A stretch of DNA of 64,000 nt from Eledone cirrhosa (lineage: Eukaryota). Made by a program: the position numbers and the translations under genes. How positions within the stretch are numbered: the first letter of the stretch is position 1; every line of letters begins with the position of its first letter. The notes under the pieces were generated by a model, which saw only the letters and a program-made list of their open reading frames with translations, was not told the origin of the DNA and made no database searches. Below, one piece after another: positions 1 through 64,000 of the stretch. The stretch spans positions 40,052,001 through 40,116,000 of the forward strand of contig OZ024743.1 in the NCBI GenBank assembly GCA_964016885.1, in the 5' to 3' direction.

Positions 1-594
1 ATGAAACAGGATAACAATTCCTCTTTCTTTGTCAATCACATATGGCCTGAAACAAAGAGTAGATGATCAGGACAATTCGAATAGAACTCATGAAGGTTTG
101 ATAAATGAGGTTTTAAGATACATGATGTTTGTTCAAAAGAACTACATACCTCTCGTTTCATTTGTAATCACACAAACAAGTGTATCATTGAAATAAGCTA
201 CAGGCAGACGTGACGACACACTGAGTATATGACGAAAAGGCGTCTTTTCTTGTTCAATTACTGCCCATCTGACTGTATTTCACTGTTTCCTTTTACGATA
301 TTGTCGCCATGGCCATGAAATAATGTTAAACGCATACATTATTATATAAATGTGCAATGCACAAGGGATAATGTTGTATACACAACATTTCTATACATGG
401 AAATATGCCTGTCATGAGAAATATATTTTGTTTCTGTCATGGAGTGTCATGAGTCTTTTCAGAAGATCAGAATTTGGTGTGATGGTATGATGCATCCTCA
501 AAGTTTCGTCATGTCCGGAATTCATGCAAGCGGGTGCACTCCACTAAATTTTATTTAAAGGAGCTTTATGGACTGGTAAATTGCGTAACGGTGG

Positions 595-852
595 GCTGAG
601 GAGGCCAAACTCTTCAAATGCCGGTCGCTCTCCGACAGGTTTTCGGTTGTACCCTTGGCAGTGGAGACATCTGGTGTCTTCGGCCCTAGGACTACCTCCC
701 TACTCTCCATCATAGGCGCTGAGCTGGCAAGCCGCAGGTGTGAGCCTAGCGAGCAGGAATGGCTTTTCCAGCGCGTCTCCCTTGCCGTCCTCCGAAGAAA
801 CGCCTTCTCATTCTGTACACCGGGGCTGTGGGGAGGCCACCAATATGATTGA
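595..852 (+). mobile_element. 3' fragment of a CRE-clade non-LTR retrotransposon (C-terminal restriction-like endonuclease region)
   Basis: In-frame translation AEEAKLFKCRSLSDRFSVVPLAVETSGVFGP...WLFQRVSLAVLRRNA matches the CRE/Cnl1-type C-terminal pattern AE..K..KY..L...F.P.AVET.G..G...LFQR.S.A..R.NA. It is a GC-richer island in AT-rich DNA. Confidence 0.75.
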
Positions 853-3529
853 CTGACTTGTCAGATGTTCTATTAACATTATAGACGACAGATGTAACTG
901 AAAATATATAGTAATCATGCCCATTATACAATGTTACATATTGAGGTATATTCTAGTTTATTTGAATAAATGTTTGTTGACATCGAATGGCGTGTACGTA
1001 TATAGCTAATAGCAACCAGATCTTAAGTATGTATAGCCTGTATAGTTAAATAAAATGGCAAAGTCGGAATTTGATCTCTGTATTGGGTTGGAATGATGAA
1101 GAAACTTCTCGGTCCCACAGCATACCGCATCACCGTTCTTGTTAGATAGTCTAGTGCTCAGGACAAGACGTCCGTTTATAAATTATTTCCGATGAAAATG
1201 ACCTTTACCAACTTCATAGAATGCCATTTAGCATATCTCAGAGGAAATATATTTCATTTCAATTGTAATCTGAAAGGCGGATGAGAAGATTAGTAAGATA
1301 TACAAACAGGAGAATTTCCGCAGAGTTACATCATCATATGTACCCATTGTTTTAAGCTAAAACTTTCTCAACGTTGAATCTATTTCGAATAGTGAGCTCG
1401 CCGTACAACAGAGCATTTAAATATGCTTTCCTACACGGTACCTAATTATTGTCTTACAACATATTACCTAATTCATTTTCACTACGCAGGAACTAACTTT
1501 ATTTTATTAAAGAATGCATACTTTTATTTGACTTTATACTACACGATTTGTTTTACTACACATAATCTATATTGGTTTTACTGCATAGTGTATATCTTTT
1601 CTTACACAATACGTAGAATATTTCTACTATACACTACGTAATCTCGACGTACTGCCCAATAACTAAGTTCAAATATTTCCCTTTTGTTACATTTGTGTTA
1701 ACCTTTATCCTTCCATTTCCATATCCATAAAAAGATAAAGAAAATTATGCATGAGTGGTGAAAGTAAATATGTGTAAAAATGGTTAATTTAAAATTCAAA
1801 TTGAATTTAAAATAGAGACGACGTTGAATATATTAGCTAACAATTAAATATCGCATACGTTATGTAGAAAATGATTTAAACATTCTAATTTAAAATACAC
1901 ATTAGGGAGATATATATATAAAAATACAGAAAATATAAATGTTAAAATAAAAAAAAAAATTATAATTAGGTGGAAAACAATGGAGACAATTTTATTGATT
2001 TAGGAATGGTAGAGGGGAACATATTAATTTGACACCGGGAAAAGTATGCAAATATAAAGATAACAACAATACGAACATTAACATTTTTTTTAATTTATTA
2101 CAGCAATATGAAAATGAGTGCAATTAATAAACGATATTATATATATCAATAATATTAATAATTAATTTTAAAATTGTTTGGAAGTTAGTGAATCTAATTT
2201 ATCAGGTAGAGAACCTATAAAGTTCAACGTTACAACATAAACAATACCAACAATAGCACCACGTTAGGCACACCATCGATGTTCTATAATGATTCTCTAT
2301 GAAATTTCAGTAGGTAAAATACCTGAAATTTGACAAAATGATGTAAATTTTACAATACATTACAAAATTATTTTACACGTTTAGTCTTTATTGTCTACTT
2401 AATTTATATTGTGTTTACTAATTTATTTAGTTATTATTTTTTTACTTACTTAATTATGAAAAAAGTGATTATGTTTTGGAAGTCACTACAATGCATGTGG
2501 GTTTGTACATATTAAGTCAACAAAATTGAGGTAACAAAATATGGGACTTGAGAAGTGGCAGAAAAAGAAAATGTAATATAACAGAGATAAGGTTGCTTTA
2601 CCGCTATCATTCTTCACACCATTTGTTTCCCTTAATATTTACAACACCACTCACATTGTAACGCCTCCCAAGACAAACACATTTCATATCCCACTATCTT
2701 CAGGCAAACCTCAACACAACATTAATTATTTTTGTACTTGCCTGATCAATTACTTCCATACTTTCGACATACTTATACCAACGAGGTTTCTGCTGCAACC
2801 ATATATTTTCTAGGAAAGGGAGATAAGCATTCTATACAACGTTGATGTTTCTAACAAGGTTAAACCATGTAATAACCGTGACCGCTTCCATTTGTTTCAG
2901 TAATATAATAATAATGGTGTAGAATTAACATTAATAGTCTTTCAACCAATTGGGTTAAACCTTCACCTCAAGTCTCCCTCTGGATTTTGCCATGGATACA
3001 GAAACAGAGATAAATTTTATTGTCGTAGATTACAGAAAAAAAAATTATAACGGTGAATAAACCTCTATAGTTGTGTTATTCCGTTATTCAATGAAGAATA
3101 GAACATATATATGTTCACAATATAAAGTATGCTAGCATTAATGACCACTTTAATTGTCAAAAATCAATAAGAAACACGATGATCTTCGGATCAAATGGGT
3201 TAAATAATATTTCCGAAGATCATGAAATGTCTCATCAAAAACATACCACCAAAACATAGATCAGTACCGCCACTTCCTAACAGATTAAACGACAGACTCG
3301 AATTCTATTTCCCAGTGTAGTGTGGACAAACGAGATTTCTATAAAGAAATACCACAAGCGAGATTTCTATAAAGAAATATTCCATTATTGAAATGTGAAT
3401 GTCTAGAACCATTTCTGTATATGAATTCATCTACTTATATGTATGCTTGTATGCATTTACATATGTGTATATGTACATATATACATTCATATTTATACAA
3501 TCTATATAAACACCTATACACACACGTGC

Positions 3530-3667
<138 letters not shown>

Positions 3668-5539
3668 CTTTTCTTTTTATTTGCCACCAGGGCATCAAAA
3701 AGTGGGACAAGTACAATGGGGGGAGTTTACATAACAAGGCGTCCTCATTAAAGAGGAGGCAATAACAAAATATAAAAATAAAATGAAATATAGATAGATA
3801 GATAGATAGATAGATATGTATGTGGTGGCTTGTATGTCTATAAATTAATCTATTGTCCAAAGACATTATTATGAGACTTCTACTTGAACGAGTGAACATA
3901 AATACTAGATCAGATGTGTACTATCAATTCTAGACATACACTAAATTCGTATCAATTGTAATGATACTGAAGCATATTTCAATATCTGGTTCCAGGTTTT
4001 GCTGCCATTTGAAGTGGTATCGCCTAATTGGGTTGCGGAAGAATATAGTTGAATATCTCATGTTGGAGCTATTTACTGTTGTTCAAATAATTAATGTGTT
4101 CATTCATTTTATTTTTACTAGAACGTCGTTTGTCTTTCATCATCACTAAAATCCTTTCACAACTGTATAAATGCTTCGTAACAAACTGACGATATCTGTT
4201 TCAGGTTACATTATTTCCAGCTTTGATATTGATACTATCCGATATCGAAGTATTAATTTCCTTTCAGTGTTAATGTGGCCGATGCTGTGTCGTTTCATTA
4301 GTAACTAGTAATGATGTGGTTTCCATAACTGAGTTAAATCGAATAACATTTCCTTTCACATTCAGATGTTCATTGCACATTAAATTCTAAATTATCAGGC
4401 CTGTAATGTATTTATAGGGAAATCTCACCATATTAGTGTGCATTGCCCACGTATGTCATTGTTAAATAAATCTTCTCAAAAACATCTTTATCATATATTT
4501 CGCTTCAAATATTTTCCTTAATGGGATATTTTAATGTTCATTTTATGTATATCAGCATAAGTTATTTAAGTATTATACAACCATAAATTCAATAATTATA
4601 TTTTATATTGAACATTTTTTTTATTTTTTTTTTAGTCTGATAAATCACTGGTAAACTGTAGCCTCCATTTTTACTATTTTCAATAATTATTTTATAGTTT
4701 TATGTACATTATGGATCGTATATCCACAATCAGTATTTTCCAGCATAGTATATAGATGACTTTCACTCCGACTGATAGCGTTACAATTCGTATTTTACAT
4801 ACAATATTGTTGTGAACGCCAAATTTCATTTTCCTCTGTGTTTACAATTGCAGTATTTTACAACGGAGAATAATATACAGGTCATACAAATGGAAAAAAG
4901 GTGACAAAATCGAAAGTATGATAGTTCACAAAAACCGTATTATGGGTTTGTGTATGATATCTGTTGTACCATTTAAAAAAGAAAAAAGATATTTGAATTA
5001 GTGTAATGTTCATGATAATCTAAAATTGTCGCTGATTGCAACTAAGCGTTTGAACATGCTCGATAGATGTACATACATTCATACATACATATATATACAT
5101 ATATATATAAACGGTTTGAGCTCAGCCGTCGGGGTCTTACTGGCTCCTATATATATATATATATATATATTACATTTTACACACACACATATATATATAT
5201 ATATTTAATATGGAAAGGATTCCACAGGATTAGAACTGTTTCATTCCCGAATTAAACAGTTCTAGTCCTGTAGAAGACTATCTATAATATATATTTATAC
5301 TCAGCTTTGTATTCAGGACCTTACTTGCTGTGGTTATCCCTGTTTTAATCCGGGATAAGCTTATCTCTCTATATATATATATATAGTAATAATAGGAAAT
5401 TTGAAGACTAAAATCCAAAGAGGGCTGAGATAAGGATAACATTTTCGAAATATTTACTTCTGCGTACAGAGATAGATTTTTTTAGTTTCAGAAAGGGTGA
5501 AAGCAGCGATTTATGCTTAAACTTTAATCTGTTTTTTTA

Positions 5540-5542
<3 letters not shown>

Positions 5543-5615
<73 letters not shown>

Positions 5616-5651
5616 ATATATATATATATAATATATATATATATAATATAT

Positions 5652-5683
<32 letters not shown>

Positions 5684-5712
5684 ATATATATATATATATA
5701 TAATATATATAT
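5543..5712. repeat. (TA)n microsatellite, left flank of the retrozyme-like element
   Basis: Directly visible. Confidence 0.95.
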
Positions 5713-5844
5713 AATTGAATGTGAGGTTTTTTTACAAAATGAAAAAAACCGCGGTGTCCTACACGAGTGAAAGTATAAGGAAAAAAGATGAAATCGAAAA
5801 TGCAACTGGCGTCTTTTTTTATAAAAAATATATATTTATTTCGT

Positions 5845-5887
5845 TCCTTTACCGGTTTCGCAGTTCTTCTGCTTTTGAAAAGTAGAA
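5845..5887 (-). ncRNA. Degenerate minimal type-I hammerhead ribozyme
   Basis: Minus strand reads ctactt-TTCAAAA-GCAG aagaa CTGC-GAAA-CCGG-TA-aagg. Stem II and the GAAA/palindromic stem III/UA site are intact; the CUGANGA core is degraded. Confidence 0.5.
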
Positions 5888-6101
5888 TTTCTTTTACCTT
5901 GTGTCATGAGATCGACGTTAACTTATGTTCCCATCCCTTTCTGTTTTCGTTTATCTGACCGGTAGTAGCATACTATAAACTTTAGCCACGTCACTCCAGG
6001 GCGACCGGCTGAGGTTGAAGGAACAGAATAGCGGTCGCCCTCGGGTCCTCAATTTTCAGACCCATGGATTTTATCTATTACATTCACGTATTATATTTCG
6101 A

Positions 6102-6159
6102 ATACCTGATGATATCACCGGATTCATACGGAACCCGGTCATTGAGATGATCATAGTAT
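6102..6159 (+). ncRNA. Type-I hammerhead ribozyme, copy 1 (GAAA>GAGA, probably inactive)
   Basis: atac-CTGATGA-tatcaccgg..ccggtcatt-GAGA-tgatca-TA-gtat. Confidence 0.7.
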
Positions 6160-6649
6160 AATAAATCTTTCAAGGATTTACACAAATCCAGCCTCCTGTC
6201 ATTTCATTATAATATTTAACTCCGTAATAGCACCACCAACTACAAAAACAAAGACGGTTGAACTGCTTTACGTTGAGTACTCTCTATATTATTGCATTAC
6301 GATTGACCATACGGAATAGACCAGCTCTATACAGTGGTGAACCTCAAACCTGAATAAATAATGCTCCTGAAATGTTGAGCACTTCAAAATGTAATAATGA
6401 ACAGCGGCATGGGACTGAATATATCTAACCACAATTAGAACTTTGGCTACTCGGTGTTTTCGCCTGGCCCATTGCTACTCCCCTCACAGAATATCGGAAC
6501 TTCGACGAAACTCCACGGACTAGACCATAACATGTATTGTACTGCACTGTATTAACTAAATCGCTACCCTATACTTCTGGGCATGTATAACTCACACTGA
6601 ATTCCCAGACTCGAACACACAGTGTTTCCACATCTATATGCATTATCTG

Positions 6650-7370
6650 ACTGCAACTTGAACTATATTGTATTTCTCCTGTGTCTTGAACTCTCCATTT
6701 AATAGACAACGACTCTTGTTTGTTTATTTATATCTTTACATCTTTATTTGCTGTATTAATGCTTCTCCACGTATTCTACCTCTATACATCCATGTACTTT
6801 CTACTTTCCTTATTCGGACTTTTACTCGCGTGTACCCTTAGCACACGTCACTGGAATATCTCCCCCTGGGAACATAAATACCGCAACCTGAACTATAGTG
6901 TATTTCTCCTATGTCTTGAACTCTACATTTACTAGACAACGACTATTGTTTGTTTATCTATATCTTCACATCTTTGTTTGCTGTATTAATGTCTTTCCAC
7001 GTACTCTACCTCTATACATCCATGTACTTTTTACTCCCCTTATTCGGACTTTTACTCGCGTGCACCCTTAGCACACGACACAGGATTGCCCCCCCCCCCC
7101 CCCACCGGGAACATAAATACTGCAACCTGAACTATATTGTAATTCTCCTATGTCTTGATTCTCCATCTTACCCCAACACCACACTTGTTGGTTTATTTAC
7201 ATGTTTATACCTATATATTGATATGTTTATATATTTATACCTCTGCTGTACCAATGTGCTCTTCCACGTATTCCACTTCTATGTATCCATGTATTTCTAC
7301 TCCTCACATTGGGACCTGTACCCATTAGCACACGACACTAGAATGTCTCCTCCTGAGAACAAAAATTAAA
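6650..7370 (+). repeat. Tandem repeat, ~230-240-bp unit, 3 diverged copies
   Basis: Units begin (c)tgcaac(t/c)tgaactata at ~6652, ~6881 and ~7120, and share ...cccttagcacacg.cac... Confidence 0.9.
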
Positions 7371-7616
7371 CATTACACGACTATATCCCGTACTCTACAT
7401 CCCACTAGGATAAATTACAGATCTACATAATACAATTAACGTTTCTTCATAAAAGACTCTATTTAATTAAACCCCGCAACCCAAATCCTCATAGAAGTTA
7501 TTTGAATGTTTAATCTTCAATTTTCTGTTTGTTCAATTCTCAATCTTCTTACTCCTTAGTTTTATAATGTTATTCTGAATTCTTTCAACTTCATCCGATA
7601 GAGTTAAGCAGAATTC

Positions 7617-8620
7617 TAAAGTTCCAACTTTCTGTCGCACCGTTGGGTGGGTTTTAGCGGCGGCGCGACCGGCTCCCTGGCGAACGAGCTCACCTGGAGT
7701 GCTTGGAAAAATAAATTTCCCCTTCTTTCGGTAAATGAAAAAACTCGGCGTGGCTTAGTTCGCCATGGGGCCCGGGGCGCGGCCGGTGTTTTAACCGCCA
7801 AATAGTACCTTTAAATTACAGAACAAATCGGAACTATTAGATATATCAACCTGAAACTGTTGAGCTTTAAATTTTCTAACCTCTTTAATATGGAATATTG
7901 ATTATTAATTTTTTAACTTCATCGTATAAGTCTAAACATTGTAACACACTGACCCCGAATATATTCACCTCTGCTAAGATGCGGGTCCCTGTGAAAATTT
8001 TGTCGCGCCACTCCTGGCCCGACTGTGGTGTGACATTAATATCGACCTTCCTCCCTCTCTCTTTCTATCTTCCTTCTTGTAGCTATCAACCATTACTCTT
8101 TTACTTCTCTAAGCAACATTTTAAAGTTCCAACTTTCTGTCGGACTGTTGGGTGGGTTTTAATGGCGGCGCGACCAGCTCCCTGGCGAACGAGCTCACCT
8201 GAGTGCTTGGAAAAATAAATTTCCCCTTCTTTCGGTAAATGAAAATACTCGGCGTGGCTTAATTCGCCATGGGGCCCGGGGCGCGGCCGGTGTTTTAACC
8301 GCCACATAGTACCTTTAAATTACAGAACAAATCGGAACTATTATATAATAAAAATATTAAACGGTTGAACATTAAATTTTCTAACCTCTTTAATATTGAA
8401 TATTGATTATTAATTTGTTTAACTTCATCCTAGAAGTCTAAATACTGCAACACGCTGACTCACAAGATATTCACCTCTGCTAAGATGCGGGTCCCTGTAA
8501 AATTTTCTCGCGCCAATCCTGGCTTGACTGTGGTCTGAGATTAATATCGACCTTTCTTCCTCTTTCTTTCTATCTTCCTTCTTGTAGCCATCAACCATTA
8601 CTTTTCTGCTTCTCTCTTCT
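7617..8620 (+). repeat. Tandem duplication, ~505-bp unit x2, each with a GC-rich long hairpin
   Basis: taaagttccaactttctgtcg at 7617 and 8122, with colinear sequence to ~8110 and ~8615. Confidence 0.9.
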
Positions 8621-8985
8621 CTTCCTGTCTTCCTCCCGCAGACTTATCTTCCTTCCCCCTCTTGCTTGCCTATATCTGACCGGTAGTAGTTGCCTTTCTT
8701 CTTTTAGCTGACATTAACCCTGGCTTCTCTTCTTCTTTCTTCCCCCTTCTTCTCTCTCCTTCCTTTCTTTCTTTGTTTTACCTTGTGTCATGAGATCGAC
8801 GTTAACTTATGTTCCCATCCCTTTCTGTTTTCGTTTATCTGACCTGTAGTAGCATACTATAAAATTTAGCCACGTCACTCCAGGGCGACCGGCTGAGGTT
8901 GAAGGAACAGAATAGCGGTCGCCCTCGGGTCCTCGATTTTCAGACCCATGGATTTTATCTATTACATTCACGTATTATATTTCGA

Positions 8986-9043
8986 ATACCTGATGATATC
9001 ACCGGATTCATACGGAACCCGGTCATTGAAATGATCATAGTAT
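8986..9043 (+). ncRNA. Type-I hammerhead ribozyme, intact core (AUA cleavage site after 9039)
   Basis: Stem I atac/gtat; CTGATGA 8990-8996; stem II accgg/ccggt; GAAA 9028-9031; palindromic stem III tgatca; UA. Confidence 0.85.
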
Positions 9044-9237
9044 AATAAACGTTTCAAGGATTTACACAAATCCAGCCTACTGTCATTTCATTATAATATT
9101 TAACTCCGTAATAGCACCACCAACTACAAAAACAAAGACGGTTGAACTGCTTTACGTTGAGTACTCTCTATATTATTGCATTACGATTGACCATACGGAA
9201 TAGACCAGCTCTATACTGTGGTGAACCTCAAACCTGA

Positions 9238-9617
<380 letters not shown>

Positions 9618-9794
9618 TTCAAGAGTAACCAATCTTAAAGAGAGGGATTGAGATAGTAGAGGAGATATGAGAGGAAAGATTGGTGAGTTAGTTAGAAGCC
9701 AAAGCGTAAAGGCATGTGCTCAATGTGCAATATGAAACGGGCATTATTATTATTAATATTATTATTATTGTTATGAGTATGTGTCTGTAAATTA

Positions 9795-10072
9795 AAGGTG
9801 GAAAACTGGGAGAGGGCACTTGCCCTGGTGGTCAGGGACACTGTGGTCTTTTAATGGGCTTTCTCCACAAATGTCCCTCGGAAGTCTCCCCCCTATTGGG
9901 GAATTTTTCTTTGTTATTTTATTTCAACCTCTGTTTTTTTTACACGCAGAAATGCCCTTTTGTACCGTCCTGTATTGTCCTGTACTGTCCTTAATGTCTA
10001 CTTTATGTAAACCCTTGTGGTTAATAAAGAAAACATTATTATTATTATTATTAATATTATTATTATTATTAT
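9795..10072 (+). mobile_element. 5'-truncated copy of the Tx1-type LINE (3' UTR only) ending in (ATT)n
   Basis: Reverse complement of 20690-20950 (aaaggtggaaaactgggagagggcacttgcc...aaacccttgtggttaataaagaaa), followed by (ATT)n. Confidence 0.9.
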
Positions 10073-10169
10073 TCTGTACATTCCTTACATCAAACTAAAT
10101 ATGTTGACAATCTTTTAATAATGTCTTCCTTGTGAAATTTGTGGTTTTGTTTTGCTTAACTAATGAATA

Positions 10170-10235
<66 letters not shown>

Positions 10236-10377
10236 GCGGGGGTGCGTGCGTCTGTGTGTGTGTGTGTGTGTGTGTGAACAGAGAGAGAGGTTGGGGGAGA
10301 GAAAGAGAGAAAGAGACAGATGGACAGACAGGGAAAGAGTGTGATACACTCTCACACACACACATATATATATATAT

Positions 10378-12778
10378 TTATTAAAATAACAGATTAAAGT
10401 GTAAGCAAAGAATCGCTGCTTTCACCCTTAACGGGATCTTCTGAAACTAACAAAGTCAATCTGTAAACGCAGAACTGGATATTTCAAAAAACGTTGCAAC
10501 CGGAGGAAGACAGGAAGACGATACTTTGGTTCGTGGTAACGTTCGCTGGCAAAGAACGGGAAAAAACGAATAATACGTCATTAATAGGAGCGGTGAAAAA
10601 CAATTACGCGTAAAGACAAAACCACGTTTATGGTATAAAAGAGGTCGTAGACTAATGTTCTCTTAGGTGGTGCATAGAGACGTTCTCTGGCAATGAATGA
10701 AAAAACAAAGATAATAAGTCATATGTGGAGCGTGGAGAACAATAGCACGCAAAGACAAAACCACATAAATGGTATAGCAGAAATCGTAGACTAAATTCTA
10801 ATTAGGAGACCAAATGAATCTCCGCTACAGAGTTAAGAACAAAGTAAATAAATACAATACAGAAGTAATAGAAACAAATAAATACATACACGCAAACAGA
10901 TACGTACATACACAAGCATACGCAAAACCTTACCATGGGTATACAAAACCACGCACATATAAATATGTGTGTGTGTGTGTATTCTTGTGTACAAATAATA
11001 AATAATTATATAAACGTATATAAGTAAATAAATACGTATATAACAAGCGCACACGCATACCTACATATAAATACACGAATGTTCGGAGACGTGAGTCAAC
11101 TAAAACAAGTACACATATACACACACCCACCATACGTACGAACCTGCACACTCACGCGGACGCAAAACTCCCGTGTACGCATAGCCAAACCCTAAATACC
11201 AGAATATGTAAAAATGATATGCTATAACAGTCAAATATACGTACGAGAAGGTATACATACCTTCACATCACATACGGGTAATATATACTTACCTATGCAA
11301 ATAAGTAAAGGAATAAACAAAACATATACTTAGCTCCCACATAAAGACGTAAATATCCACGTATAGATCGTGATATCCGTTAGGGTATAACGTGGGTCTG
11401 TAATACAGGAAAGTTTTGTGCAATTTATGTTTACAGGCCGAAATTGCATCAGATTTTTTGTTTAAGATGTGGTCTGTAGCGTGGAGAATTTCCAGAGCCT
11501 CAGCGGCGCAGAGGTCACATGGTCTTTTATTTCCGTTATACGATCTAGCCCTAGCTAGGATCTCCCAGTGTAACTTATATTGGGTGTGGTTGTCTTTTAA
11601 ACTCCAGATATAAGCTGAAAGTGACGTCATATTCCTTCTTAGAGGGTAACGAAAAGAATGGGTATGCATGTAAAGACGCTGCTTGAAACTATTGGCGGTT
11701 AACCCTATGTAGGCCCTACGGGACGTGGGTGTTACAACCTTACATTTGTAGACAATGTTACTAGAGAGGCATTTCCCGGATAGGGGGCAATCAGCCCGAT
11801 TCCTACAATTACAGTTAGTACTAACTACAGGGTTGCACGTGTTCCTACGGCTAGGTAGTTTAGCTAAATTTGAAGCTGTGATGTTATGTGCAAGGTTAGG
11901 AGTTGTAGAGTAAGAAATGTTAATAGTATTTCTATTAAAAATGTTACTATATTTATGTGTAGGGGAAAATGCTTCGTAATAAGGGAAAGAAAGTTCTTAG
12001 CTAATGGTGTGGCCACCTCCATATTATATGGTGGGTTAAACCAACAAATGCGACTGGATCTATTTCTTCTAGGTCTATATTCGTACTCTGTATATGCTAC
12101 CTTATCGACAAATCCACTTCGAGCAAGCGCTTCATTGTAATAAGTGGAATGGTCGTTGAAAATGCGCTCGTTGGTGGAAAGACGGGAAAGCCTCAACGAA
12201 ACGTTTCTTACCAGGTTCTTGGTTATGCTGGCAGGAGGGTTGGAATGCTTACTTATGTAATTAAGCGTATCATTCGGCTTTCTATACGGGTAATACAAGC
12301 CATTCAATAAATTGAGGGTAACGTCGAGGTAATTAACGACCGAGAGATTGGCCTCAACCTGTATAGAGAGGTTGAAGCCTTTAAAGAAGGCTGTGAGTTC
12401 TTTTCTGAACCTGTCGCAAGCACGAGATCCGCACTTAGTCATGGTCAAAAGACCATCGTGACGGTACAAACCACCGCCCGCGTTGGGGAATTCGTCCTTG
12501 ATAGAGAAAAGAAGGAAAAGGCCAATAAGATCAGTAACCTCCGCAGAGTCACTGGCGCCCATACTCACGGCGAATGGGGTACTATTGGATTTTTTAATCC
12601 AAATAGAGTCGTCGAAATTAATCACCGACTTTCGCGCATTAAGGATGACATCAACTCAAATATATATATATATATATATATATAGTAATAATAAAACATG
12701 TGAAGACTAACATCCAAAGAAGATCCCGTTAAGGGTGAAATCACCGATTCTTTGTTTAAACTTTAATCTGTTATTTTA

Positions 12779-12785
<7 letters not shown>
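10378..12785 (-). mobile_element. 5'-truncated Penelope-like element (probably Naiad-type): RT + GIY-YIG pseudogene 11289-12650, with terminal repeat 10378-10500 and an inverted copy at 12715-12785
   Basis: RT motifs SMGASDSAEVTDLIGL, GLYRHDG, VNYLDVTLNL, SNPP and WFNPPY. After a frameshift: CNCRNRADCPLSGKCLSSNIVYKC..AYIGLTANSFKQRL..H..SF, then CDLC..E..CKH. Confidence 0.85.
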
Positions 12786-12842
<57 letters not shown>

Positions 12843-12898
12843 TCTGCTTTCTTTCCTTCCTCAATTGTGAGTTTCGCGGAACATGGTCAATTGACATA

Positions 12899-13079
12899 AT
12901 TGTTTCTACTAGTGGCACAAGGCTAGCAATTCACCAGTACATTACTGGTACTTTATTTTATCGACCCCGTAAGCATGAAAGGCAATCGGCGGGATTTGAA
13001 CTCACAATGGCAAGGGCAGTAACTCTATTCGTCAAAGCATGACGTCCTACCCTCTACCGATTCTGCCAATTCACCGCCC
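12899..13079 (-). mobile_element. tRNA-derived SINE with 15-bp target-site duplication
   Basis: Minus strand has A box TGGCAGAATCGG, B box GAGTTCAAATCC and the conserved gcctttcat..ggggtcgataaaataaagtaccag core. TSD tggtcaattgacata at 12884-12898 and 13080-13094. Confidence 0.9.
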
Positions 13080-13553
13080 TGGTCAATTGACATACTGCTC
13101 CTCCTATATGTTGCGCTATGGTCATGGTTCCCATTGAGAAAAACTTAACTAGAATGTGTTTTGAACCTTTGTCCGTTCATTACTAGATAGTTGGCTATGG
13201 ACCCAGGGTTAACCTGCTTTCACATGAATGCTGAAGCCTTTGGTTACTTGAACGTTCGTCAACAAGACAACCTACCATTAGCATCTACGACAGTTTTGTA
13301 ATCGATGAGATACTTCTCCTAGACATACTGCCGGGGCAGGGAACTGAGCCCTCACTTTCCGAAATTTTACACATAATTGGATGGCCGTTGATGCTACTGA
13401 GTTTCTGGACCCTTTAATTGGTTTTAATGCTCATCCTGCAGCTTTTCCAAGAATTACCCATCTCACCAAGAAATGTTAATGGGCTTCTGCGTTTCATCAC
13501 CGACGACTCGATTATGTAATATATTGTACTGAGTTACATGTTACGTGTAGCGT

Positions 13554-13636
<83 letters not shown>

Positions 13637-13675
13637 CGAGGTAGAGAGAGAGAGAGAGAGATAGAGAGAGAGTAT

Positions 13676-13803
13676 GACCCCAACGTCGAAACGGCTCGAG
13701 GTCAGCCGTCGGGGTCCTACTCGTTCCTATTACTCACTCTACTAAAGTATTGAGTACGTTAGTGCGTTATGGTCCATCTGGTACCTTACCGCATTCCTTC
13801 GTT
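13676..13803 (+). repeat. Dispersed repeat containing the 3' half of a hammerhead (other copies 5108-5150, 48531-48657)
   Basis: gtc-GAAA-cggct cgaggtc agccg-TC-ggggtc is shared by three loci, each adjacent to microsatellites. Confidence 0.75.
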
Positions 13804-13844
13804 ATATATATATATATAGTATATATATATATATATATATATAG

Positions 13845-13929
<85 letters not shown>

Positions 13930-13962
13930 ATATATATCTATATATAAATATATATATATACA

Positions 13963-14112
13963 TATAGTAATAAGAAGAAATGCGAATACAAAAATCCAAA
14001 GAGGGCTCGATGGGGGATAGGTATATATCAAATATATGAGAACCCTAGACGAAACTTTTAATAAAATAACAAATTAAAGTTTAAGCAAAGAATCGCTGCT
14101 TTCACCCTTAAG
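13963..14112 (+). repeat. Dispersed (TA)n-associated repeat (Penelope pLTR-derived; copies at 5385-5545, 10378-10500, 12683-12785, 40970-41305, 48108-48235, 61015-61112)
   Basis: Shared motifs gaagactaaaatccaaagagggctcgat and aaagtttaagcaaagaatcgctgctttcaccctta. Confidence 0.85.
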
Positions 14113-14168
14113 GAGTGAAACTTTAATTTGCTAAACTTTGCTTAATCTCTAATTTGTCATTTTAACAA

Positions 14169-14242
<74 letters not shown>

Positions 14243-14899
14243 CATAAGATACAGAATTTCTCTTCAGGTTTCTGGTCGTAACAAACAATATAGCAATTAA
14301 GTATTCGATTTATTCGCTGATTTTTCATGGTGCAGGTGATAACAATTGGTTCAATTGGGAAGAGTATATTCTCTTTTGTATCCATCCAACGTTTTACCTT
14401 TATTGAGCGGGAAATGTGGCCTATTTTAACAAATTAATCTTCAATGGATTTCTTTACCAAATCGCTCAATAGAATAAATACTAAATATATCTAGTCACTT
14501 CTTAATTTTCTACTGATTTGGTTACTCCGAAAGCAATGAGATCGACCAATGGCAGTGGTCTCTAACATTCCTAGATAACTGCAAGAATCTTACTTGCGTC
14601 TATAGCTTATACATGCTTTCTAATCTGGTGTCTATTATTCGTTTTGCATATGCAATAGTATATTTGATATAGTCATGCTTCAGATCTAATAGTAAGCCAT
14701 GATTTTTCATACTACATAAAAATAACTGCGTTGTCACTCTATCTGCGAAAAAATATTAAAACAAAAACGTAAGTAGATTCGTTCACGTAAACTGAGATTT
14801 GTTTGATAAAAAAAAATGTCGGGTTTGACTAAATCTTGCCGGATTCGTAATAGCAAGAGCAGCAGAACAGGATAAACAATTAATATCAACACCAGCAAA

Positions 14900-15275
14900 A
14901 ATATTTTCATCAACAACAATAACAACAATAGCATCAACAACAGCCCCGGCAGCAAACATAAACAAAACAATCATAACAACAACAATATTAACAATAGCAA
15001 CAATAATGATATCAACAGCATCAATAACAGAAACAAAATCAGCATCACCAACAGCAACAACATCAACAATAACAACCACATCAGCAACAACAACGATATC
15101 ATCATTACAAGCAACCACATCAACAGCAACTACAACAACATCAACACCAGTAACAATATCAACAACAGGATTAGTATTAACAACAACACCAGTAACAATA
15201 TCAACAACAGGATTAGTAATAACAACAACAACATCAACACCAACTACATCGGCATAAACATCAACATCAATAATG
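14900..15275. repeat. Cryptic (CAA/CAG/CAT)n trinucleotide low-complexity tract with a 39-bp tandem duplication
   Basis: acaccagtaacaatatcaacaacaggattagta occurs twice (15144, 15186). A similar tract lies at 15770-16165. Confidence 0.85.
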
Positions 15276-16169
15276 TGTTATATTAATGACACGTTTCTAT
15301 TTTCCATGAAATATTTTTTTTATTCTGAGCGTTTTGGCTGTAAATATTTATGATATGCCCATCATTCAGATAATGAAAGCAGAGTAGGAAAAAGTGCTAT
15401 ATTTATCCTAATTTCAACGGAAATATGCGTTTCATTATAAAATATCAGAAATAGTAGGTTATTTTAATGAAATATTTTAAAACATTTTCATAAGCAATCA
15501 ATTTATGAAGGAAATAAATATGGAGGTAATTCAATTTTAAATAGAGATGATAAAATTTTAATTATTACACGTTAATTAAATTTCTGATCCATGAAATTAA
15601 TTAAAGAAAAAATGGAAATTATTAGCAATAAATGTATAAATCTTAAATTTGATTTCAGAACATTCTGATTTTCATAGAAATACGATATTTTATTTTTAAA
15701 TTGGTTAGTTTGATAGCTAAGAGTTAAAAGTGAAATTAGTTTCATTAATCAATAATTTGTATTTTTCGTATTATTATCATCATAATAGTCATTGAGTTGA
15801 TCATCATCAACATTGCCATTACCATCATAGTCCTCGATGACATCATCAACTTGATCGTTACCATCAGAGTCATTACCTTCGTCATCACCATCGTCATCAA
15901 AAGCGCCTAACAAGCTAACAATAATCTTCTTCTTCTTACATTCCTCCTTGCGGAAAAGAGGGAGCGCCGGGGTCATCTTGCTGCCGACATCGGGATCTCA
16001 ACAACACAAGCAACAACAACAACATCAACGATAACAACATCAACAATAACAACAGCAACAATAACAACAACAACATCAACAACAACAACATACGTGGTAC
16101 AAAATGCACCAGTAGCAGCATCAGCAGCAACGACAGCTCTAAGACCAACAATATCACCAACAGCAGCAA

Positions 16170-17510
16170 GCTGTTTGATGGGCCCGAATGGCAGAGGCGC
16201 AGCGTAGCAATAAAAATTCTATCATTGTCGGACGGAGACCAGCACATGCTGTTTGATTCTTGGCAGTTTTATGCAGGTTTTGGCCAGCAATTAGCACGAA
16301 TCTCCATGGAGAGCGGGGATTAGGAGAAGGTAGCGTGCTTCAGCTCCAAATTCGACGGTCTGTCGTGACACACGGCGAATGATGCAGTGTGATGCGAAAA
16401 GCCGATAGCTGCAGAGAATGTTCAGGAAGACCTGATCGATTGTATGAGGCGAAAATCGCTAGGTTTGGGTGATCTGCCATATGGGTTTTATGTAGATATG
16501 CCAGGCTTGTTCTACGATCTCGTAGAAATGGTGTACTGCAACCGGCAGCAGAACGGGAGTATTCCTAATTCTGTAAGTCGTGGTGTAGTAACGCTGATGA
16601 TTAAAGATGAGAACAAGAGGAACGTGATCGATAATTTCCGGCCCATACAGAGTTGTTGATTTAGGCCGAGGTTCTAGCAACGGGGCTGGCGCTTGTGTTG
16701 AAACGCTTGTTGGGGAGGCGGAAACATCATAGATAATCACGACCAGATTCCTAGACGAAAACCTCCGCCATATGCGATATATCATAAAAAAGTAGGAAGT
16801 AAACCTGGCTTCTGTAGTGCTCTGATCAATTTAGATCAATCTAAAACTTTCGATTGTCTTAACCATCCATACTTGGCTGTTTTCATCGTGGCAGCCGGCT
16901 TCAGTCCCGACTTCACAGGCTGGATTGCTGCAATGTATAGTGGTATATGCTCGGTCGTCAAAATCAATGGCCACCGAACGCAACCATTCCAGATCATGTG
17001 CTTGGTTCATCAGGGACGCTTGTCTCCTCACGTCTGTACCTACTGACTCACGAGCCTTTACTGTGGAAGATAAGGCTATTGCTGCGCATTCCGTTCGAAC
17101 CGGGACGTAGAAGTGCTACCTCGATATACGCGGACGATGTCATCGTTATGGAGTTGAACACCTCATAAATCCAGATGTTCAGCAATTTCTTAGATGAATA
17201 AGGTCGACGAGGAGAAAGGGCAACACGGAAAGGTCGGTGAGTTCGCAGCTCGGCACCTGGAGAGGCAAATCCATGCAGTTCAACGGCGACGAACGCTGGA
17301 TAGACAGACCACAGAAGTTGCTTTGTGTCTGGTTTGGGCCAGAACTCCAAGTAAACAAGAGCTAGAAGGAGTCATCGAGAAATGGGCGGAGAGGTTGCTA
17401 TCGCTGAAAGGTCGGACAGAGTTGGGGAAAGTGCGCATTGCAGCCTCCATGTTGAACATCGGCCCTTGCCCCCTTTCCGGCCTTTCCCAATTGGAGAAGG
17501 TATGTTGACA
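16170..17510 (+). mobile_element. Degenerate internal fragment of a Tx1-type LINE ORF2 (older subfamily)
   Basis: Broken frames give KSLGLGDLPYGFYVDMPGLF...QQNGSIPNSVSRGVVTL...IDNFRPI, LINLDQSKTFD, YADD and KWAERLLSLKGR, all homologous to ORF2 at 20952-24371. Confidence 0.9.
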
Positions 17511-17514
17511 TAAC

Positions 17515-17975
17515 ACGCATCTTTCACTGGAATCTCTGTGATAATCTTTATTTCCGGAAAACTAATAAATTTTATGAACATACCACTAAGAGTGTCGGTG
17601 ATAATGAGGATTTTAAAATATTGTGATATTTTATGATACAATGAGACAATATGATTGTAGCAAGGAAGCCAGACATAGTAATTGTCACCAAGGAAACCAA
17701 ACATTGTACTATAGCAATAGATACCGCAATTTCTGGTGATAAAAAATAATGGATGAAATAGAGGGAGAGGAAATAAAAAGAAGGTATGGCTATCTCTAGC
17801 GGGAAGTTGCCCAATTATGGCAAGCGCGAAATGTAGAAACAGTGCCTGTAATAGTTGGATCACTTGGGATGGTTTCAAAGAAATTAGCTGATTGTCTTGG
17901 GAAGCTCGAAATAGAAATAAAGACGTACACACTACAAAATATAAAAAATTTAAGTTTGAAAAGACATTCGAACTG
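17515..17975 (+). mobile_element. Degenerate R4/Dong-type RLE endonuclease fragment
   Basis: HWNLC..FYEH...ARKPDIVIV...IDTAISGD...VPVIVGSLGMVSK, with stops and frameshifts. Confidence 0.7.
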
Positions 17976-18047
17976 CGATTCATTTGTTATGAACCGCTTC
18001 CAATGTTGCAATTTGGTTGAAGATCTGCTAGCATTCAACAGATAATA

Positions 18048-18140
18048 ATTGTTTCTACTTTTGGCACAAGGCCAGCAATTATCCAAGTCCATTACTGGTG
18101 CTTTATCGACCCCGTAAGGATGAAAGGCAAAGTTAACCAC
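18048..18140 (-). mobile_element. 5'-truncated tRNA-SINE copy
   Basis: ttgtttctact..ggcacaaggccagcaatt...tttatcgaccccgtaaggatgaaaggcaa matches 12899-12985. Confidence 0.8.
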
Positions 18141-18669
18141 TGCTCGTAAAATGAATGTGTACGTGGCTGGGTGTAGCACAGTCACGTTTACGATTAATCC
18201 CTTAAGGAAAAGCTCAGGGAAATTCAGCGTGATACAGTGTGATACGGGAAATTTAAATTAATGGTGGAAATATTTTATTGACTGCTTAGTGAAATGGTGC
18301 ACCGTGAAAATGAAATGTCTTCTTCGACGACACAACGCACCAAGGGTATTCGAACTTCATTATTTTTAATCATGAATGGAACAGGCAAACCATTAGGCCA
18401 CATGATTTCATGAGCTCAGATTAATAGTTATACTCTGACTCACATGAATAAAGGTACGTATTCTGGATTATCGCTGCAACCAAAAACCCACAGAATAATT
18501 TGAATGGTAACTGTTCTGTAAACATTTGAAATTCTGAAAAATCAGCGTTATAGCCTATGATGCGAAAAATAAGTGAATCCATTCAACAGAGTTTCTCACT
18601 CACTCTCTCTTACTCTTTCTATATTTCCGCAAATTATCTTTATATATATATATATACAGACATACACAG

Positions 18670-18716
18670 AAAGAGAGAGAGGGGGAGAGACGGAGAGAGA
18701 GAGAGAGAGAGAGGGG

Positions 18717-18794
<78 letters not shown>

Positions 18795-18815
18795 AATAGA
18801 GATGGGAGGAGAGAA
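18670..18815. repeat. (GA)n microsatellite
   Basis: Directly visible. Confidence 0.95.
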
Positions 18816-19089
18816 ATATAATTGTATTTGTATGTACATAGATATAATTCAATTTTCGGATGTACCAGTATATGAATGGAAATTCAATGAAAATCTACGA
18901 TGTACAAAAAAGATATTGATTCCTTACCATTTTATATTAAATTTTTACAATGAGGAGAAATATTAACAAAGGACCGAAATGAATAAATCAATAAAAGCTG
19001 AAATTAAATAAAAATAATACCAACATCGATAACACTAACAAAAAAACATACAATCAGAACAACGCAATGAATAAAATAAGACATTATAT

Positions 19090-19142
<53 letters not shown>

Positions 19143-20163
19143 ACACAAGTGCATAAGGAACTTGTCTTTGCGCTGCCGTCAAATCTCCCCGCTAACCACA
19201 ATCCAGATATAGTAATAAAGTAACAATGCCTGAATATTTTTGAGGTAAAGAAAGACAAATGAAAATATTACATTACACATGTAGTCATCTTTTCCCGGAT
19301 ATAGCTAGCAAGGATCGCAAGAAGAACCTAGGCTAGAACGCACGAACCAGTTAAAACGAAAGATAATAACTGGAATGCCTTTGATCAGACAACTGTCTGT
19401 AAAGATCTGAGATGTAACTAAACAAAAGCAACAACATCCTACCGCTATATATTTCACGGCATTTATTTCACTACTCAATGTCTGTTACATTTTCTCAATA
19501 TTGAAGGACCTTAGTTGTAAATATTGACAGAAACCATATGATCACACCTAGACACAACGTTATAATTCAATCAATATGTGGTTTAACTAATAGTACAAAT
19601 AATTAACGTTTAAACAAATTCACGCCCGTTTATCTGTTTAATTAGTCTTGTGAAACCGCGAATGTACACTTGGAAATTTCATTTCAAATTTAAATGACAA
19701 TGACTGGACAAGATTAAATCACAAATTTGACACCAATATAAATTCGAAGAAAGAATAATAATAAATAATTCAAGCACATGATCACTGATTCGCAGACATT
19801 TCAGTATTTGGTGTCTACCACTACTTAACAAATACTATATTTGAATGGATAGTCCATTATTGTTATTCATATAAATGGTGCTGTTGTTTCTACAGGCCAG
19901 TATATTTCATGTTTCCGATTGTATTGTTAACATGTTGAGCAGCTCATAGCGACTATTCTCCCCACTTCACATCATGCCATGATCATTATGTACTAACCAA
20001 ACTAGCTGAATTTATCTTTTGTTTAGGTAATACATCAAAATATAGACTATCGTTATCTGGAAACATTCGAAGCAATCGTATGTCCTATTTTACCATCCCA
20101 ACAATAATTTCAGAATACATTCTACATGTATAACCAAACCATTGATCATTATAATTTCTACCT

Positions 20164-20384
20164 AATTGGGCGGTGGAATATCGGTAGAGGTTCGGTGCAA
20201 TAAGGCGGTGCAATATCGGTAGAGGGTCGGACCCCATGCTTTGGAGAATAGAGTTATGGCCCTTTATGATCTGAGTTCAAATCCCGCCGAGGTTAACTTT
20301 GCCTTTCATCTTTTCGGGGTAGATAAAATAAAGTACCAGTAATACAGTGGGATAATTCGTGGCCTTGTACGAAAAGAAGAAACA
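20164..20384 (+). mobile_element. tRNA-derived SINE with duplicated 5' head and 16-bp TSD
   Basis: B box gagttcaaatcc and core gcctttcatcttttcggggtagataaaataaagtaccag. The head ggcggtg.aatatcggtagagg is duplicated. TSD attataatttctacct at 20148-20163 and 20385-20400. Confidence 0.9.
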
Positions 20385-20589
20385 ATTATAATTTCTACCT
20401 GCTTGAATGCTATTCCTGGCACAGATTTTCCTGATTGCATGGCAATGATAGCGGTATTGATTTCATCAGACAGCGATAGCTGACATGTTATATGGGCATT
20501 ACCCCTTCACATCTGATAGAAATATAAACATTAAACACATATAAAGACAGGCGTACGATCATACAGCCCCACGCATACACACAAAGGCA

Positions 20590-20663
<74 letters not shown>

Positions 20664-20951
20664 ATATTAATAATAATAATAATAATAATGATTTCTTTAT
20701 TAACCACAAGGGTTTACATAAAGTAGACATTAAGGACAGTGCAGGACAATGCAGGACGGTACAAATGGGCATTTCTGCGTGTAAAAAAACAAAAACAGAG
20801 GATGTAACAAAAATAACAATGAAAATAACAATGAAAAATTCCCCAATAGGGGGGAGACTTCGGAGGGACATTTGTGGAGAAAGCCCAGTAAAAAGCCACA
20901 ATGACCCTGACCACCAAGGCAAGTGCCCTCTCCCAGTTTTCCACCTTTAGT

Positions 20952-23900
20952 TTACAGATATATACTCAGAGTCGGCCCATTCACTCGGGCCATTCTTGCT
21001 TCTCTCACCCATCTTTCAACAAAATGCTGGGAAGAGAGCACTTCCTTCTCTACTCTGATTTTCCTTTTCAAATGAAATTTGAAAAAGTCAATCAGAGCAT
21101 CACCGAAGAGGTAAGTGCTCGTCTTCAGCCCTTTCAAACGTGTCCACCATACTATCCCTTTCGCCATGGCCACCAGACAGATAAAAACTGCCTGCCCTTC
21201 CCGGCTAAAGGAGGAGGGCGGGGCAATCCTCACGATAGACTCAGATGATAGCTGGATCCGTCCTAAACGCGACAGCAGGTGTTCGACATAAACCCACAAG
21301 TCAGCAATTTTCGGACACTGGACGAGTGCGTGCAGGACGGTTTCGTCGCCCTGCGCGCATCTCGGACATGCCCGGCTGACGGCACCTCCATGCCTGTAGA
21401 GTTTATCCCGAACTGGCAAGGCTCCTCGGTAGCACTGCCAGGCCAGAGATTTCTGGAAGTTGTCCATAGGCCCTGGCCCGAAAGTTCTTCCGAAGAGATT
21501 GGCTAGTTGATTTTCGTCGACGCCTAGAGTTTCCCCAAGTACGTCGTCGCTCTTCCCCTCCACTAATCCTCTATAGAACGCCGAGGTGGAGTTTCCACCG
21601 ATCACATTGCCCGATTGGTCGAGGGCTGTGAGCGCCTGAAGACATTCCAGTCTCCAGGCGCTCCCTCTCGGTCTTCGCTTGACCCAGGACTGCAGCTCCG
21701 TCAAGGAAACGAGCTGGGGAAAAACGCGTCTAGCAAACGGCGACCACACCTGATCACCGTCGAGGAAGAGGTGGAGATGTCGTAGCCTGAGCGCGTGCCT
21801 GCGCATCATCAGCCACGGCATGCCCAGCCCTCCACGGAGCGGGTGTTGACAACAGATGGACCGCCTGACCATCGGAGCACGTCCCTTCCACAAAAAGCGA
21901 AAGAGCAAACGCTCCAGCGCAGTCAGGCGAGGCTTAGGACAAGGTACGACGGTTAGGCGGTAGCAGATGACAGACGCGATGTACGCGTTAGCCACCTCCG
22001 CTCGACCTTTCAGGGATAGCTTCCTCTCCGCCCATTTCTGGGTGAGAGAAGCCACCCTGCTCGTCACCTCGTCCCAGTTTTTGTCCGTCTGGAGGTCCGG
22101 ACCGAACCAGACCCCTAGCAATTTAACCGGTCCGTCCGTCCAGCGCCCGACGACGCTGTTGGACGGCATGGACCTGCCTCTCCAGGTGCCGAGCTGCAGG
22201 CCCACTGACTTTTCCTGGTTGATCATTGCTCCTGTCACCGCTTCGTATTCTCTTAGTGTAGTGCCGATCGCCTCGATGTGTTTGGCGTTCGGCACCACTA
22301 CGGTGACATCGTCGGCATATGCTGACACGGATCTTCCGCATCCTAGTTCGCGCGGGACCCCCCTCAACGTCTCCAGTTTGTGCAGTAATGGCTCGAGAGT
22401 CAATACGTACAATAGGGACGAGAGGGGACATCCTTGGCGGACCGAGCGCATGATGTTGAACGGTTCCGAAAGGTGACCGTTCACTCTCACTACAGAGCAG
22501 ATGTCGCTGTGCATGGCAGCGATCCAGCCTCTGAAGACGGGCCCAAAGCCAGCCGCCCTCAGGACTGCCGCTAGGTAACGATGGTCGACCCTATCGAAGG
22601 CTTTCGACTGATCTAAATTGATCAAAGACCCACCCGTGCCAGGTTCCCTAGCTACCCTCTCTACGATGTATCGCATGAGGTGGAGGTTGTCGTGGATGGA
22701 TCTGTCGGGAATGGCGCATGTCTGTGCCTCTCCCACCAGACCACCAACGACAAGGGCCAACCTCTTTGCTAGCACCTTGGCCAAAATCTTGAACTCTGTG
22801 TTTAGCAGAGTTATGGGCCTAAAATTATCTATGTTATCCCCCTTGTTCGGATCCTTTCTCAGCAGCGCCACCGCTCCTCGGCTCACAGAGCTGGGAATTC
22901 TCCCGTTCTGTTGCCAGTTGCAGTAGACGTCCGCCAAGAGGCCTCCGAACAAGTTTGGCATTTGTACGTAAAGTTCATAGGGCAGACCATCCAAACCAGG
23001 CGATTTGCCCCTTGTGCAACTAGTCATTGCATCCCGTACTTCAGCGGTTGTTATCGGCTTTTCGCAACACTCCGCCTCAGTGGCCGAAAGCCGCGGCAGT
23101 CCGTCGAGGTAGACACTAAAGTCCATCCCTCGATCCGGCCCGCCACTGCCCCCGAACAGTTGAGCGAAGTGTCGCTGAAAAGCTTCACACATTTGCCCGG
23201 GATCGAGTAGCATGCGCCCGTCGTGGTCCACCAAAGACCGGATCGTGGCTTTGTTGCCACGACGCGCCTCCGCCACTCGGGCCCATTCAACGGCTTTCGT
23301 CCCCTCGTGTCTGAGAGCACGCACCCTAGCTCTGACAACGCAGCCTTCGTGCTTTGCATTGAAGAATTGGTCAAGGGCCAATTTCGCCGCAAGTCCGTCG
23401 GTCGCGATGCCTTTGCTAAGCGCCTCATCTAATTTTCTAACTAATTCTCTCTCTGCTCTATTTTTCTCTATTGCTAAAGTCTTACTAAACCTAATGGACT
23501 CTATTCTAATTGCTCTTTTCAGAGCAAACCACCACTTGTTGTTGACGATGGCCCCCGTCAACGCCCGCTTAACTAGTTCGCTAATCCGGTCTCTGTAGGC
23601 CTTGAGCGCTGGTAAGGACGCGTTTAGCTTCCAGTAGCCGGGTCCTCGTCTATGAAGCCTATCTAAGTCAAGCACACAGATCACGAATTTGTGGTCCGTG
23701 TAGCTGACTATCTTGAATTGTGGACAGCCTATGCTAGACCTATCTATTTCCCTACAAAATACTCTATCTAGATATGATCTGGATGACCCTATGCGATTTG
23801 TCCAAGTCCACATTGGTACATTCGGGAAATCCATTCGGTACCTGTCAGACAGTTCAAAACGTCTGAGCAGGTTGGTGAGACTCTTGCACCCTCCTTCCCT

Positions 23901-24371
23901 ATCCACTAATCCCACACAATCCCAGCGTGCATCTAAGATCCCGTTCCAGTCGCCCACTAACACTAAAGAGCGGGACGTTCCAAGAAAGGTCTCCAGACGC
24001 CGGAAGAAATCAGGCCGCCCTGCTCCTGTCGGGGCATAGACGGCCACTAACCTGAAAGCTTGCCCGTCTCCGCTGGTCACGTCCAGCACCACCAACTTAC
24101 CTTCTGGGTCCAGGAAGATGGCCCGTATGGCAAGATCCAAACCTCTCCGAAAAAGCACAGCAACTCCTCCCCCCGATCCCGGACGGCTGGGAGATGCGTA
24201 CACATCGTAGCCGCCGAAGATCGGTGCGAAAGCCTGTGCTTCGGAGATTCTGGTCTCGCTGATGGCCACTACATCTATGTTTAGTGACCTGAGGTCGTTG
24301 AGCAGGTGGCCCTGCTTCCATGACGACCCCAAGCCACGCGCATTTATGCTGCCTATTCTGAGTGAGGTCAT
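20952..24371 (-). CDS. Tx1-type LINE ORF2p: APE endonuclease + reverse transcriptase + C-terminal zinc knuckle (1139 aa, uninterrupted)
   Basis: APE motifs SINARGL, ISETR, VYAP, GDWN, SYLDRVF and TDH. RT motifs KSPGLDGL, NFRPITLLN, DQSKAFDRV, RQGCPLS and YADD. C-terminal CPRC...ETVLHALVQC. Confidence 0.97.
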   Translation of the reverse strand: MTSLRIGSINARGLGSSWKQGHLLNDLRSLNIDVVAISETRISEAQAFAPIFGGYDVYASPSRPGSGGGVAVLFRRGLDLAIRAIFLDPEGKLVVLDVTSGDGQAFRLVAVYAPTGAGRPDFFRRLETFLGTSRSLVLVGDWNGILDARWDCVGLVDREGGCKSLTNLLRRFELSDRYRMDFPNVPMWTWTNRIGSSRSYLDRVFCREIDRSSIGCPQFKIVSYTDHKFVICVLDLDRLHRRGPGYWKLNASLPALKAYRDRISELVKRALTGAIVNNKWWFALKRAIRIESIRFSKTLAIEKNRAERELVRKLDEALSKGIATDGLAAKLALDQFFNAKHEGCVVRARVRALRHEGTKAVEWARVAEARRGNKATIRSLVDHDGRMLLDPGQMCEAFQRHFAQLFGGSGGPDRGMDFSVYLDGLPRLSATEAECCEKPITTAEVRDAMTSCTRGKSPGLDGLPYELYVQMPNLFGGLLADVYCNWQQNGRIPSSVSRGAVALLRKDPNKGDNIDNFRPITLLNTEFKILAKVLAKRLALVVGGLVGEAQTCAIPDRSIHDNLHLMRYIVERVAREPGTGGSLINLDQSKAFDRVDHRYLAAVLRAAGFGPVFRGWIAAMHSDICSVVRVNGHLSEPFNIMRSVRQGCPLSSLLYVLTLEPLLHKLETLRGVPRELGCGRSVSAYADDVTVVVPNAKHIEAIGTTLREYEAVTGAMINQEKSVGLQLGTWRGRSMPSNSVVGRWTDGPVKLLGVWFGPDLQTDKNWDEVTSRVASLTQKWAERKLSLKGRAEVANAYIASVICYRLTVVPCPKPRLTALERLLFRFLWKGRAPMVRRSICCQHPLRGGLGMPWLMMRRHALRLRHLHLFLDGDQVWSPFARRVFPQLVSLTELQSWVKRRPRGSAWRLECLQALTALDQSGNVIGGNSTSAFYRGLVEGKSDDVLGETLGVDENQLANLFGRTFGPGPMDNFQKSLAWQCYRGALPVRDKLYRHGGAVSRACPRCAQGDETVLHALVQCPKIADLWVYVEHLLSRLGRIQLSSESIVRIAPPSSFSREGQAVFICLVAMAKGIVWWTRLKGLKTSTYLFGDALIDFFKFHLKRKIRVEKEVLSSQHFVERWVREARMARVNGPTLSIYL

Positions 24372-24405
24372 GTTGAAAAGGAGTGGAAAAGATGGGAAAG
24401 ACCAC

Positions 24406-26394
24406 TTACCTTACTTCTCGTAGGGGAAGGACGGCTTTTCCATCCTTTTCACTGCTTGTGGCCTCATCAGGAAGGATGTCCTTATAAATCCTCCTGGAGA
24501 GTGCTTGTCGGAAGTCTCCGATGTCTTTGGGGAATTTTTGTTTTAGTGTCATGTACGTTTTCTGTGTGATGCGAGTGATTTGTATGTGTGGAGGTGGTGT
24601 GAATTTTGGGGTTGTTGTGTAGTCTTTTTCTGTGATGCTGGTGTTGTGTTGGATGTAGTGTAATAATTGCTTGTTGTTCAAATTTAATGCTGTGTAGTGT
24701 GTATCGTTTTGGTTGTTTTGTTTTGTTTGCGTTTGTTGTGGGTTTGTTTCTGTTTCGCTTTTTGGTGACTTTTGTGGTGTAGGTGTAGGTGGTGCTGGGG
24801 ATGATGATGGTGATGGTGTTGGTGTTTGGGTTGATGGGGTTGGTGATGCTGGTGTGGATGGTGGCATATCTGTCCTAACTTTTTTGTTTCTTAGTTTATT
24901 TGTTTCCCTCTGTATTTTGTTTTTGGAGGGGGAAGGAAGAGAATTTTTTCTTTTTTGGTTTCTTTTTTTTTTTCCGGATATCGTTTCCCACTCCTCGTCG
25001 TCACAATCTGTCTCCAGTTGTGATAGGCCGGGGAGTGGAAAATCCTCCACAGCCGTTAGTTTTGGTTGTGGTGTGGTGGATGGTGTAGGCGCTGGTGCTA
25101 GTTCTGAAGTGTTGGGTGGTGGTGGTGTTGGTTTTGCTGGTGGTGGTAGTGGTGTTGGTTTTGCTACTGTTGCTGGGGTTGTTGCTGTTATAGTTGCTTC
25201 TGTTGTTGCTGCTACAGTTGTTGCTGCCATCTCTGCTACTGGTGGTGTTGATGGTTTTGTCACTGGGGTGGGTAGGAGAGGTGGCCTCAACCTTTTAGCC
25301 TGAGGGCAGAAAGCCCTTAGGTGGGTTCCTTCACCACAAACGACACACCTAGGTCTTCTGCCCTCGACAATTACCGTGAGGTGGCTGCCGTCAGTGAGGT
25401 CTATTACCTCTGGGATCTCCTCAATGCTTTTTTGGTCCGCTTGGATCAGGAGCTCCATCCCAGATCCGGACCAGTTTTCCTGCTTTTCTTTTGCTACTGC
25501 TATTATTTTCGTGTTGGCTTCGATGCCGGTGAGGACAGCCGCTATTAGCCAGGGAATTTCGATGGCCGGTGGAACGTGGGTCACCCTGATCTTTACGAGT
25601 CTCTGGCCACAATAGCTTGGGACGAGTGTGAGGTCGTCACTTTTTAATGGGGCCATGGAGTGTTCTCTAGCCTCCTCTGGTGTTTCAAAGAACACATCCA
25701 CGGTTCCATACTTTTGCCCACGTCTGATGTGGGTTTTTCTTGCCCACACATGTCCCAAAGCTTTTTGGATTTGGGACTCGGATGCCCGTTCCACTCGGCG
25801 CGATTTTACATTTATTGTTCTAAACGACACGGTGCACAGGCGCCGATGCTCCATTTTATTAGGTGGGGGGGTGAGGCTGACCCTGTACCCATCTTTCTTT
25901 ACCATTTGTTTGGCATTTTCTAAATCTTATTGGGTTACCGTGAACGCTTCGAATTGTTTTGCTACGATGGCGAAACTGAGGGTCGGTTTTATAATGTCAT
26001 TGTTGTTGTTGTTGCTATCGTTAATATTAATTTTATTTTCAGTTGTGGTGGTTGTGACGTCAGTCGTCTTTGGTGGGGAAGAGTCCATTTTGCTTGATTT
26101 CATTTCGACGTCACGAGTTAATTTATTTTTTTCTTCTTTTGTTTCTGTTGTCGCGGTGGTGGTGGTGGTGGTGGTGGTTGTCGCGGTGGTGGTGGTGGTG
26201 GAGGGTTTAACACCTGCAGTCATTGGTAATGGCGGGAAATGAATGTCTGCCTGAGACAAATTTAAAATATTGCTACTGCTTATATTTTTTTTTGTGTTGG
26301 CAAACGTAGTAACATTTACAATGGTGGTGTCGGTGTGAGGTGTTATTTTGTGAGGAAGGCTTTCAGCTGCTTCGTGCAGAGGGGAATTAGCCAT
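24406..26394 (-). pseudogene. Tx1-type LINE ORF1 (gag-like, CCHC zinc knuckle), 662 codons interrupted by a single in-frame TAA at 25927-25929
   Basis: ORFs 25927-26394 and 24406-25905 are in the same frame (...FTVTQ*DLENAKQMVKK...). Contains the CVVCGEGTHLRAFC knuckle and a Pro/Thr-rich linker. Confidence 0.88.
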
Positions 26395-26606
26395 TTTTTT
26401 TCAAAGAAATTTTTGGATAATAATAAAAGTTAAAATTTTTTTGGGCACAAGGCCCCAATCTTTTTGGGTGTCCTTTTCGGAAAACAATGTATGTGTGCTT
26501 ATAAACAGTTTACAATAAAATTTTCCATAAATGGCAATTTTTAAACAAACAGAAATAACAAACCTTTGCGGAGCTCACAATAATACGATTTCCTACGTAG
26601 GTCGCC

Positions 26607-26648
<42 letters not shown>

Positions 26649-26649
26649 C

Positions 26650-27440
26650 TGATTATATCAGCACGAGATCAGTGTCTGCCAACAAAAAATTACCAAGCCA
26701 ACATAATAAAAAATGGATGCAGCCCATTATACCGTGTATGCAAAAAACAACCAGAGACCATTGACCATATAATTTCAATGTGCAGTCCTATAGCCCCAAC
26801 CGAATACCTAAACAGGCATGACAGAGCTGCACAATACATACATTGGATAATGTGTAAGCATTTTGACCTGCCCCATCAAAAGAATTGGTGGGACCATCAA
26901 CCACCTCCCATACTTGAAAAAGATCACATCTCAATCTTGTGGAAATTTAGCATCCAAACAGACCGAAAAATAGATGCAAATAAACCTGATATAATATTGA
27001 AGGACTTTAAAAAGAGGGTATGCCTGCTAATTGATATGTCTGTTCCAATAGACAAGAATGTATCTATAAAAACATTTGAAAAATTGAGCAAGTATAAGGA
27101 CCTGTAGATAGAAATTGGAAAAATGTGGAAATTGAGAACTAAAACAATACCAGTGGTTGTAGGCGCTCTGGGAATGATACCTAAGGGGTCTAATGATTAC
27201 TTATCACAAATCCCAGGAAACCCGCGTATAGGAGAAATACAAAAGATATTACTAATGGGAACTGCCCATATACTAAGGAAGAATCTGTCAATATAAGTAC
27301 ATCACAAGTCTAAACACTAAAGATGCATGTGTGAGTATGTATGTTCTTTCTTGAACATGGCGGACCTTGTTGTCTCTTGAGGTCACTGGTTGTGACTTGG
27401 TGATAACTCGTATGAACAAAAAGCAAGATAAATGCAACTG
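26650..27440 (+). mobile_element. 5'-truncated R4/Dong-type LINE (subfamily A): CCHC + RLE domain and 3' UTR, ending at (TAA)n
   Basis: RVCKKQPETIDHIISMC...RHD...IHW...KPDIILKD..LIDMSVP...EKLSKYKDL*IEI..IPVVVGALG...GTAHILRK. Confidence 0.88.
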
Positions 27441-27462
27441 TAATAATAATAATAATAATAAT

Positions 27463-29670
27463 AATCACCAGGCCCAGACGGTGTGCAGGGGTATTGGATT
27501 AAAAATATAACATCCCTCCACCCGAAACTGACAATCATGTTCAATGACTGCTTGATGTCAGGTGAGGTACCAGAGTGGTTGACAAAACGTACCACAGTTC
27601 TGATAATGAAAGACCGAATCAAGGGTAATGATATTACCAACTATAGAGCTATCACATGTCTGTCCGTAATGTGGAAACTGTTGACAAGCATTATGTCTGA
27701 GGAAAGCTACCATCACCTCCACACAAACAACTTGTTACCGGACGAACAGAAAGGATGCCGAAAGAAGTCACGTGGTACAAAGGACCAGTTACTTATTGAT
27801 AAAATGGTAATGAGGAATTGCAAGAGGAGACACACTGGTCTTGCCATGGGATGGATAGACTAGAAAAAGGTATTTGACATAGTGCCTCATTCTTGGATAA
27901 CCAAAAGCCTGGAGATCTTCAAGGTGACAGATAACATCAGACAGTTGTTGGGCAAAAGTATGAAGTCCTGGGAAACAGAGTTAACATCAACTGGAGAATC
28001 CTTGGGAAGCGTGAAGATCAAGAGAGGTATCTTCCAGGGAGATAGTCTGTCCCCTCTGTTGTTTGTCCTTGCCCTGATGCCCCTGACCAGTGTACTGCGA
28101 AAAGTGAGAGCAGGATACAGGTTGGGAAAGTGAGGGCTTACCATCAATCACCTCCTCTTCATGGACGATCTTAAGCTCTTCGGGGAGAGTGAGAAGGAGT
28201 TGGGTGTGCGTGTTGACACTGTCCGTATTTTCAGCAATGATATATGTATGCAATTTGGTATTAGTAAGTGTGGAGTCATTGTGATGAAGAGGGGTAAGTT
28301 GAGCAGAAGTAACGGAATCCAGGTACCAACAGGTGAGATGATAAAGGAAATTGACTCTGAAGAAGGATACAAGTATTTGGGCGTTCTGGAGGCTAATGAC
28401 ATCAAGAACAAAAAGATGAAGGAATTGATAAGAACTGAATACATTCGGAGAGTAAGGAGCGTATTAAAGTCACATCTGAACAGTATGAATGCCATAAGTG
28501 CAGTAAATTCCCGAGCTGTGTCTATTATTAGGTACAGTCCGGGAATTCTGAGATGGAATGTTACTGAACAAAAAGAAATGGATAGGAAGACTAGGAAGCT
28601 ATTGACTTCCTACAGCATGTTCCATAAAAGGAGTGATGTCGATAGACTCTACTTGAGGAGATATGAAGGTGGAAGAGGTCTTATCAGCATAGAGGACTAT
28701 GTTCAGATGGAGAAAAACAACCTACACAAATACGTGACTGATAGTAAGGAGCCAATGCTCAGAACTGTACTGAAGGAGGGGACAATAGGCCAGGGGATGT
28801 CCAAGGAGGAAATAACATCAAGGAGAAAGAGCAGCCTTCAGGAAAAATCCCTTCATAGTACCTTCTTTGAGAAAACTAAATTTAGAGATCCACAGACATG
28901 AAACTGGTTGAAAAGAGGAGACCTTAAAAAGGCTACAGAAGGAATATTAATGGCTACGCAGGAGCAGGCAATCAAAACGATGTGGTTGAAACACCATATT
29001 TACAATGAGGCGGCTAGCCCAGTGTGCAGCATCTGTGGAGAGAGAGAGGAGACTGTGGCTCACATTGTATCCGAGTGTAAACACCTAGCCCAGACTCACT
29101 ATAAGGGCTGGAGACATGATGTGATGGGCAGGGTGATCCACTGGCACCTATGCAAAGTAATCAATTTACCACATTCTGAGAAATGGTATGAGCATAAGCC
29201 AGAGGCGCTGATAGAAAACGATCAGGTGAAGGTGCTGTGGGATTTTAGGATACAGACGGACAAGAAACTGGAACACAATAGACCTGACCTGGTGGTTGTG
29301 GACAAATAAAAAAGATGGTGCCTGATTGTGGATGTGGCCTGCCCATTCGATACAAGAGTGCCAGAGAAGGGGAGGGAGAAAATTAACCGATACCAGGACC
29401 TAAAGTGGGAGGTAAAATGGATTTGGAACTGCCATGAAGTCAAAGTGATCCCGATTGGCATAGGCGCACTAGGGACTATCTCAAAAGTTTCCAGGGATGG
29501 TTAAAGAAAATTGGCCCCTTCACGCTTTGTGGAATGCTTCAAAAGGCATGCTTGCTGGGAATAGCAAGAACCGTCCGATACGCCCTGAATATCTGAGGCT
29601 GCAGGTAGTGGCTTGATATTCATTTCAACAAACTTTCCAGTTAAGTAACATCAATAACTGAGACTCAAAG
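27463..29670 (+). mobile_element. 5'-truncated R4/Dong-type LINE (subfamily B) pseudogene: RT, CCHC, RLE
   Basis: SPGPDGVQGYWIK, NYRAITCL, RGIFQGDSLSP, FMDD, CSIC..EETVAHIVSEC and RPDLVVVD, with several premature stops. Bounded by (TAA)n on both sides. Confidence 0.95.
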
Positions 29671-29683
29671 AGTAATAACAATA

Positions 29684-29711
<28 letters not shown>

Positions 29712-29715
<4 letters not shown>

Positions 29716-29752
29716 TTTCTTTATTAACCACAAGGGTTTACATAAAGTAGAT
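29712..29752 (-). mobile_element. Extremely 5'-truncated (~40 bp) Tx1-type LINE 3' end
   Basis: atgatttctttattaaccacaagggtttacataaagtaga is identical to the sequence from ~20688. Confidence 0.8.
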
Positions 29753-29774
29753 ATATATATATAATAATAATTAT

Positions 29775-29807
<33 letters not shown>

Positions 29808-29810
<3 letters not shown>

Positions 29811-30021
29811 TCCAAATCCTTTTTACCTCCCACTTTAAGTCCTGGTATCGGTTAATTTTCTCCCTCTCCTTCTCTTGCACTCTCGTGTCGAATGGGCAGG
29901 CCACATCCACAATCAGGCACGATCTTTTTTCTTTGTCCACAACCACCAGGTCAGGTCTATTGTGTTCTAGTTTCTTGTCCGTCTGTATCCTAAAATCCCA
30001 CAGCACCTTCACCTGATCGTT
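29808..30021 (-). mobile_element. Inverted internal fragment of the Dong subfamily B RLE domain
   Basis: NDQVKVLWDFRIQTDKKLEHNRPDLVVVDKE...KWEVKRIWN on the minus strand, running into (ATT)n. Confidence 0.9.
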
Positions 30022-31124
30022 TAATAGGGAATAATAGCGAATAATAGCGAATAATAGGGAAGAAGACGCACGATGTGGTAGAAGGTCATGAAATCGCTCC
30101 CGTAAGTTTTGAATTTTGAACATATTTAAACCATTTGTGAAATAACAACTCTTAGTACAAATGTTACGTAAAGCATCCGGCTTGAGCCCCAAAAAAATTC
30201 GGACCCAAAATATATTGTTATAAGGCTCAAATATTCAAATATTCAACTTTGTATTGTACATTGTATATTAAAAAAAGAAAATGGCTATAAATGGAAGAAA
30301 AAGACCCACCCTCCTCTGTATACACTATATAGAACAGCCAAACAACACCAATCTCACCAACACCAGAAACCAGATACACCACCTACTCCATCACCTCTCT
30401 GTGTACACTAAACACAACAGCCAGATAACGGCAACTTCACCACCACCACAACCAATCTCAACATAATAATGATAATAATAAATACTATTATTATTGTCCC
30501 AAGTTTTAACAAAATGCTTAATTCCAACATTAAGGGAATTTATGTCAACACATGTACGCGACTAACCCCATAGATTCACCGAACGGACATCAGTAACGCC
30601 AACGCCGCCCATCCATCATTACTACCACTATCCCATCACCGCCGCCACCACTCCTTCATTGCTACCACCGCTACAACACCATCACTACAGTGATACGATC
30701 ACATCACCACCACCACTGCCTCAGTATCGACATCACCATCACCACTGTCTCAGTATCGCTACCGCCGCTATTCTCTCCCATTGCTTCCTGCTAGTTGCTG
30801 CTAGCACAGCACTGCCACCACATTATAGAATTCCTACTAAAAAAGAGGAAGGCATCAAAATATATAGATAGACTCAAAAGAAAAAACAAAAATCAAAACC
30901 AAACCAGCACAGCAACAACAACAAAAAAAAAACAAACAGAGAAAAACAAAAACAAAAAAAACGTAAAGAAAATAAGAATGAAGAGAGAAACAAGCGGACG
31001 GACAGAGAAGAGAAGGGAAAAACTAAGTCAGACATTCGAACACTACATTACAATGAAACTTACGCTTATTCATTTTGGGGGCTTTTTCTGCCTGTTTGTT
31101 TGTTTGTTTGTTTATTTGTGTTCG

Positions 31125-34100
31125 TCTGCAGCGTGGTGATAATGCCACACAAGAGCCAAGTGGATCGACTCAACCACCGGAGACGGTGAATCCGCAGATG
31201 GTGATGTAACCATACATTCGCCAATCCTCGATAAGAGTGTTTAAATATCGAACCTAAAGAGTTGGAATGACGGTGAAATGGAGACTAGAACGTCATGTGA
31301 CAGACTCTCACCCAACAGGTGCTCCCTGGCTCAGCAGCAGGAACCTGGCTGTCAACCAAATACTGCTGGTGTCGGAGGAAGAAGAAAAAGGAAAGGGAAC
31401 AGAACCAACTGGACGAAAGAATTGAATAGAACTGTTATGCAATGTTACCTGAAAAGTATCCCCAAGGGCTATAGGAGACGGATGCATAACATCTGGAACG
31501 AGATTGGTCTATTTAAATTAGATGAACAAAAATTGGCTGGGCAGGCTCGGGTAATAAGAACTAATGGGTGGATAAGCGAGCTGGAACTGGAGGAACTGAG
31601 CAGAGAGATTAGTTTGGAGATGGAGGGTGGAGTATGCCAGGCAAACGAGCCAGTGTGAAATGAAGGTGAAGAGGTCGAGAGAACGGAGGAACCCGAAGCA
31701 GACAATGATCTGAATACTGAGATAAATAATACCTGGACCAGAGATACGGCCACTGAGGAGATGAATGCTGACGGGCTAGGACAAGATTCGGTTGACATCC
31801 TAAATTTAGTGGTAGATGAATTGAACAATGATAGTGGGAGACCTATGAACCTAAGATTTGTAGACAGGAAAAAGTTAAAAGAAACAACAGCTAAGGTAAA
31901 CAAAGTCATCCCATACCTTGAGGCGAGGAGCCCACCAGTGCAACAATATCCTCAAAGCAACAGCAAATACGGTGAGGAAACTACTTGGTATAAAAGCGAG
32001 AGGAAACAACAGACAAGAAACAGCAGAGCCTTGGGGGAAGAAACGACTGAGTGGTCAAATCAGGGAAATGAGAAATAACATTGGAAAGCTTGACTCCCTA
32101 CTGAATGGAACACTAAAAAACATAGGCACTAAAAATAGACTGGAAATAAAGTACAAAACTAGGAGGAAAATGCTAAATATTATCATAGAGGAACTGAAGC
32201 AACGTATTGTAGCAAAGAGTGCAAAAATCAGGCGATACGAGAACAGAGTCAGTCAGTATAAACAGAACCGCATGTTCGACAACAACCAGTAGATGCTGTT
32301 TGGACAGATTGAGGGGAAAGAAAGAGGCAACGACTTGATCCCTGAGGCGGAACAAACTAAAACATTCTAGAGAGGAATATGGGAGCAGGATGTTAGACAT
32401 AATGACCAGGCAGGGTGGATTGAGACAGTACAGAGGGAGATCGGTGAGCAGGCACACCAACAAACTGATTTGAGTATCACAGTTGAAACTCTTAAGGGGC
32501 AGGCCAAAAAACTAACCAACTGGAAATCACCAGGCCCAGATGGTGTGCAGGGGTATTGGATTAAAAATATAACATCCTTCCACCCGAAACTGACAATCAT
32601 GTTCAATGACTGCTTGATGTCAGGTGAGGTACAAGAGTGGTTGACAAAAGGTACCACAGTTCTGATAATGAAAGACCGAATCAAGGGTAATGATGTTACC
32701 AACTATAGACCTATCACATGTCTGTCCGTAATGTGGAAACTGTTGATGAGCATTGTGTCTGAGGAAATCTACCATCACCTCCACACAAACAACTTGTTAC
32801 CGGACGAACAGAAAGGATGCCGAAAGAAGTCACGTGGTACAAAGGACCAGTTACTTATTGATAAGATGGTAATGGGGAATTGCAGGAGGAGACACACTGA
32901 TCTTGTCATGGGATGGATAGACTACAGAAAGGCATTTGACATGGTGCCTCAATCTTGGATCACCAAAAGCCTGGAGATCTTCAAGGTGGCAGATAACATC
33001 AGACAGTTGTTGGGCAAGAGTATGAGTTCCTGGGAAACAGAGTTGACATCAACTGGAGTATCATTGGGAAGCATGAAGATCAAGAGAGGTATCTTCCAGG
33101 GAGATTGCCTGTCCCCTCTGTTGTTTGTACTGCGACCAATGAGAGCAGAATACGGGTTGGGAAAGGGAGGGCTTACCATCAATCACCTCCTCTTCATGGA
33201 CGACCTTAAGCTCTTCGGGAAGAGTGAGAAGGAGTTGGATGTGCTTGTTGACACTGTCCGTATTTTCAGCAGTGATATATGTATGCAGTTTGGTATTAGT
33301 AAGTGTGGAGTCATTGTGATGAGGAGGGGTAAGTTGAGCAGAAGTAACGGAATCCAGATACCAACAGGTGAGATGATAAAGGAAATTGACTCTGAGGAAG
33401 GATACAAGTATTTGGGCGTTCTGGAGGCTGATGGCATAAAGACCAAAAAAATGAAGGAATTGTTAAGAACTGAATACATTCGGAGAGTAAGGAGCGTATT
33501 GAAGTCACATCTGAACAGCAGAAATGCCATAAGCGCAGTAAATTCCCGAGCTGTGTCTATTATTAGGTACAGTCCGGGAATTCTTAGATGGAATGTTACT
33601 GAACAAAAAGAAATGGATAGGAAGACTAGGAAGCTATTGACTATCTACAACATGTTCCACAAGAGGAGTGATGTCGATAGACTCTACCTGAGGAGATCTG
33701 AAGGTGGAAGAGGTCTTATCAGCATAGAGGACTGTGCTCAGATGGAGAAAAACAACCTACACAAATACGTGACTGATAGTAAGGAGCCAATGCTCAGAAC
33801 TGTACTGAAGGAGGGGACAATAGGCCAGGGGATGTCCAAGGAGGAAATAACATCAAGGAGGAAGAGCAGCCTTCAGGAAAAATCCCTTCATAGTACGTTC
33901 TTTGAGAAAACTGAATTTAGAGATCCACAGACATGGAACTGGTTGAGAAGAGGACACCTTAAAAAAGCTACAGAAGGAATGTTAATGGCTGCGCAGGAGC
34001 AGGCCCTCAAAACGAAGTGGTTGAAACACCATATTTACAAGGAGGAGGCTAGCCCACTGTGCAGGATCTGTGGAGAGAGAGGAGACTGTGGGTCACATTG

Positions 34101-34704
34101 TATCCGATTGTAAACACCTAGCCCAGACCCACTATAAGGGCTGGAGACATGATGTGATGGGCAGGGTGATCCACTGGCACCTGTGCAAAGTAAACAATTT
34201 ACCACATTCTGAGAAATGGTATGAGCATAAGCCAGAGGCGGTGATGGAGAACGATCAGGTGAAGGTGCTGTGGGATTTTAGGATACAGACGGACAAGAAA
34301 CTGGAACACAATAGACCTGACCTGGTGGTTGTGGACAAAGAAAAAATATCGTGTCTGATTGTGGATGTGGCCTGCCCATTCGACACGAGAGTGCAAGAGA
34401 AGGGGAGGGAGAAAATTAACCGATACCAGGACTTAAAGTGGGAGGTAAAAAGGATTTGGAACTGCCATGAAGTCAAAGTGATCCTGATTGTCATAGGCGC
34501 ACTGGGGACTATCTCCAAAAGTTTCCAGGGATGGTTAAAGAAAATCGGCCCCTTCACGCTTTTTGGAACGCTTCAAAAGGCATTCTTGCTGGGAACAGCA
34601 AGAACCCTCCGATACGTCCTGAATATCTGAGGCTGCAGGTAGTGGCTTGATATTCATTCCAACGGTCTTTCCAGTTAACTAACATCAATGACTGAGATTC
34701 AAGC

Positions 34705-34705
<1 letters not shown>
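31125..34705 (+). mobile_element. Near full-length R4/Dong-type RLE LINE (subfamily B); single ORF 31278-34630 broken by stops and frameshifts; (TAA)n tail 34705-34755
   Basis: N-terminal WTKELNRTVMQCY...YRRRMHNIW; RT KSPGPDG, DYRKAFD, RGIFQGD and FMDD; CRIC..EETVGHIVSDC; RLE RPD..IVDVACP..EKINRYQDL. Highly similar to 27463-29670. Confidence 0.95.
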
Positions 34706-34756
<51 letters not shown>

Positions 34757-34757
<1 letters not shown>

Positions 34758-36965
34758 AATATTGTGTACAGTGCTCAGGTGCACTACATCACATCACAAA
34801 GTGTATGTATAGTACATAGGGTACAAAGGTCAGGAAAATGAACAGTGCATGAGTCATGATATACACATGTGTGCATGTGTATGGAAGGGGTACATCAGGT
34901 GTAGATTTGTCGAATTTCGGGAAGCATGAGGGTTTTAAGGGATGCAGCTAACTACTGACGCAGCAGTTTGTTCCATGCTTCAGTAGCTCTGAGTGTGAAA
35001 AAATGTTTACGAAAGTCATGGGAGCTGTGCTGTTTTCTGATTTTGTAGGCATGTCCACGTGTGTTAGACACATGAAGATCAAAATGGTGCTCAGAGTTGT
35101 TGTTGGCGAGTTGGTTAATAACTTTGTGGGTGTTTACCAAGTCCATTGCGAGACGTTGGAGCTTCAGTGAATCCATGCCCAGGGAAGCAAAGCGTTCAGA
35201 GTATGGTAGGTGTCTCATGGAGGGTATGCGCTTGGTTGCACGTCTCTGAACAGTTTCCAGGAGGTCAATGTTCTGAGCAAGATAGGGGTTCCAGACTGAT
35301 GATGCGAATTCCAAGTGTGGTCGTACCATAGCTGTATACAGCTTTAAACAGATGACTGGAGAGCGGCTAACAACGGTCTTGCTGGGTGATGCCAAGACAC
35401 CATCGGCATTCTTGATAATCTTAGAGACATTATTTGTCCAAAGTAAATCGCTGCTGACAGTAATGCCCAGGTTACGTTCACAAGGGGACTTCTTGATATC
35501 AGTGTTGAGGAGGGAGTATATGGAAGCTGTATTTTTGCTCCCAAAATGCATGGTGGTACACTTGTCTACAAGCAGCTTCAGTTGCTAGTCTGTGATCCAT
35601 TGATGCATTGTGTCCAGGTCTGATTGTAGGAAAGAGTTGTAGATTTCAGGATCAGTCCTTTTGATTTCAAGGTACAGCTTGATGTCCTCTGCATATTTCA
35701 GTACGTGGCATTCTTTAAGTTGGCATCTAGTCATTAATAGATGCCACAAACAAAAGGGGACCAAGAACAGAACCCTGTGGTACACCAGATGACATCTCAT
35801 ATGATGAAGAATGCTGAACAGTGACTACCTCTTTTCGGCTGAGAATGAAGGATTTCAACCAGTTAAAAAGATCATTCCTCACACCCATTGCAGAGAGTTT
35901 TGCCATAAGTCTTTTGTGTGGCACAGAATTAAAAGCCTTAGCAAAGTCAAGGTAAACAACATCTACCCATGAGCCGCTGTCAAGGAACTCGATAAGCTGA
36001 TCTCAGCAGCTGGAGTTAGGGATAAATCCAAACTTCGAGGGCCGGATGAGGCTGTGAGAGCTCCAGAAGTTCCAAAGTATTTCTCTGATACAGGATTCCA
36101 TCAGTTTGACAATACAGCTAGTAAGACTGACTGGACGATAGTTGACAGGTGACATGCGGTCGCCCTTTTTGAACAGGAGTAGCACCATTTGTTGAGACAG
36201 TATTGAAAGAAGAAAGAAAACTGGTGCAAAAGGAAGTACCCGCAACGTTTGAGAATCAGGTATGTAATACCATCAAGGCCAGGGGAGGCATATTTGCGCT
36301 TATTCTTAAGGTGACGTCGCAATATTGCAGGTGTAAATTCCATAGTTGTTATGGAATTTGATGTTTGAGATGGTGGAGATGGTACATTCTGGTTTTCAAC
36401 AGTAAAAATACTTGCATAGCACTCAGCAATGAGTTCTGCGCATTCTTTGGGATCGTCATTGATCTGGCTTGTGTGGGGATTGCAAAGAGGACAAACTGGA
36501 GAGTGAGGTCTCTGCTTTGAATGAACATATTTCCAGAACAACTTACTGTCAGGATTGGTTGCTAAGCGCTGTTCAAATACAAGCACTGCCTTCTTTGTCA
36601 CTTGCTTGAGATGGTTGGAAGATTTATTACGCTTTTTTCTGTTAGCATCTGATTTGTGCAGTTTATATTACCGTTCAACGTTCCGACGTTCTTTCCTGGC
36701 AAAATTGCAATCCTGGCAAATTGCAAATTGCAAATTGCAAATTGCAAATTGCAATCCTGGCAAAATTGCACTTTTGGGGTGGTGTTTTTCTGCTTACGTG
36801 GCACCGATGCTGAACACGCTATCCATATTGAGTCCAGGATGCTCTGGAGTATAGTGTTCACATCTCAAGAGTTATACAACTCATGCCAGTTTGGGCACTG
36901 TAGCTCAGTGCAAGACAAGTTCCAATCTGCTTTCTTCCAATCAAAGCAAGCAGATTGGAGATGGT
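34757..36965 (-). mobile_element. CR1-clade LINE, 5'-truncated, degenerate RT
   Basis: Minus-strand motifs ASPGLDGI, NYRPVSLTS, YLDFAKAFNSVPH, GVPQGSVLGPLLF, YAED, LYTAMVRPHLEFASSVWNP, QRRATK and TRGH. The 3' end abuts (ATT)n. Confidence 0.9.
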
Positions 36966-37079
36966 TCTGGTTTTTTATATATATGCATATAATATTATTA
37001 GTATTGTTAAAATATCTCAAAAATATGAAATACATATTCATGCAATATTACATGAGTTTGAAATTAATAGAAAATGATT

Positions 37080-37118
37080 TAACACACACACGCACATACA
37101 CACAGGCACACACACACG

Positions 37119-37167
<49 letters not shown>

Positions 37168-37176
37168 CACACACAC

Positions 37177-37240
<64 letters not shown>

Positions 37241-37320
37241 GTGTTTGTGTGTGTTTGTTTGTGTGTGTGTGTGTGCGTGAGTATGTGTGTATGTATGTAT
37301 ATAGTACGTATGTATGTGTT
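37080..37320. repeat. Compound (CA)n-(TA)n-(TG)n microsatellite
   Basis: Directly visible. Confidence 0.95.
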
Positions 37321-37855
37321 TTAATTGTTTGATTGCGTGTGTGTACAAACATACATACATGTTTCATTTGAACATTAAATTTTATTTCAAATTTCAATTT
37401 CTTTTTTCAGACGCATTCGCATCCAAGATACCACGAATTTCATACACATCCATACCTACACTTATTCGAACAAACACACATTAACACTCAATTATAATTC
37501 AATTTGGCGATATACTTTGTTCTAATACGTTTTGTATCAGCTATAGGCAACGACTGTCGAATCGAATTATATGAAATATTTTGCAGAATAAGGAATTATA
37601 ATTTTCACAAGCTTTTTCAAAATGTATTTTTACACCATCCAATGATTTCATAGTTATTTCGTTTGTAATTCTTTTGACATTTTCTACAAACCGACATAAT
37701 GAAATTTTGAATGGCAACCATTTTTATCTGTAAATCTGTGTTTTACTAAAAGAAATAATTAATAATAAATAAACTTGAAATTTATTTACCGAAGACTGAA
37801 ATCAGTACGGGCAAATTGAATATCTCTTCATACTATGTTTTAGGTGTACATAGTG

Positions 37856-37900
<45 letters not shown>

Positions 37901-37982
37901 GTATGTATACATATATATATATATAATCATATATATATATATGTATGTATGTATATACATGTATATACATACATATATATAC

Positions 37983-38088
<106 letters not shown>

Positions 38089-38131
38089 GATATTAAAGAA
38101 ATGGAAATTACATTTATAAAACCATATTTAT

Positions 38132-38191
38132 TTCATTATACATATTTCAGGGATATCATATTAAAAATATGGTATGCCCTCTTCAGATAAA
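38132..38191 (-). ncRNA. Type-I hammerhead ribozyme in the Penelope pLTR
   Basis: Minus strand reads tttat-CTGAAGA-gggcata..tatgatatccct-GAAA-tatgta-TA-atgaa. Confidence 0.8.
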
Positions 38192-39480
38192 ATACAATAT
38201 ATAGACGGCTTTATAAATACATTTGACATACCTTAGAGTTCACAACTTCAATTTAAAAAGTTGTTACGGTAGTGAAAATGTTAAGGACGGTTAGAAAGAA
38301 AGACGGAGAGAAAAAAAAGAAAAAAGGAAAAAGAAAAAGAAGGAGAAAAGAAAAAGAAAGAGCGGAAGGTGAAGAAGATGAAGAAATGTATGTAAAGAGA
38401 AAATCACCAAATGAGAGATCTATGAGGGAAGGGGGTACTGTAATTATTCATTTGTTTATTTATTTATTTAGTGTTAAGGATACGGGGAGAAATAAAAACA
38501 AAATAAAGAGAGGTAGATCGATTAATATCTATTATACGAGGTGGGAGAGATAGGGGAGGGGTGATATATAGGAGATAGAGTTAAAACAACCGATATAAGA
38601 GTAGAAGGGAGGAGGAGAGGAGATATACTTAGAAACAAAAATGATAGTTTTAAAATATTATGTTTCATCAGTCTATCAATTCCTATGAATTATAATGTAA
38701 ACATCAATATTCCTGAATGAGACACATATAAATAATGTGTGAAAAAAATAGTGACTATATGTTTAGTTTAAAAATTCATAGGTTTATAATCAAAATCTGA
38801 GATAAAACCTCAAAAAAATACTGGAATACATAGGTAAATATGTGTTTTCATGAAAAAAGAGAAAAGAGAAAGAAAAAGAGAAGGTTATCTCAAACTGACT
38901 TTATAGACACATGTGAGTTTACATGATCAGCTCTGTAAATTTGTATTTCATATGGAACTCTTCATTGCGTTAAAAAGATTTTACCATACACATAAGTGTA
39001 CATATATATATATACATAAAATATACATTATTAATAAGAATAATATTCTTGCCCTTTCTTACATGATTATCGTACAAGCATAGAATAGAACAGGTATCAA
39101 TATATTAAAATATTAAAAACGCCAAGAATATTTTCCTCCCCAGAATATCTAGGGCCGTAATAAAAACACAGTGTGCCCAGCATATCAATCAATCCCTCCA
39201 ATTTATTTGACAATACTGCCAAGTTTATTAGAAGCAATCAGAGTCAAAAGCAAACAAAACCAAAATTATTCACCAAACTTATTTAGCAGAAATCCTTCAA
39301 AAAAACTCTTATATTTATCTAGCATGAAAATGTTATTCAATAGATTTGGATCATCACCGTTTTAAGGTAGTTTTATTACATTATTAATTATATATTCATG
39401 AAGAAGGTTTAAAGAATTGAAGGAATCGAAAGATTTATCGCCAAGTTTTCTAAAATAATTAAAAGTCTTAAGTAAATATA

Positions 39481-39984
39481 TTACATTTTAAACTTATACT
39501 TATATTTAAAAGTTGAGTTCAATCTATGTCTGCAGCAACTGAATAAATTGGTCCGTAAATTAAGGGGATTTTTAGATTTTAGTATAAAGAATATCTCCTC
39601 TGCGCAGAGGTCACATGTCTCAGAGGAGGAATTAAAAGGAATCCCTCTTGAGACTATATTCCAAACCGTCGAATATCCAACGTTATCATGTTTAAGTTGC
39701 CAGAGTAAGCCTGATAGTGATGTTGAAGATTTTTTGTTTGGATCTGTGAAAGAATTCTTGTGATTATTATAGCGAAGTTTAAATTCTGTCGAGGTGGAAC
39801 CAACATAATTAAAAGAATTTAAGTCAGTTTTAACATTACAGTTGTATATTATATTTTTAACTAAGCAATTGTTATTTAACGGGCATTTAGATCTATCTCT
39901 ACAGTTACAGTTGTTTACTTGAATATTGTTTATGCTATTATCGGTATTTTGGCTAGGTATGTCAAATTTATTAAGGTATGTCAA
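39481..39984 (-). CDS. GIY-YIG endonuclease domain of the Penelope-like element (C-terminal remnant)
   Basis: CNCRDRSKCPLNNNCLVKNIIYNC..FNYVGSTSTEFKLRYNNHKNSF...TSLS...CDLCAEE...CRH. Confidence 0.88.
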   Translation of the reverse strand: MTYLNKFDIPSQNTDNSINNIQVNNCNCRDRSKCPLNNNCLVKNIIYNCNVKTDLNSFNYVGSTSTEFKLRYNNHKNSFTDPNKKSSTSLSGLLWQLKHDNVGYSTVWNIVSRGIPFNSSSETCDLCAEEIFFILKSKNPLNLRTNLFSCCRHRLNSTFKYKYKFKM

Positions 39985-40028
39985 ATTTATTAAGGTATGT
40001 CAAATTTATTAAGGTATGTCAAATTTAT
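39953..40028. repeat. 19-bp tandem repeat (aggtatgtcaaatttatta) x4 at the inversion junction
   Basis: Directly visible. Confidence 0.9.
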
Positions 40029-40053
40029 TTATAAAGCCGTCTATATATTGTAA

Positions 40054-40113
40054 TTTATCTGAAGAGGGCATACCATATTTTTAATATGATATCCCTGAAA
40101 TATGTATAATGAA
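40054..40113 (+). ncRNA. Type-I hammerhead ribozyme in the inverted pLTR
   Basis: tttat-CTGAAGA(40059-40065)-ggg..ccct-GAAA(40097-40100)-tatgta-TA-atgaa. Confidence 0.8.
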
Positions 40114-40241
40114 ATAAATATGGTTTTATAAATGTAATTTCCATTTGTTTAATATCGTAAAATACTCCAAAACCTGTTGAGTGCTTTATATCAGTTATAA
40201 AATATTTACTCGTTGTAACCCAACATTTTAAATAAAATTGT

Positions 40242-40290
<49 letters not shown>

Positions 40291-40346
40291 GTCGTAAAAT
40301 AAGAAAATTTAAACAATTAAAAATCAACTTACTTACTAAAATATTC

Positions 40347-40428
40347 ACTCCAACTAATTAGTTTCTGTTTGGGGATAAATATAGTTACATAATATAACTA
40401 TAGAGAATTCCATACGTCATCAGGGAGT
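40347..40428 (-). ncRNA. Type-I hammerhead ribozyme, intact core (GUU site)
   Basis: Minus strand reads actcc-CTGATGA-[long stem II incl. tatagtta/taactata]-GAAA-ctaattag-TT-ggagt. Confidence 0.8.
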
Positions 40429-40781
40429 CTATTCTCAGCTAAGTTCTCAGGCGATGCGCGGACACTAGGAACTCATATAAAAATAATAATAATTCAGTGG
40501 ATGGAATAAGGCTAGCGAGGACTAAATTCCGGAGCACTGAAAAAATTCACTGCCTCTGGTCAGTGGCAGATTCTAAAGAATCAATCACGTGACACTGAGG
40601 TTAATCAGTTAGGAGCGGGGTGGTATTATGACAAGAGCCTACTACTACCACGAATCAGCAGTAAATTTTGGCAAGTTTTGCTCAACAAATAATTTGGAGA
40701 TAAATATAGAGAATTAGTACATTTACCAACATATGTGTACAGATGTTCACCTATGCTAGCAAATATATATGTTATGTCTTA

Positions 40782-40870
<89 letters not shown>

Positions 40871-41499
40871 CATATATATATATAGATATATATACATATA
40901 TATACATATATATATACACATACATATATATACATATATATGTAGATATATGTATATATATATATATACATAGTAATAATAATAAATGTGAAGACTAAAA
41001 TCCAAAGAGGGCTCGATAAGGATAAACATATATCAAATATATGAGAACCATAGAGCAAATATTTATTAAAATAACAGATTAAAGTTTGAGCAAAGAATCG
41101 CTGCTTTCACCCTTAACTGGATCCTCTGAAACTAACAAAATCAATCTGTAAACGCAGAAGTGGATATTTCAAAAAACGTTGCAACCGTTTTTTGAAATAT
41201 CAACTTCTGCGTTTACAGATTGACTTTGTTAGTTTCAGAGGATCCCGTTAAGGGTGAAAGCAGCGATTCTTTGCTTAAACTTTAATCTGTTCTTTTAATA
41301 AATATATATATCCCTATATATATACATATATATACAAACATATATATATACATATATATACATACATATATATATACAAACAAAACAAGACCACAAATTT
41401 GACAAGGAAGACATTATTAAAAAATTGTCAACATATTTTAATTTGATGTAACGAATGTATAGAATAATAATAATAATAATATTAATAATAATAATGTCC

Positions 41500-41618
41500 G
41501 TTTACAATTGTTTCGCTACTCCATATAATATTCCTGGATCAAATGAATATATATCATTATTGATCTGGTTCAGGTGAAAATAATTAACATAATTAAAGAT
41601 AGAGCGGCTCATCGGAAC
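41500..41618 (-). ncRNA. Type-I hammerhead ribozyme, CCGAUGA core variant
   Basis: Minus strand reads gtt-CCGATGA-gccgctctat...atggagtagc-GAAA-caattg-TA-aac. Confidence 0.72.
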
Positions 41619-42372
41619 TTCAAAGGAATATATATTAAAATAAGGTAAGAAGGTTACATAATGTACTGTTCCATATATTGGTATATCCTTATGGTGTCCT
41701 GGGTGTATCAATTGTCTGCCATAATCAAGCAGTATTCTTCTTTCGAGGCTGCATTGTGTGAGATCTGCCTATGGGTAACAACATGGCCGCCATATTTACC
41801 TTATTAATTAGAGGGTGCTTTCAGGGCAGGTAACTCCTCGAGAGATTAGAAATTGTGGCTAGTTAAGTGCTAATTTTTTAAATTTTTTAATTGAGAGACA
41901 ATGCAGGGGAGGTAACGATAGAACGGAGGTAACTATAAGCTGTCAACATCGAAGGGCTAATTCCTTCGCTAACAGAATATGTGATCCAACATATTCATCT
42001 ACCCCCATTTTTACTTGTAGCTAATAAGTTAAATAGTTATAACTAACTTAGACAATTATAAGTTACCTCCCCTACATTTTCTCTCAATTAAAAAATTAAA
42101 AAATTAGGACTTAACTATAAACTACCCACAATTTCTAATCTCTCGAGGAGTTACCTCCCCTGAAACCACCCTCTAATTAGTAAGGTAAATATGCCCATTG
42201 GCGGCCATCTTATTACCCATAGGCAGATCTCACACAAGGAAGCCTCGACAGAAGAATACTGCTTCATTATGGTAGACAATTGATACACCTAGGACACCAT
42301 AGTGAAATACCAATATATGGAACACTACATTATGTAACATTCTTTCCTTATTTTAATTTATATTCCTTTGAA

Positions 42373-42471
42373 GTTCCGATGAGCCGCTCTATGTTTAATT
42401 TTGTTACTCAATAATGATATATAGTCATGTGATCCAGAAATATTATATGGAGTAGCGAAACAATTGTAAAC
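42373..42471 (+). ncRNA. Type-I hammerhead ribozyme, CCGAUGA core variant
   Basis: gtt-CCGATGA(42376-42382)-gccgctctat...atggagtagc-GAAA(42457-42460)-caattg-TA-aac. Confidence 0.72.
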
Positions 42472-43035
42472 GGACATTATTATTATTCTATACATTCCTT
42501 AGATCAAACTAAATATGTTAACAACAATCTTTTAGTAATGTCTTCCTTGTGAAATGTGTGGTCTTGTTTTGCTTAACTAATGAATATTTCCAGCTCTGTG
42601 CGCCTACCTTCTGCATGAACCCAGCCACCTAGCTGCTTTCCACTGCATATTGCATCACGTGACATCGAGGTAAATCAGTGAGGAGTGGGGTGTTAAGAAG
42701 ACAGTAGCCGAACTATTACTATGAACTATAGTAGCACTTTTGGCAAATTTTTGCTCAACAAAATAATTTGGAGATAATTTGTTGAACAAAAATTTGCCAA
42801 AAGTGCTACTATAGTTCATAGTAATAGTTCGGCTACTGTCTCCTTAACACCCACTCCTCACTGATTAACCTCGATGTCACGTCATTGATTCTTTTGAATT
42901 TGCCACCGACCAAGTAGGCAGTGATTTTTTCAATGTCTTGGAATTTAGTCCTCGCTTGCTTTTTTCCATGCACTGAATTATTTTTGTATAAGTTCCCTGT
43001 GTCCACGCATCGCCTGGGAACTTAGCTCAGAATTG

Positions 43036-43119
43036 ACTTCCTGATGACGAAAGGCATTCTCCATGTTGTTCCATTCGGAAACCATGTTTATTCCCTTTCA
43101 GAAACTAATTAGCTGGAGT
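43036..43119 (+). ncRNA. Type-I hammerhead ribozyme (U16.1>C, probably inactive copy)
   Basis: acttc-CTGATGA-cgaaagg..cctttca-GAAA-ctaattag-CT-ggagt. Confidence 0.72.
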
Positions 43120-43156
43120 AAGTAAGCTAATTTTTATAATTTTCTTATTTTACGTC

Positions 43157-43245
<89 letters not shown>

Positions 43246-44455
43246 ATGATAGTAACAAACACGGAATATATATCACTACAGCATCATTATTTATTTCATT
43301 ATATATATTTCAGGGATGGCGGGAAAGAGTAAGTGCGTGCGGGTCTATGTGTATGTTTGCGAGTGAAAAATAATGTGTTGGGAGGGACAACCACAGATTT
43401 GTCCTGGTATTTATTATTCGACTTCGAAAGGATGGAATGAGAAGATGTTCTCGACGAGATTTAAACGCAGAGAGCTGAAACGTGCCACTGAAGCTTTCTA
43501 TCCGATCTTCTATATATTTTTCATTATAGTGTATATTATTAATTGTAGCTTATATATAGTAGACGTTTGTATTACATTAATTGCATATGTATTGTATATA
43601 TTGTAATATAATTCACAAATGGTAATCTATAGATTTTAGGAAGACCTGGTTATCGATATGAGGTAACATTGACTTCTTTTTCTTTTTCTTTATTTTTACA
43701 AAGACATTGATTCTGCTCTGCAAATTCGAATTTCTATCACTTTAGGTTTTGTATAATCAGCATTAGGTTCGAGAATTTCTCCTTACATTATTATTATCCA
43801 TTTTTTCGTCATATAATTACCAGTCTAATGAATATATTTAAATATATTTAAGGTAATTAAATATCTGATCCAGACATCCAAAACAATGCGAAGGTACGTA
43901 TTAGAACGGATGTAATAATGTAGCAACCAATTACTTTCATGTAAAACTTCTACTAAAAAAAAATAAATGTAACCACATAATAAACTCCTGTGTTTTATCA
44001 TATGGGCTAACTTAAGGGACGGCAACAGAGGGGATATGGCCAAAACAGGTGCACAGATTTTCATATTTAAGATATGATACGAAATATATATAGACCATTT
44101 CCAAATTCTAAAAATGTACCGAAAGTACTTCGTCGCAAAAGAAAAGGTTGTTTATCATTGGCCTAAAACAATCTATGCAAACATTTAAACAGTAGGAATA
44201 TCTTTTTTTTACTTTATCATATTATTTCAGTTATTTTCTGGTTTTCTTTTCAAGATCCCTTCTGATCATCAGTTATATAAACCACAGAATATAGATGCAT
44301 GACAATTACAAATACCAGAACAAGAGGACAGAATCACAGAAAAATAATTTCGCATTGATTTATAGGAATATGTGTTATTACGGAATATGGATATATCATT
44401 AATATAAATACAATATAGTCAAAATAAATGCAGAGTTTTGTATATAATTAATACA

Positions 44456-44500
<45 letters not shown>

Positions 44501-44587
44501 TATATCTCTAATGACTTGATTTTTTATTTCATTGTTTTAACTTATGTATATATATATATATTTATGTGTGTGTGTGGGGGGTGTATG

Positions 44588-44620
<33 letters not shown>

Positions 44621-44650
44621 AAATGTATATGTGTGTATGGGGGGGGAGGT

Positions 44651-44698
<48 letters not shown>

Positions 44699-47473
44699 AT
44701 TATGCCATACATACCTACCTAAAATTGCATGCCTATGAATACATTTTTCCTCCTATTTATAGGCAAGCATATTGTTCGCATATAGTTGCTATATACAAAT
44801 GAGGAAAATCTTTAAAATTTGTGGACATTCTTATTAGATTAAAAATATAAACTGATGTTTCAAAGAGCATATCAGAATATGTCCTTTGATTCGTTTATAT
44901 GGTTGCGTCCTTAGATGGTGACCACTCTGGAGCACCGCCTTCAAGACATTCAACCAATCTCCGCGACACCAATATTCATTATATAAATGCTTGTATTTGT
45001 TTTATCGATGTCTAATTGTATGATATATCTTTAGTATTTATGGGATACCCATCAACATCAAATGTAGAAACAAATATGGATATATACACACAGATATATA
45101 TATATATATTGTTTCTGTCTCCTAAGCTCCACTCACAAGACATTGATGAACACAAACTATTATAGAAGTAATTTTTCCAATTGCTAGTCAGTATGCCTAA
45201 ACAGGTCACCTCATGGTTGAGAAATGAACTGCTTAACCATATCTGCTCAAATATTGGTTAGGTGTAGCGACTACAATTGGTTTAATGATTTTTGTGTATA
45301 TTACTGTAAATGCATTTATAAAATTTCCATACTAGTGCTTTCTGTTTGTATTTGATTTAGAATAGGTATATCGTAACCCCGCCTGTGTAAAGAAACGGAT
45401 AAAATAATTAGTATCAAGAATGGCATATATCTGACTGTAAAAGACTCTCTGATAAACGTCACCCGGATGATAATGAAACCTGCCTAACATGGGATCCAGA
45501 CATCTAGCCCCTGCGTTAGCAGTTAAAATCACCTCACTAACATCGTATTGCATATGTCCTTGTGTGTGGTGGTACGTGTGTGTATGTGTGAGTATTTGTG
45601 TATGTGCATGTGTGTATGCGTGTGTGTCTGTGTATGTGTATGTGTGTGTATACTGTTGATATGTGTAACTAGCATGAGTCACTCCAGTCTGAGCAAACAA
45701 TAATTAGATTAAAAAAACAATCTCGTCATTATTTCAGTAATTGTATATCTAGGAATACATCTTTGAATGCGCTGATTACCTATGTAGAGGATACGTTTAA
45801 ATTTCGAGACATTTAACTGCTAATTCTCTCATGTCAACCAACAATGTTGAGAGTTTTTGTATGATACATACAATGACGAGACAAGTTGGATATGTACTTT
45901 CTCTTATCACTTTCTATAAAATACTACAACTTTCGAACGAGCTACGTTACAATAGGCCGTTCGTCAGTTGATTTGTTCGCAAGTTGAGCCTGTTACACAG
46001 TAGGTACCAGTAAGCCCATATAAGTTACATTGATACTGCTTGTTTCCATATAAGTTATATATTTACAGTATACAGAGGTATAGCTAACATGCAATAATTA
46101 ATTTATATACAGTATAACTAATAACAATAAATTATAAAATATAAAATCATAATTTTTAGTTCTGTAAATTCTGTTCGTATCAACGGAAATTCGTAAGGTG
46201 GGGACTTACTGTATGTATTACTTAATAAGACACGAAGCCTTCATAATTACAATCTAGAGTTAATGTGGTACGTGGACGGTGACATACTGAATTGTGTTGT
46301 CGATACATTCCCAACTTGCTTTTAGATGGAAGATACAACAGAGAGGTGATTGATAGCGACACTCTCTCAAACACAAAATTAATAAAAAAGAATAACTTCT
46401 GAGAATTAAGAATTATCATCGTAAATTTGTCAGTATCCTACGTTGAAAATATGATGATGGCAACATATTGAATATCGTAGAATATTCCCAGTTAAAGGAA
46501 AATAGACTAGATAAGTTCTCAAAAGAAAGGGGAAGATTCTTTCAAGAATTTAAGAATTTATTTCGCAGAAATCATTGTGAATTCAACCGAGGTTATCCGA
46601 TAACATACCTCTTTGATGATTGAGTAATTTAATTTCAACAGTTTAACTTAAGAGATTTAAATAACATTCCACTTGCTTTTTTTCATCAGCAGTTTATTTG
46701 TCTACAGCACATTTGACAACACACTAACATAATTACTTTTCGTTTTATTTATGGCGAAGTAATAATGTCACATAGAAACAACAGCGAAACCAGCGTAATT
46801 TGTTTTCTCTTACTACCATCGCCATTTTTGTCTCTAAAACAAAACGCAAACACTAAAAATAACATCTTGTGTAGAGTAAGTTCGAGCAAATGTAAAATTA
46901 TAATATTTCTTCCTCTTAAACTCAATAAAAGAGAACTAGTAAGCATTTATTTAGGAGACTAACATTACGGAAACCAATTTACATTATGAAATTTACTTTG
47001 ATCTACGGAGCGAAGGAAATATCATGGCAGACTTCTATCATCTTATGTTTCGTAGAATTTCCTGGCTAAGATTTAAAGGTATCTCATTCCAGCTGAAATG
47101 ATACTCTGATATTGATTCCACTGATATTACTTCAAACATAATTATCATAATTTTTATTATATTTCAAGTGCTTTTATGTATAGAGAGTAGATGCAAGCTT
47201 TAAATTATTTGGCCTGTCTCACAAAAACAGGAAACTTTAGAGACAGCAGTGTTGTTCGCGTGATTCATCTGGTCGACAAGCAGTGTGACAGGGTAGTATG
47301 TGTGACATTGCCACACCATTCTACACAGGTATGCACCAAAAATTTTACCTGGTAAAGGCACAAAAAACTGCAAGTTCAAAACAGAGACCTAATTTCATGT
47401 AAAAATGTATACAGACACATACATACACACACAAAGACACACACACACACCCACACACACACAAGACACACAC

Positions 47474-47513
<40 letters not shown>

Positions 47514-47919
47514 TGAGAGAGAGAGCGAGAGAGGGAGAGAGATAAAAATATAGAGAGAGGGGCAGAGAGATAGCGAGAGAGAAACAGAGAGAAACAGAGA
47601 GAGAGAAAGAGTGAGAGAGTGAGAGAGGGAGAGAGATATGTAAAATCCCGATCGCAGGGCTAAACTGTTTCGGCTGGCTGAACAAACAACGCTTAACCGC
47701 TTAATGCCGCTATACTTACTCTGCATTTCGCCATTCATTGATTACTACCATGATTAGTGTTATTCTCGGCCTCAGGACCACAGACACTATAGTTATATAT
47801 GTATATATATATATATAGGCCAATGCAAGAGCAAGAATGACTAAATAATTGCAAACGAATCGAAAATTATTATTACTATTCGAGAAACTCAGATTATCTT
47901 TACTATATATATAAATATG

Positions 47920-48045
<126 letters not shown>

Positions 48046-48239
48046 TATATAATAAATATATAATATTATTATAAATAAATCATATATTATATATATATAT
48101 ATATATTTATTAAAATTACAGATTAAATCTGTTATTTTAATAAATATTTGCTCTACGGTTCTTATATATTTGATATATATTTATCCTTATCGAGCCCTTT
48201 TTGGATTTTAGTCTTCAAATTTATTATTATTACTATATT

Positions 48240-48297
<58 letters not shown>

Positions 48298-48335
48298 GGG
48301 GGGGGGGGGGGTGTATGTATACACAAATCATATGT

Positions 48336-48395
<60 letters not shown>

Positions 48396-48968
48396 ATGTG
48401 TACAGAAATCATATATTATATATTTATTTTATATATATTTATATTTATATATATACTAATTTATATATATACTAATTTTATATATATTTATATTTATATA
48501 TATACTAATTTTCATTTAGTCCAGAATTAGCCGTCGAAACGGCTTGAGCTCAGCTGTCGGGGTCTTACTGGTTCCTATTACCCACTCTACTACCTCAAGT
48601 ATTGAGTACTTTGGTGCGTTATGGTCCACCTGGTTCCTTACCACATTTCCTTCGTTATATATATATATATATACAATACAGTATGTCCATAGAATCATTT
48701 GATAAAATATATACACCATTGCCTCTCCCAATCAGCATAATCAACCACACAAAGAACCAATTAAACCAGGCTATAAGATTAAAAGACAACTATGAAGAAA
48801 TAATAGATAAATAAATGACAGCTATCTATTCGCGATCAACAACCATAAAGTATTTACCCAGCATTTCCAATAGCACGTGGGAATCGATTAAATATATCGT
48901 CAACCATACACAATTAGGTATAAAATCAAAGTTAGAAGAAAAAATGTATATAAACATAAGAAAATTAG

Positions 48969-49050
48969 GTCTCTACCGCACCGATTTTGATTCGCTTTTG
49001 GAAATATCCGATCAAGGATATATTCATAAGCTTCGAAATCATCAGGAAAC
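48969..49050 (-). ncRNA. Type-I hammerhead ribozyme (GAAA>CAAA)
   Basis: Minus strand reads gtttc-CTGATGA-tttcg...cgaat-CAAA-atcggtgcgg-TA-gagac. Confidence 0.6.
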
Positions 49051-49404
49051 AAACTCACTTAACAAATGATTCTATGCACATACTTTATTGTATATTGCTC
49101 TGATTGTTGATTATTTAATTAATTAAATCTTCATTGAGCCACATCGTGAATGGTTGTCAAAAACATATATATATATAACTTTCTCTAGTTTGTGTATATG
49201 TAAATATTTATATTTAATAATCTCCTATATGATTGAAATGCTATTTAGGCAATATTAGGCTGCGCTTTCTAGCAACCAGCCCACTCGCGTAAGGCACCAA
49301 TCACATTCTTTCTGACTTGACCACTGCCACGTCACAGTTCTTAGCCATTTTGAATTCGTTTCTGCCGGGGATCTTTTAAGAAAAATCTTCGTCCAAGTGA
49401 GTTT

Positions 49405-49486
49405 GCTCCCTAATGATTTTGAAGCTCGTGAATTTATCTTTGATCGGATATTTCCAAAAGCGAATGAAACTCCGTGGTGTAGAAAT
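49405..49486 (+). ncRNA. Type-I hammerhead ribozyme (CTAATGA core)
   Basis: gctcc-CTAATGA-ttttg...cgaat-GAAA-ctccgtggtg-TA-gaaat. Confidence 0.6.
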
Positions 49487-49906
49487 TTAATGTTGTTATG
49501 TTTATATACATTTTTTCTTCTAACTTTGATTTTATACCTAATTGTGTATGGTTGACAATATATTTAATCGATTCCCACGTGCTATTGGAAATGCTGGGTA
49601 TATACTCTATGGCTGTTGATCGCGAATAGATAGCTGTCGTTTATTTATCTATTATTTCTTCATAGGTGTCTTTTAATATTATATCCTGGTTCAATTGTTT
49701 TTTTTGTGTTGTTGATTATGCTGATTGGGAGAGGAAATGGTGTATATATTTTATCAAATGATTCTATGGACATACGTTATTGTATATTGCTCTGATTGAT
49801 GATTATTTAATTAATTAATTCGTCATTGAGCCACATCGTGAATGGTTGCCGAAAACATATATGTATATCTATGACTTTCTCTAGTTTGTGTATATGTAAA
49901 TCTTTA

Positions 49907-49954
<48 letters not shown>

Positions 49955-50397
49955 CATGTGTGTGTGGGGGTGGGTGCGTGTGTGTGTGTGTGCATATGCT
50001 TTGTTTCACTCAGCTGAGGCAATAATAAATTGTATCTTCAATTCAAAGGGTCAGTCATGATCTACTTTATAGTTTCACATAACTATAGTATGCTTAGGAT
50101 GTTGTATATTGCTTTCAAGAGAAGGCTGCTCCACTGATCGAACAATTAGAACCTTCATCATCCAAATCGATGGCGTTCCAACATATCGTGTTCGTTTTAC
50201 AACTTTTCTCCACTGTAGAGCGTTATTAGATCATACTAATTATAAAAAGTTATTTGTTGGAAATATACGACTGCTATTTGAGGGAAGCAGGAAATTATGT
50301 TGGTTAAAAATTGGCGTCCACTCAAATGGATTTTCATATGAGATTCAAGAATAAATCTTCTATTGTAGAGGTTTACAATGAACATATATATGTTTGT

Positions 50398-50660
<263 letters not shown>

Positions 50661-51252
50661 TGTATGTGTGTGTATGTTTATGTTGTGTTTGTATGCAATT
50701 ACATAATTTAGTTTACTAAATTATTGGACATCATAACATGTAAATTCTATGACAAATTATATTTCCTCTTTTGTTATTAAAATCTATTCAAAATCCGATA
50801 GAGCATTCAATAGATTTTTGGTATGTAAGATCAGAAATGACGCCAACTTATGTCAGCAGGAAATAATGGAATGTCATAGAGAGAAATATTCTTACGTGCA
50901 AAGAAAACAAATACTCTACAAATATACCGAGGTTTTCTTTCCTCTCTCAGAAAACACCTAGTTTATAACAGTGTTCATCAATATTGTATATGTTTCTTAT
51001 AGATAATCATTCAAATATCATATATCATTTATTCAATTCCCTGTATCATATTTCCCAATATATTGTGTGGATTTCTTTCTATAAAAAAATCAGCATATTG
51101 TAGCATTATATATTTAAATACACGTTACGTTCACAATGCTCATAGACATCGTTCTCTGATTTACGATACATCTATATATCCTTTTTTATTTACCATTTAT
51201 CTCATCGGTGAATTGTATTGCATATTCGTCGCAACTAAGAATTTATGTATGA

Positions 51253-51332
<80 letters not shown>

Positions 51333-51342
51333 TTACATATAA

Positions 51343-51422
<80 letters not shown>

Positions 51423-52394
51423 GACACATATATATATATATATATATTGTTGTACTTTGGGAGGGTTATGCTGCCAATAAAAACACACGCACCTGTTAGT
51501 TTTCACTTCAATCTATTATAAATTTACGGTATGTTGGTTGGTTTGATAACCGGATTGTTGATAATATTTTTTCAACGGTATTTCGTCACACATTCTGTGA
51601 ACTCCGCAGTGACTGTTTTTATTTTATTTTGTATCTCCATTGATCTGTCCAACTACATCTTATTTTCGTGTGTTGTGTGTCATCGAACCAACCAATGGGA
51701 AATTTATAATAAATTGAATTGAAAACTAACAAGTGCATGTGTTTTTCTTGGCAGCATGACCTTCCAAAAGTATAAAAAATATCTGTTTGAACGGATATTT
51801 TCAGATAAGATATCTCGCAAAACGAATTCAAGAACGAAGCATATATATATATATAGGAGAGTATTTCACGCGCACGCGCGTTCTGCTGAATACCTCAGAT
51901 ATTCAAAACAACGAACAGCGCAGGACACGTTCCGCACCCTTCCGACAGACCCCCCCCCCCCGAAAAAACCCCAGTTGATGGATGTGAATCCGAAATATAT
52001 AGGGACAATTAAATCTCTGCCAAGTTAACTCTTTCTCATGTTGTTATTTTTATTTTTATCCTTTTACGCCCATTCCTTCATTCCTCTACACGTTACAGTC
52101 TTATACACGCCACGCTTGTCAACGTACACCCACTTACATCTCTCTCTCCACCACTGGATCTTGTTACCCGGAGATTTACCCATCTGCATTGTCGAGGCTT
52201 CCAAACGACTTAAAGAAATTTACCTTATTATTCCACAATGCTTCAAGCTAACTTCAATACTCTCCTATATATATATATATTTCCTTACCTTATAAAATTA
52301 TATGTTTTTTCACAAAAAAGTATTCTCTCTATAACCTTCATTTTGTGTAGAAACTTACACTTTTCATATATACTAACCTACGCAAATCCGGAAA

Positions 52395-55300
52395 ATGGCA
52401 CTGGAACAAGACAACACAACTTCAAACTCCAATATAGATGAGGAAATCCTGAAAATCCTAAAAGAGATAAATGGAAAACTCACCATTCTGACAAAAAAAT
52501 AGGATATACCCCAAACCACCACACCGACTGACAACCAAATTTATTTAAACGTTCAAAACGTATGCAACTCCATCGAAAAACTTATGAATACCAAAACAGA
52601 ACAGAAAACATTGCTCCATATCAAAAACAAATGGGACACCTCTGGAAAAAACATCTAAAAACCCAGAAAATTCACTTTCTGGAATATGATAAAAAACCTC
52701 AACAAAGCTGGAATTTACCAGAAATGGATTAACTCAACACCGATAGTTTTACCACGTAAACTCCAAATAAAGCATATTACAAATGAACCTGAACCAGAAA
52801 GAAAACTCCGTGAACAAATGTCACTCAACAGGATAAACATGGAAATAAAACTCCTAAAATTAAGGGCCACCTCCAACGAGCAAGAGTATAAGGATACTGA
52901 TAAAAAAATGGAGGAAGAATGCACTAAAAAGGCCGAGGGAACAACCCTACAAAATTTAATCAGATCGTGGAAACAGGACTGCGAGAATGCAGAAATTATT
53001 TCCTTTAAACTTTTGGAAAAATCCGAAAACTGGTTCCTCAAATATGAAGAAGACTTTAAAAGGACGCACCAAACAGGTAACCCCTTTATAAAGCATTTGA
53101 ACATAACAAGAACTACAACAGACACATTTACACCACCAAACCCAACACACACTAACCACAGGCACATCCTCCACCAACACAAACCAAATACGGCCAACTA
53201 CACCAAAAGGAACACACCCAACCACCACAACACAGGTTTCCGTAGAAATACCCCCTACATAAACCAACGACGAAATAACATAGATCCAACTCACAACACA
53301 CACACCACATTCCTCAGAAGAAATCCACCCAGACCACTTGAAATCACAACAGAACTTACCAACAACCACACCAGACATCACCCTCAATCCAACAAAAGAC
53401 AATAACGCACCCAGACCACATGAACCAACAACAGAACCCTTGCTCATTAACAACCACAACACATACCACCCCCACCATCACATTCACCCTCAAGAAACAA
53501 CAAGCTACAGACCCACACGCAACAGACCAACAAAATATAATCACACACAAAACTACATTCCTTTTTTAGGGAATAGCCTGAAATAGCAGGATACTCGATG
53601 GCCACCCTCAGGAGAAACCAAAAATAATCAACCTCTCAAAGACACCTCTAACCAACACACAAATCAACATTTTAAGTAAGGGCCTGAAATTTACACCTAC
53701 ACCACGTAAACCAAACTTCCCCGAAATGAAGGATGACATCATAGAATTCTGCCGAAAGCTGCGACTAACGGAATTCTTCCACAACGACACCAACACGGAA
53801 GACGAATCACTGGTTAGAAATAAAAGCAATTTCTGCCCACAAAAGGGAAGAAATAAAGCACTGGACACGTACTGCGAACACATCACCAACTTTCCCTATG
53901 AAAAAATTACAGATAAACACACGAAATCAAACCTATCTACACACGAATGGGAAGAATTATTCACACTTAGAAACAACCCTGAGATAACCATCAAAGAAGC
54001 CGATAAAGGCAGTACTGTTGTCATTATGAATACGGACTACTATAGGACCCTCGCACTTAACATTTTAGAAAACAACACATACTATGAAAAAACAGAAAAC
54101 TACAAACACACCAACACAATGGGGAACCTTTTGACCTTACTGAATAAATACCGCAACAGCTTAACCACAAAAGAGTTTAACTATATAAGCCACTTCAAAT
54201 GCAATACAAGCTCCTTTTACGGCTTACCGAAACTCCGCAAATGTAAACCCATAAACGATGCATGTGACACCTCAACCAACAATTACATTGAACTAACACC
54301 ACCAGAAGACCTAAAACTCAGGCCAATTATAGCAGGCCCTACATGTGAAACCCACATACTTAGCAACTTTCTGGACATCCTACTGAAACCCTTTCTACAA
54401 CATATACAGAGATACATACGAGATGACCTTGACATGCTGAAACACCTCCCTAAAACAGTAAGTGCAAATACAATTCTTGTCTCCTTTGACGTAATAAACC
54501 TCTACACAAACATACCCCACAACTATGGAATAACAGCAGTCCAATACTGGCTTAACACACACCCATCAGAAATACCGACACGCATCAAGAAATATTTTAT
54601 CACTGACGGACTCCGCTTTATCTTACAAAATAACTACTTCACATTCAATAGTTCAACATAGAGACAAGTATCAGGTACTGCAATGGGCACGAAGGTAGCA
54701 CCCACATATGCCAACCTAGTCATGGGATTCCATGAACTACAAATATACAGTCAGTCCCTTCTCTTATTTGGAGACTCTTTCCACACACACCTCAAAGCCA
54801 ATTGGAAAAGATATCTAGACGACTGCTTTATCCTATGGCAAGAAGACATGAACTCACTTACTATGTTTAAAAACATGATAAACAACATAGATAATAACAT
54901 ACAATTCACAATGGAATCCAATCCCAAGGAATTAGCCTTCTTGTATATTCTCATCTCTGTAATAGACGGGAAATTAGATACAGATATATTCTATAAACCC
55001 ACAGATCCCAAGCAATACCTCTTTTTCACATCAAGTCACCCAAAACATACAAAACTTAACATTCCTTACAATTTGGCCAAACGTATAGGTACCATAGTAT
55101 CAGATCCACCTAAACGGGAGCAAAGACTAAAGGAACTAAAAGACACCCTTATCTTAAGAGCCTACCCACTTGAAATAATCAACAATCGAATAGACAGGGC
55201 AAAACACCTAAATCCCCATCAACTTAACAATCCAAAACAGAAAACCACACTCAACACCCTGCCATATGTATCCACTTTCAACCCCAGAAATACCGCAATG

Positions 55301-55874
55301 TTTGATCACCTACACAAAAACCTCCCCATCCTACTTAAAGATGTTAAAATGAAGTCTATTCTTGAAACACACAAGATCCTTAGAAGTAAAAAACAACCCA
55401 AATCACTAAAACGCATTCTCACTGGACCAAATATACCCAAACAAATCCTCAACCCTACAGTTACCAAATGTGGTAGAACAAACTGTGGAACGTGCCTCTA
55501 CCTCACTGAAGGACAAAAATTTACATTTAAAGATGGCCAAACATTTACAGTAAAAAAACAATTTCACCTGCAACTCGGAGAACTTGATTTACGCAATAAC
55601 TTGCGGTGGGTGCAAACACAACTATATAGGACAGACGGGCACCTCATTACGCAAAATAATGACCATCCACCGCCAACAAATCCGAGACGCTAACACAAGA
55701 AAAATCCCCTTGAGCAGCCATATTGCGAACTGCGGAGGAATGACACTACCCAACTTTAAAATCTTCCCCTTCTACAAGTGCTCAGATTCGTTCACAGAGC
55801 AACAAAGAATAAACAAAGAAAATCTATTCCTTAACAAATTTAAACCAAAACTAAACGGGTTATCACCCCAATAG
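52395..55874 (+). pseudogene. Penelope-like RT + GIY-YIG polyprotein with a few stops and frameshifts
   Basis: INLS..ILSKGLKFTP, IKEADKGSTVVIM, FYGLPK, RPII, SFDVINLYTNIP, AMGTKVAPTYANL, RYLDD, YKPTD, SSHP, linker CGRTNCGTC, and LIYAITCGGCKHNYIGQT...H. Confidence 0.93.
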
Positions 55875-56194
55875 AATTCTCACAAAATATAAACACACAT
55901 ACGCACGGAGTGACAGATATGTGTGTGTATGTGTGCATGTATATAATTATCACTACTATTAAAGACCAGAGACCAATTCTGTAGAATCAGGTTTATTCGT
56001 TGACAGACCATGCCTTTGTGTGACCAACACATCCAGGTTAAACCCTGCACGTGCACACACATATATCTATATATATATATGCGCACAAAGAATTCACCAC
56101 TGTCGGTTGCAGGGCGCAATCTACATGAAGAACTCAATGTGATCAGAATGACTTGTATTTTAATTTCACTGTTCTAACTTCTTATGGAAAAAAT

Positions 56195-56647
56195 ATATGT
56201 GTATGTATGTATGTATATATATATATATTTGGAGGCCATTTCTCTATGTGTGTGGGTGTATGTATGTGTATGTGTGTGTGTGTATGTGTGTGCATTTGGA
56301 TGTATATATGTATGTGTATGTATGTGTATGTATGTGTATGTGTGTATCTAGATGTATGTGTATGTATATATACGTGTGTGTGTGTATGTGTGTGTGTATG
56401 TGTATATATGTGTGTGTGTGTTTGTATGTGTGTATGTGTGTATGTGTGTGTGTGTGTATGTATGTGTGTGTGTGTGTATATATATATATGTGTGTATGTA
56501 CAGATATATATATATGTGTATGTATTTGTGTGTGTATGTATGTGTGTATCTGGATGTATGTGTATGTATATATATGCGTGTGTATGTGTATATATATGTG
56601 TGTGTGTATGTGTGTATGTGTATGTATGTGTATGTGTGTGTATATAT

Positions 56648-56692
<45 letters not shown>

Positions 56693-56722
56693 TATGTATA
56701 TGTATATGTATGTATGTGTGTG
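56195..56722. repeat. Long degenerate (TG/TA)n microsatellite inside the Penelope 3' UTR
   Basis: Directly visible. Confidence 0.95.
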
Positions 56723-57023
56723 CACTAAATCCCTTTCTATCACTCTCCCCTCCCCTACCGACCACAGGGAGATATGTGTATGTATATTGCTTCCACCCCC
56801 TCACTGGCCAGCAGCTGGCCATCTGGCCATTGCTAAATATGACCTTAAAAAAAACTACTCCCCACAAATAATTCCTCATTCACCACCAGAAAGAGACACA
56901 CAGCAGTCAACTTGCTGCTACCAAGATGAAAACTACTATGAAATCCCACACTGAATTTTATACTTGAATTTTCAAATCTCAAATTTTAACTCGTCTTATT
57001 ATTACTTTTTCTTAATATTAATC

Positions 57024-57071
57024 AACATTTGAAAAGATGGCTTTTGCAGACCCATCGAAACCGGTCATTTT
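57024..57071 (+). ncRNA. Minimal type-I hammerhead with U3-A8 core (UUGAAAA) in the Neptune-like 3' pLTR
   Basis: aacat-TTGAAAA-GATGG cttttgcagac CCATC-GAAA-CCGG-TC-atttt. Confidence 0.7.
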
Positions 57072-57215
57072 TTATACCCTTTATTCTTTCCTTACCTTAT
57101 AATTTTTTTTTTTTTTTTTCACAAAAAAGTATTCTGTCTCTTATATATTCCATGTGCCATTACCAACCTCAATTTTCTCTATAACCTTCGTTTTGTGTAG
57201 AAACTTACACTTTTC

Positions 57216-57279
<64 letters not shown>

Positions 57280-59144
57280 ATATATATGCTTTGTTTTTGA
57301 ATTCGTTTTGCGAGATATCTCATCTGAAAATATCCGCTCAAACAGATATTTTTATACTTTTGGAGAGTCATGCTGCCAAGAAAAACACACGCACTTATTA
57401 GTTTTACCATCTGAATTTTCGAGGCTTCCAAACGATTAAAGAAATTTACCATATATATATATATATGTGTGTGTGTGTGTATGTGTGTGTGTGTGTGTAT
57501 GTGTGTGTGTGTGTGTGTGAGAGTGTGAGAGTGAGTGTGTGTGTGGGGGTGAGTGTATGTGGGTGTGTGTGTATGTGTGTAAGTGTGTGTGTGTGTATCT
57601 ATTTGTTTAAATTTATCCTTGCACACATATCCTGCACCTTTTCTAATAAAAGGTGTTGTTTTTGTTTTAATACTTTCTACCAGAATCATGTATAGCTATA
57701 GAAATTATTTCATCTGGGAAATGAGTGTGTGTTAAAAATGAGGATCCTGTAGATTACTGAAACAATAACACAAAAAGTTTAGCAGAAATATGTATTAGTA
57801 TACTGAGAGATTGGGATGCGACAGCTGGTTTATATATATTAGAAAGAATCATCTTAATACCCAACACTAAGAACTTGACTTTCGTAGCCTTTCCTATGTT
57901 TTCACTTACGAAGCTGATAACGTTTGTGAAACATTATAACGGGATAAATATAGAAATGTTTTAAGATGAATTGTGTTGAGTCCATCAAAGTATCTATACC
58001 ATTTTGATTTATATATCAAATTCCCACATGAAACGTACACATTCCCATAACATCTCATCCGGCATTCCAAAACACTTTAACAGTAGTAAGATAATGTTCT
58101 GTAGGAAAATAAATCGATCCGTTTCCAGAGGAGCCGAAATCATGCTACAAAAGCTCATAGTGTTGTAAATATCAATTGCTGACCAACAAGTATATAGGGC
58201 ATGACAGCATTAGAAGAATGAAGCTTGTTCCATTGTTCGTACAACAGAATTAGTAATTATCGGGATCCGACGGATGTCCATAGATCAGGAATTATACCGA
58301 GTAAAGAGCCAGAACAAATACCCAAAAGCATGCAATGCGACGCTCAAACAACTCTGCCAATTCATTGCCTTTCTCTCTTAGATATTGTTGTAGTACATTC
58401 TAAAACATATTATAAAACCCCTTGTTTCCATATATTTCCATATATATAATAATGCGACAAGCTACAATGGACCTAAATAGAATTTTTACAGAATATTAAT
58501 CAAATAACATGACCAATAACATTTTACGTAACTATACGGGAACGATTAATTTAACAAGATTTACCCTGTTTTCTCATCCTGTAATCTGCATTATGAACTC
58601 CATAGACTAAAATATGACTAAATACATATCATAGGGATTATTTATTCTTTTAATGGTTTCAGTTATTATATTAACCATGTTACTGTTTTGCTTTAAGGGA
58701 ATTTAGTTTATCACATCGATACAATTACTTACGTTTTCAAAACTAATACCGATATTTTGTAGACATGCTAAAGTTAAGTAAAAAAAATGAAACGCAAGCT
58801 CAAATACAAAAAAAAAACACACACACAGACCAGACGCGCGCGCGTGCGCACCGCAACACGCACACCCAGACACACAAACACACACACGCTCAAACACAGG
58901 AAAGTGAAAGCAAGATGAAGAGGAGTAGCTGTCCGGGAAAGTAGCTCTCGAACGTTCGTCATAAATAAATAGTTTTTTTAATTGTATAGGTACACCTATT
59001 GGTAAATGAAACAAATGTTCATATTTGAGAAGTATGTTATCTTAACAGAACTCCAGTGACTCAAATCATATGAAGAAAGTTATGCGTCTCGAAAAAGGTG
59101 GTCGAATAAAATGTTTTGCAGTGTTTGTTGCTGCCTACTGCTAC

Positions 59145-59210
59145 CTGGTTTCAAATCTCACCCAGATCAGCCTTGCCATTCATCGTTTCGGGATCGACAA
59201 ATATAGTACC
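59145..59210 (+). mobile_element. Degenerate tRNA-SINE remnant (another at ~43395-43465, minus strand)
   Basis: ggtttcaaatctc..gccattcatcgtttcgggatcgacaaatatagtacc resembles the B box plus core of the SINE at 20164. Confidence 0.55.
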
Positions 59211-60754
59211 GTTCCCGCACTTGAATCGATTATTCACCTTTATTAATATCTCCCACATATTCTCTTGAAGAAACCGGCTGCTTTATGTTAGTTTGAAATG
59301 CCCGTGTCTTCGATGGCGCCCTAACGACATCTTTATGTATTCATGCTCCATGCAATGCGTTTGAATACTTTGTTCAAGGTATCTTCTTCGTGTAGTGTGC
59401 ACTAGAGTATCAGTTACAAAGATTGGCTAGATGTGGTTCCGCTTCAGCTGAAAACATTGCTGTCCTGTCTCATTAAACTCTGCCAAGTCCAATGCTGAAC
59501 AGGAGTGTTCAAACAGGTGGCATACCAGAAGGTGCTGCATAGTCTGTTGTTCGATGCCGCAGTCACATACAACATCACCATCATTTAAATATCCACATCT
59601 TGCAAGAGTGACGTTTGCACATCCAACACCAAATCTTAATCTATTTAGTCACTTCCATAGTGTATAGCTTGTATCTGCTCAAGGGTGCAGTGCCTCACTT
59701 ACCTTTAGCTCTATTGTTGTTACTGATGGTTGTTAAGTTGAATGTATAAGATTATGCAATAATCAATCTCCGAACTTACGTAGAGAATGATGATTGTTTT
59801 TAAGCCCAATTGCAAACTATGATTTACAAACTGACACAAAATGTGACGTTGAATGGCAAATCAAATTTTCTGTGCATCTATGTTTTGAGTTCATGAGTGA
59901 AAGATTGGAAGCAGCCGTTATATTTCGCCTCTTTCACTCACGTATTATAATATTTATTGGATGAGAGTATTCCCACTTTATACATCTGCCATATGATGAT
60001 CAAATGGAAGTGAAGGACACAGAGACAGTAGTAGATATTATGAAATATAGGTAAGAGTAGTAATATTGGCATAGCTTATGTGCCAATAATAGCTCCATGT
60101 TTAATCCATCATGAGAATAGGTTGTGTGCATATGTTGTATTGTCATCGTTGCAATCCGCTCTTTTTAATTATTTATGAAATACATCAAGATGGCTGCAAC
60201 GTAAATCTCTTCATTCCTTCGATTGTGTTATAATCTGCATATATCACGTTGCCTAAATATGTGTGTGTCTGTGTTTTATCTACAGTTAAAATCATTGTTA
60301 CTTTATCTAGCATAATAAGAGTGTTTAAAATCAATTTTGCCATCTTCTTGTTTACCATATCGCATTTTGATTTAAAAATTGAATCTCATATCTATTACTA
60401 TAATAAAGCTTTTTGCTGCCGGAAGCAATGTTTCTAATAATTAGTGGTAGACTTTCCATTACAGATTCATCCGAATCCAGTCCGACTTAGCATGATTTTT
60501 TAAATGGATACCGTCAAAATGTAAATACGTGAAGATAATGAGTTCCCTTAAAATATTACTCTCCTAACTAAAATATGCTTCGTCTTTTATTTTCCATTTT
60601 GTCAATTATCACAACTGATATTTGTCATCTCTACATCTCTTTTATATACCTAATTCTTATTTATTTTATCTTACTAACTGCTAATTTCCCTACGATCTAA
60701 GTGTAGAGAATGATATCAAACGCCTAATTCTGTATAAACACACAAGCGCTCAAA

Positions 60755-61012
<258 letters not shown>

Positions 61013-61199
61013 ATTTATTAAAATAACACATTAAAGTTTAAGCAAAGAATCGCTGCTTTCACCCTTAACGGGATCTTCTGAAACTAGTCTTCAAATTTAT
61101 TATTATTACTATAGAATATATATATATAGTATATAGTATATATATATATATATAGGCAAAAGGGCTATTTAATTTGTTGGTAATTGAACAAATGAACAG

Positions 61200-62430
61200 C
61201 ACGTAAAACCCTAATAGAATGTAATAACCATCTCTAGACAAGGGCCGACAGAAATATCAATTTTGATATCACTATGGGATCATGTCACTCAGCGCACGTA
61301 ACAGGCCTCGTGGGATTATTCATTAATAATGTACTGCATAGAAAAATACCAGAAATGACTGGATGTTTATATCGCGATGATATGTTACTTTTAATTTAAA
61401 ACCATAGAATGGTGAAATTAATAGGGAAAGGAAATCCATAATACAATTTTTGAAAAGCTACAACGTTAATTTAGGAATCGGGAATAATTACAAAATCGTT
61501 AACTTCTTAGATGTAACCTTAAACCTTAGCCCAGGTATTATCCATTCAATAAAATTAACGAACATCTAAATTACGTAAGTTTCAATTCTAATCATCCTAG
61601 AAATATTAAAAACACTATTATCAATAGCGTCCAGCAACGGATTTAACGCATCTCTGCTAATAAAAATATTTTTGATGATAAGGCAGAATACTACAATGAA
61701 GCTTTAGATAGAGAAGGATACTCGAATAAAATTAAATACTTTGATAACAATAACGCGACAAATCATCCTAGAATTCATTATAATAACAATAAACAATTCA
61801 ACTTAAATAGTAAACCAAACAAAAAAGAACTAGAAATATTATTTGGTCATCTCCTCCATTCTCATTAGGCGTTAAAACACATTTAGCAAAGCTATTTTTT
61901 AAAGCACTAGATAAATGTGTTCCCAAAGCCCACAGATACCGCTCTATTTTTAACAGACACACTATAAATCTATCCTACTCTACTACTATGAACATAGCAC
62001 AAAATATAAATAGAATTAATAATAGAAACTTAAATTTAAACCAAGATAGCAATAATAATATTTCTAACAACAATATTCATAATAATAGTACCGTTCCTAA
62101 TAACAACAACTCCAGAATATGTAATTGTAGAATTAAATCAAACTGCCCTTTACAAAAAACTTGCTTAGACAAAAATATAATTTATAAATGAACAGTTAAA
62201 ACTAGAAATAAAGTATTTAACTATACAAAATTCAAAGAAAGCTGGTACAACTATAAACATACATTTAATAGGGCTTATAAAAAATCTTCCACTTCACTTT
62301 CACATTTAATTCGGAATTTAAAGAACAGCAGTATAGTCTATTCAATATCTTGGGAACGATCTCTAAAGCACCTGCATACCGAAATATCGCTGTGTCAAGA
62401 ATCTGTAATTTATGTATAGAGGAATGTCTT
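61200..62430 (+). mobile_element. Degenerate Penelope-like element (probably Naiad-type), RT-to-EN fragment
   Basis: TMGSCHSAHVTGLVGLFI, CLYRDD, VNFLDVTLNL, SNHP, SPPFS, CNCRIKSNCPLQKTCLDKNIIYK, STSLS and CNLCIEE. Confidence 0.85.
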
Positions 62431-62439
62431 CTGGCCTGG

Positions 62440-64000
62440 AATTACAACAGCAATCACAGAGCTCGGGAATACATGGGACCACTGCAATCGGATAGCACCG
62501 ACTCAATCATGTGCTCCACCTACCCCGCCAGTATACCTTGTTTATCCCTTCAAGTGCATTTGCCCTTACTACTTCCACTACAAAGGGCTGAACTATGTGG
62601 TTATTTTTGACAGATACTCCAACTGGACAATTGTAGAGAGATCTCGGGAAGGTGCCAAAGGATTAATTGAGAGTCTACGCCGTACATTTGTTACTTTTGG
62701 AATTCCAGACGAACTGTCCTCAGATGGTGGCCCTAAGTTTACAGCCTCAGCAGCCAGGGATATCTTGAAAAACAGGGTGTCCATCATCGACTATCTTCAG
62801 TCGCCTTCCCCCACAGCAACTGTCGGGCAGAAGTCGGTGTTAAAACTGTGAAACGTCTCATTAAAGACATAACGGGACCCAACGGCCAGTTAGACACGGA
62901 CTCACTGCAACGCGCCATGCTGCAATACAGAAACACCCCAGACAGAGACACCAAGTTATTCCCTGCGATGTGTGTCATTGGTAGACCCATTAACGATTTC
63001 ATTCCAATCCTTCTCGGCCGCTACAAGCCTCATGACACCTGGCGTCACACACTTGCCTTGAGAGACGATGCCCTCGGAAACAGGCACATGAAGATTGCAG
63101 AACGCCTTTCTGAACACACCAAGCGATTGCCACCCCTTGTCATTGGAGATCTCGTGCGAATACAAAATCAAACAGGCCCTCAACCGTTAAAATGGGACAA
63201 AACAGGCTGTGTGATTGAAGTTCGTCAGTTTGATCAGTATGTCATACGCGTGGATGGATTAGTCAGAATGGCCCTTAGAAACCGGACATTTCTAAGAAAG
63301 TACACCCCTGTTCATCCATCGAGGGCACAGATAACCTTATCAGACGACTTACCCCATCGATCCCAACAAAGACAACATAGTATGTCTTTCTCGCTTCGTC
63401 AACCATTTATTCCGGAGCCCCTGCTCGCAAAGGACGCCATCAAAGCTCCTCAAAACACTACAGATCTACAAATGACACCATCACCCAACCTGACAACGCT
63501 TGACATCCAGCCATTGCCACCGTCGCCACCATACCCAGCTATCCAGCCACCAGAGTTACATTCCCTAGCCTACCACACTACATTCAAAATAAGTAGCACA
63601 ACACCTACCCCAGCACCCTGTATAACACCCTCCCTGACCAACACACAGGAACTAACACTAAGATGCTACTCCCGGGCCAAGAAGGAGCCCACGTGGCTCA
63701 GTGATCATGTGCATGTGATTGGAGCAGAATAATCCCTGGGCCTGAGGCTAGTCTACCCAGTGATCGCCCTTCTCCTTTCGGTTTGTGTTATTGCTTCTAT
63801 TGACGTTAATTGTTCCCACCTAGCCAGGATGGCACTGTGTTCAGAACATTCAGTTTATTCTCATATCTGACTTTAGTCTTAAATCATTGCTATATACCTC
63901 AGCGAATATACCAATGACTTGGAGGGAGATAGAGTATTATATATCATTATGTGACGATATGCAAAACATGTTACAGCGTTCTGATACTATTTATTCCTAA
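62440..64000 (+). mobile_element. Ty3/Gypsy LTR retrotransposon 3' portion: integrase pseudogene, polypurine tract (ggagggaga 63921-63929) and probable start of the 3' LTR
   Basis: [47 protein letters not shown] and [28 protein letters not shown]. Confidence 0.88.

Follow-up and report, generated by a model that had tools for sequence, protein, structure and literature searches.

Structure of the element in the window

The window, a stretch of 64,000 nucleotides of Eledone cirrhosa contig OZ024743.1 (assembly GCA_964016885.1, positions 40,052,001 to 40,116,000), contains two direct repeats on its forward strand, at 5888-6360 and 8772-9244. They are 473 nt long and align without gaps and with 9 mismatches (98.1% identity) at a period of 2884 nt. 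The original prediction had reported them as near-identical 469-bp repeats, short of only the first 4 nt, each with a hammerhead ribozyme, and both observations were reproduced. The downstream repeat ends a full non-coding unit of 2884 nt (6361-9244), and the upstream one is a 5'-truncated second unit, namely, the last 473 nt of the unit, which meets the full unit in a head-to-tail joint at AAUAAAUAAU. Among the copies of the family described below, the length of this upstream repeat ranges from ~40 to more than 700 nt. Because of this variable length, and because it is the truncated second unit of a head-to-tail tandem, the 473-bp repeat is a pseudo-LTR (pLTR) rather than an LTR or another terminal repeat of fixed length.

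The unit starts with a non-coding 5' region (6361-6649) that is kept in all 8 aligned subfamily representatives, with indels of uneven length, followed by about three diverged tandem copies of ~230 bp (6650-7370). Two 505-bp repeats (7605-8109 and 8110-8615) each hold one copy of a predicted structured domain (7632-7820 with its core at 7693-7748, and 8137-8324 with its core at 8198-8252), and a hairpin with a folding z-score of -3.1 is located at 8879-8928 (second copy at 5995-6044); tandem repeats and hairpins had previously been noted in the interior. An intact minimal type I hammerhead of the C3-G8 type with a palindromic helix III lies at 8986-9043, with a predicted site AUA|G after 9039, whereas its upstream counterpart (6102-6159, site after 6155) carries GAGA instead of GAAA (A6146G). 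Since the contigs from four public runs read A at position 6146, the G looks private to this copy. Two fixed ends lie 3' of the hammerhead: a short end (S, 9090-9102; 6215 in the upstream copy), about 60 nt from the hammerhead site, and a long end (L, 9244), reached by a 145-nt "tail" (9101-9244).

TRF identified (TA)n tracts on both sides (5540-5713 and 9245-9614). The claim that the element is set between such tracts holds for its right end, which directly abuts the target tract, but not for its left end. There, 174 bp outside the element (5714-5887, reverse strand) correspond to the inverted 3' end, a long end, of another, coding PLE family of the Neptune-like type, which is joined 5'-to-5' to the element without TA in between. 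This sequence has 1006 first-look candidates in the genome and was found ~0.85-1.1 kb 3' of a Neptune-like ORF at two loci (L068 and L074); in its source family it contains a hammerhead of the minimal U3-A8 type, the core of which is altered in the window copy. The idea that the left junction marks this second Neptune-like family (family B) as the helper of the element was not supported, as a junction of this type was present in only 1 of the 41 single-armed copies checked and joins a long end to a long end. No piece bridging the left junction was among the pieces listed from the contigs of the four public runs, which stem from one study. The same contigs do contain the element family.

A dispersed family without coding capacity

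A first-look genome search with the repeat returned 2751 candidates, and all 40 that were scored were at least 97% identical. The intact hammerhead core pattern has 5519 exact matches genome-wide and that of the interior domain core 1127, with none for either control, and the unit-start pattern has 153. This decrease from the 3' to the 5' end is the gradient expected under 5' truncation, and most copies are indeed short 3' pieces. The element is thus a large dispersed family, which rules out a single-copy duplication.

Forty-five unit starts were examined (40 fetched regions contributed 43 and earlier loci the other 2), a non-random sample that comprises all listed sites of one variant and the early-listed sites of another. 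The start follows seamlessly behind the unit's own 3' end in 38 cases (37 identified by pattern and one, L154, by eye), and intact hammerhead cores are present on both sides in 14. In the original prediction, a read-through transcript of an intact ancestor would release a 2884-nt monomer able to circularise; given these 14 starts, intact pairs exist and no ancestor needs to be inferred. Hammerhead-to-hammerhead spacing was 1938-2840 nt in 18 of 20 cases and 1134 and 465 nt in the remaining two, as compared to 2884 nt in the window, and unit length ranges from 1.9 to 2.9 kb among subfamilies. Eight subfamily representatives are 83-98% alike over the last 370 nt, with 83-93% for distant subfamilies. 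A full dimer, with up to 2.1 units in one arm, was found at locus L156; none of the loci read contained a long tandem array.

As originally noted, the interior has no protein-like ORF. Its longest stop-free frame is 149 aa, none of seven interior frames reached the Pfam cut-off, and tblastn with five PLE protein pieces gave no match. The same was found for 23 units extracted from several subfamilies, which have no ORF (longest stop-free frame, 190 aa) and no PLE tblastn match at E<=1. The element consequently lacks the ORF for a telomerase-like RT and a GIY-YIG endonuclease that defines autonomous EN+ PLEs. In addition, 40 loci were picked from the hammerhead list by their position, and in none of them does the sequence run on into an ORF.

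Insertions bear the marks of PLEs

Of 160 fixed ends, 150 run into TA, with overlap among a few of the loci. The two fixed ends, ~60 and ~205 nt 3' of the hammerhead site and hence 145 nt apart, are used in a strictly polar manner. Of 66 two-armed insertions, in which the arms are joined 5'-to-5' (a few loci overlap here as well), 52 combine a long with a short end, two short ends were seen in 2 and two long ends in none, and 12 are unclassifiable; long plus short therefore accounts for 52 of the 54 classifiable cases, in either arrangement. Arms of the same insertion are as alike (median identity 97.35%, 72 comparisons) as tandem copies (97.6%, 25 comparisons), indicating that both arms derive from one RNA species and ruling out that they come from RNAs of different subfamilies.

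PLEs are described as forming partial tandems and inverted copies, with a tail at one end and a bias for (TA)n (PMC8557442). The family shows insertion into (TA)n, as expected for targeting of the Neptune or Hydra type, partial tandems with pLTRs of variable length, 5' truncation, an inverted 5' arm, an optional tail and, in the pLTR, a minimal hammerhead of type I whose helix III is palindromic. Judged by their sequences, its insertions carry the PLE signature.

A conserved minimal hammerhead

The hammerhead of the window is composed of stem I (AUAC/GUAU), the core CUGAUGA at 8990-8996, a long stem II of 31 nt with U.U at its base, GAAA, and a two-pair helix III within the 8-nt palindrome AUGAUCAU. 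Rfam did not detect this motif. In 70 arms that were chosen independently of the motif, its columns are conserved at 0.95-0.98, as compared to 0.83-0.88 in the flanks, so that, by alignment, the hammerhead is conserved across subfamilies. The active monomer fold has a predicted energy of -3.0 kcal/mol and is thus ~11 kcal/mol worse than the inactive one (-13.9), and a double hammerhead (-22.6) is ~5 kcal/mol worse than two monomers (-27.8). These values predict weak or assisted cleavage, and the motif, which is of the PLE-type minimal kind, is predicted to be inactive as a monomer. The window hammerheads match the minimal, dimer-dependent hammerheads described for metazoan PLEs, for which weak cleavage was reported (PMC4209133).

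Predicted structures in the interior

Long units of the examined subfamilies contain two copies of the ~190-nt domain. It is predicted to form a long rod with a nearly invariant three-way junction at its tip, consisting of a closing helix and two hairpins; the GC-rich flanks are variable and predicted to pair, whereas the core is almost invariant. A covariance model of the domain produced 138 matches in 81 sources, with matches in loci of the element family and none in the coding-PLE loci included in the search. Folding z-scores of 18 domain variants were modest (+0.4 to -4.3), and the core pairs hardly vary, so that covariation is unable to confirm them; the three-way junction can be considered plausible. 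There was no credible Rfam match in the window, the element, a diverged unit or the interior domain, and no support was obtained for a tRNA, 7SL, SECIS or telomerase-RNA-like identity of the domain.

The hairpin, which is located ~60 nt 5' of the hammerhead, is better supported by its compensatory changes. In an alignment of 10 variants, 91% of the cells are paired and 4 pairs have changed on both sides, and its covariation score was reached by none of 500 shuffles, a comparison to be read with the relatedness of the variants in mind. The duplicated domain and the hairpin are probable cis signals that may serve transcription, stability or the binding of a helper.

Search for a coding partner

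The genome holds very young and abundant Neptune-like (777-aa frame) and Hydra-like (713-aa frame) PLE families, as well as older coding ones. The clade labels are based on linker motifs compared with those in PMC8557442, not on a tree, because Pfam did not recognise the PLE protein pieces. The 3' UTRs of these coding PLEs measure 0.7-1.4 kb and contain a hammerhead close to their end. In three Neptune-like families this hammerhead is of the U3-A8 type with helix III CCGG, and in some Hydra-like ones it is C3-G8; the C3-G8 core of the element is closer to the motifs of two Hydra-like fragments than to the Neptune-like U3-A8 motifs, which may be taken as a weak hint.

A search for an autonomous Penelope element sharing the repeat, as proposed in the original prediction, gave none among the coding families sampled: comparisons of the element with 45 coding-PLE loci, representing few of the many PLE families, and with 26 stretches behind endonuclease matches returned only short low-complexity matches. 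When a pattern was used to look for further families that share this helix III, 82 of its 84 matches were variants of the element family; the other two (L196 and L197) matched neither a family nor a PLE. The lack of a helper among the sampled PLE families is a point against the element being a PLE parasite.

The cleavage site and re-use of the template

None of 102 arms has its 5' end at the hammerhead cut site, and the cDNAs continue across it. A pattern for ends at the cut site, read by eye, fits about 9 of the 100 matches listed of 131, and that for a control site 3 of the 100 listed of 1166, a comparison that is only rough because a subfamily variant swamps the control. In seven two-armed insertions, which belong to several subfamilies, the cut site reads AUG in both arms, in most cases together with further private changes common to both; by a rough estimate, independent mutation would give less than one such shared AUG. 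In direct tandems, AUG was absent from the 100 matches listed, with less than one expected. Hammerheads are not known to cleave after NUG. If this holds here, the templates of these seven insertions were not hammerhead-made circles, the alternative being gene conversion between neighbouring arms. Together with the absence of an end pile-up, the seven insertions indicate that circles are not obligatory.

Two loci lean in the other direction, towards circles or cutting, although other explanations exist. At locus L181, one arm contains about two copies of a 465-nt deletion unit and the other arm one, with three intact hammerheads. Its deletion junction has exactly three matches in the genome, all within this locus, and no source array is present in the assembly; a single junction copied three times implies that one template served more than once, through a circle or by a jump, if no tandem source was lost. 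Locus L225 forms a perfect palindrome that has the cut site at its centre and arms of 60 and 205 nt. This would be the product expected from a cut RNA but is suggestive only, and palindromic junctions also occur elsewhere, for example at L186. Most copies probably arose from uncut read-through RNA, and selection on the ribozyme most likely acts at a rarer step that regenerates more-than-unit source copies. The family also bears on the question of why PLEs keep a ribozyme that is conserved in lineages and dispensable in single hops.

Probable mode of mobilisation of the family

The data are best accounted for by a non-coding, hammerhead-bearing family with PLE insertion marks that is mobilised in trans by the RT/GIY-YIG endonuclease of a coding PLE of the Neptune or Hydra type, a reading to which we assign a probability of roughly 0.7. 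The element codes for no protein and shows a PLE-like pattern in TA repeats, which makes the borrowing of PLE enzymes likely. From its sequence features, it works like a PLE without an ORF, and non-autonomous PLE derivatives are already known.

A possible course of events can be outlined after the in vitro data on an Anolis PLE, the one PLE studied in this way (PMC11167929). In that system, cutting and extension affected both DNA strands, the tail was delimited by two internal start sites of reverse transcription, and insertion still took place with hammerhead mutants. By analogy, the helper protein would bind the read-through RNA of a partial-tandem copy, a (TA)n tract would be cut on both strands, and reverse transcription would start at two internal sites 3' of the hammerhead, one per strand. 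The S end (9090-9102) would mark the first of these sites and the L end (9244) the second, which would account for the long and short ends. Re-use of the template, either by a jump between repeated ends or through a hammerhead-closed circle, would be needed for the rare more-than-unit copies, from which new source loci likely arose. The strict long/short polarity of the two-armed insertions lends genomic support to this model of two start sites and both strands. As no ORF imposes constraint, the conserved hammerhead, hairpin, duplicated three-way junction and two fixed ends are candidate cis signals of PLE mobilisation.

The main rival is a true long retrozyme. Here the two hammerheads would cleave as a dimer, ligation would turn the 2-2.9-kb monomer into a circle, and the PLE enzymes would mainly use this circle as their template. 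Such a circle model has already been proposed for PLEs (PMC4209133), and it would suit the seamless more-than-unit copies such as that of L156, the 465-nt mini-unit of L181 and its missing source array, the palindrome of L225, the conservation of the hammerhead across subfamilies, the starts with two intact cores and the cDNAs that run through the cut site. It is, however, difficult to reconcile with the seven AUG insertions, provided that NUG is not cleaved, with the unfavourable energies of the active monomer and the double hammerhead, and with the lack of long tandem arrays among the loci read; moreover, minimal PLE hammerheads cleave weakly (PMC4209133) and are dispensable for insertion in vitro (PMC11167929). 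We therefore consider this reading unlikely, and the self-excising 2884-nt circle of the original prediction stays hypothetical. Similarly doubtful is a variant in which the element is a 2-2.9-kb circular RNA parasite of PLEs, closed by the hammerhead: the ribozyme would be dispensable for ordinary insertion and needed for the circles that regenerate source copies, and the duplicated domain would recruit the telomerase-like RT of the helper without shared sequence. If true, this RNA would exceed the largest animal retrozyme in the literature covered two- to threefold in length.

Far less probable, and largely refuted, is the view that a coding PLE contributed the interior, as its long 3' UTR or decayed ORF, and that the copies are truncated products of this PLE. 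The 3' UTRs of the coding PLEs with their terminal hammerheads and the prevalence of short 3' pieces would agree with it, but the unit closes head-to-tail on itself at 38 of 45 starts, none of the 23 units has an ORF or a trace of PLE protein, none of the 40 hammerhead loci leads into an ORF, and the interior domain is absent from the coding-PLE loci searched with the model. Neither such a 3' UTR nor a single-copy duplication, the two outcomes that the original prediction had named as refuting it, was borne out. The direct repeats at both ends of the window copy might also evoke a local duplication or an LTR-type non-autonomous element (LARD/TRIM or a plant-type LTR retrozyme) whose LTRs would be the 469-bp repeats. 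Yet the length of the repeat is not constant, inverted arms are present in many copies, the ends run into (TA)n and the hammerhead is of type I, which does not agree with the fixed LTRs, type III hammerhead and short target duplications of plant LTR retrozymes, LARDs and TRIMs. A local duplication is at odds with the thousands of dispersed copies. Variable upstream repeats and dispersed copies refute both options.

Relation to known elements

As described in PMC8557442, PMC4209133 and PMC11167929, EN+ PLEs (Neptune, Hydra and Penelope/Poseidon) resemble the element in their pLTR partial tandems, 5' truncation, inverted 5' arm, optional tail and (TA)n bias, and in a minimal type I hammerhead with palindromic helix III that lies 5' of two fixed ends. 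The element differs in lacking any ORF, in its conserved structured interior and in sharing no sequence with the coding families sampled. Two further differences count against the explanation favoured here: its tail is 145 nt long as compared to 30-40 nt in described PLEs, and its fixed ends are AU-rich and target-like, whereas the Anolis start sites are reported to be non-homologous to the cut DNA (PMC11167929).

Like the animal non-LTR retrozymes described in PMC7229834 and bioRxiv 10.64898/2026.07.22.740005, for which PLE dependence has also been proposed, the family consists of non-coding head-to-tail units, each with a type I hammerhead. The U.U at the base of stem II is common to the element and an axolotl motif, and the 465-nt deletion unit of L181 falls within the animal retrozyme size range. 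However, units of 1.9-2.9 kb exceed the short unit (~150-1000 nt) of animal retrozymes, which are typically ~300 nt long and measured 51-972 nt in the 2026 survey, and the element mostly occurs as dispersed truncated or two-armed insertions instead of long arrays. Of the two classes originally put forward, the non-autonomous Penelope assignment is thus supported, whereas the element is outside the size of described retrozymes. No 2-3-kb hammerhead-bearing non-coding family was found in a literature search that did not extend to Repbase or the supplements of papers, which may hold this family or similar ones. The family extends the hammerhead-bearing non-autonomous PLE derivatives to 2-3 kb, a size missed by tandem-repeat screens up to 1 kb; the 2026 survey searched for tandems up to a period of 1000 (bioRxiv 10.64898/2026.07.22.740005). 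PMC6962438 has, in what it describes, no bearing on the element family.

Chlamys PLEs such as MRC1 of green algae are also putatively non-autonomous and have pLTRs and head-to-tail copies. According to PMC8557442, their 3' end generally resembles that of an autonomous partner and most have no hammerheads, whereas the element has no partner similarity among the sampled families. In the rotifer Adineta vaga, pLTRs were reported to mobilise unrelated, partly non-coding interior DNA in trans (PMC3846280; PMC6431247 is also cited beside such pLTR-carried cargo). These are single events, in contrast to the thousands of copies, several subfamilies and own conserved interior structures of the element. 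Short non-autonomous Penelope elements have been described in butterflies (10.1101/596502).

Insertions of the long element and possible insertions of other families

Two insertions elsewhere in the genome are connected with the long element, the non-coding, hammerhead-bearing Penelope-like (PLE-like) unit of the window. At locus L181 (positions 3734-5104; G000 C1 near 164.67 Mb), a single insertion holds three copies of a 465-nt deletion derivative, a retrozyme-sized unit derived from the long element. At locus L225 (positions 1184-1443), a two-armed insertion, that is, two copies joined 5'-to-5', is a perfect palindrome centred precisely on the hammerhead's predicted cut site. The window itself contains a near-perfect 175-nt hairpin (42683-42858) and a 310-bp inverted repeat of 91% identity (48751-49704), both of which may be two-armed insertions of stub size that belong to other families.

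Other retroelements of the window and the genome

Copies of two very young coding PLE families are present. The Neptune-like copy (51850-56900, plus strand) retains ORF pieces at 52659-53405 and 53582-55693; many genomic copies of its family keep a 777-aa frame, preceded in some by a 427-aa frame, and the family's 3' UTR is about 1.1 kb long and its minimal hammerhead is of the U3-A8 type. The Hydra-like copy (10380-12655, minus strand) is 5'-truncated, ends in (TA)n and carries an atypical hammerhead-like motif close to its 3' end, and other copies of this family, whose linker is CxCX5C, contain 713-aa frames. A second, diverged Hydra-like fragment (39511-39987, minus strand) lies within the region 38100-40100, and comes with a C3-G8 minimal hammerhead that occurs twice, in opposite orientations (38186, minus; 40059, plus). 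A further family that targets TA was observed elsewhere in the genome, at loci L084:3585, L019:2878, L025 and L190; its minimal hammerhead is C3-G8, with a long stem II and a UGCGCA helix III, and it has its own long and short ends.

The putative non-LTR retrotransposon at 20952-25926 (minus strand) has an open 1152-aa endonuclease/RT frame with a 506-aa frame upstream and looks nearly intact. Two mutually related RT-coding non-LTR fragments occupy 27600-34630 (plus strand); inverted repeats of 212 bp lie in this stretch (29216-30022 and 34250-34461). An integrase-like frame (62737-63732, plus strand) presumably belongs to an LTR retrotransposon fragment.

Follow-up and report, generated by a model that had tools for sequence, protein, structure and literature searches.

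An apparent nested fold-back element with hammerhead-like motifs in Eledone cirrhosa as a pile-up of insertions from four repeat families, probably written by Penelope-like elements

Positions 40285-43161 of a 64,000-nt stretch of the Eledone cirrhosa genome (the window) contain inverted repeats within inverted repeats, and the question is whether this symmetry belongs to one element or to several. The original prediction favored a single nested fold-back element lacking coding capacity, built from an outer and an inner inverted repeat and two near-perfect hairpins, with four hammerhead ribozymes distributed over both strands. Its structural part was borne out. The outer inverted repeat aligns 40245-40693 with 43202-42774 (77.7% over 457 columns, E 1e-97) and the inner one aligns 41378-41916 with 42574-42062 (82.6% over 556 gapped columns, E 2e-170). 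The two hairpins, at 41059-41305 and 42654-42885, have arms that are 96% identical (120-nt arms) and 91.8% identical, respectively. These inverted repeats and hairpins are far beyond chance expectation. Coding capacity is absent, as proposed: among 13 stop-to-stop frames of ≥60 aa, most of which run across TA repeats, the longest has 116 aa, and tblastn with the protein of a putative Penelope-like element (PLE) that has a 713-aa ORF found no match inside 40285-43161.

What did not survive was the single element. The segment from 40287 to 43160 consists of four distinct insertion units from four very abundant repeat families, all in one TA-rich tract. We estimate a probability of roughly 80% that this is a pile-up of separate insertions, and not one nested element, that was likely written in successively by PLE reverse transcriptase-endonuclease, an activity for which we draw on published in-vitro work. 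TA-rich tracts separate the four units, except the third and fourth, which abut. Three of the units are mirror-image halves in head-to-head or fold-back arrangement (40969-41303, 41378-42654, and 42654-43160), and the remaining one, from a family that we call L, is a single copy. The sense copies direct their 3' ends outward into TA repeats, and their 5'-truncated ends meet centrally. The 3' ends abut TA or TA-rich tracts, with two exceptions described below: arm B of the inner pair, which is cut short, and an antisense fragment of the family that we call R, which is without a 3' end of its own.

The tracts themselves carry no strand assignment. A (TA)n tract at 40245-40286, likely the target microsatellite to judge from its sequence, has the short arm F of a neighboring PLE unit on one side and the 3' end of the L copy on the other; a TA-rich microsatellite fills 40785-40968 between insertion units; and a second (TA)n tract, at 43161-43245, adjoins the R copy at its 3' end. 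The neighboring unit (38086-40244) is a fourth two-armed PLE unit adjoining the segment, and its arm F (40013-40244) is repeated in inverted orientation at 38232-38086 with 98% identity.

To compare the units with their relatives, we used a sample of 33 loci elsewhere in the genome with 1.5-kb flanks, 11 each for L, R, and the family of the inner pair. The left outer arm is a complete 498-nt unit of the non-coding family L (40287-40784, minus strand, 3' end at 40287), with unit boundaries taken from the 11 L loci. It is 96-98% identical to more than 40 genomic L copies, and L has 3063 first-look candidates, a count that, like the first-look counts of all families given here, is a lower bound. 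A direct 5'-truncated copy lies upstream in nine of the 11 L loci, an inverted partner is found at the 5' end in five, and a downstream tail, comprising unit positions 1 to ~88 after a conserved 35-40-nt spacer, is present in five. In both L and R, units are spaced 526-538 nt head to tail, with one hammerhead-like motif per unit and no ORF, and the gap between successive units is a conserved 35-40-nt non-TA sequence with a small hairpin. We had entertained the idea that this gap was internal (TA)n, such that the elements would carry their own target, and dropped it in view of the conserved non-TA sequence. As the spacer differs from (TA)n, the TA tracts are flanking sequence outside the unit. 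By these features L is evidently a protein-less, tandem-forming, hammerhead-bearing repeat of the animal non-LTR retrozyme kind. Matched against the locus L059, which carries an element with the 713-aa ORF, the 3' ends of L and R showed weak similarity only (23-54 nt, E 5e-4 to 6e-3).

The right outer arm comes from the other non-coding family. It is a 5'-truncated sense copy of R (42778-43160, plus strand, unit positions 94-496) with the 3' end ACGTCTTTC, which abuts (TA)n and recurs in 17 of 18 copies aligned from elsewhere in the genome. The arm is 93-95% identical to 40 R copies, and R has 2789 first-look candidates. Immediately before it, at 42654-42777 on the minus strand, an internal antisense R fragment (unit positions 80-205; 96-98% identical to R copies) makes up the left arm of the second hairpin. 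Among the 11 R loci, seven have an inverted partner at the 5' end and eight have tails. R is, by all appearances, a non-coding relative of L. L and R are 75-81% identical, about 76-78% in a narrower estimate, and each outer arm is far closer to copies of its own family, so the two arms are not halves of one event; the suspicion in the original prediction that they might be separate insertions was correct. A further candidate reading, in which the left arm is an old, decayed copy of R (it is ~80% identical to R copies), was ruled out, as the arm belongs to a young family of its own. Judged from these alignments, what appears as the outer inverted repeat is an L copy and an R copy that happen to lie in opposite orientations.

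These comparisons bear directly on the idea of one composite nested fold-back element, formed or moving as a unit, whose transcript would be a rod-like ambisense RNA containing ribozymes in both polarities. The nested inverted symmetry on which it builds is real, as is the presence of hammerhead-like motifs on both strands at mirror positions. However, the outer arms derive from two families, and each arm is far more similar to the genomic copies of its own family than to the other arm, which largely refutes it. Moreover, the parts are found apart from one another in thousands of instances; neither the composite nor its junctions or centers recur at any of the 33 sampled loci; and of the four motifs, three are either defective or non-canonical (see below). 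We regard the composite element as highly improbable.

The unit next to L, hairpin 1, leads to a protein-coding family. Its left arm (40969-41182, minus strand) is a 3'-terminal pseudo-LTR stub of the 713-aa-ORF family that includes a ~90-nt tail and matches the loci L045-L048 and L059. The right arm (41186-41303, plus strand) lacks the tail but otherwise represents the same end of the pseudo-LTR; it terminates in AATAAAT, after which (TA)n begins, and is 92-97% identical to L059 at 3394-3582 and 151-270. The left arm accordingly extends ~90 nt beyond the endpoint of the right arm. The hairpin-1 family has 3885 first-look candidates. At L059, a 270-nt direct repeat flanks the 713-aa ORF (in reverse-complement coordinates, 1-270 corresponds to 3244-3513 with 98.9% identity), and it is the end of this direct repeat that hairpin 1 matches. 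The autonomous element is ~3.2 kb long and has a single ORF of ~710 aa with an endonuclease-like box at its C-terminus.

In the 713-aa ORF (P0001) we read by eye a YRDD box and an IVY...YIG box. A first look returned 107,416 candidates in the genome, and the open frame is exactly 713 aa in 14 of 116 top matches. At E<=1e-5 the protein has 1249 homologues; among the 120 listed, a length of ~700-730 aa is usual, and most are on contigs of ~2.3-3.5 kb. Among the members of its Atlas look-alike clusters, GIY-YIG occurs in 26-50%, and RVT_1 in 92% in one cluster. Pfam assigned 0 families to the ORF and a PDB sequence search gave 0 matches; its putative reverse transcriptase and GIY-YIG nature is read from the motifs seen by eye and the Atlas look-alikes. 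A hammerhead motif, looked for in the autonomous family with Rfam and by sequence inspection, was not found.

The inner inverted repeat comes from a second Penelope-like family. Arm A (41378-41916, minus strand) is 5'-truncated, spans unit positions 782-1330 within the 3' untranslated part, and ends TA-rich near the short 3' end of the family. Arm B (41913-42654, plus strand) is 5'-truncated as well and spans unit positions 634-1410. Arm A thus has the short 3' form and arm B the long, tailed one. Arm B stops 162 nt before the family 3' end, at the point where the R fold-back begins (42654); the loss of these last 162 nt at the junction requires an additional deletion or a template switch, which look alike here. 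The arms are 92.5% identical over 496 ungapped sites, with the best block (41585-41792 against 42199-42406) at 92%. In a shared-variant test over 493 sites, two differences were shared, 20 were specific to arm A, and 16 were specific to arm B, which is compatible with one two-armed event or with two insertions of similar age. The inner family has 2277 first-look candidates, and its copies show 89-91% identity to the arm in the window, compared with 93-96% to L003, which served as reference copy. Other copies encode a putative endonuclease region 37% identical to residues 517-703 of P0001 and also a homologous reverse transcriptase region. An inverted partner lies at the 5' end in six of the 11 inner-family loci. 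The original prediction had Penelope-type formation acting on non-coding hammerhead elements, which is true of L and R and does not apply to the inner pair or to the hairpin at 41059-41305, both of which are 3' ends of protein-coding Penelope-like families.

A search for palindromic copies with the same centers elsewhere in the genome had been suggested as a check. An inverted 5'-truncated partner is present at the 5' end in 18 of the 33 sampled loci, but the centers never coincide and the junction point is different every time. Direct partial upstream copies and one-sided tails are also present among the sampled copies, truncation points vary in L, R, and the inner family, 5' inversions occur in L004 and L008, and 3' ends abut TA or TA-rich tracts in L003-L012 and L059, as they do in the window. 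For endonuclease-bearing PLEs, Craig et al. 2021 (PMC8557442) describe truncation from the 5' end, partly tandem copies, a 5'-truncated copy in inverted orientation at the 5' end, a tail confined to one side, and a preference for (TA)n targets. The layout of the segment is the PLE insertion architecture in (TA)n that has already been published.

Hairpins and inverted repeats of this kind might also be fold-back DNA transposons or MITEs with terminal inverted repeats, and their shape would fit: the arms are 120-540 nt long, the loops short, the copy number high, and the sites AT-rich. Their composition points elsewhere. The arms are 5'-truncated copies of longer elements that occur in one orientation and are also found single-armed. 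Many hairpin-1 copies match only positions 1-188 of the probe 41000-41310, and arms range from 218 to 1020 nt in L045-L048. Centers vary by locus, and more than 100 different joints appear in read contigs. The parent elements carry putative reverse transcriptase-endonuclease ORFs and direct pseudo-LTRs, and neither fixed termini with target-site duplications nor a transposase-coding partner was seen. A DNA-transposon origin is therefore very unlikely. The read contigs, from three runs of one sample, are ~60 nt long; they show high word depth and the alternative joints for the hairpin-1 family, and are too short to span the locus.

The palindromes could finally be artefacts of assembly, for example chimeric fold-back reads, and Craig et al. 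(PMC8557442) do report that PLE structures cause assembly problems. Unlike an artefactual self-copy, however, the arms differ by 4-8%, and the same architecture, with different centers, is found at the 18 other loci mentioned above. We consider an artefact scarcely credible, the least probable of the alternatives discussed here.

How would such two-armed units arise? From the layout and from the behavior of an enzyme of another species, we propose that the PLE enzyme would prime on both strands of the cut, yielding head-to-head arms with outward 3' ends, and that the units were likely added one after another into the TA-rich tract. The enzyme in question is the purified Poseidon PLE protein of Anolis, which is described as cleaving and extending both DNA strands while favoring AT-rich DNA, and as starting reverse transcription from two internal positions that mark off the tail (PMC11167929). 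Such behavior would yield two-armed units like the present ones, in which the 3' ends face outward and one tail is present; Poseidon belongs to a different PLE clade and host. In the window, two pairs have a 3' end on each arm, hairpin 1 and arms A/B, and in both one arm is tailed and the other tail-less. Such separate 3' ends on the arms of these pairs agree with two-strand priming at the cut.

Alternatively, all inverted arms might come from template switching by snap-back, in which the reverse transcriptase takes the cDNA that it has itself made as its template, with no separate priming on two strands. The R antisense fragment (unit positions 80-205) has no 3' end of its own, just as this predicts, and L034 and L022 are similar. 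The inversion junctions of L004 and L008 lie inside the element, and paired arms are truncated at similar points, namely 782 and 634 for the pair in the window and 521 and 551 for that in L009. Most pairs, however, have a 3' end for each arm, one tailed and one not (hairpin 1, arms A/B, L036, L037, L038, L041, L014, L015, L021, and L023). Self-copying would reproduce the same 3' end, so the difference in end form argues against snap-back as the general route, as does the extension of both strands reported for the published enzyme (PMC11167929). As an explanation of all the arms, template switching is unlikely. We therefore retain two-strand priming for hairpin 1 and the inner pair. For the R fold-back, we suggest that the growing cDNA would fold back and copy ~125 nt of itself, leaving an inverted internal fragment before the R copy. 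The Penelope-type inverted formation that had been proposed for the locus agrees with the inverted-copy layout, and the template switching that had been invoked for it fits the R fold-back only.

We turn to the hammerhead-like motifs, of which the one in L is intact. It lies at 40335-40447 on the minus strand, with CUGAUGA at 40423-40417 and GAAAC at 40365-40361, a long helix II with one A.A mismatch, and the arrangement GAAAC-UAAUUA-GUU; the predicted cut falls between 40352 and 40351. It passes a home-made descriptor, and its assignment draws also on the fold and on pair counts in the alignment. The motif of the R copy (43025-43119, plus strand; CUGAUGA at 43041-47, GAAAC at 43101-05) has decayed: its core is intact, but C stands at 16.1 (43113), making the triplet GCU, as against GUU in 17 of 18 R copies elsewhere, and an 11-nt deletion has removed part of the 3' strand of helix I. 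It fails the descriptor.

The inner motifs depart from the consensus in the core itself. In arm A (41503-41615, minus strand) a CCGAUGA core (41615-09) is combined with a long helix II insertion and GAAAC-AAUU-GUA, with no descriptor match; in arm B (42376-42468, plus strand) the same core (42376-82) and GAAAC-AAUU-GUA occur with a 20-nt deletion in the helix II insertion. C at the invariant core position 4 is also present in 13 of 14 inner-family copies from 11 other loci. The inner copies do have an appropriate cleavage triplet and helix III (GAAAC-AAUU-GUA). Helix I is only ~3 bp long, and the fold was not recovered in L003.

For L and R, covariation supports the fold. Across 31 sequences (26 distinct), 95.7% of 668 helix cells pair, as against 36-44% with slid partners. 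Four pairs of helix II are changed on both sides, giving GUAUGG/CCAUAC, GUAAGG/CCUUAC, or GAAAGG/CCUUUC; these double-sided changes represent few independent events, as they derive from the L/R split and two L sub-variants. The compensatory changes support a minimal hammerhead of PLE type, with a long helix II, in both L and R. Of the copies in the window, only that of L retains an intact motif, whose cleavage is predicted to occur in the dimer, as has been reported for some minimal hammerheads of PLEs.

A strict form of the descriptor (6/6 helix II pairs and 5/5 helix I pairs) found 0 motifs in the window. A relaxed form (5/6 and 4/5) gave 4 matches in the window, as against 0.06 per shuffle, 20 in the 11 R loci, and 21 in the 11 L loci. 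The Rfam hammerhead families had no match at gathering score in the whole 64,000-nt window, none at E<=10 in 39500-44000, and none at E<=10 in 141-171-nt stretches around three of the four sites. A further Rfam scan had no hammerhead in the best 150 of 389 rows, which were dominated by TA-repeat microRNA look-alikes. Rfam was also silent on compact PLE-type motifs that the descriptor found (for example at 40059-40108, within 39500-44000), and its negative result is consequently weak evidence. Of the four ribozymes originally proposed, then, one remains intact as a motif, one is mutated, two have a non-canonical core, and Rfam matched none.

Motif polarity is single relative to the unit within each family, so the motifs on both strands stem from one-polarity copies that are inverted in the DNA. 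A viroid-like ambisense circular RNA has ribozymes in both polarities of one replicon, whereas here each family unit has a single polarity; the viroid-like reading that had been suggested for the locus fails on this point. We offer, as a doubtful suggestion, that the inner family spread to thousands of copies while bearing the CCGAUGA motif, and that either this variant with its very long helix II still cleaves or cleavage is dispensable for spread. Whether ribozyme cleavage is dispensable for PLE spread is a question left open by Craig et al. 2021 (PMC8557442).

How do these families compare with known systems? The pseudo-LTRs, inverted partner, one-sided tail, and short autonomous element recall the Hydra-clade PLEs, which are short and target (TA)n (PMC8557442). 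The tails are ~90-230 nt here, compared with 30-40 bp in that account, and canonical hammerheads, described there as universal in the Hydra clade, were not found in the 713-aa-ORF family. The 713-aa ORF is not recognized by Pfam, and the likeness to Hydra is one of layout and motifs. L and R share with the metazoan non-LTR retrozymes of Cervera & de la Pena 2020 (PMC7229834) a non-coding, AT-rich, head-to-tail organization with one type-I-like hammerhead per unit, together with PLE-type scars. They differ from the retrozymes described there in unit length (531-538 nt versus 150-450 bp), in that most copies have 1-2 units and not long arrays, and in a hammerhead that resembles the PLE minimal type and not the canonical type with loop-loop contacts. 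The features of L and R fit the proposal, as presented in PMC7229834 and by Li, Clavereau & Pollet 2026 (bioRxiv 10.64898/2026.07.22.740005), that retrozymes are non-autonomous PLE derivatives.

The motifs resemble the minimal type-I hammerheads of PLE pseudo-LTRs described by Cervera & de la Pena 2014 (PMC4209133) in the conserved core, the unpaired nucleotide after A9, and the larger helix II, and further in the one-bp helix III, the palindromic loop (UAAUUA or AAUU), and the expected action as dimers. Helix II is far longer than in the type described there, comprising 6 bp, an internal loop, and then a 4-10-bp distal hairpin. Additional differences from that type are an extra unpaired A before G12, a long helix I, the C at core position 4 in the inner family, and the lack of an Rfam match.

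For annotators of genomes such as this one, it matters that the Rfam hammerhead models miss its long-armed minimal hammerheads. The value of the present analysis is mainly corrective: what looked like a nested ambisense ribozyme element is the ordinary footprint of repeated insertion into one TA repeat by PLEs and by their passengers that encode no protein. The layout also lends modest in-vivo support to the two-strand priming from two start sites observed in vitro.

The original prediction had described nested inverted repeats and two hairpins in a stretch without coding capacity, and all of these are present at 40245-43202. Repeat search and self-BLAST recovered an outer inverted repeat (40245-40693 versus 43202-42774; 77.7% identity, E 1e-97), an inner one (41378-41916 versus 42574-42062; 82.6% with gaps counted, E 2e-170; 92.5% across the 496 sites aligned without gaps), hairpins at 41059-41305 (120-nt arms, 96%) and 42654-42885 (91.8%), and a direct match between 40584-40703 and 42654-42777. 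No meaningful open reading frame occurs in the stretch. TA repeats abound throughout the window, whose G+C content is 36%. Every part of the stretch belongs to a very abundant dispersed family: first-look counts, which are lower bounds for the 3.0-Gb genome, gave at least 2277 candidates for the inner arm family, at least 2789 and 3063 for the right (R) and left (L) outer arm families, and at least 3885 for the family of hairpin 1. Family L is represented by one complete unit of 498 nt, the left outer arm (40287-40784), which is 96-98% identical to >40 copies; the right outer arm is 93-95% identical to R copies. Because L and R are related yet distinct families, only 75-81% alike, we attribute the outer inverted repeat to two independent insertions opposed by chance. 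The earlier suspicion that the outer arms are separate insertions is thus borne out, each being closest to the copies of its own family.

We defined unit boundaries by mapping the window onto sense-strand unit coordinates and onto L059, a locus with an autonomous element. On this mapping the stretch comprises four insertion units: L, hairpin 1, the inner pair and R. L is a single full-length unit, oriented on the minus strand, that abuts (TA)n with its 3' end at 40287. Hairpin 1 consists of two opposed 3'-terminal stubs (40969-41182, minus; 41186-41303, plus). The inner pair, from a second Penelope-like (PLE) family, is formed by arm A (minus, unit positions 782-1330) and arm B (plus, unit positions 634-1410), and R by an antisense internal fragment (42654-42777, unit positions 80-205) and a sense copy (42778-43160, unit positions 94-496) whose end abuts (TA)n. 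Within each pair the 5'-truncated ends meet, and the preserved 3' ends (both hairpin-1 arms, arm A and the R sense copy) face outward into TA-rich tracts. In both pairs that keep two 3' ends, the arms differ in end form: only the left arm of hairpin 1 is tailed, and in the inner pair arm A has the short form and arm B the long one. Arm B breaks off 162 nt before its own end and joins the R fragment directly at 42654, a junction that requires a deletion or a template switch.

Directly to the left lies a two-armed Penelope-type unit (38086-40244). Its long arm (38086 to ~40012, minus) bears an endonuclease-like ORF remnant (39511-39987, minus; tblastn), its short arm, F, occupies 40013-40244 (plus), and the arm ends share 98% identity across 147 nt (38086-38232 versus 40013-40159); four tandem copies of a 19-nt unit mark the junction of the arms (39936-40029). 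The right flank at 43246-43317 resembles part of F, inverted (43288-43317 versus 40120-40091, 96.7%). Both flanks recur beside TA repeats at other genomic loci (L002, L010, L018, L022, L028 and L032).

To survey the layout, we compared 33 other loci of the L, R and inner families with 1.5-kb flanks. Of the 11 loci of each family, 5 (L), 7 (R) and 6 (inner) had an inverted partner at the 5' end, and a direct 5'-truncated copy lay upstream in 9 of the 11 L loci. Most inverted partners retain their own 3' end, facing outward; a minority (L034, L022, L004, L008 and the R unit in the window) are internal fragments or 5' inversions. The inverted layout is a property of the families. The original prediction had looked to other palindromic copies with the same centres, but the junctions differed in every case among the 33 loci. 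Together with the more than 100 different hairpin joints of the hairpin-1 family in read contigs from one sample, this shows that the palindromes do not descend from a palindromic master but arose one by one, each in its own insertion event.

L and R copies often have a downstream tail composed of a conserved 35-40-nt spacer and the first ~80-88 nt of the unit. This spacer, found between L or R units (L034-L044 and L014-L024; for example L035:1437-1476 and L015:1992-2026), bears a small hairpin (GTTCTGCA, a C-rich loop, then TGCA.AGAAC) and sits exactly between the alternative 3' ends of the copies; those in the window end just short of it. At L018:1463-1496 two R copies lie tail to tail with 3' ends 2 bp apart, the opposite of the usual head-to-head arrangement. 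Beside another R insertion, tRNA-like matches (L021:802-873, minus, 42.4 bits; L021:1266-1337, plus, 37.7 bits) exceed the Rfam tRNA gathering score of 29 and may be a tRNA-derived SINE or tRNA genes.

Two of the families, those of hairpin 1 and the inner pair, connect to protein-coding retroelements. Hairpin 1 has single-armed relatives that extend 2 kb into an ORF, and at L059 a 270-nt direct repeat lies on both sides of a 713-aa frame, the repeat end being hairpin-1 sequence followed by (TA)n. A first-look genome search with this ORF gave at least 107,416 candidates, with an open frame of exactly 713 aa in 14 of 116 among the matches listed. At E<=1e-5 the protein has 1249 homologues; among the 120 listed, most measure ~700-730 aa and most come from contigs of ~2.3-3.5 kb. 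Evidence on its identity is mixed: it carries a YRDD box and, towards its C-terminal end, a cysteine cluster followed by IVY...YIG, and its look-alike clusters in the Atlas bear GIY-YIG and RVT_1 (a lead, not a test), whereas a Pfam search recognised no family and a PDB search gave no match. By tblastn with this protein, the inner family proves to be the 3' part of a comparable protein-coding element. An endonuclease region is encoded in L002, L003, L006, L010 and L012 (34-42% identity) and part of the RT region also in L010 and L012; arms A and B in the window lie almost entirely in the untranslated 3' part. Elsewhere in the window, an ORF remnant at 11376-12655 (minus) matches residues 287-713 of the protein at 96-97% identity, its frame breaking near residue 516, and one at 61199-62356 (plus) is of a different family (35-47% identity).

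Four ribozymes had been proposed in the stretch; we found one intact (L), one decayed (R) and two non-canonical (inner). Rfam hammerhead models gave no match in scans of the window and of subregions and loci, one scan being judged on the best 150 of 389 rows. By hand, the L and R motif reads helix I 5' strand, CUGAUGA, one unpaired C, a 6-bp stem, internal loop, distal hairpin, one unpaired A, GAAAC, the palindromic loop UAAUUA, GUU and helix I 3' strand. Across 31 L/R copies (26 distinct), 95.7% of 668 cells pair, compared with 36-44% with slid partners. Four pairs changed on both sides, helix II being GUAUGG/CCAUAC, GUAAGG/CCUUAC or GAAAGG/CCUUUC, and these changes reflect few independent events. 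The PLE minimal hammerheads, in the portion of Cervera & de la Pena 2014 (PMC4209133) that describes them, resemble L/R in that A9 is followed by an unpaired nucleotide, helix II is large and loop 3 is palindromic; however, the L/R helix II is much longer and there is an extra A.

A relaxed descriptor found 4 motifs in the window versus 0.06 per shuffle: the L copy (40423-40352, minus), which is predicted to be active as a dimer, and compact motifs in F (40059-40108, plus), in its inverted twin (38186-38137, minus) and at 8990-9039 (plus). The compact motifs have CUGAAGA or CUGAUGA and a helix II hairpin, followed by GAAAU-AUGU-AUA in F and its twin and GAAAU-GAUC-AUA at 8990-9039; Rfam gave no match to these three, and similar motifs occur in flanks of L002, L006, L010 and L060. 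The descriptor does not accept the window's R copy, in which position 16.1 (43113) is C and helix I has lost 11 nt. In the inner motifs the sequence is CCGAUGA ... GCGAAAC-AAUU-GUA and helix I is ~3 bp; the fold was not recovered in a typical copy. In the textbook hammerhead U4 is invariant, and a change there is expected to be disabling. Core position 4 in 14 inner copies from 11 other loci is C in 13 and U in 1, a CpG-to-TpG change.

The insertion layout matches exactly the PLE description in the pertinent passages of Craig et al. 2021 (PMC8557442), which report strong 5' truncation, partial tandems forming pseudo-LTRs, a 5'-truncated copy inverted next to the 5' end, a one-end tail, a preference for (TA)n targets in Naiad elements and almost all Hydra-clade families, and short (<3 kb), single-ORF Hydra elements. 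Purified PLE protein, according to the sections of PMC11167929 on its activity, acts on both DNA strands, cleaving as well as extending them, with a preference for AT-rich sites; its reverse transcription starts from two internal positions, which mark the limits of the tail. Such two-strand cleavage and extension suggests a candidate mechanism for the arms: each strand of one cut would prime its own cDNA, and the two cDNAs would end at arbitrary points and then be joined head to head. For the R unit, self-fold-back of the cDNA fits better, since its inverted piece has no 3' end.

Collectively, the stretch shows what Penelope-like retroelements and retrozyme-like passengers ordinarily leave in a TA repeat, a footprint that has been published before. 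Mildly new are the long-armed hammerhead variant missed by Rfam and a PLE family that has spread with a C4 core.
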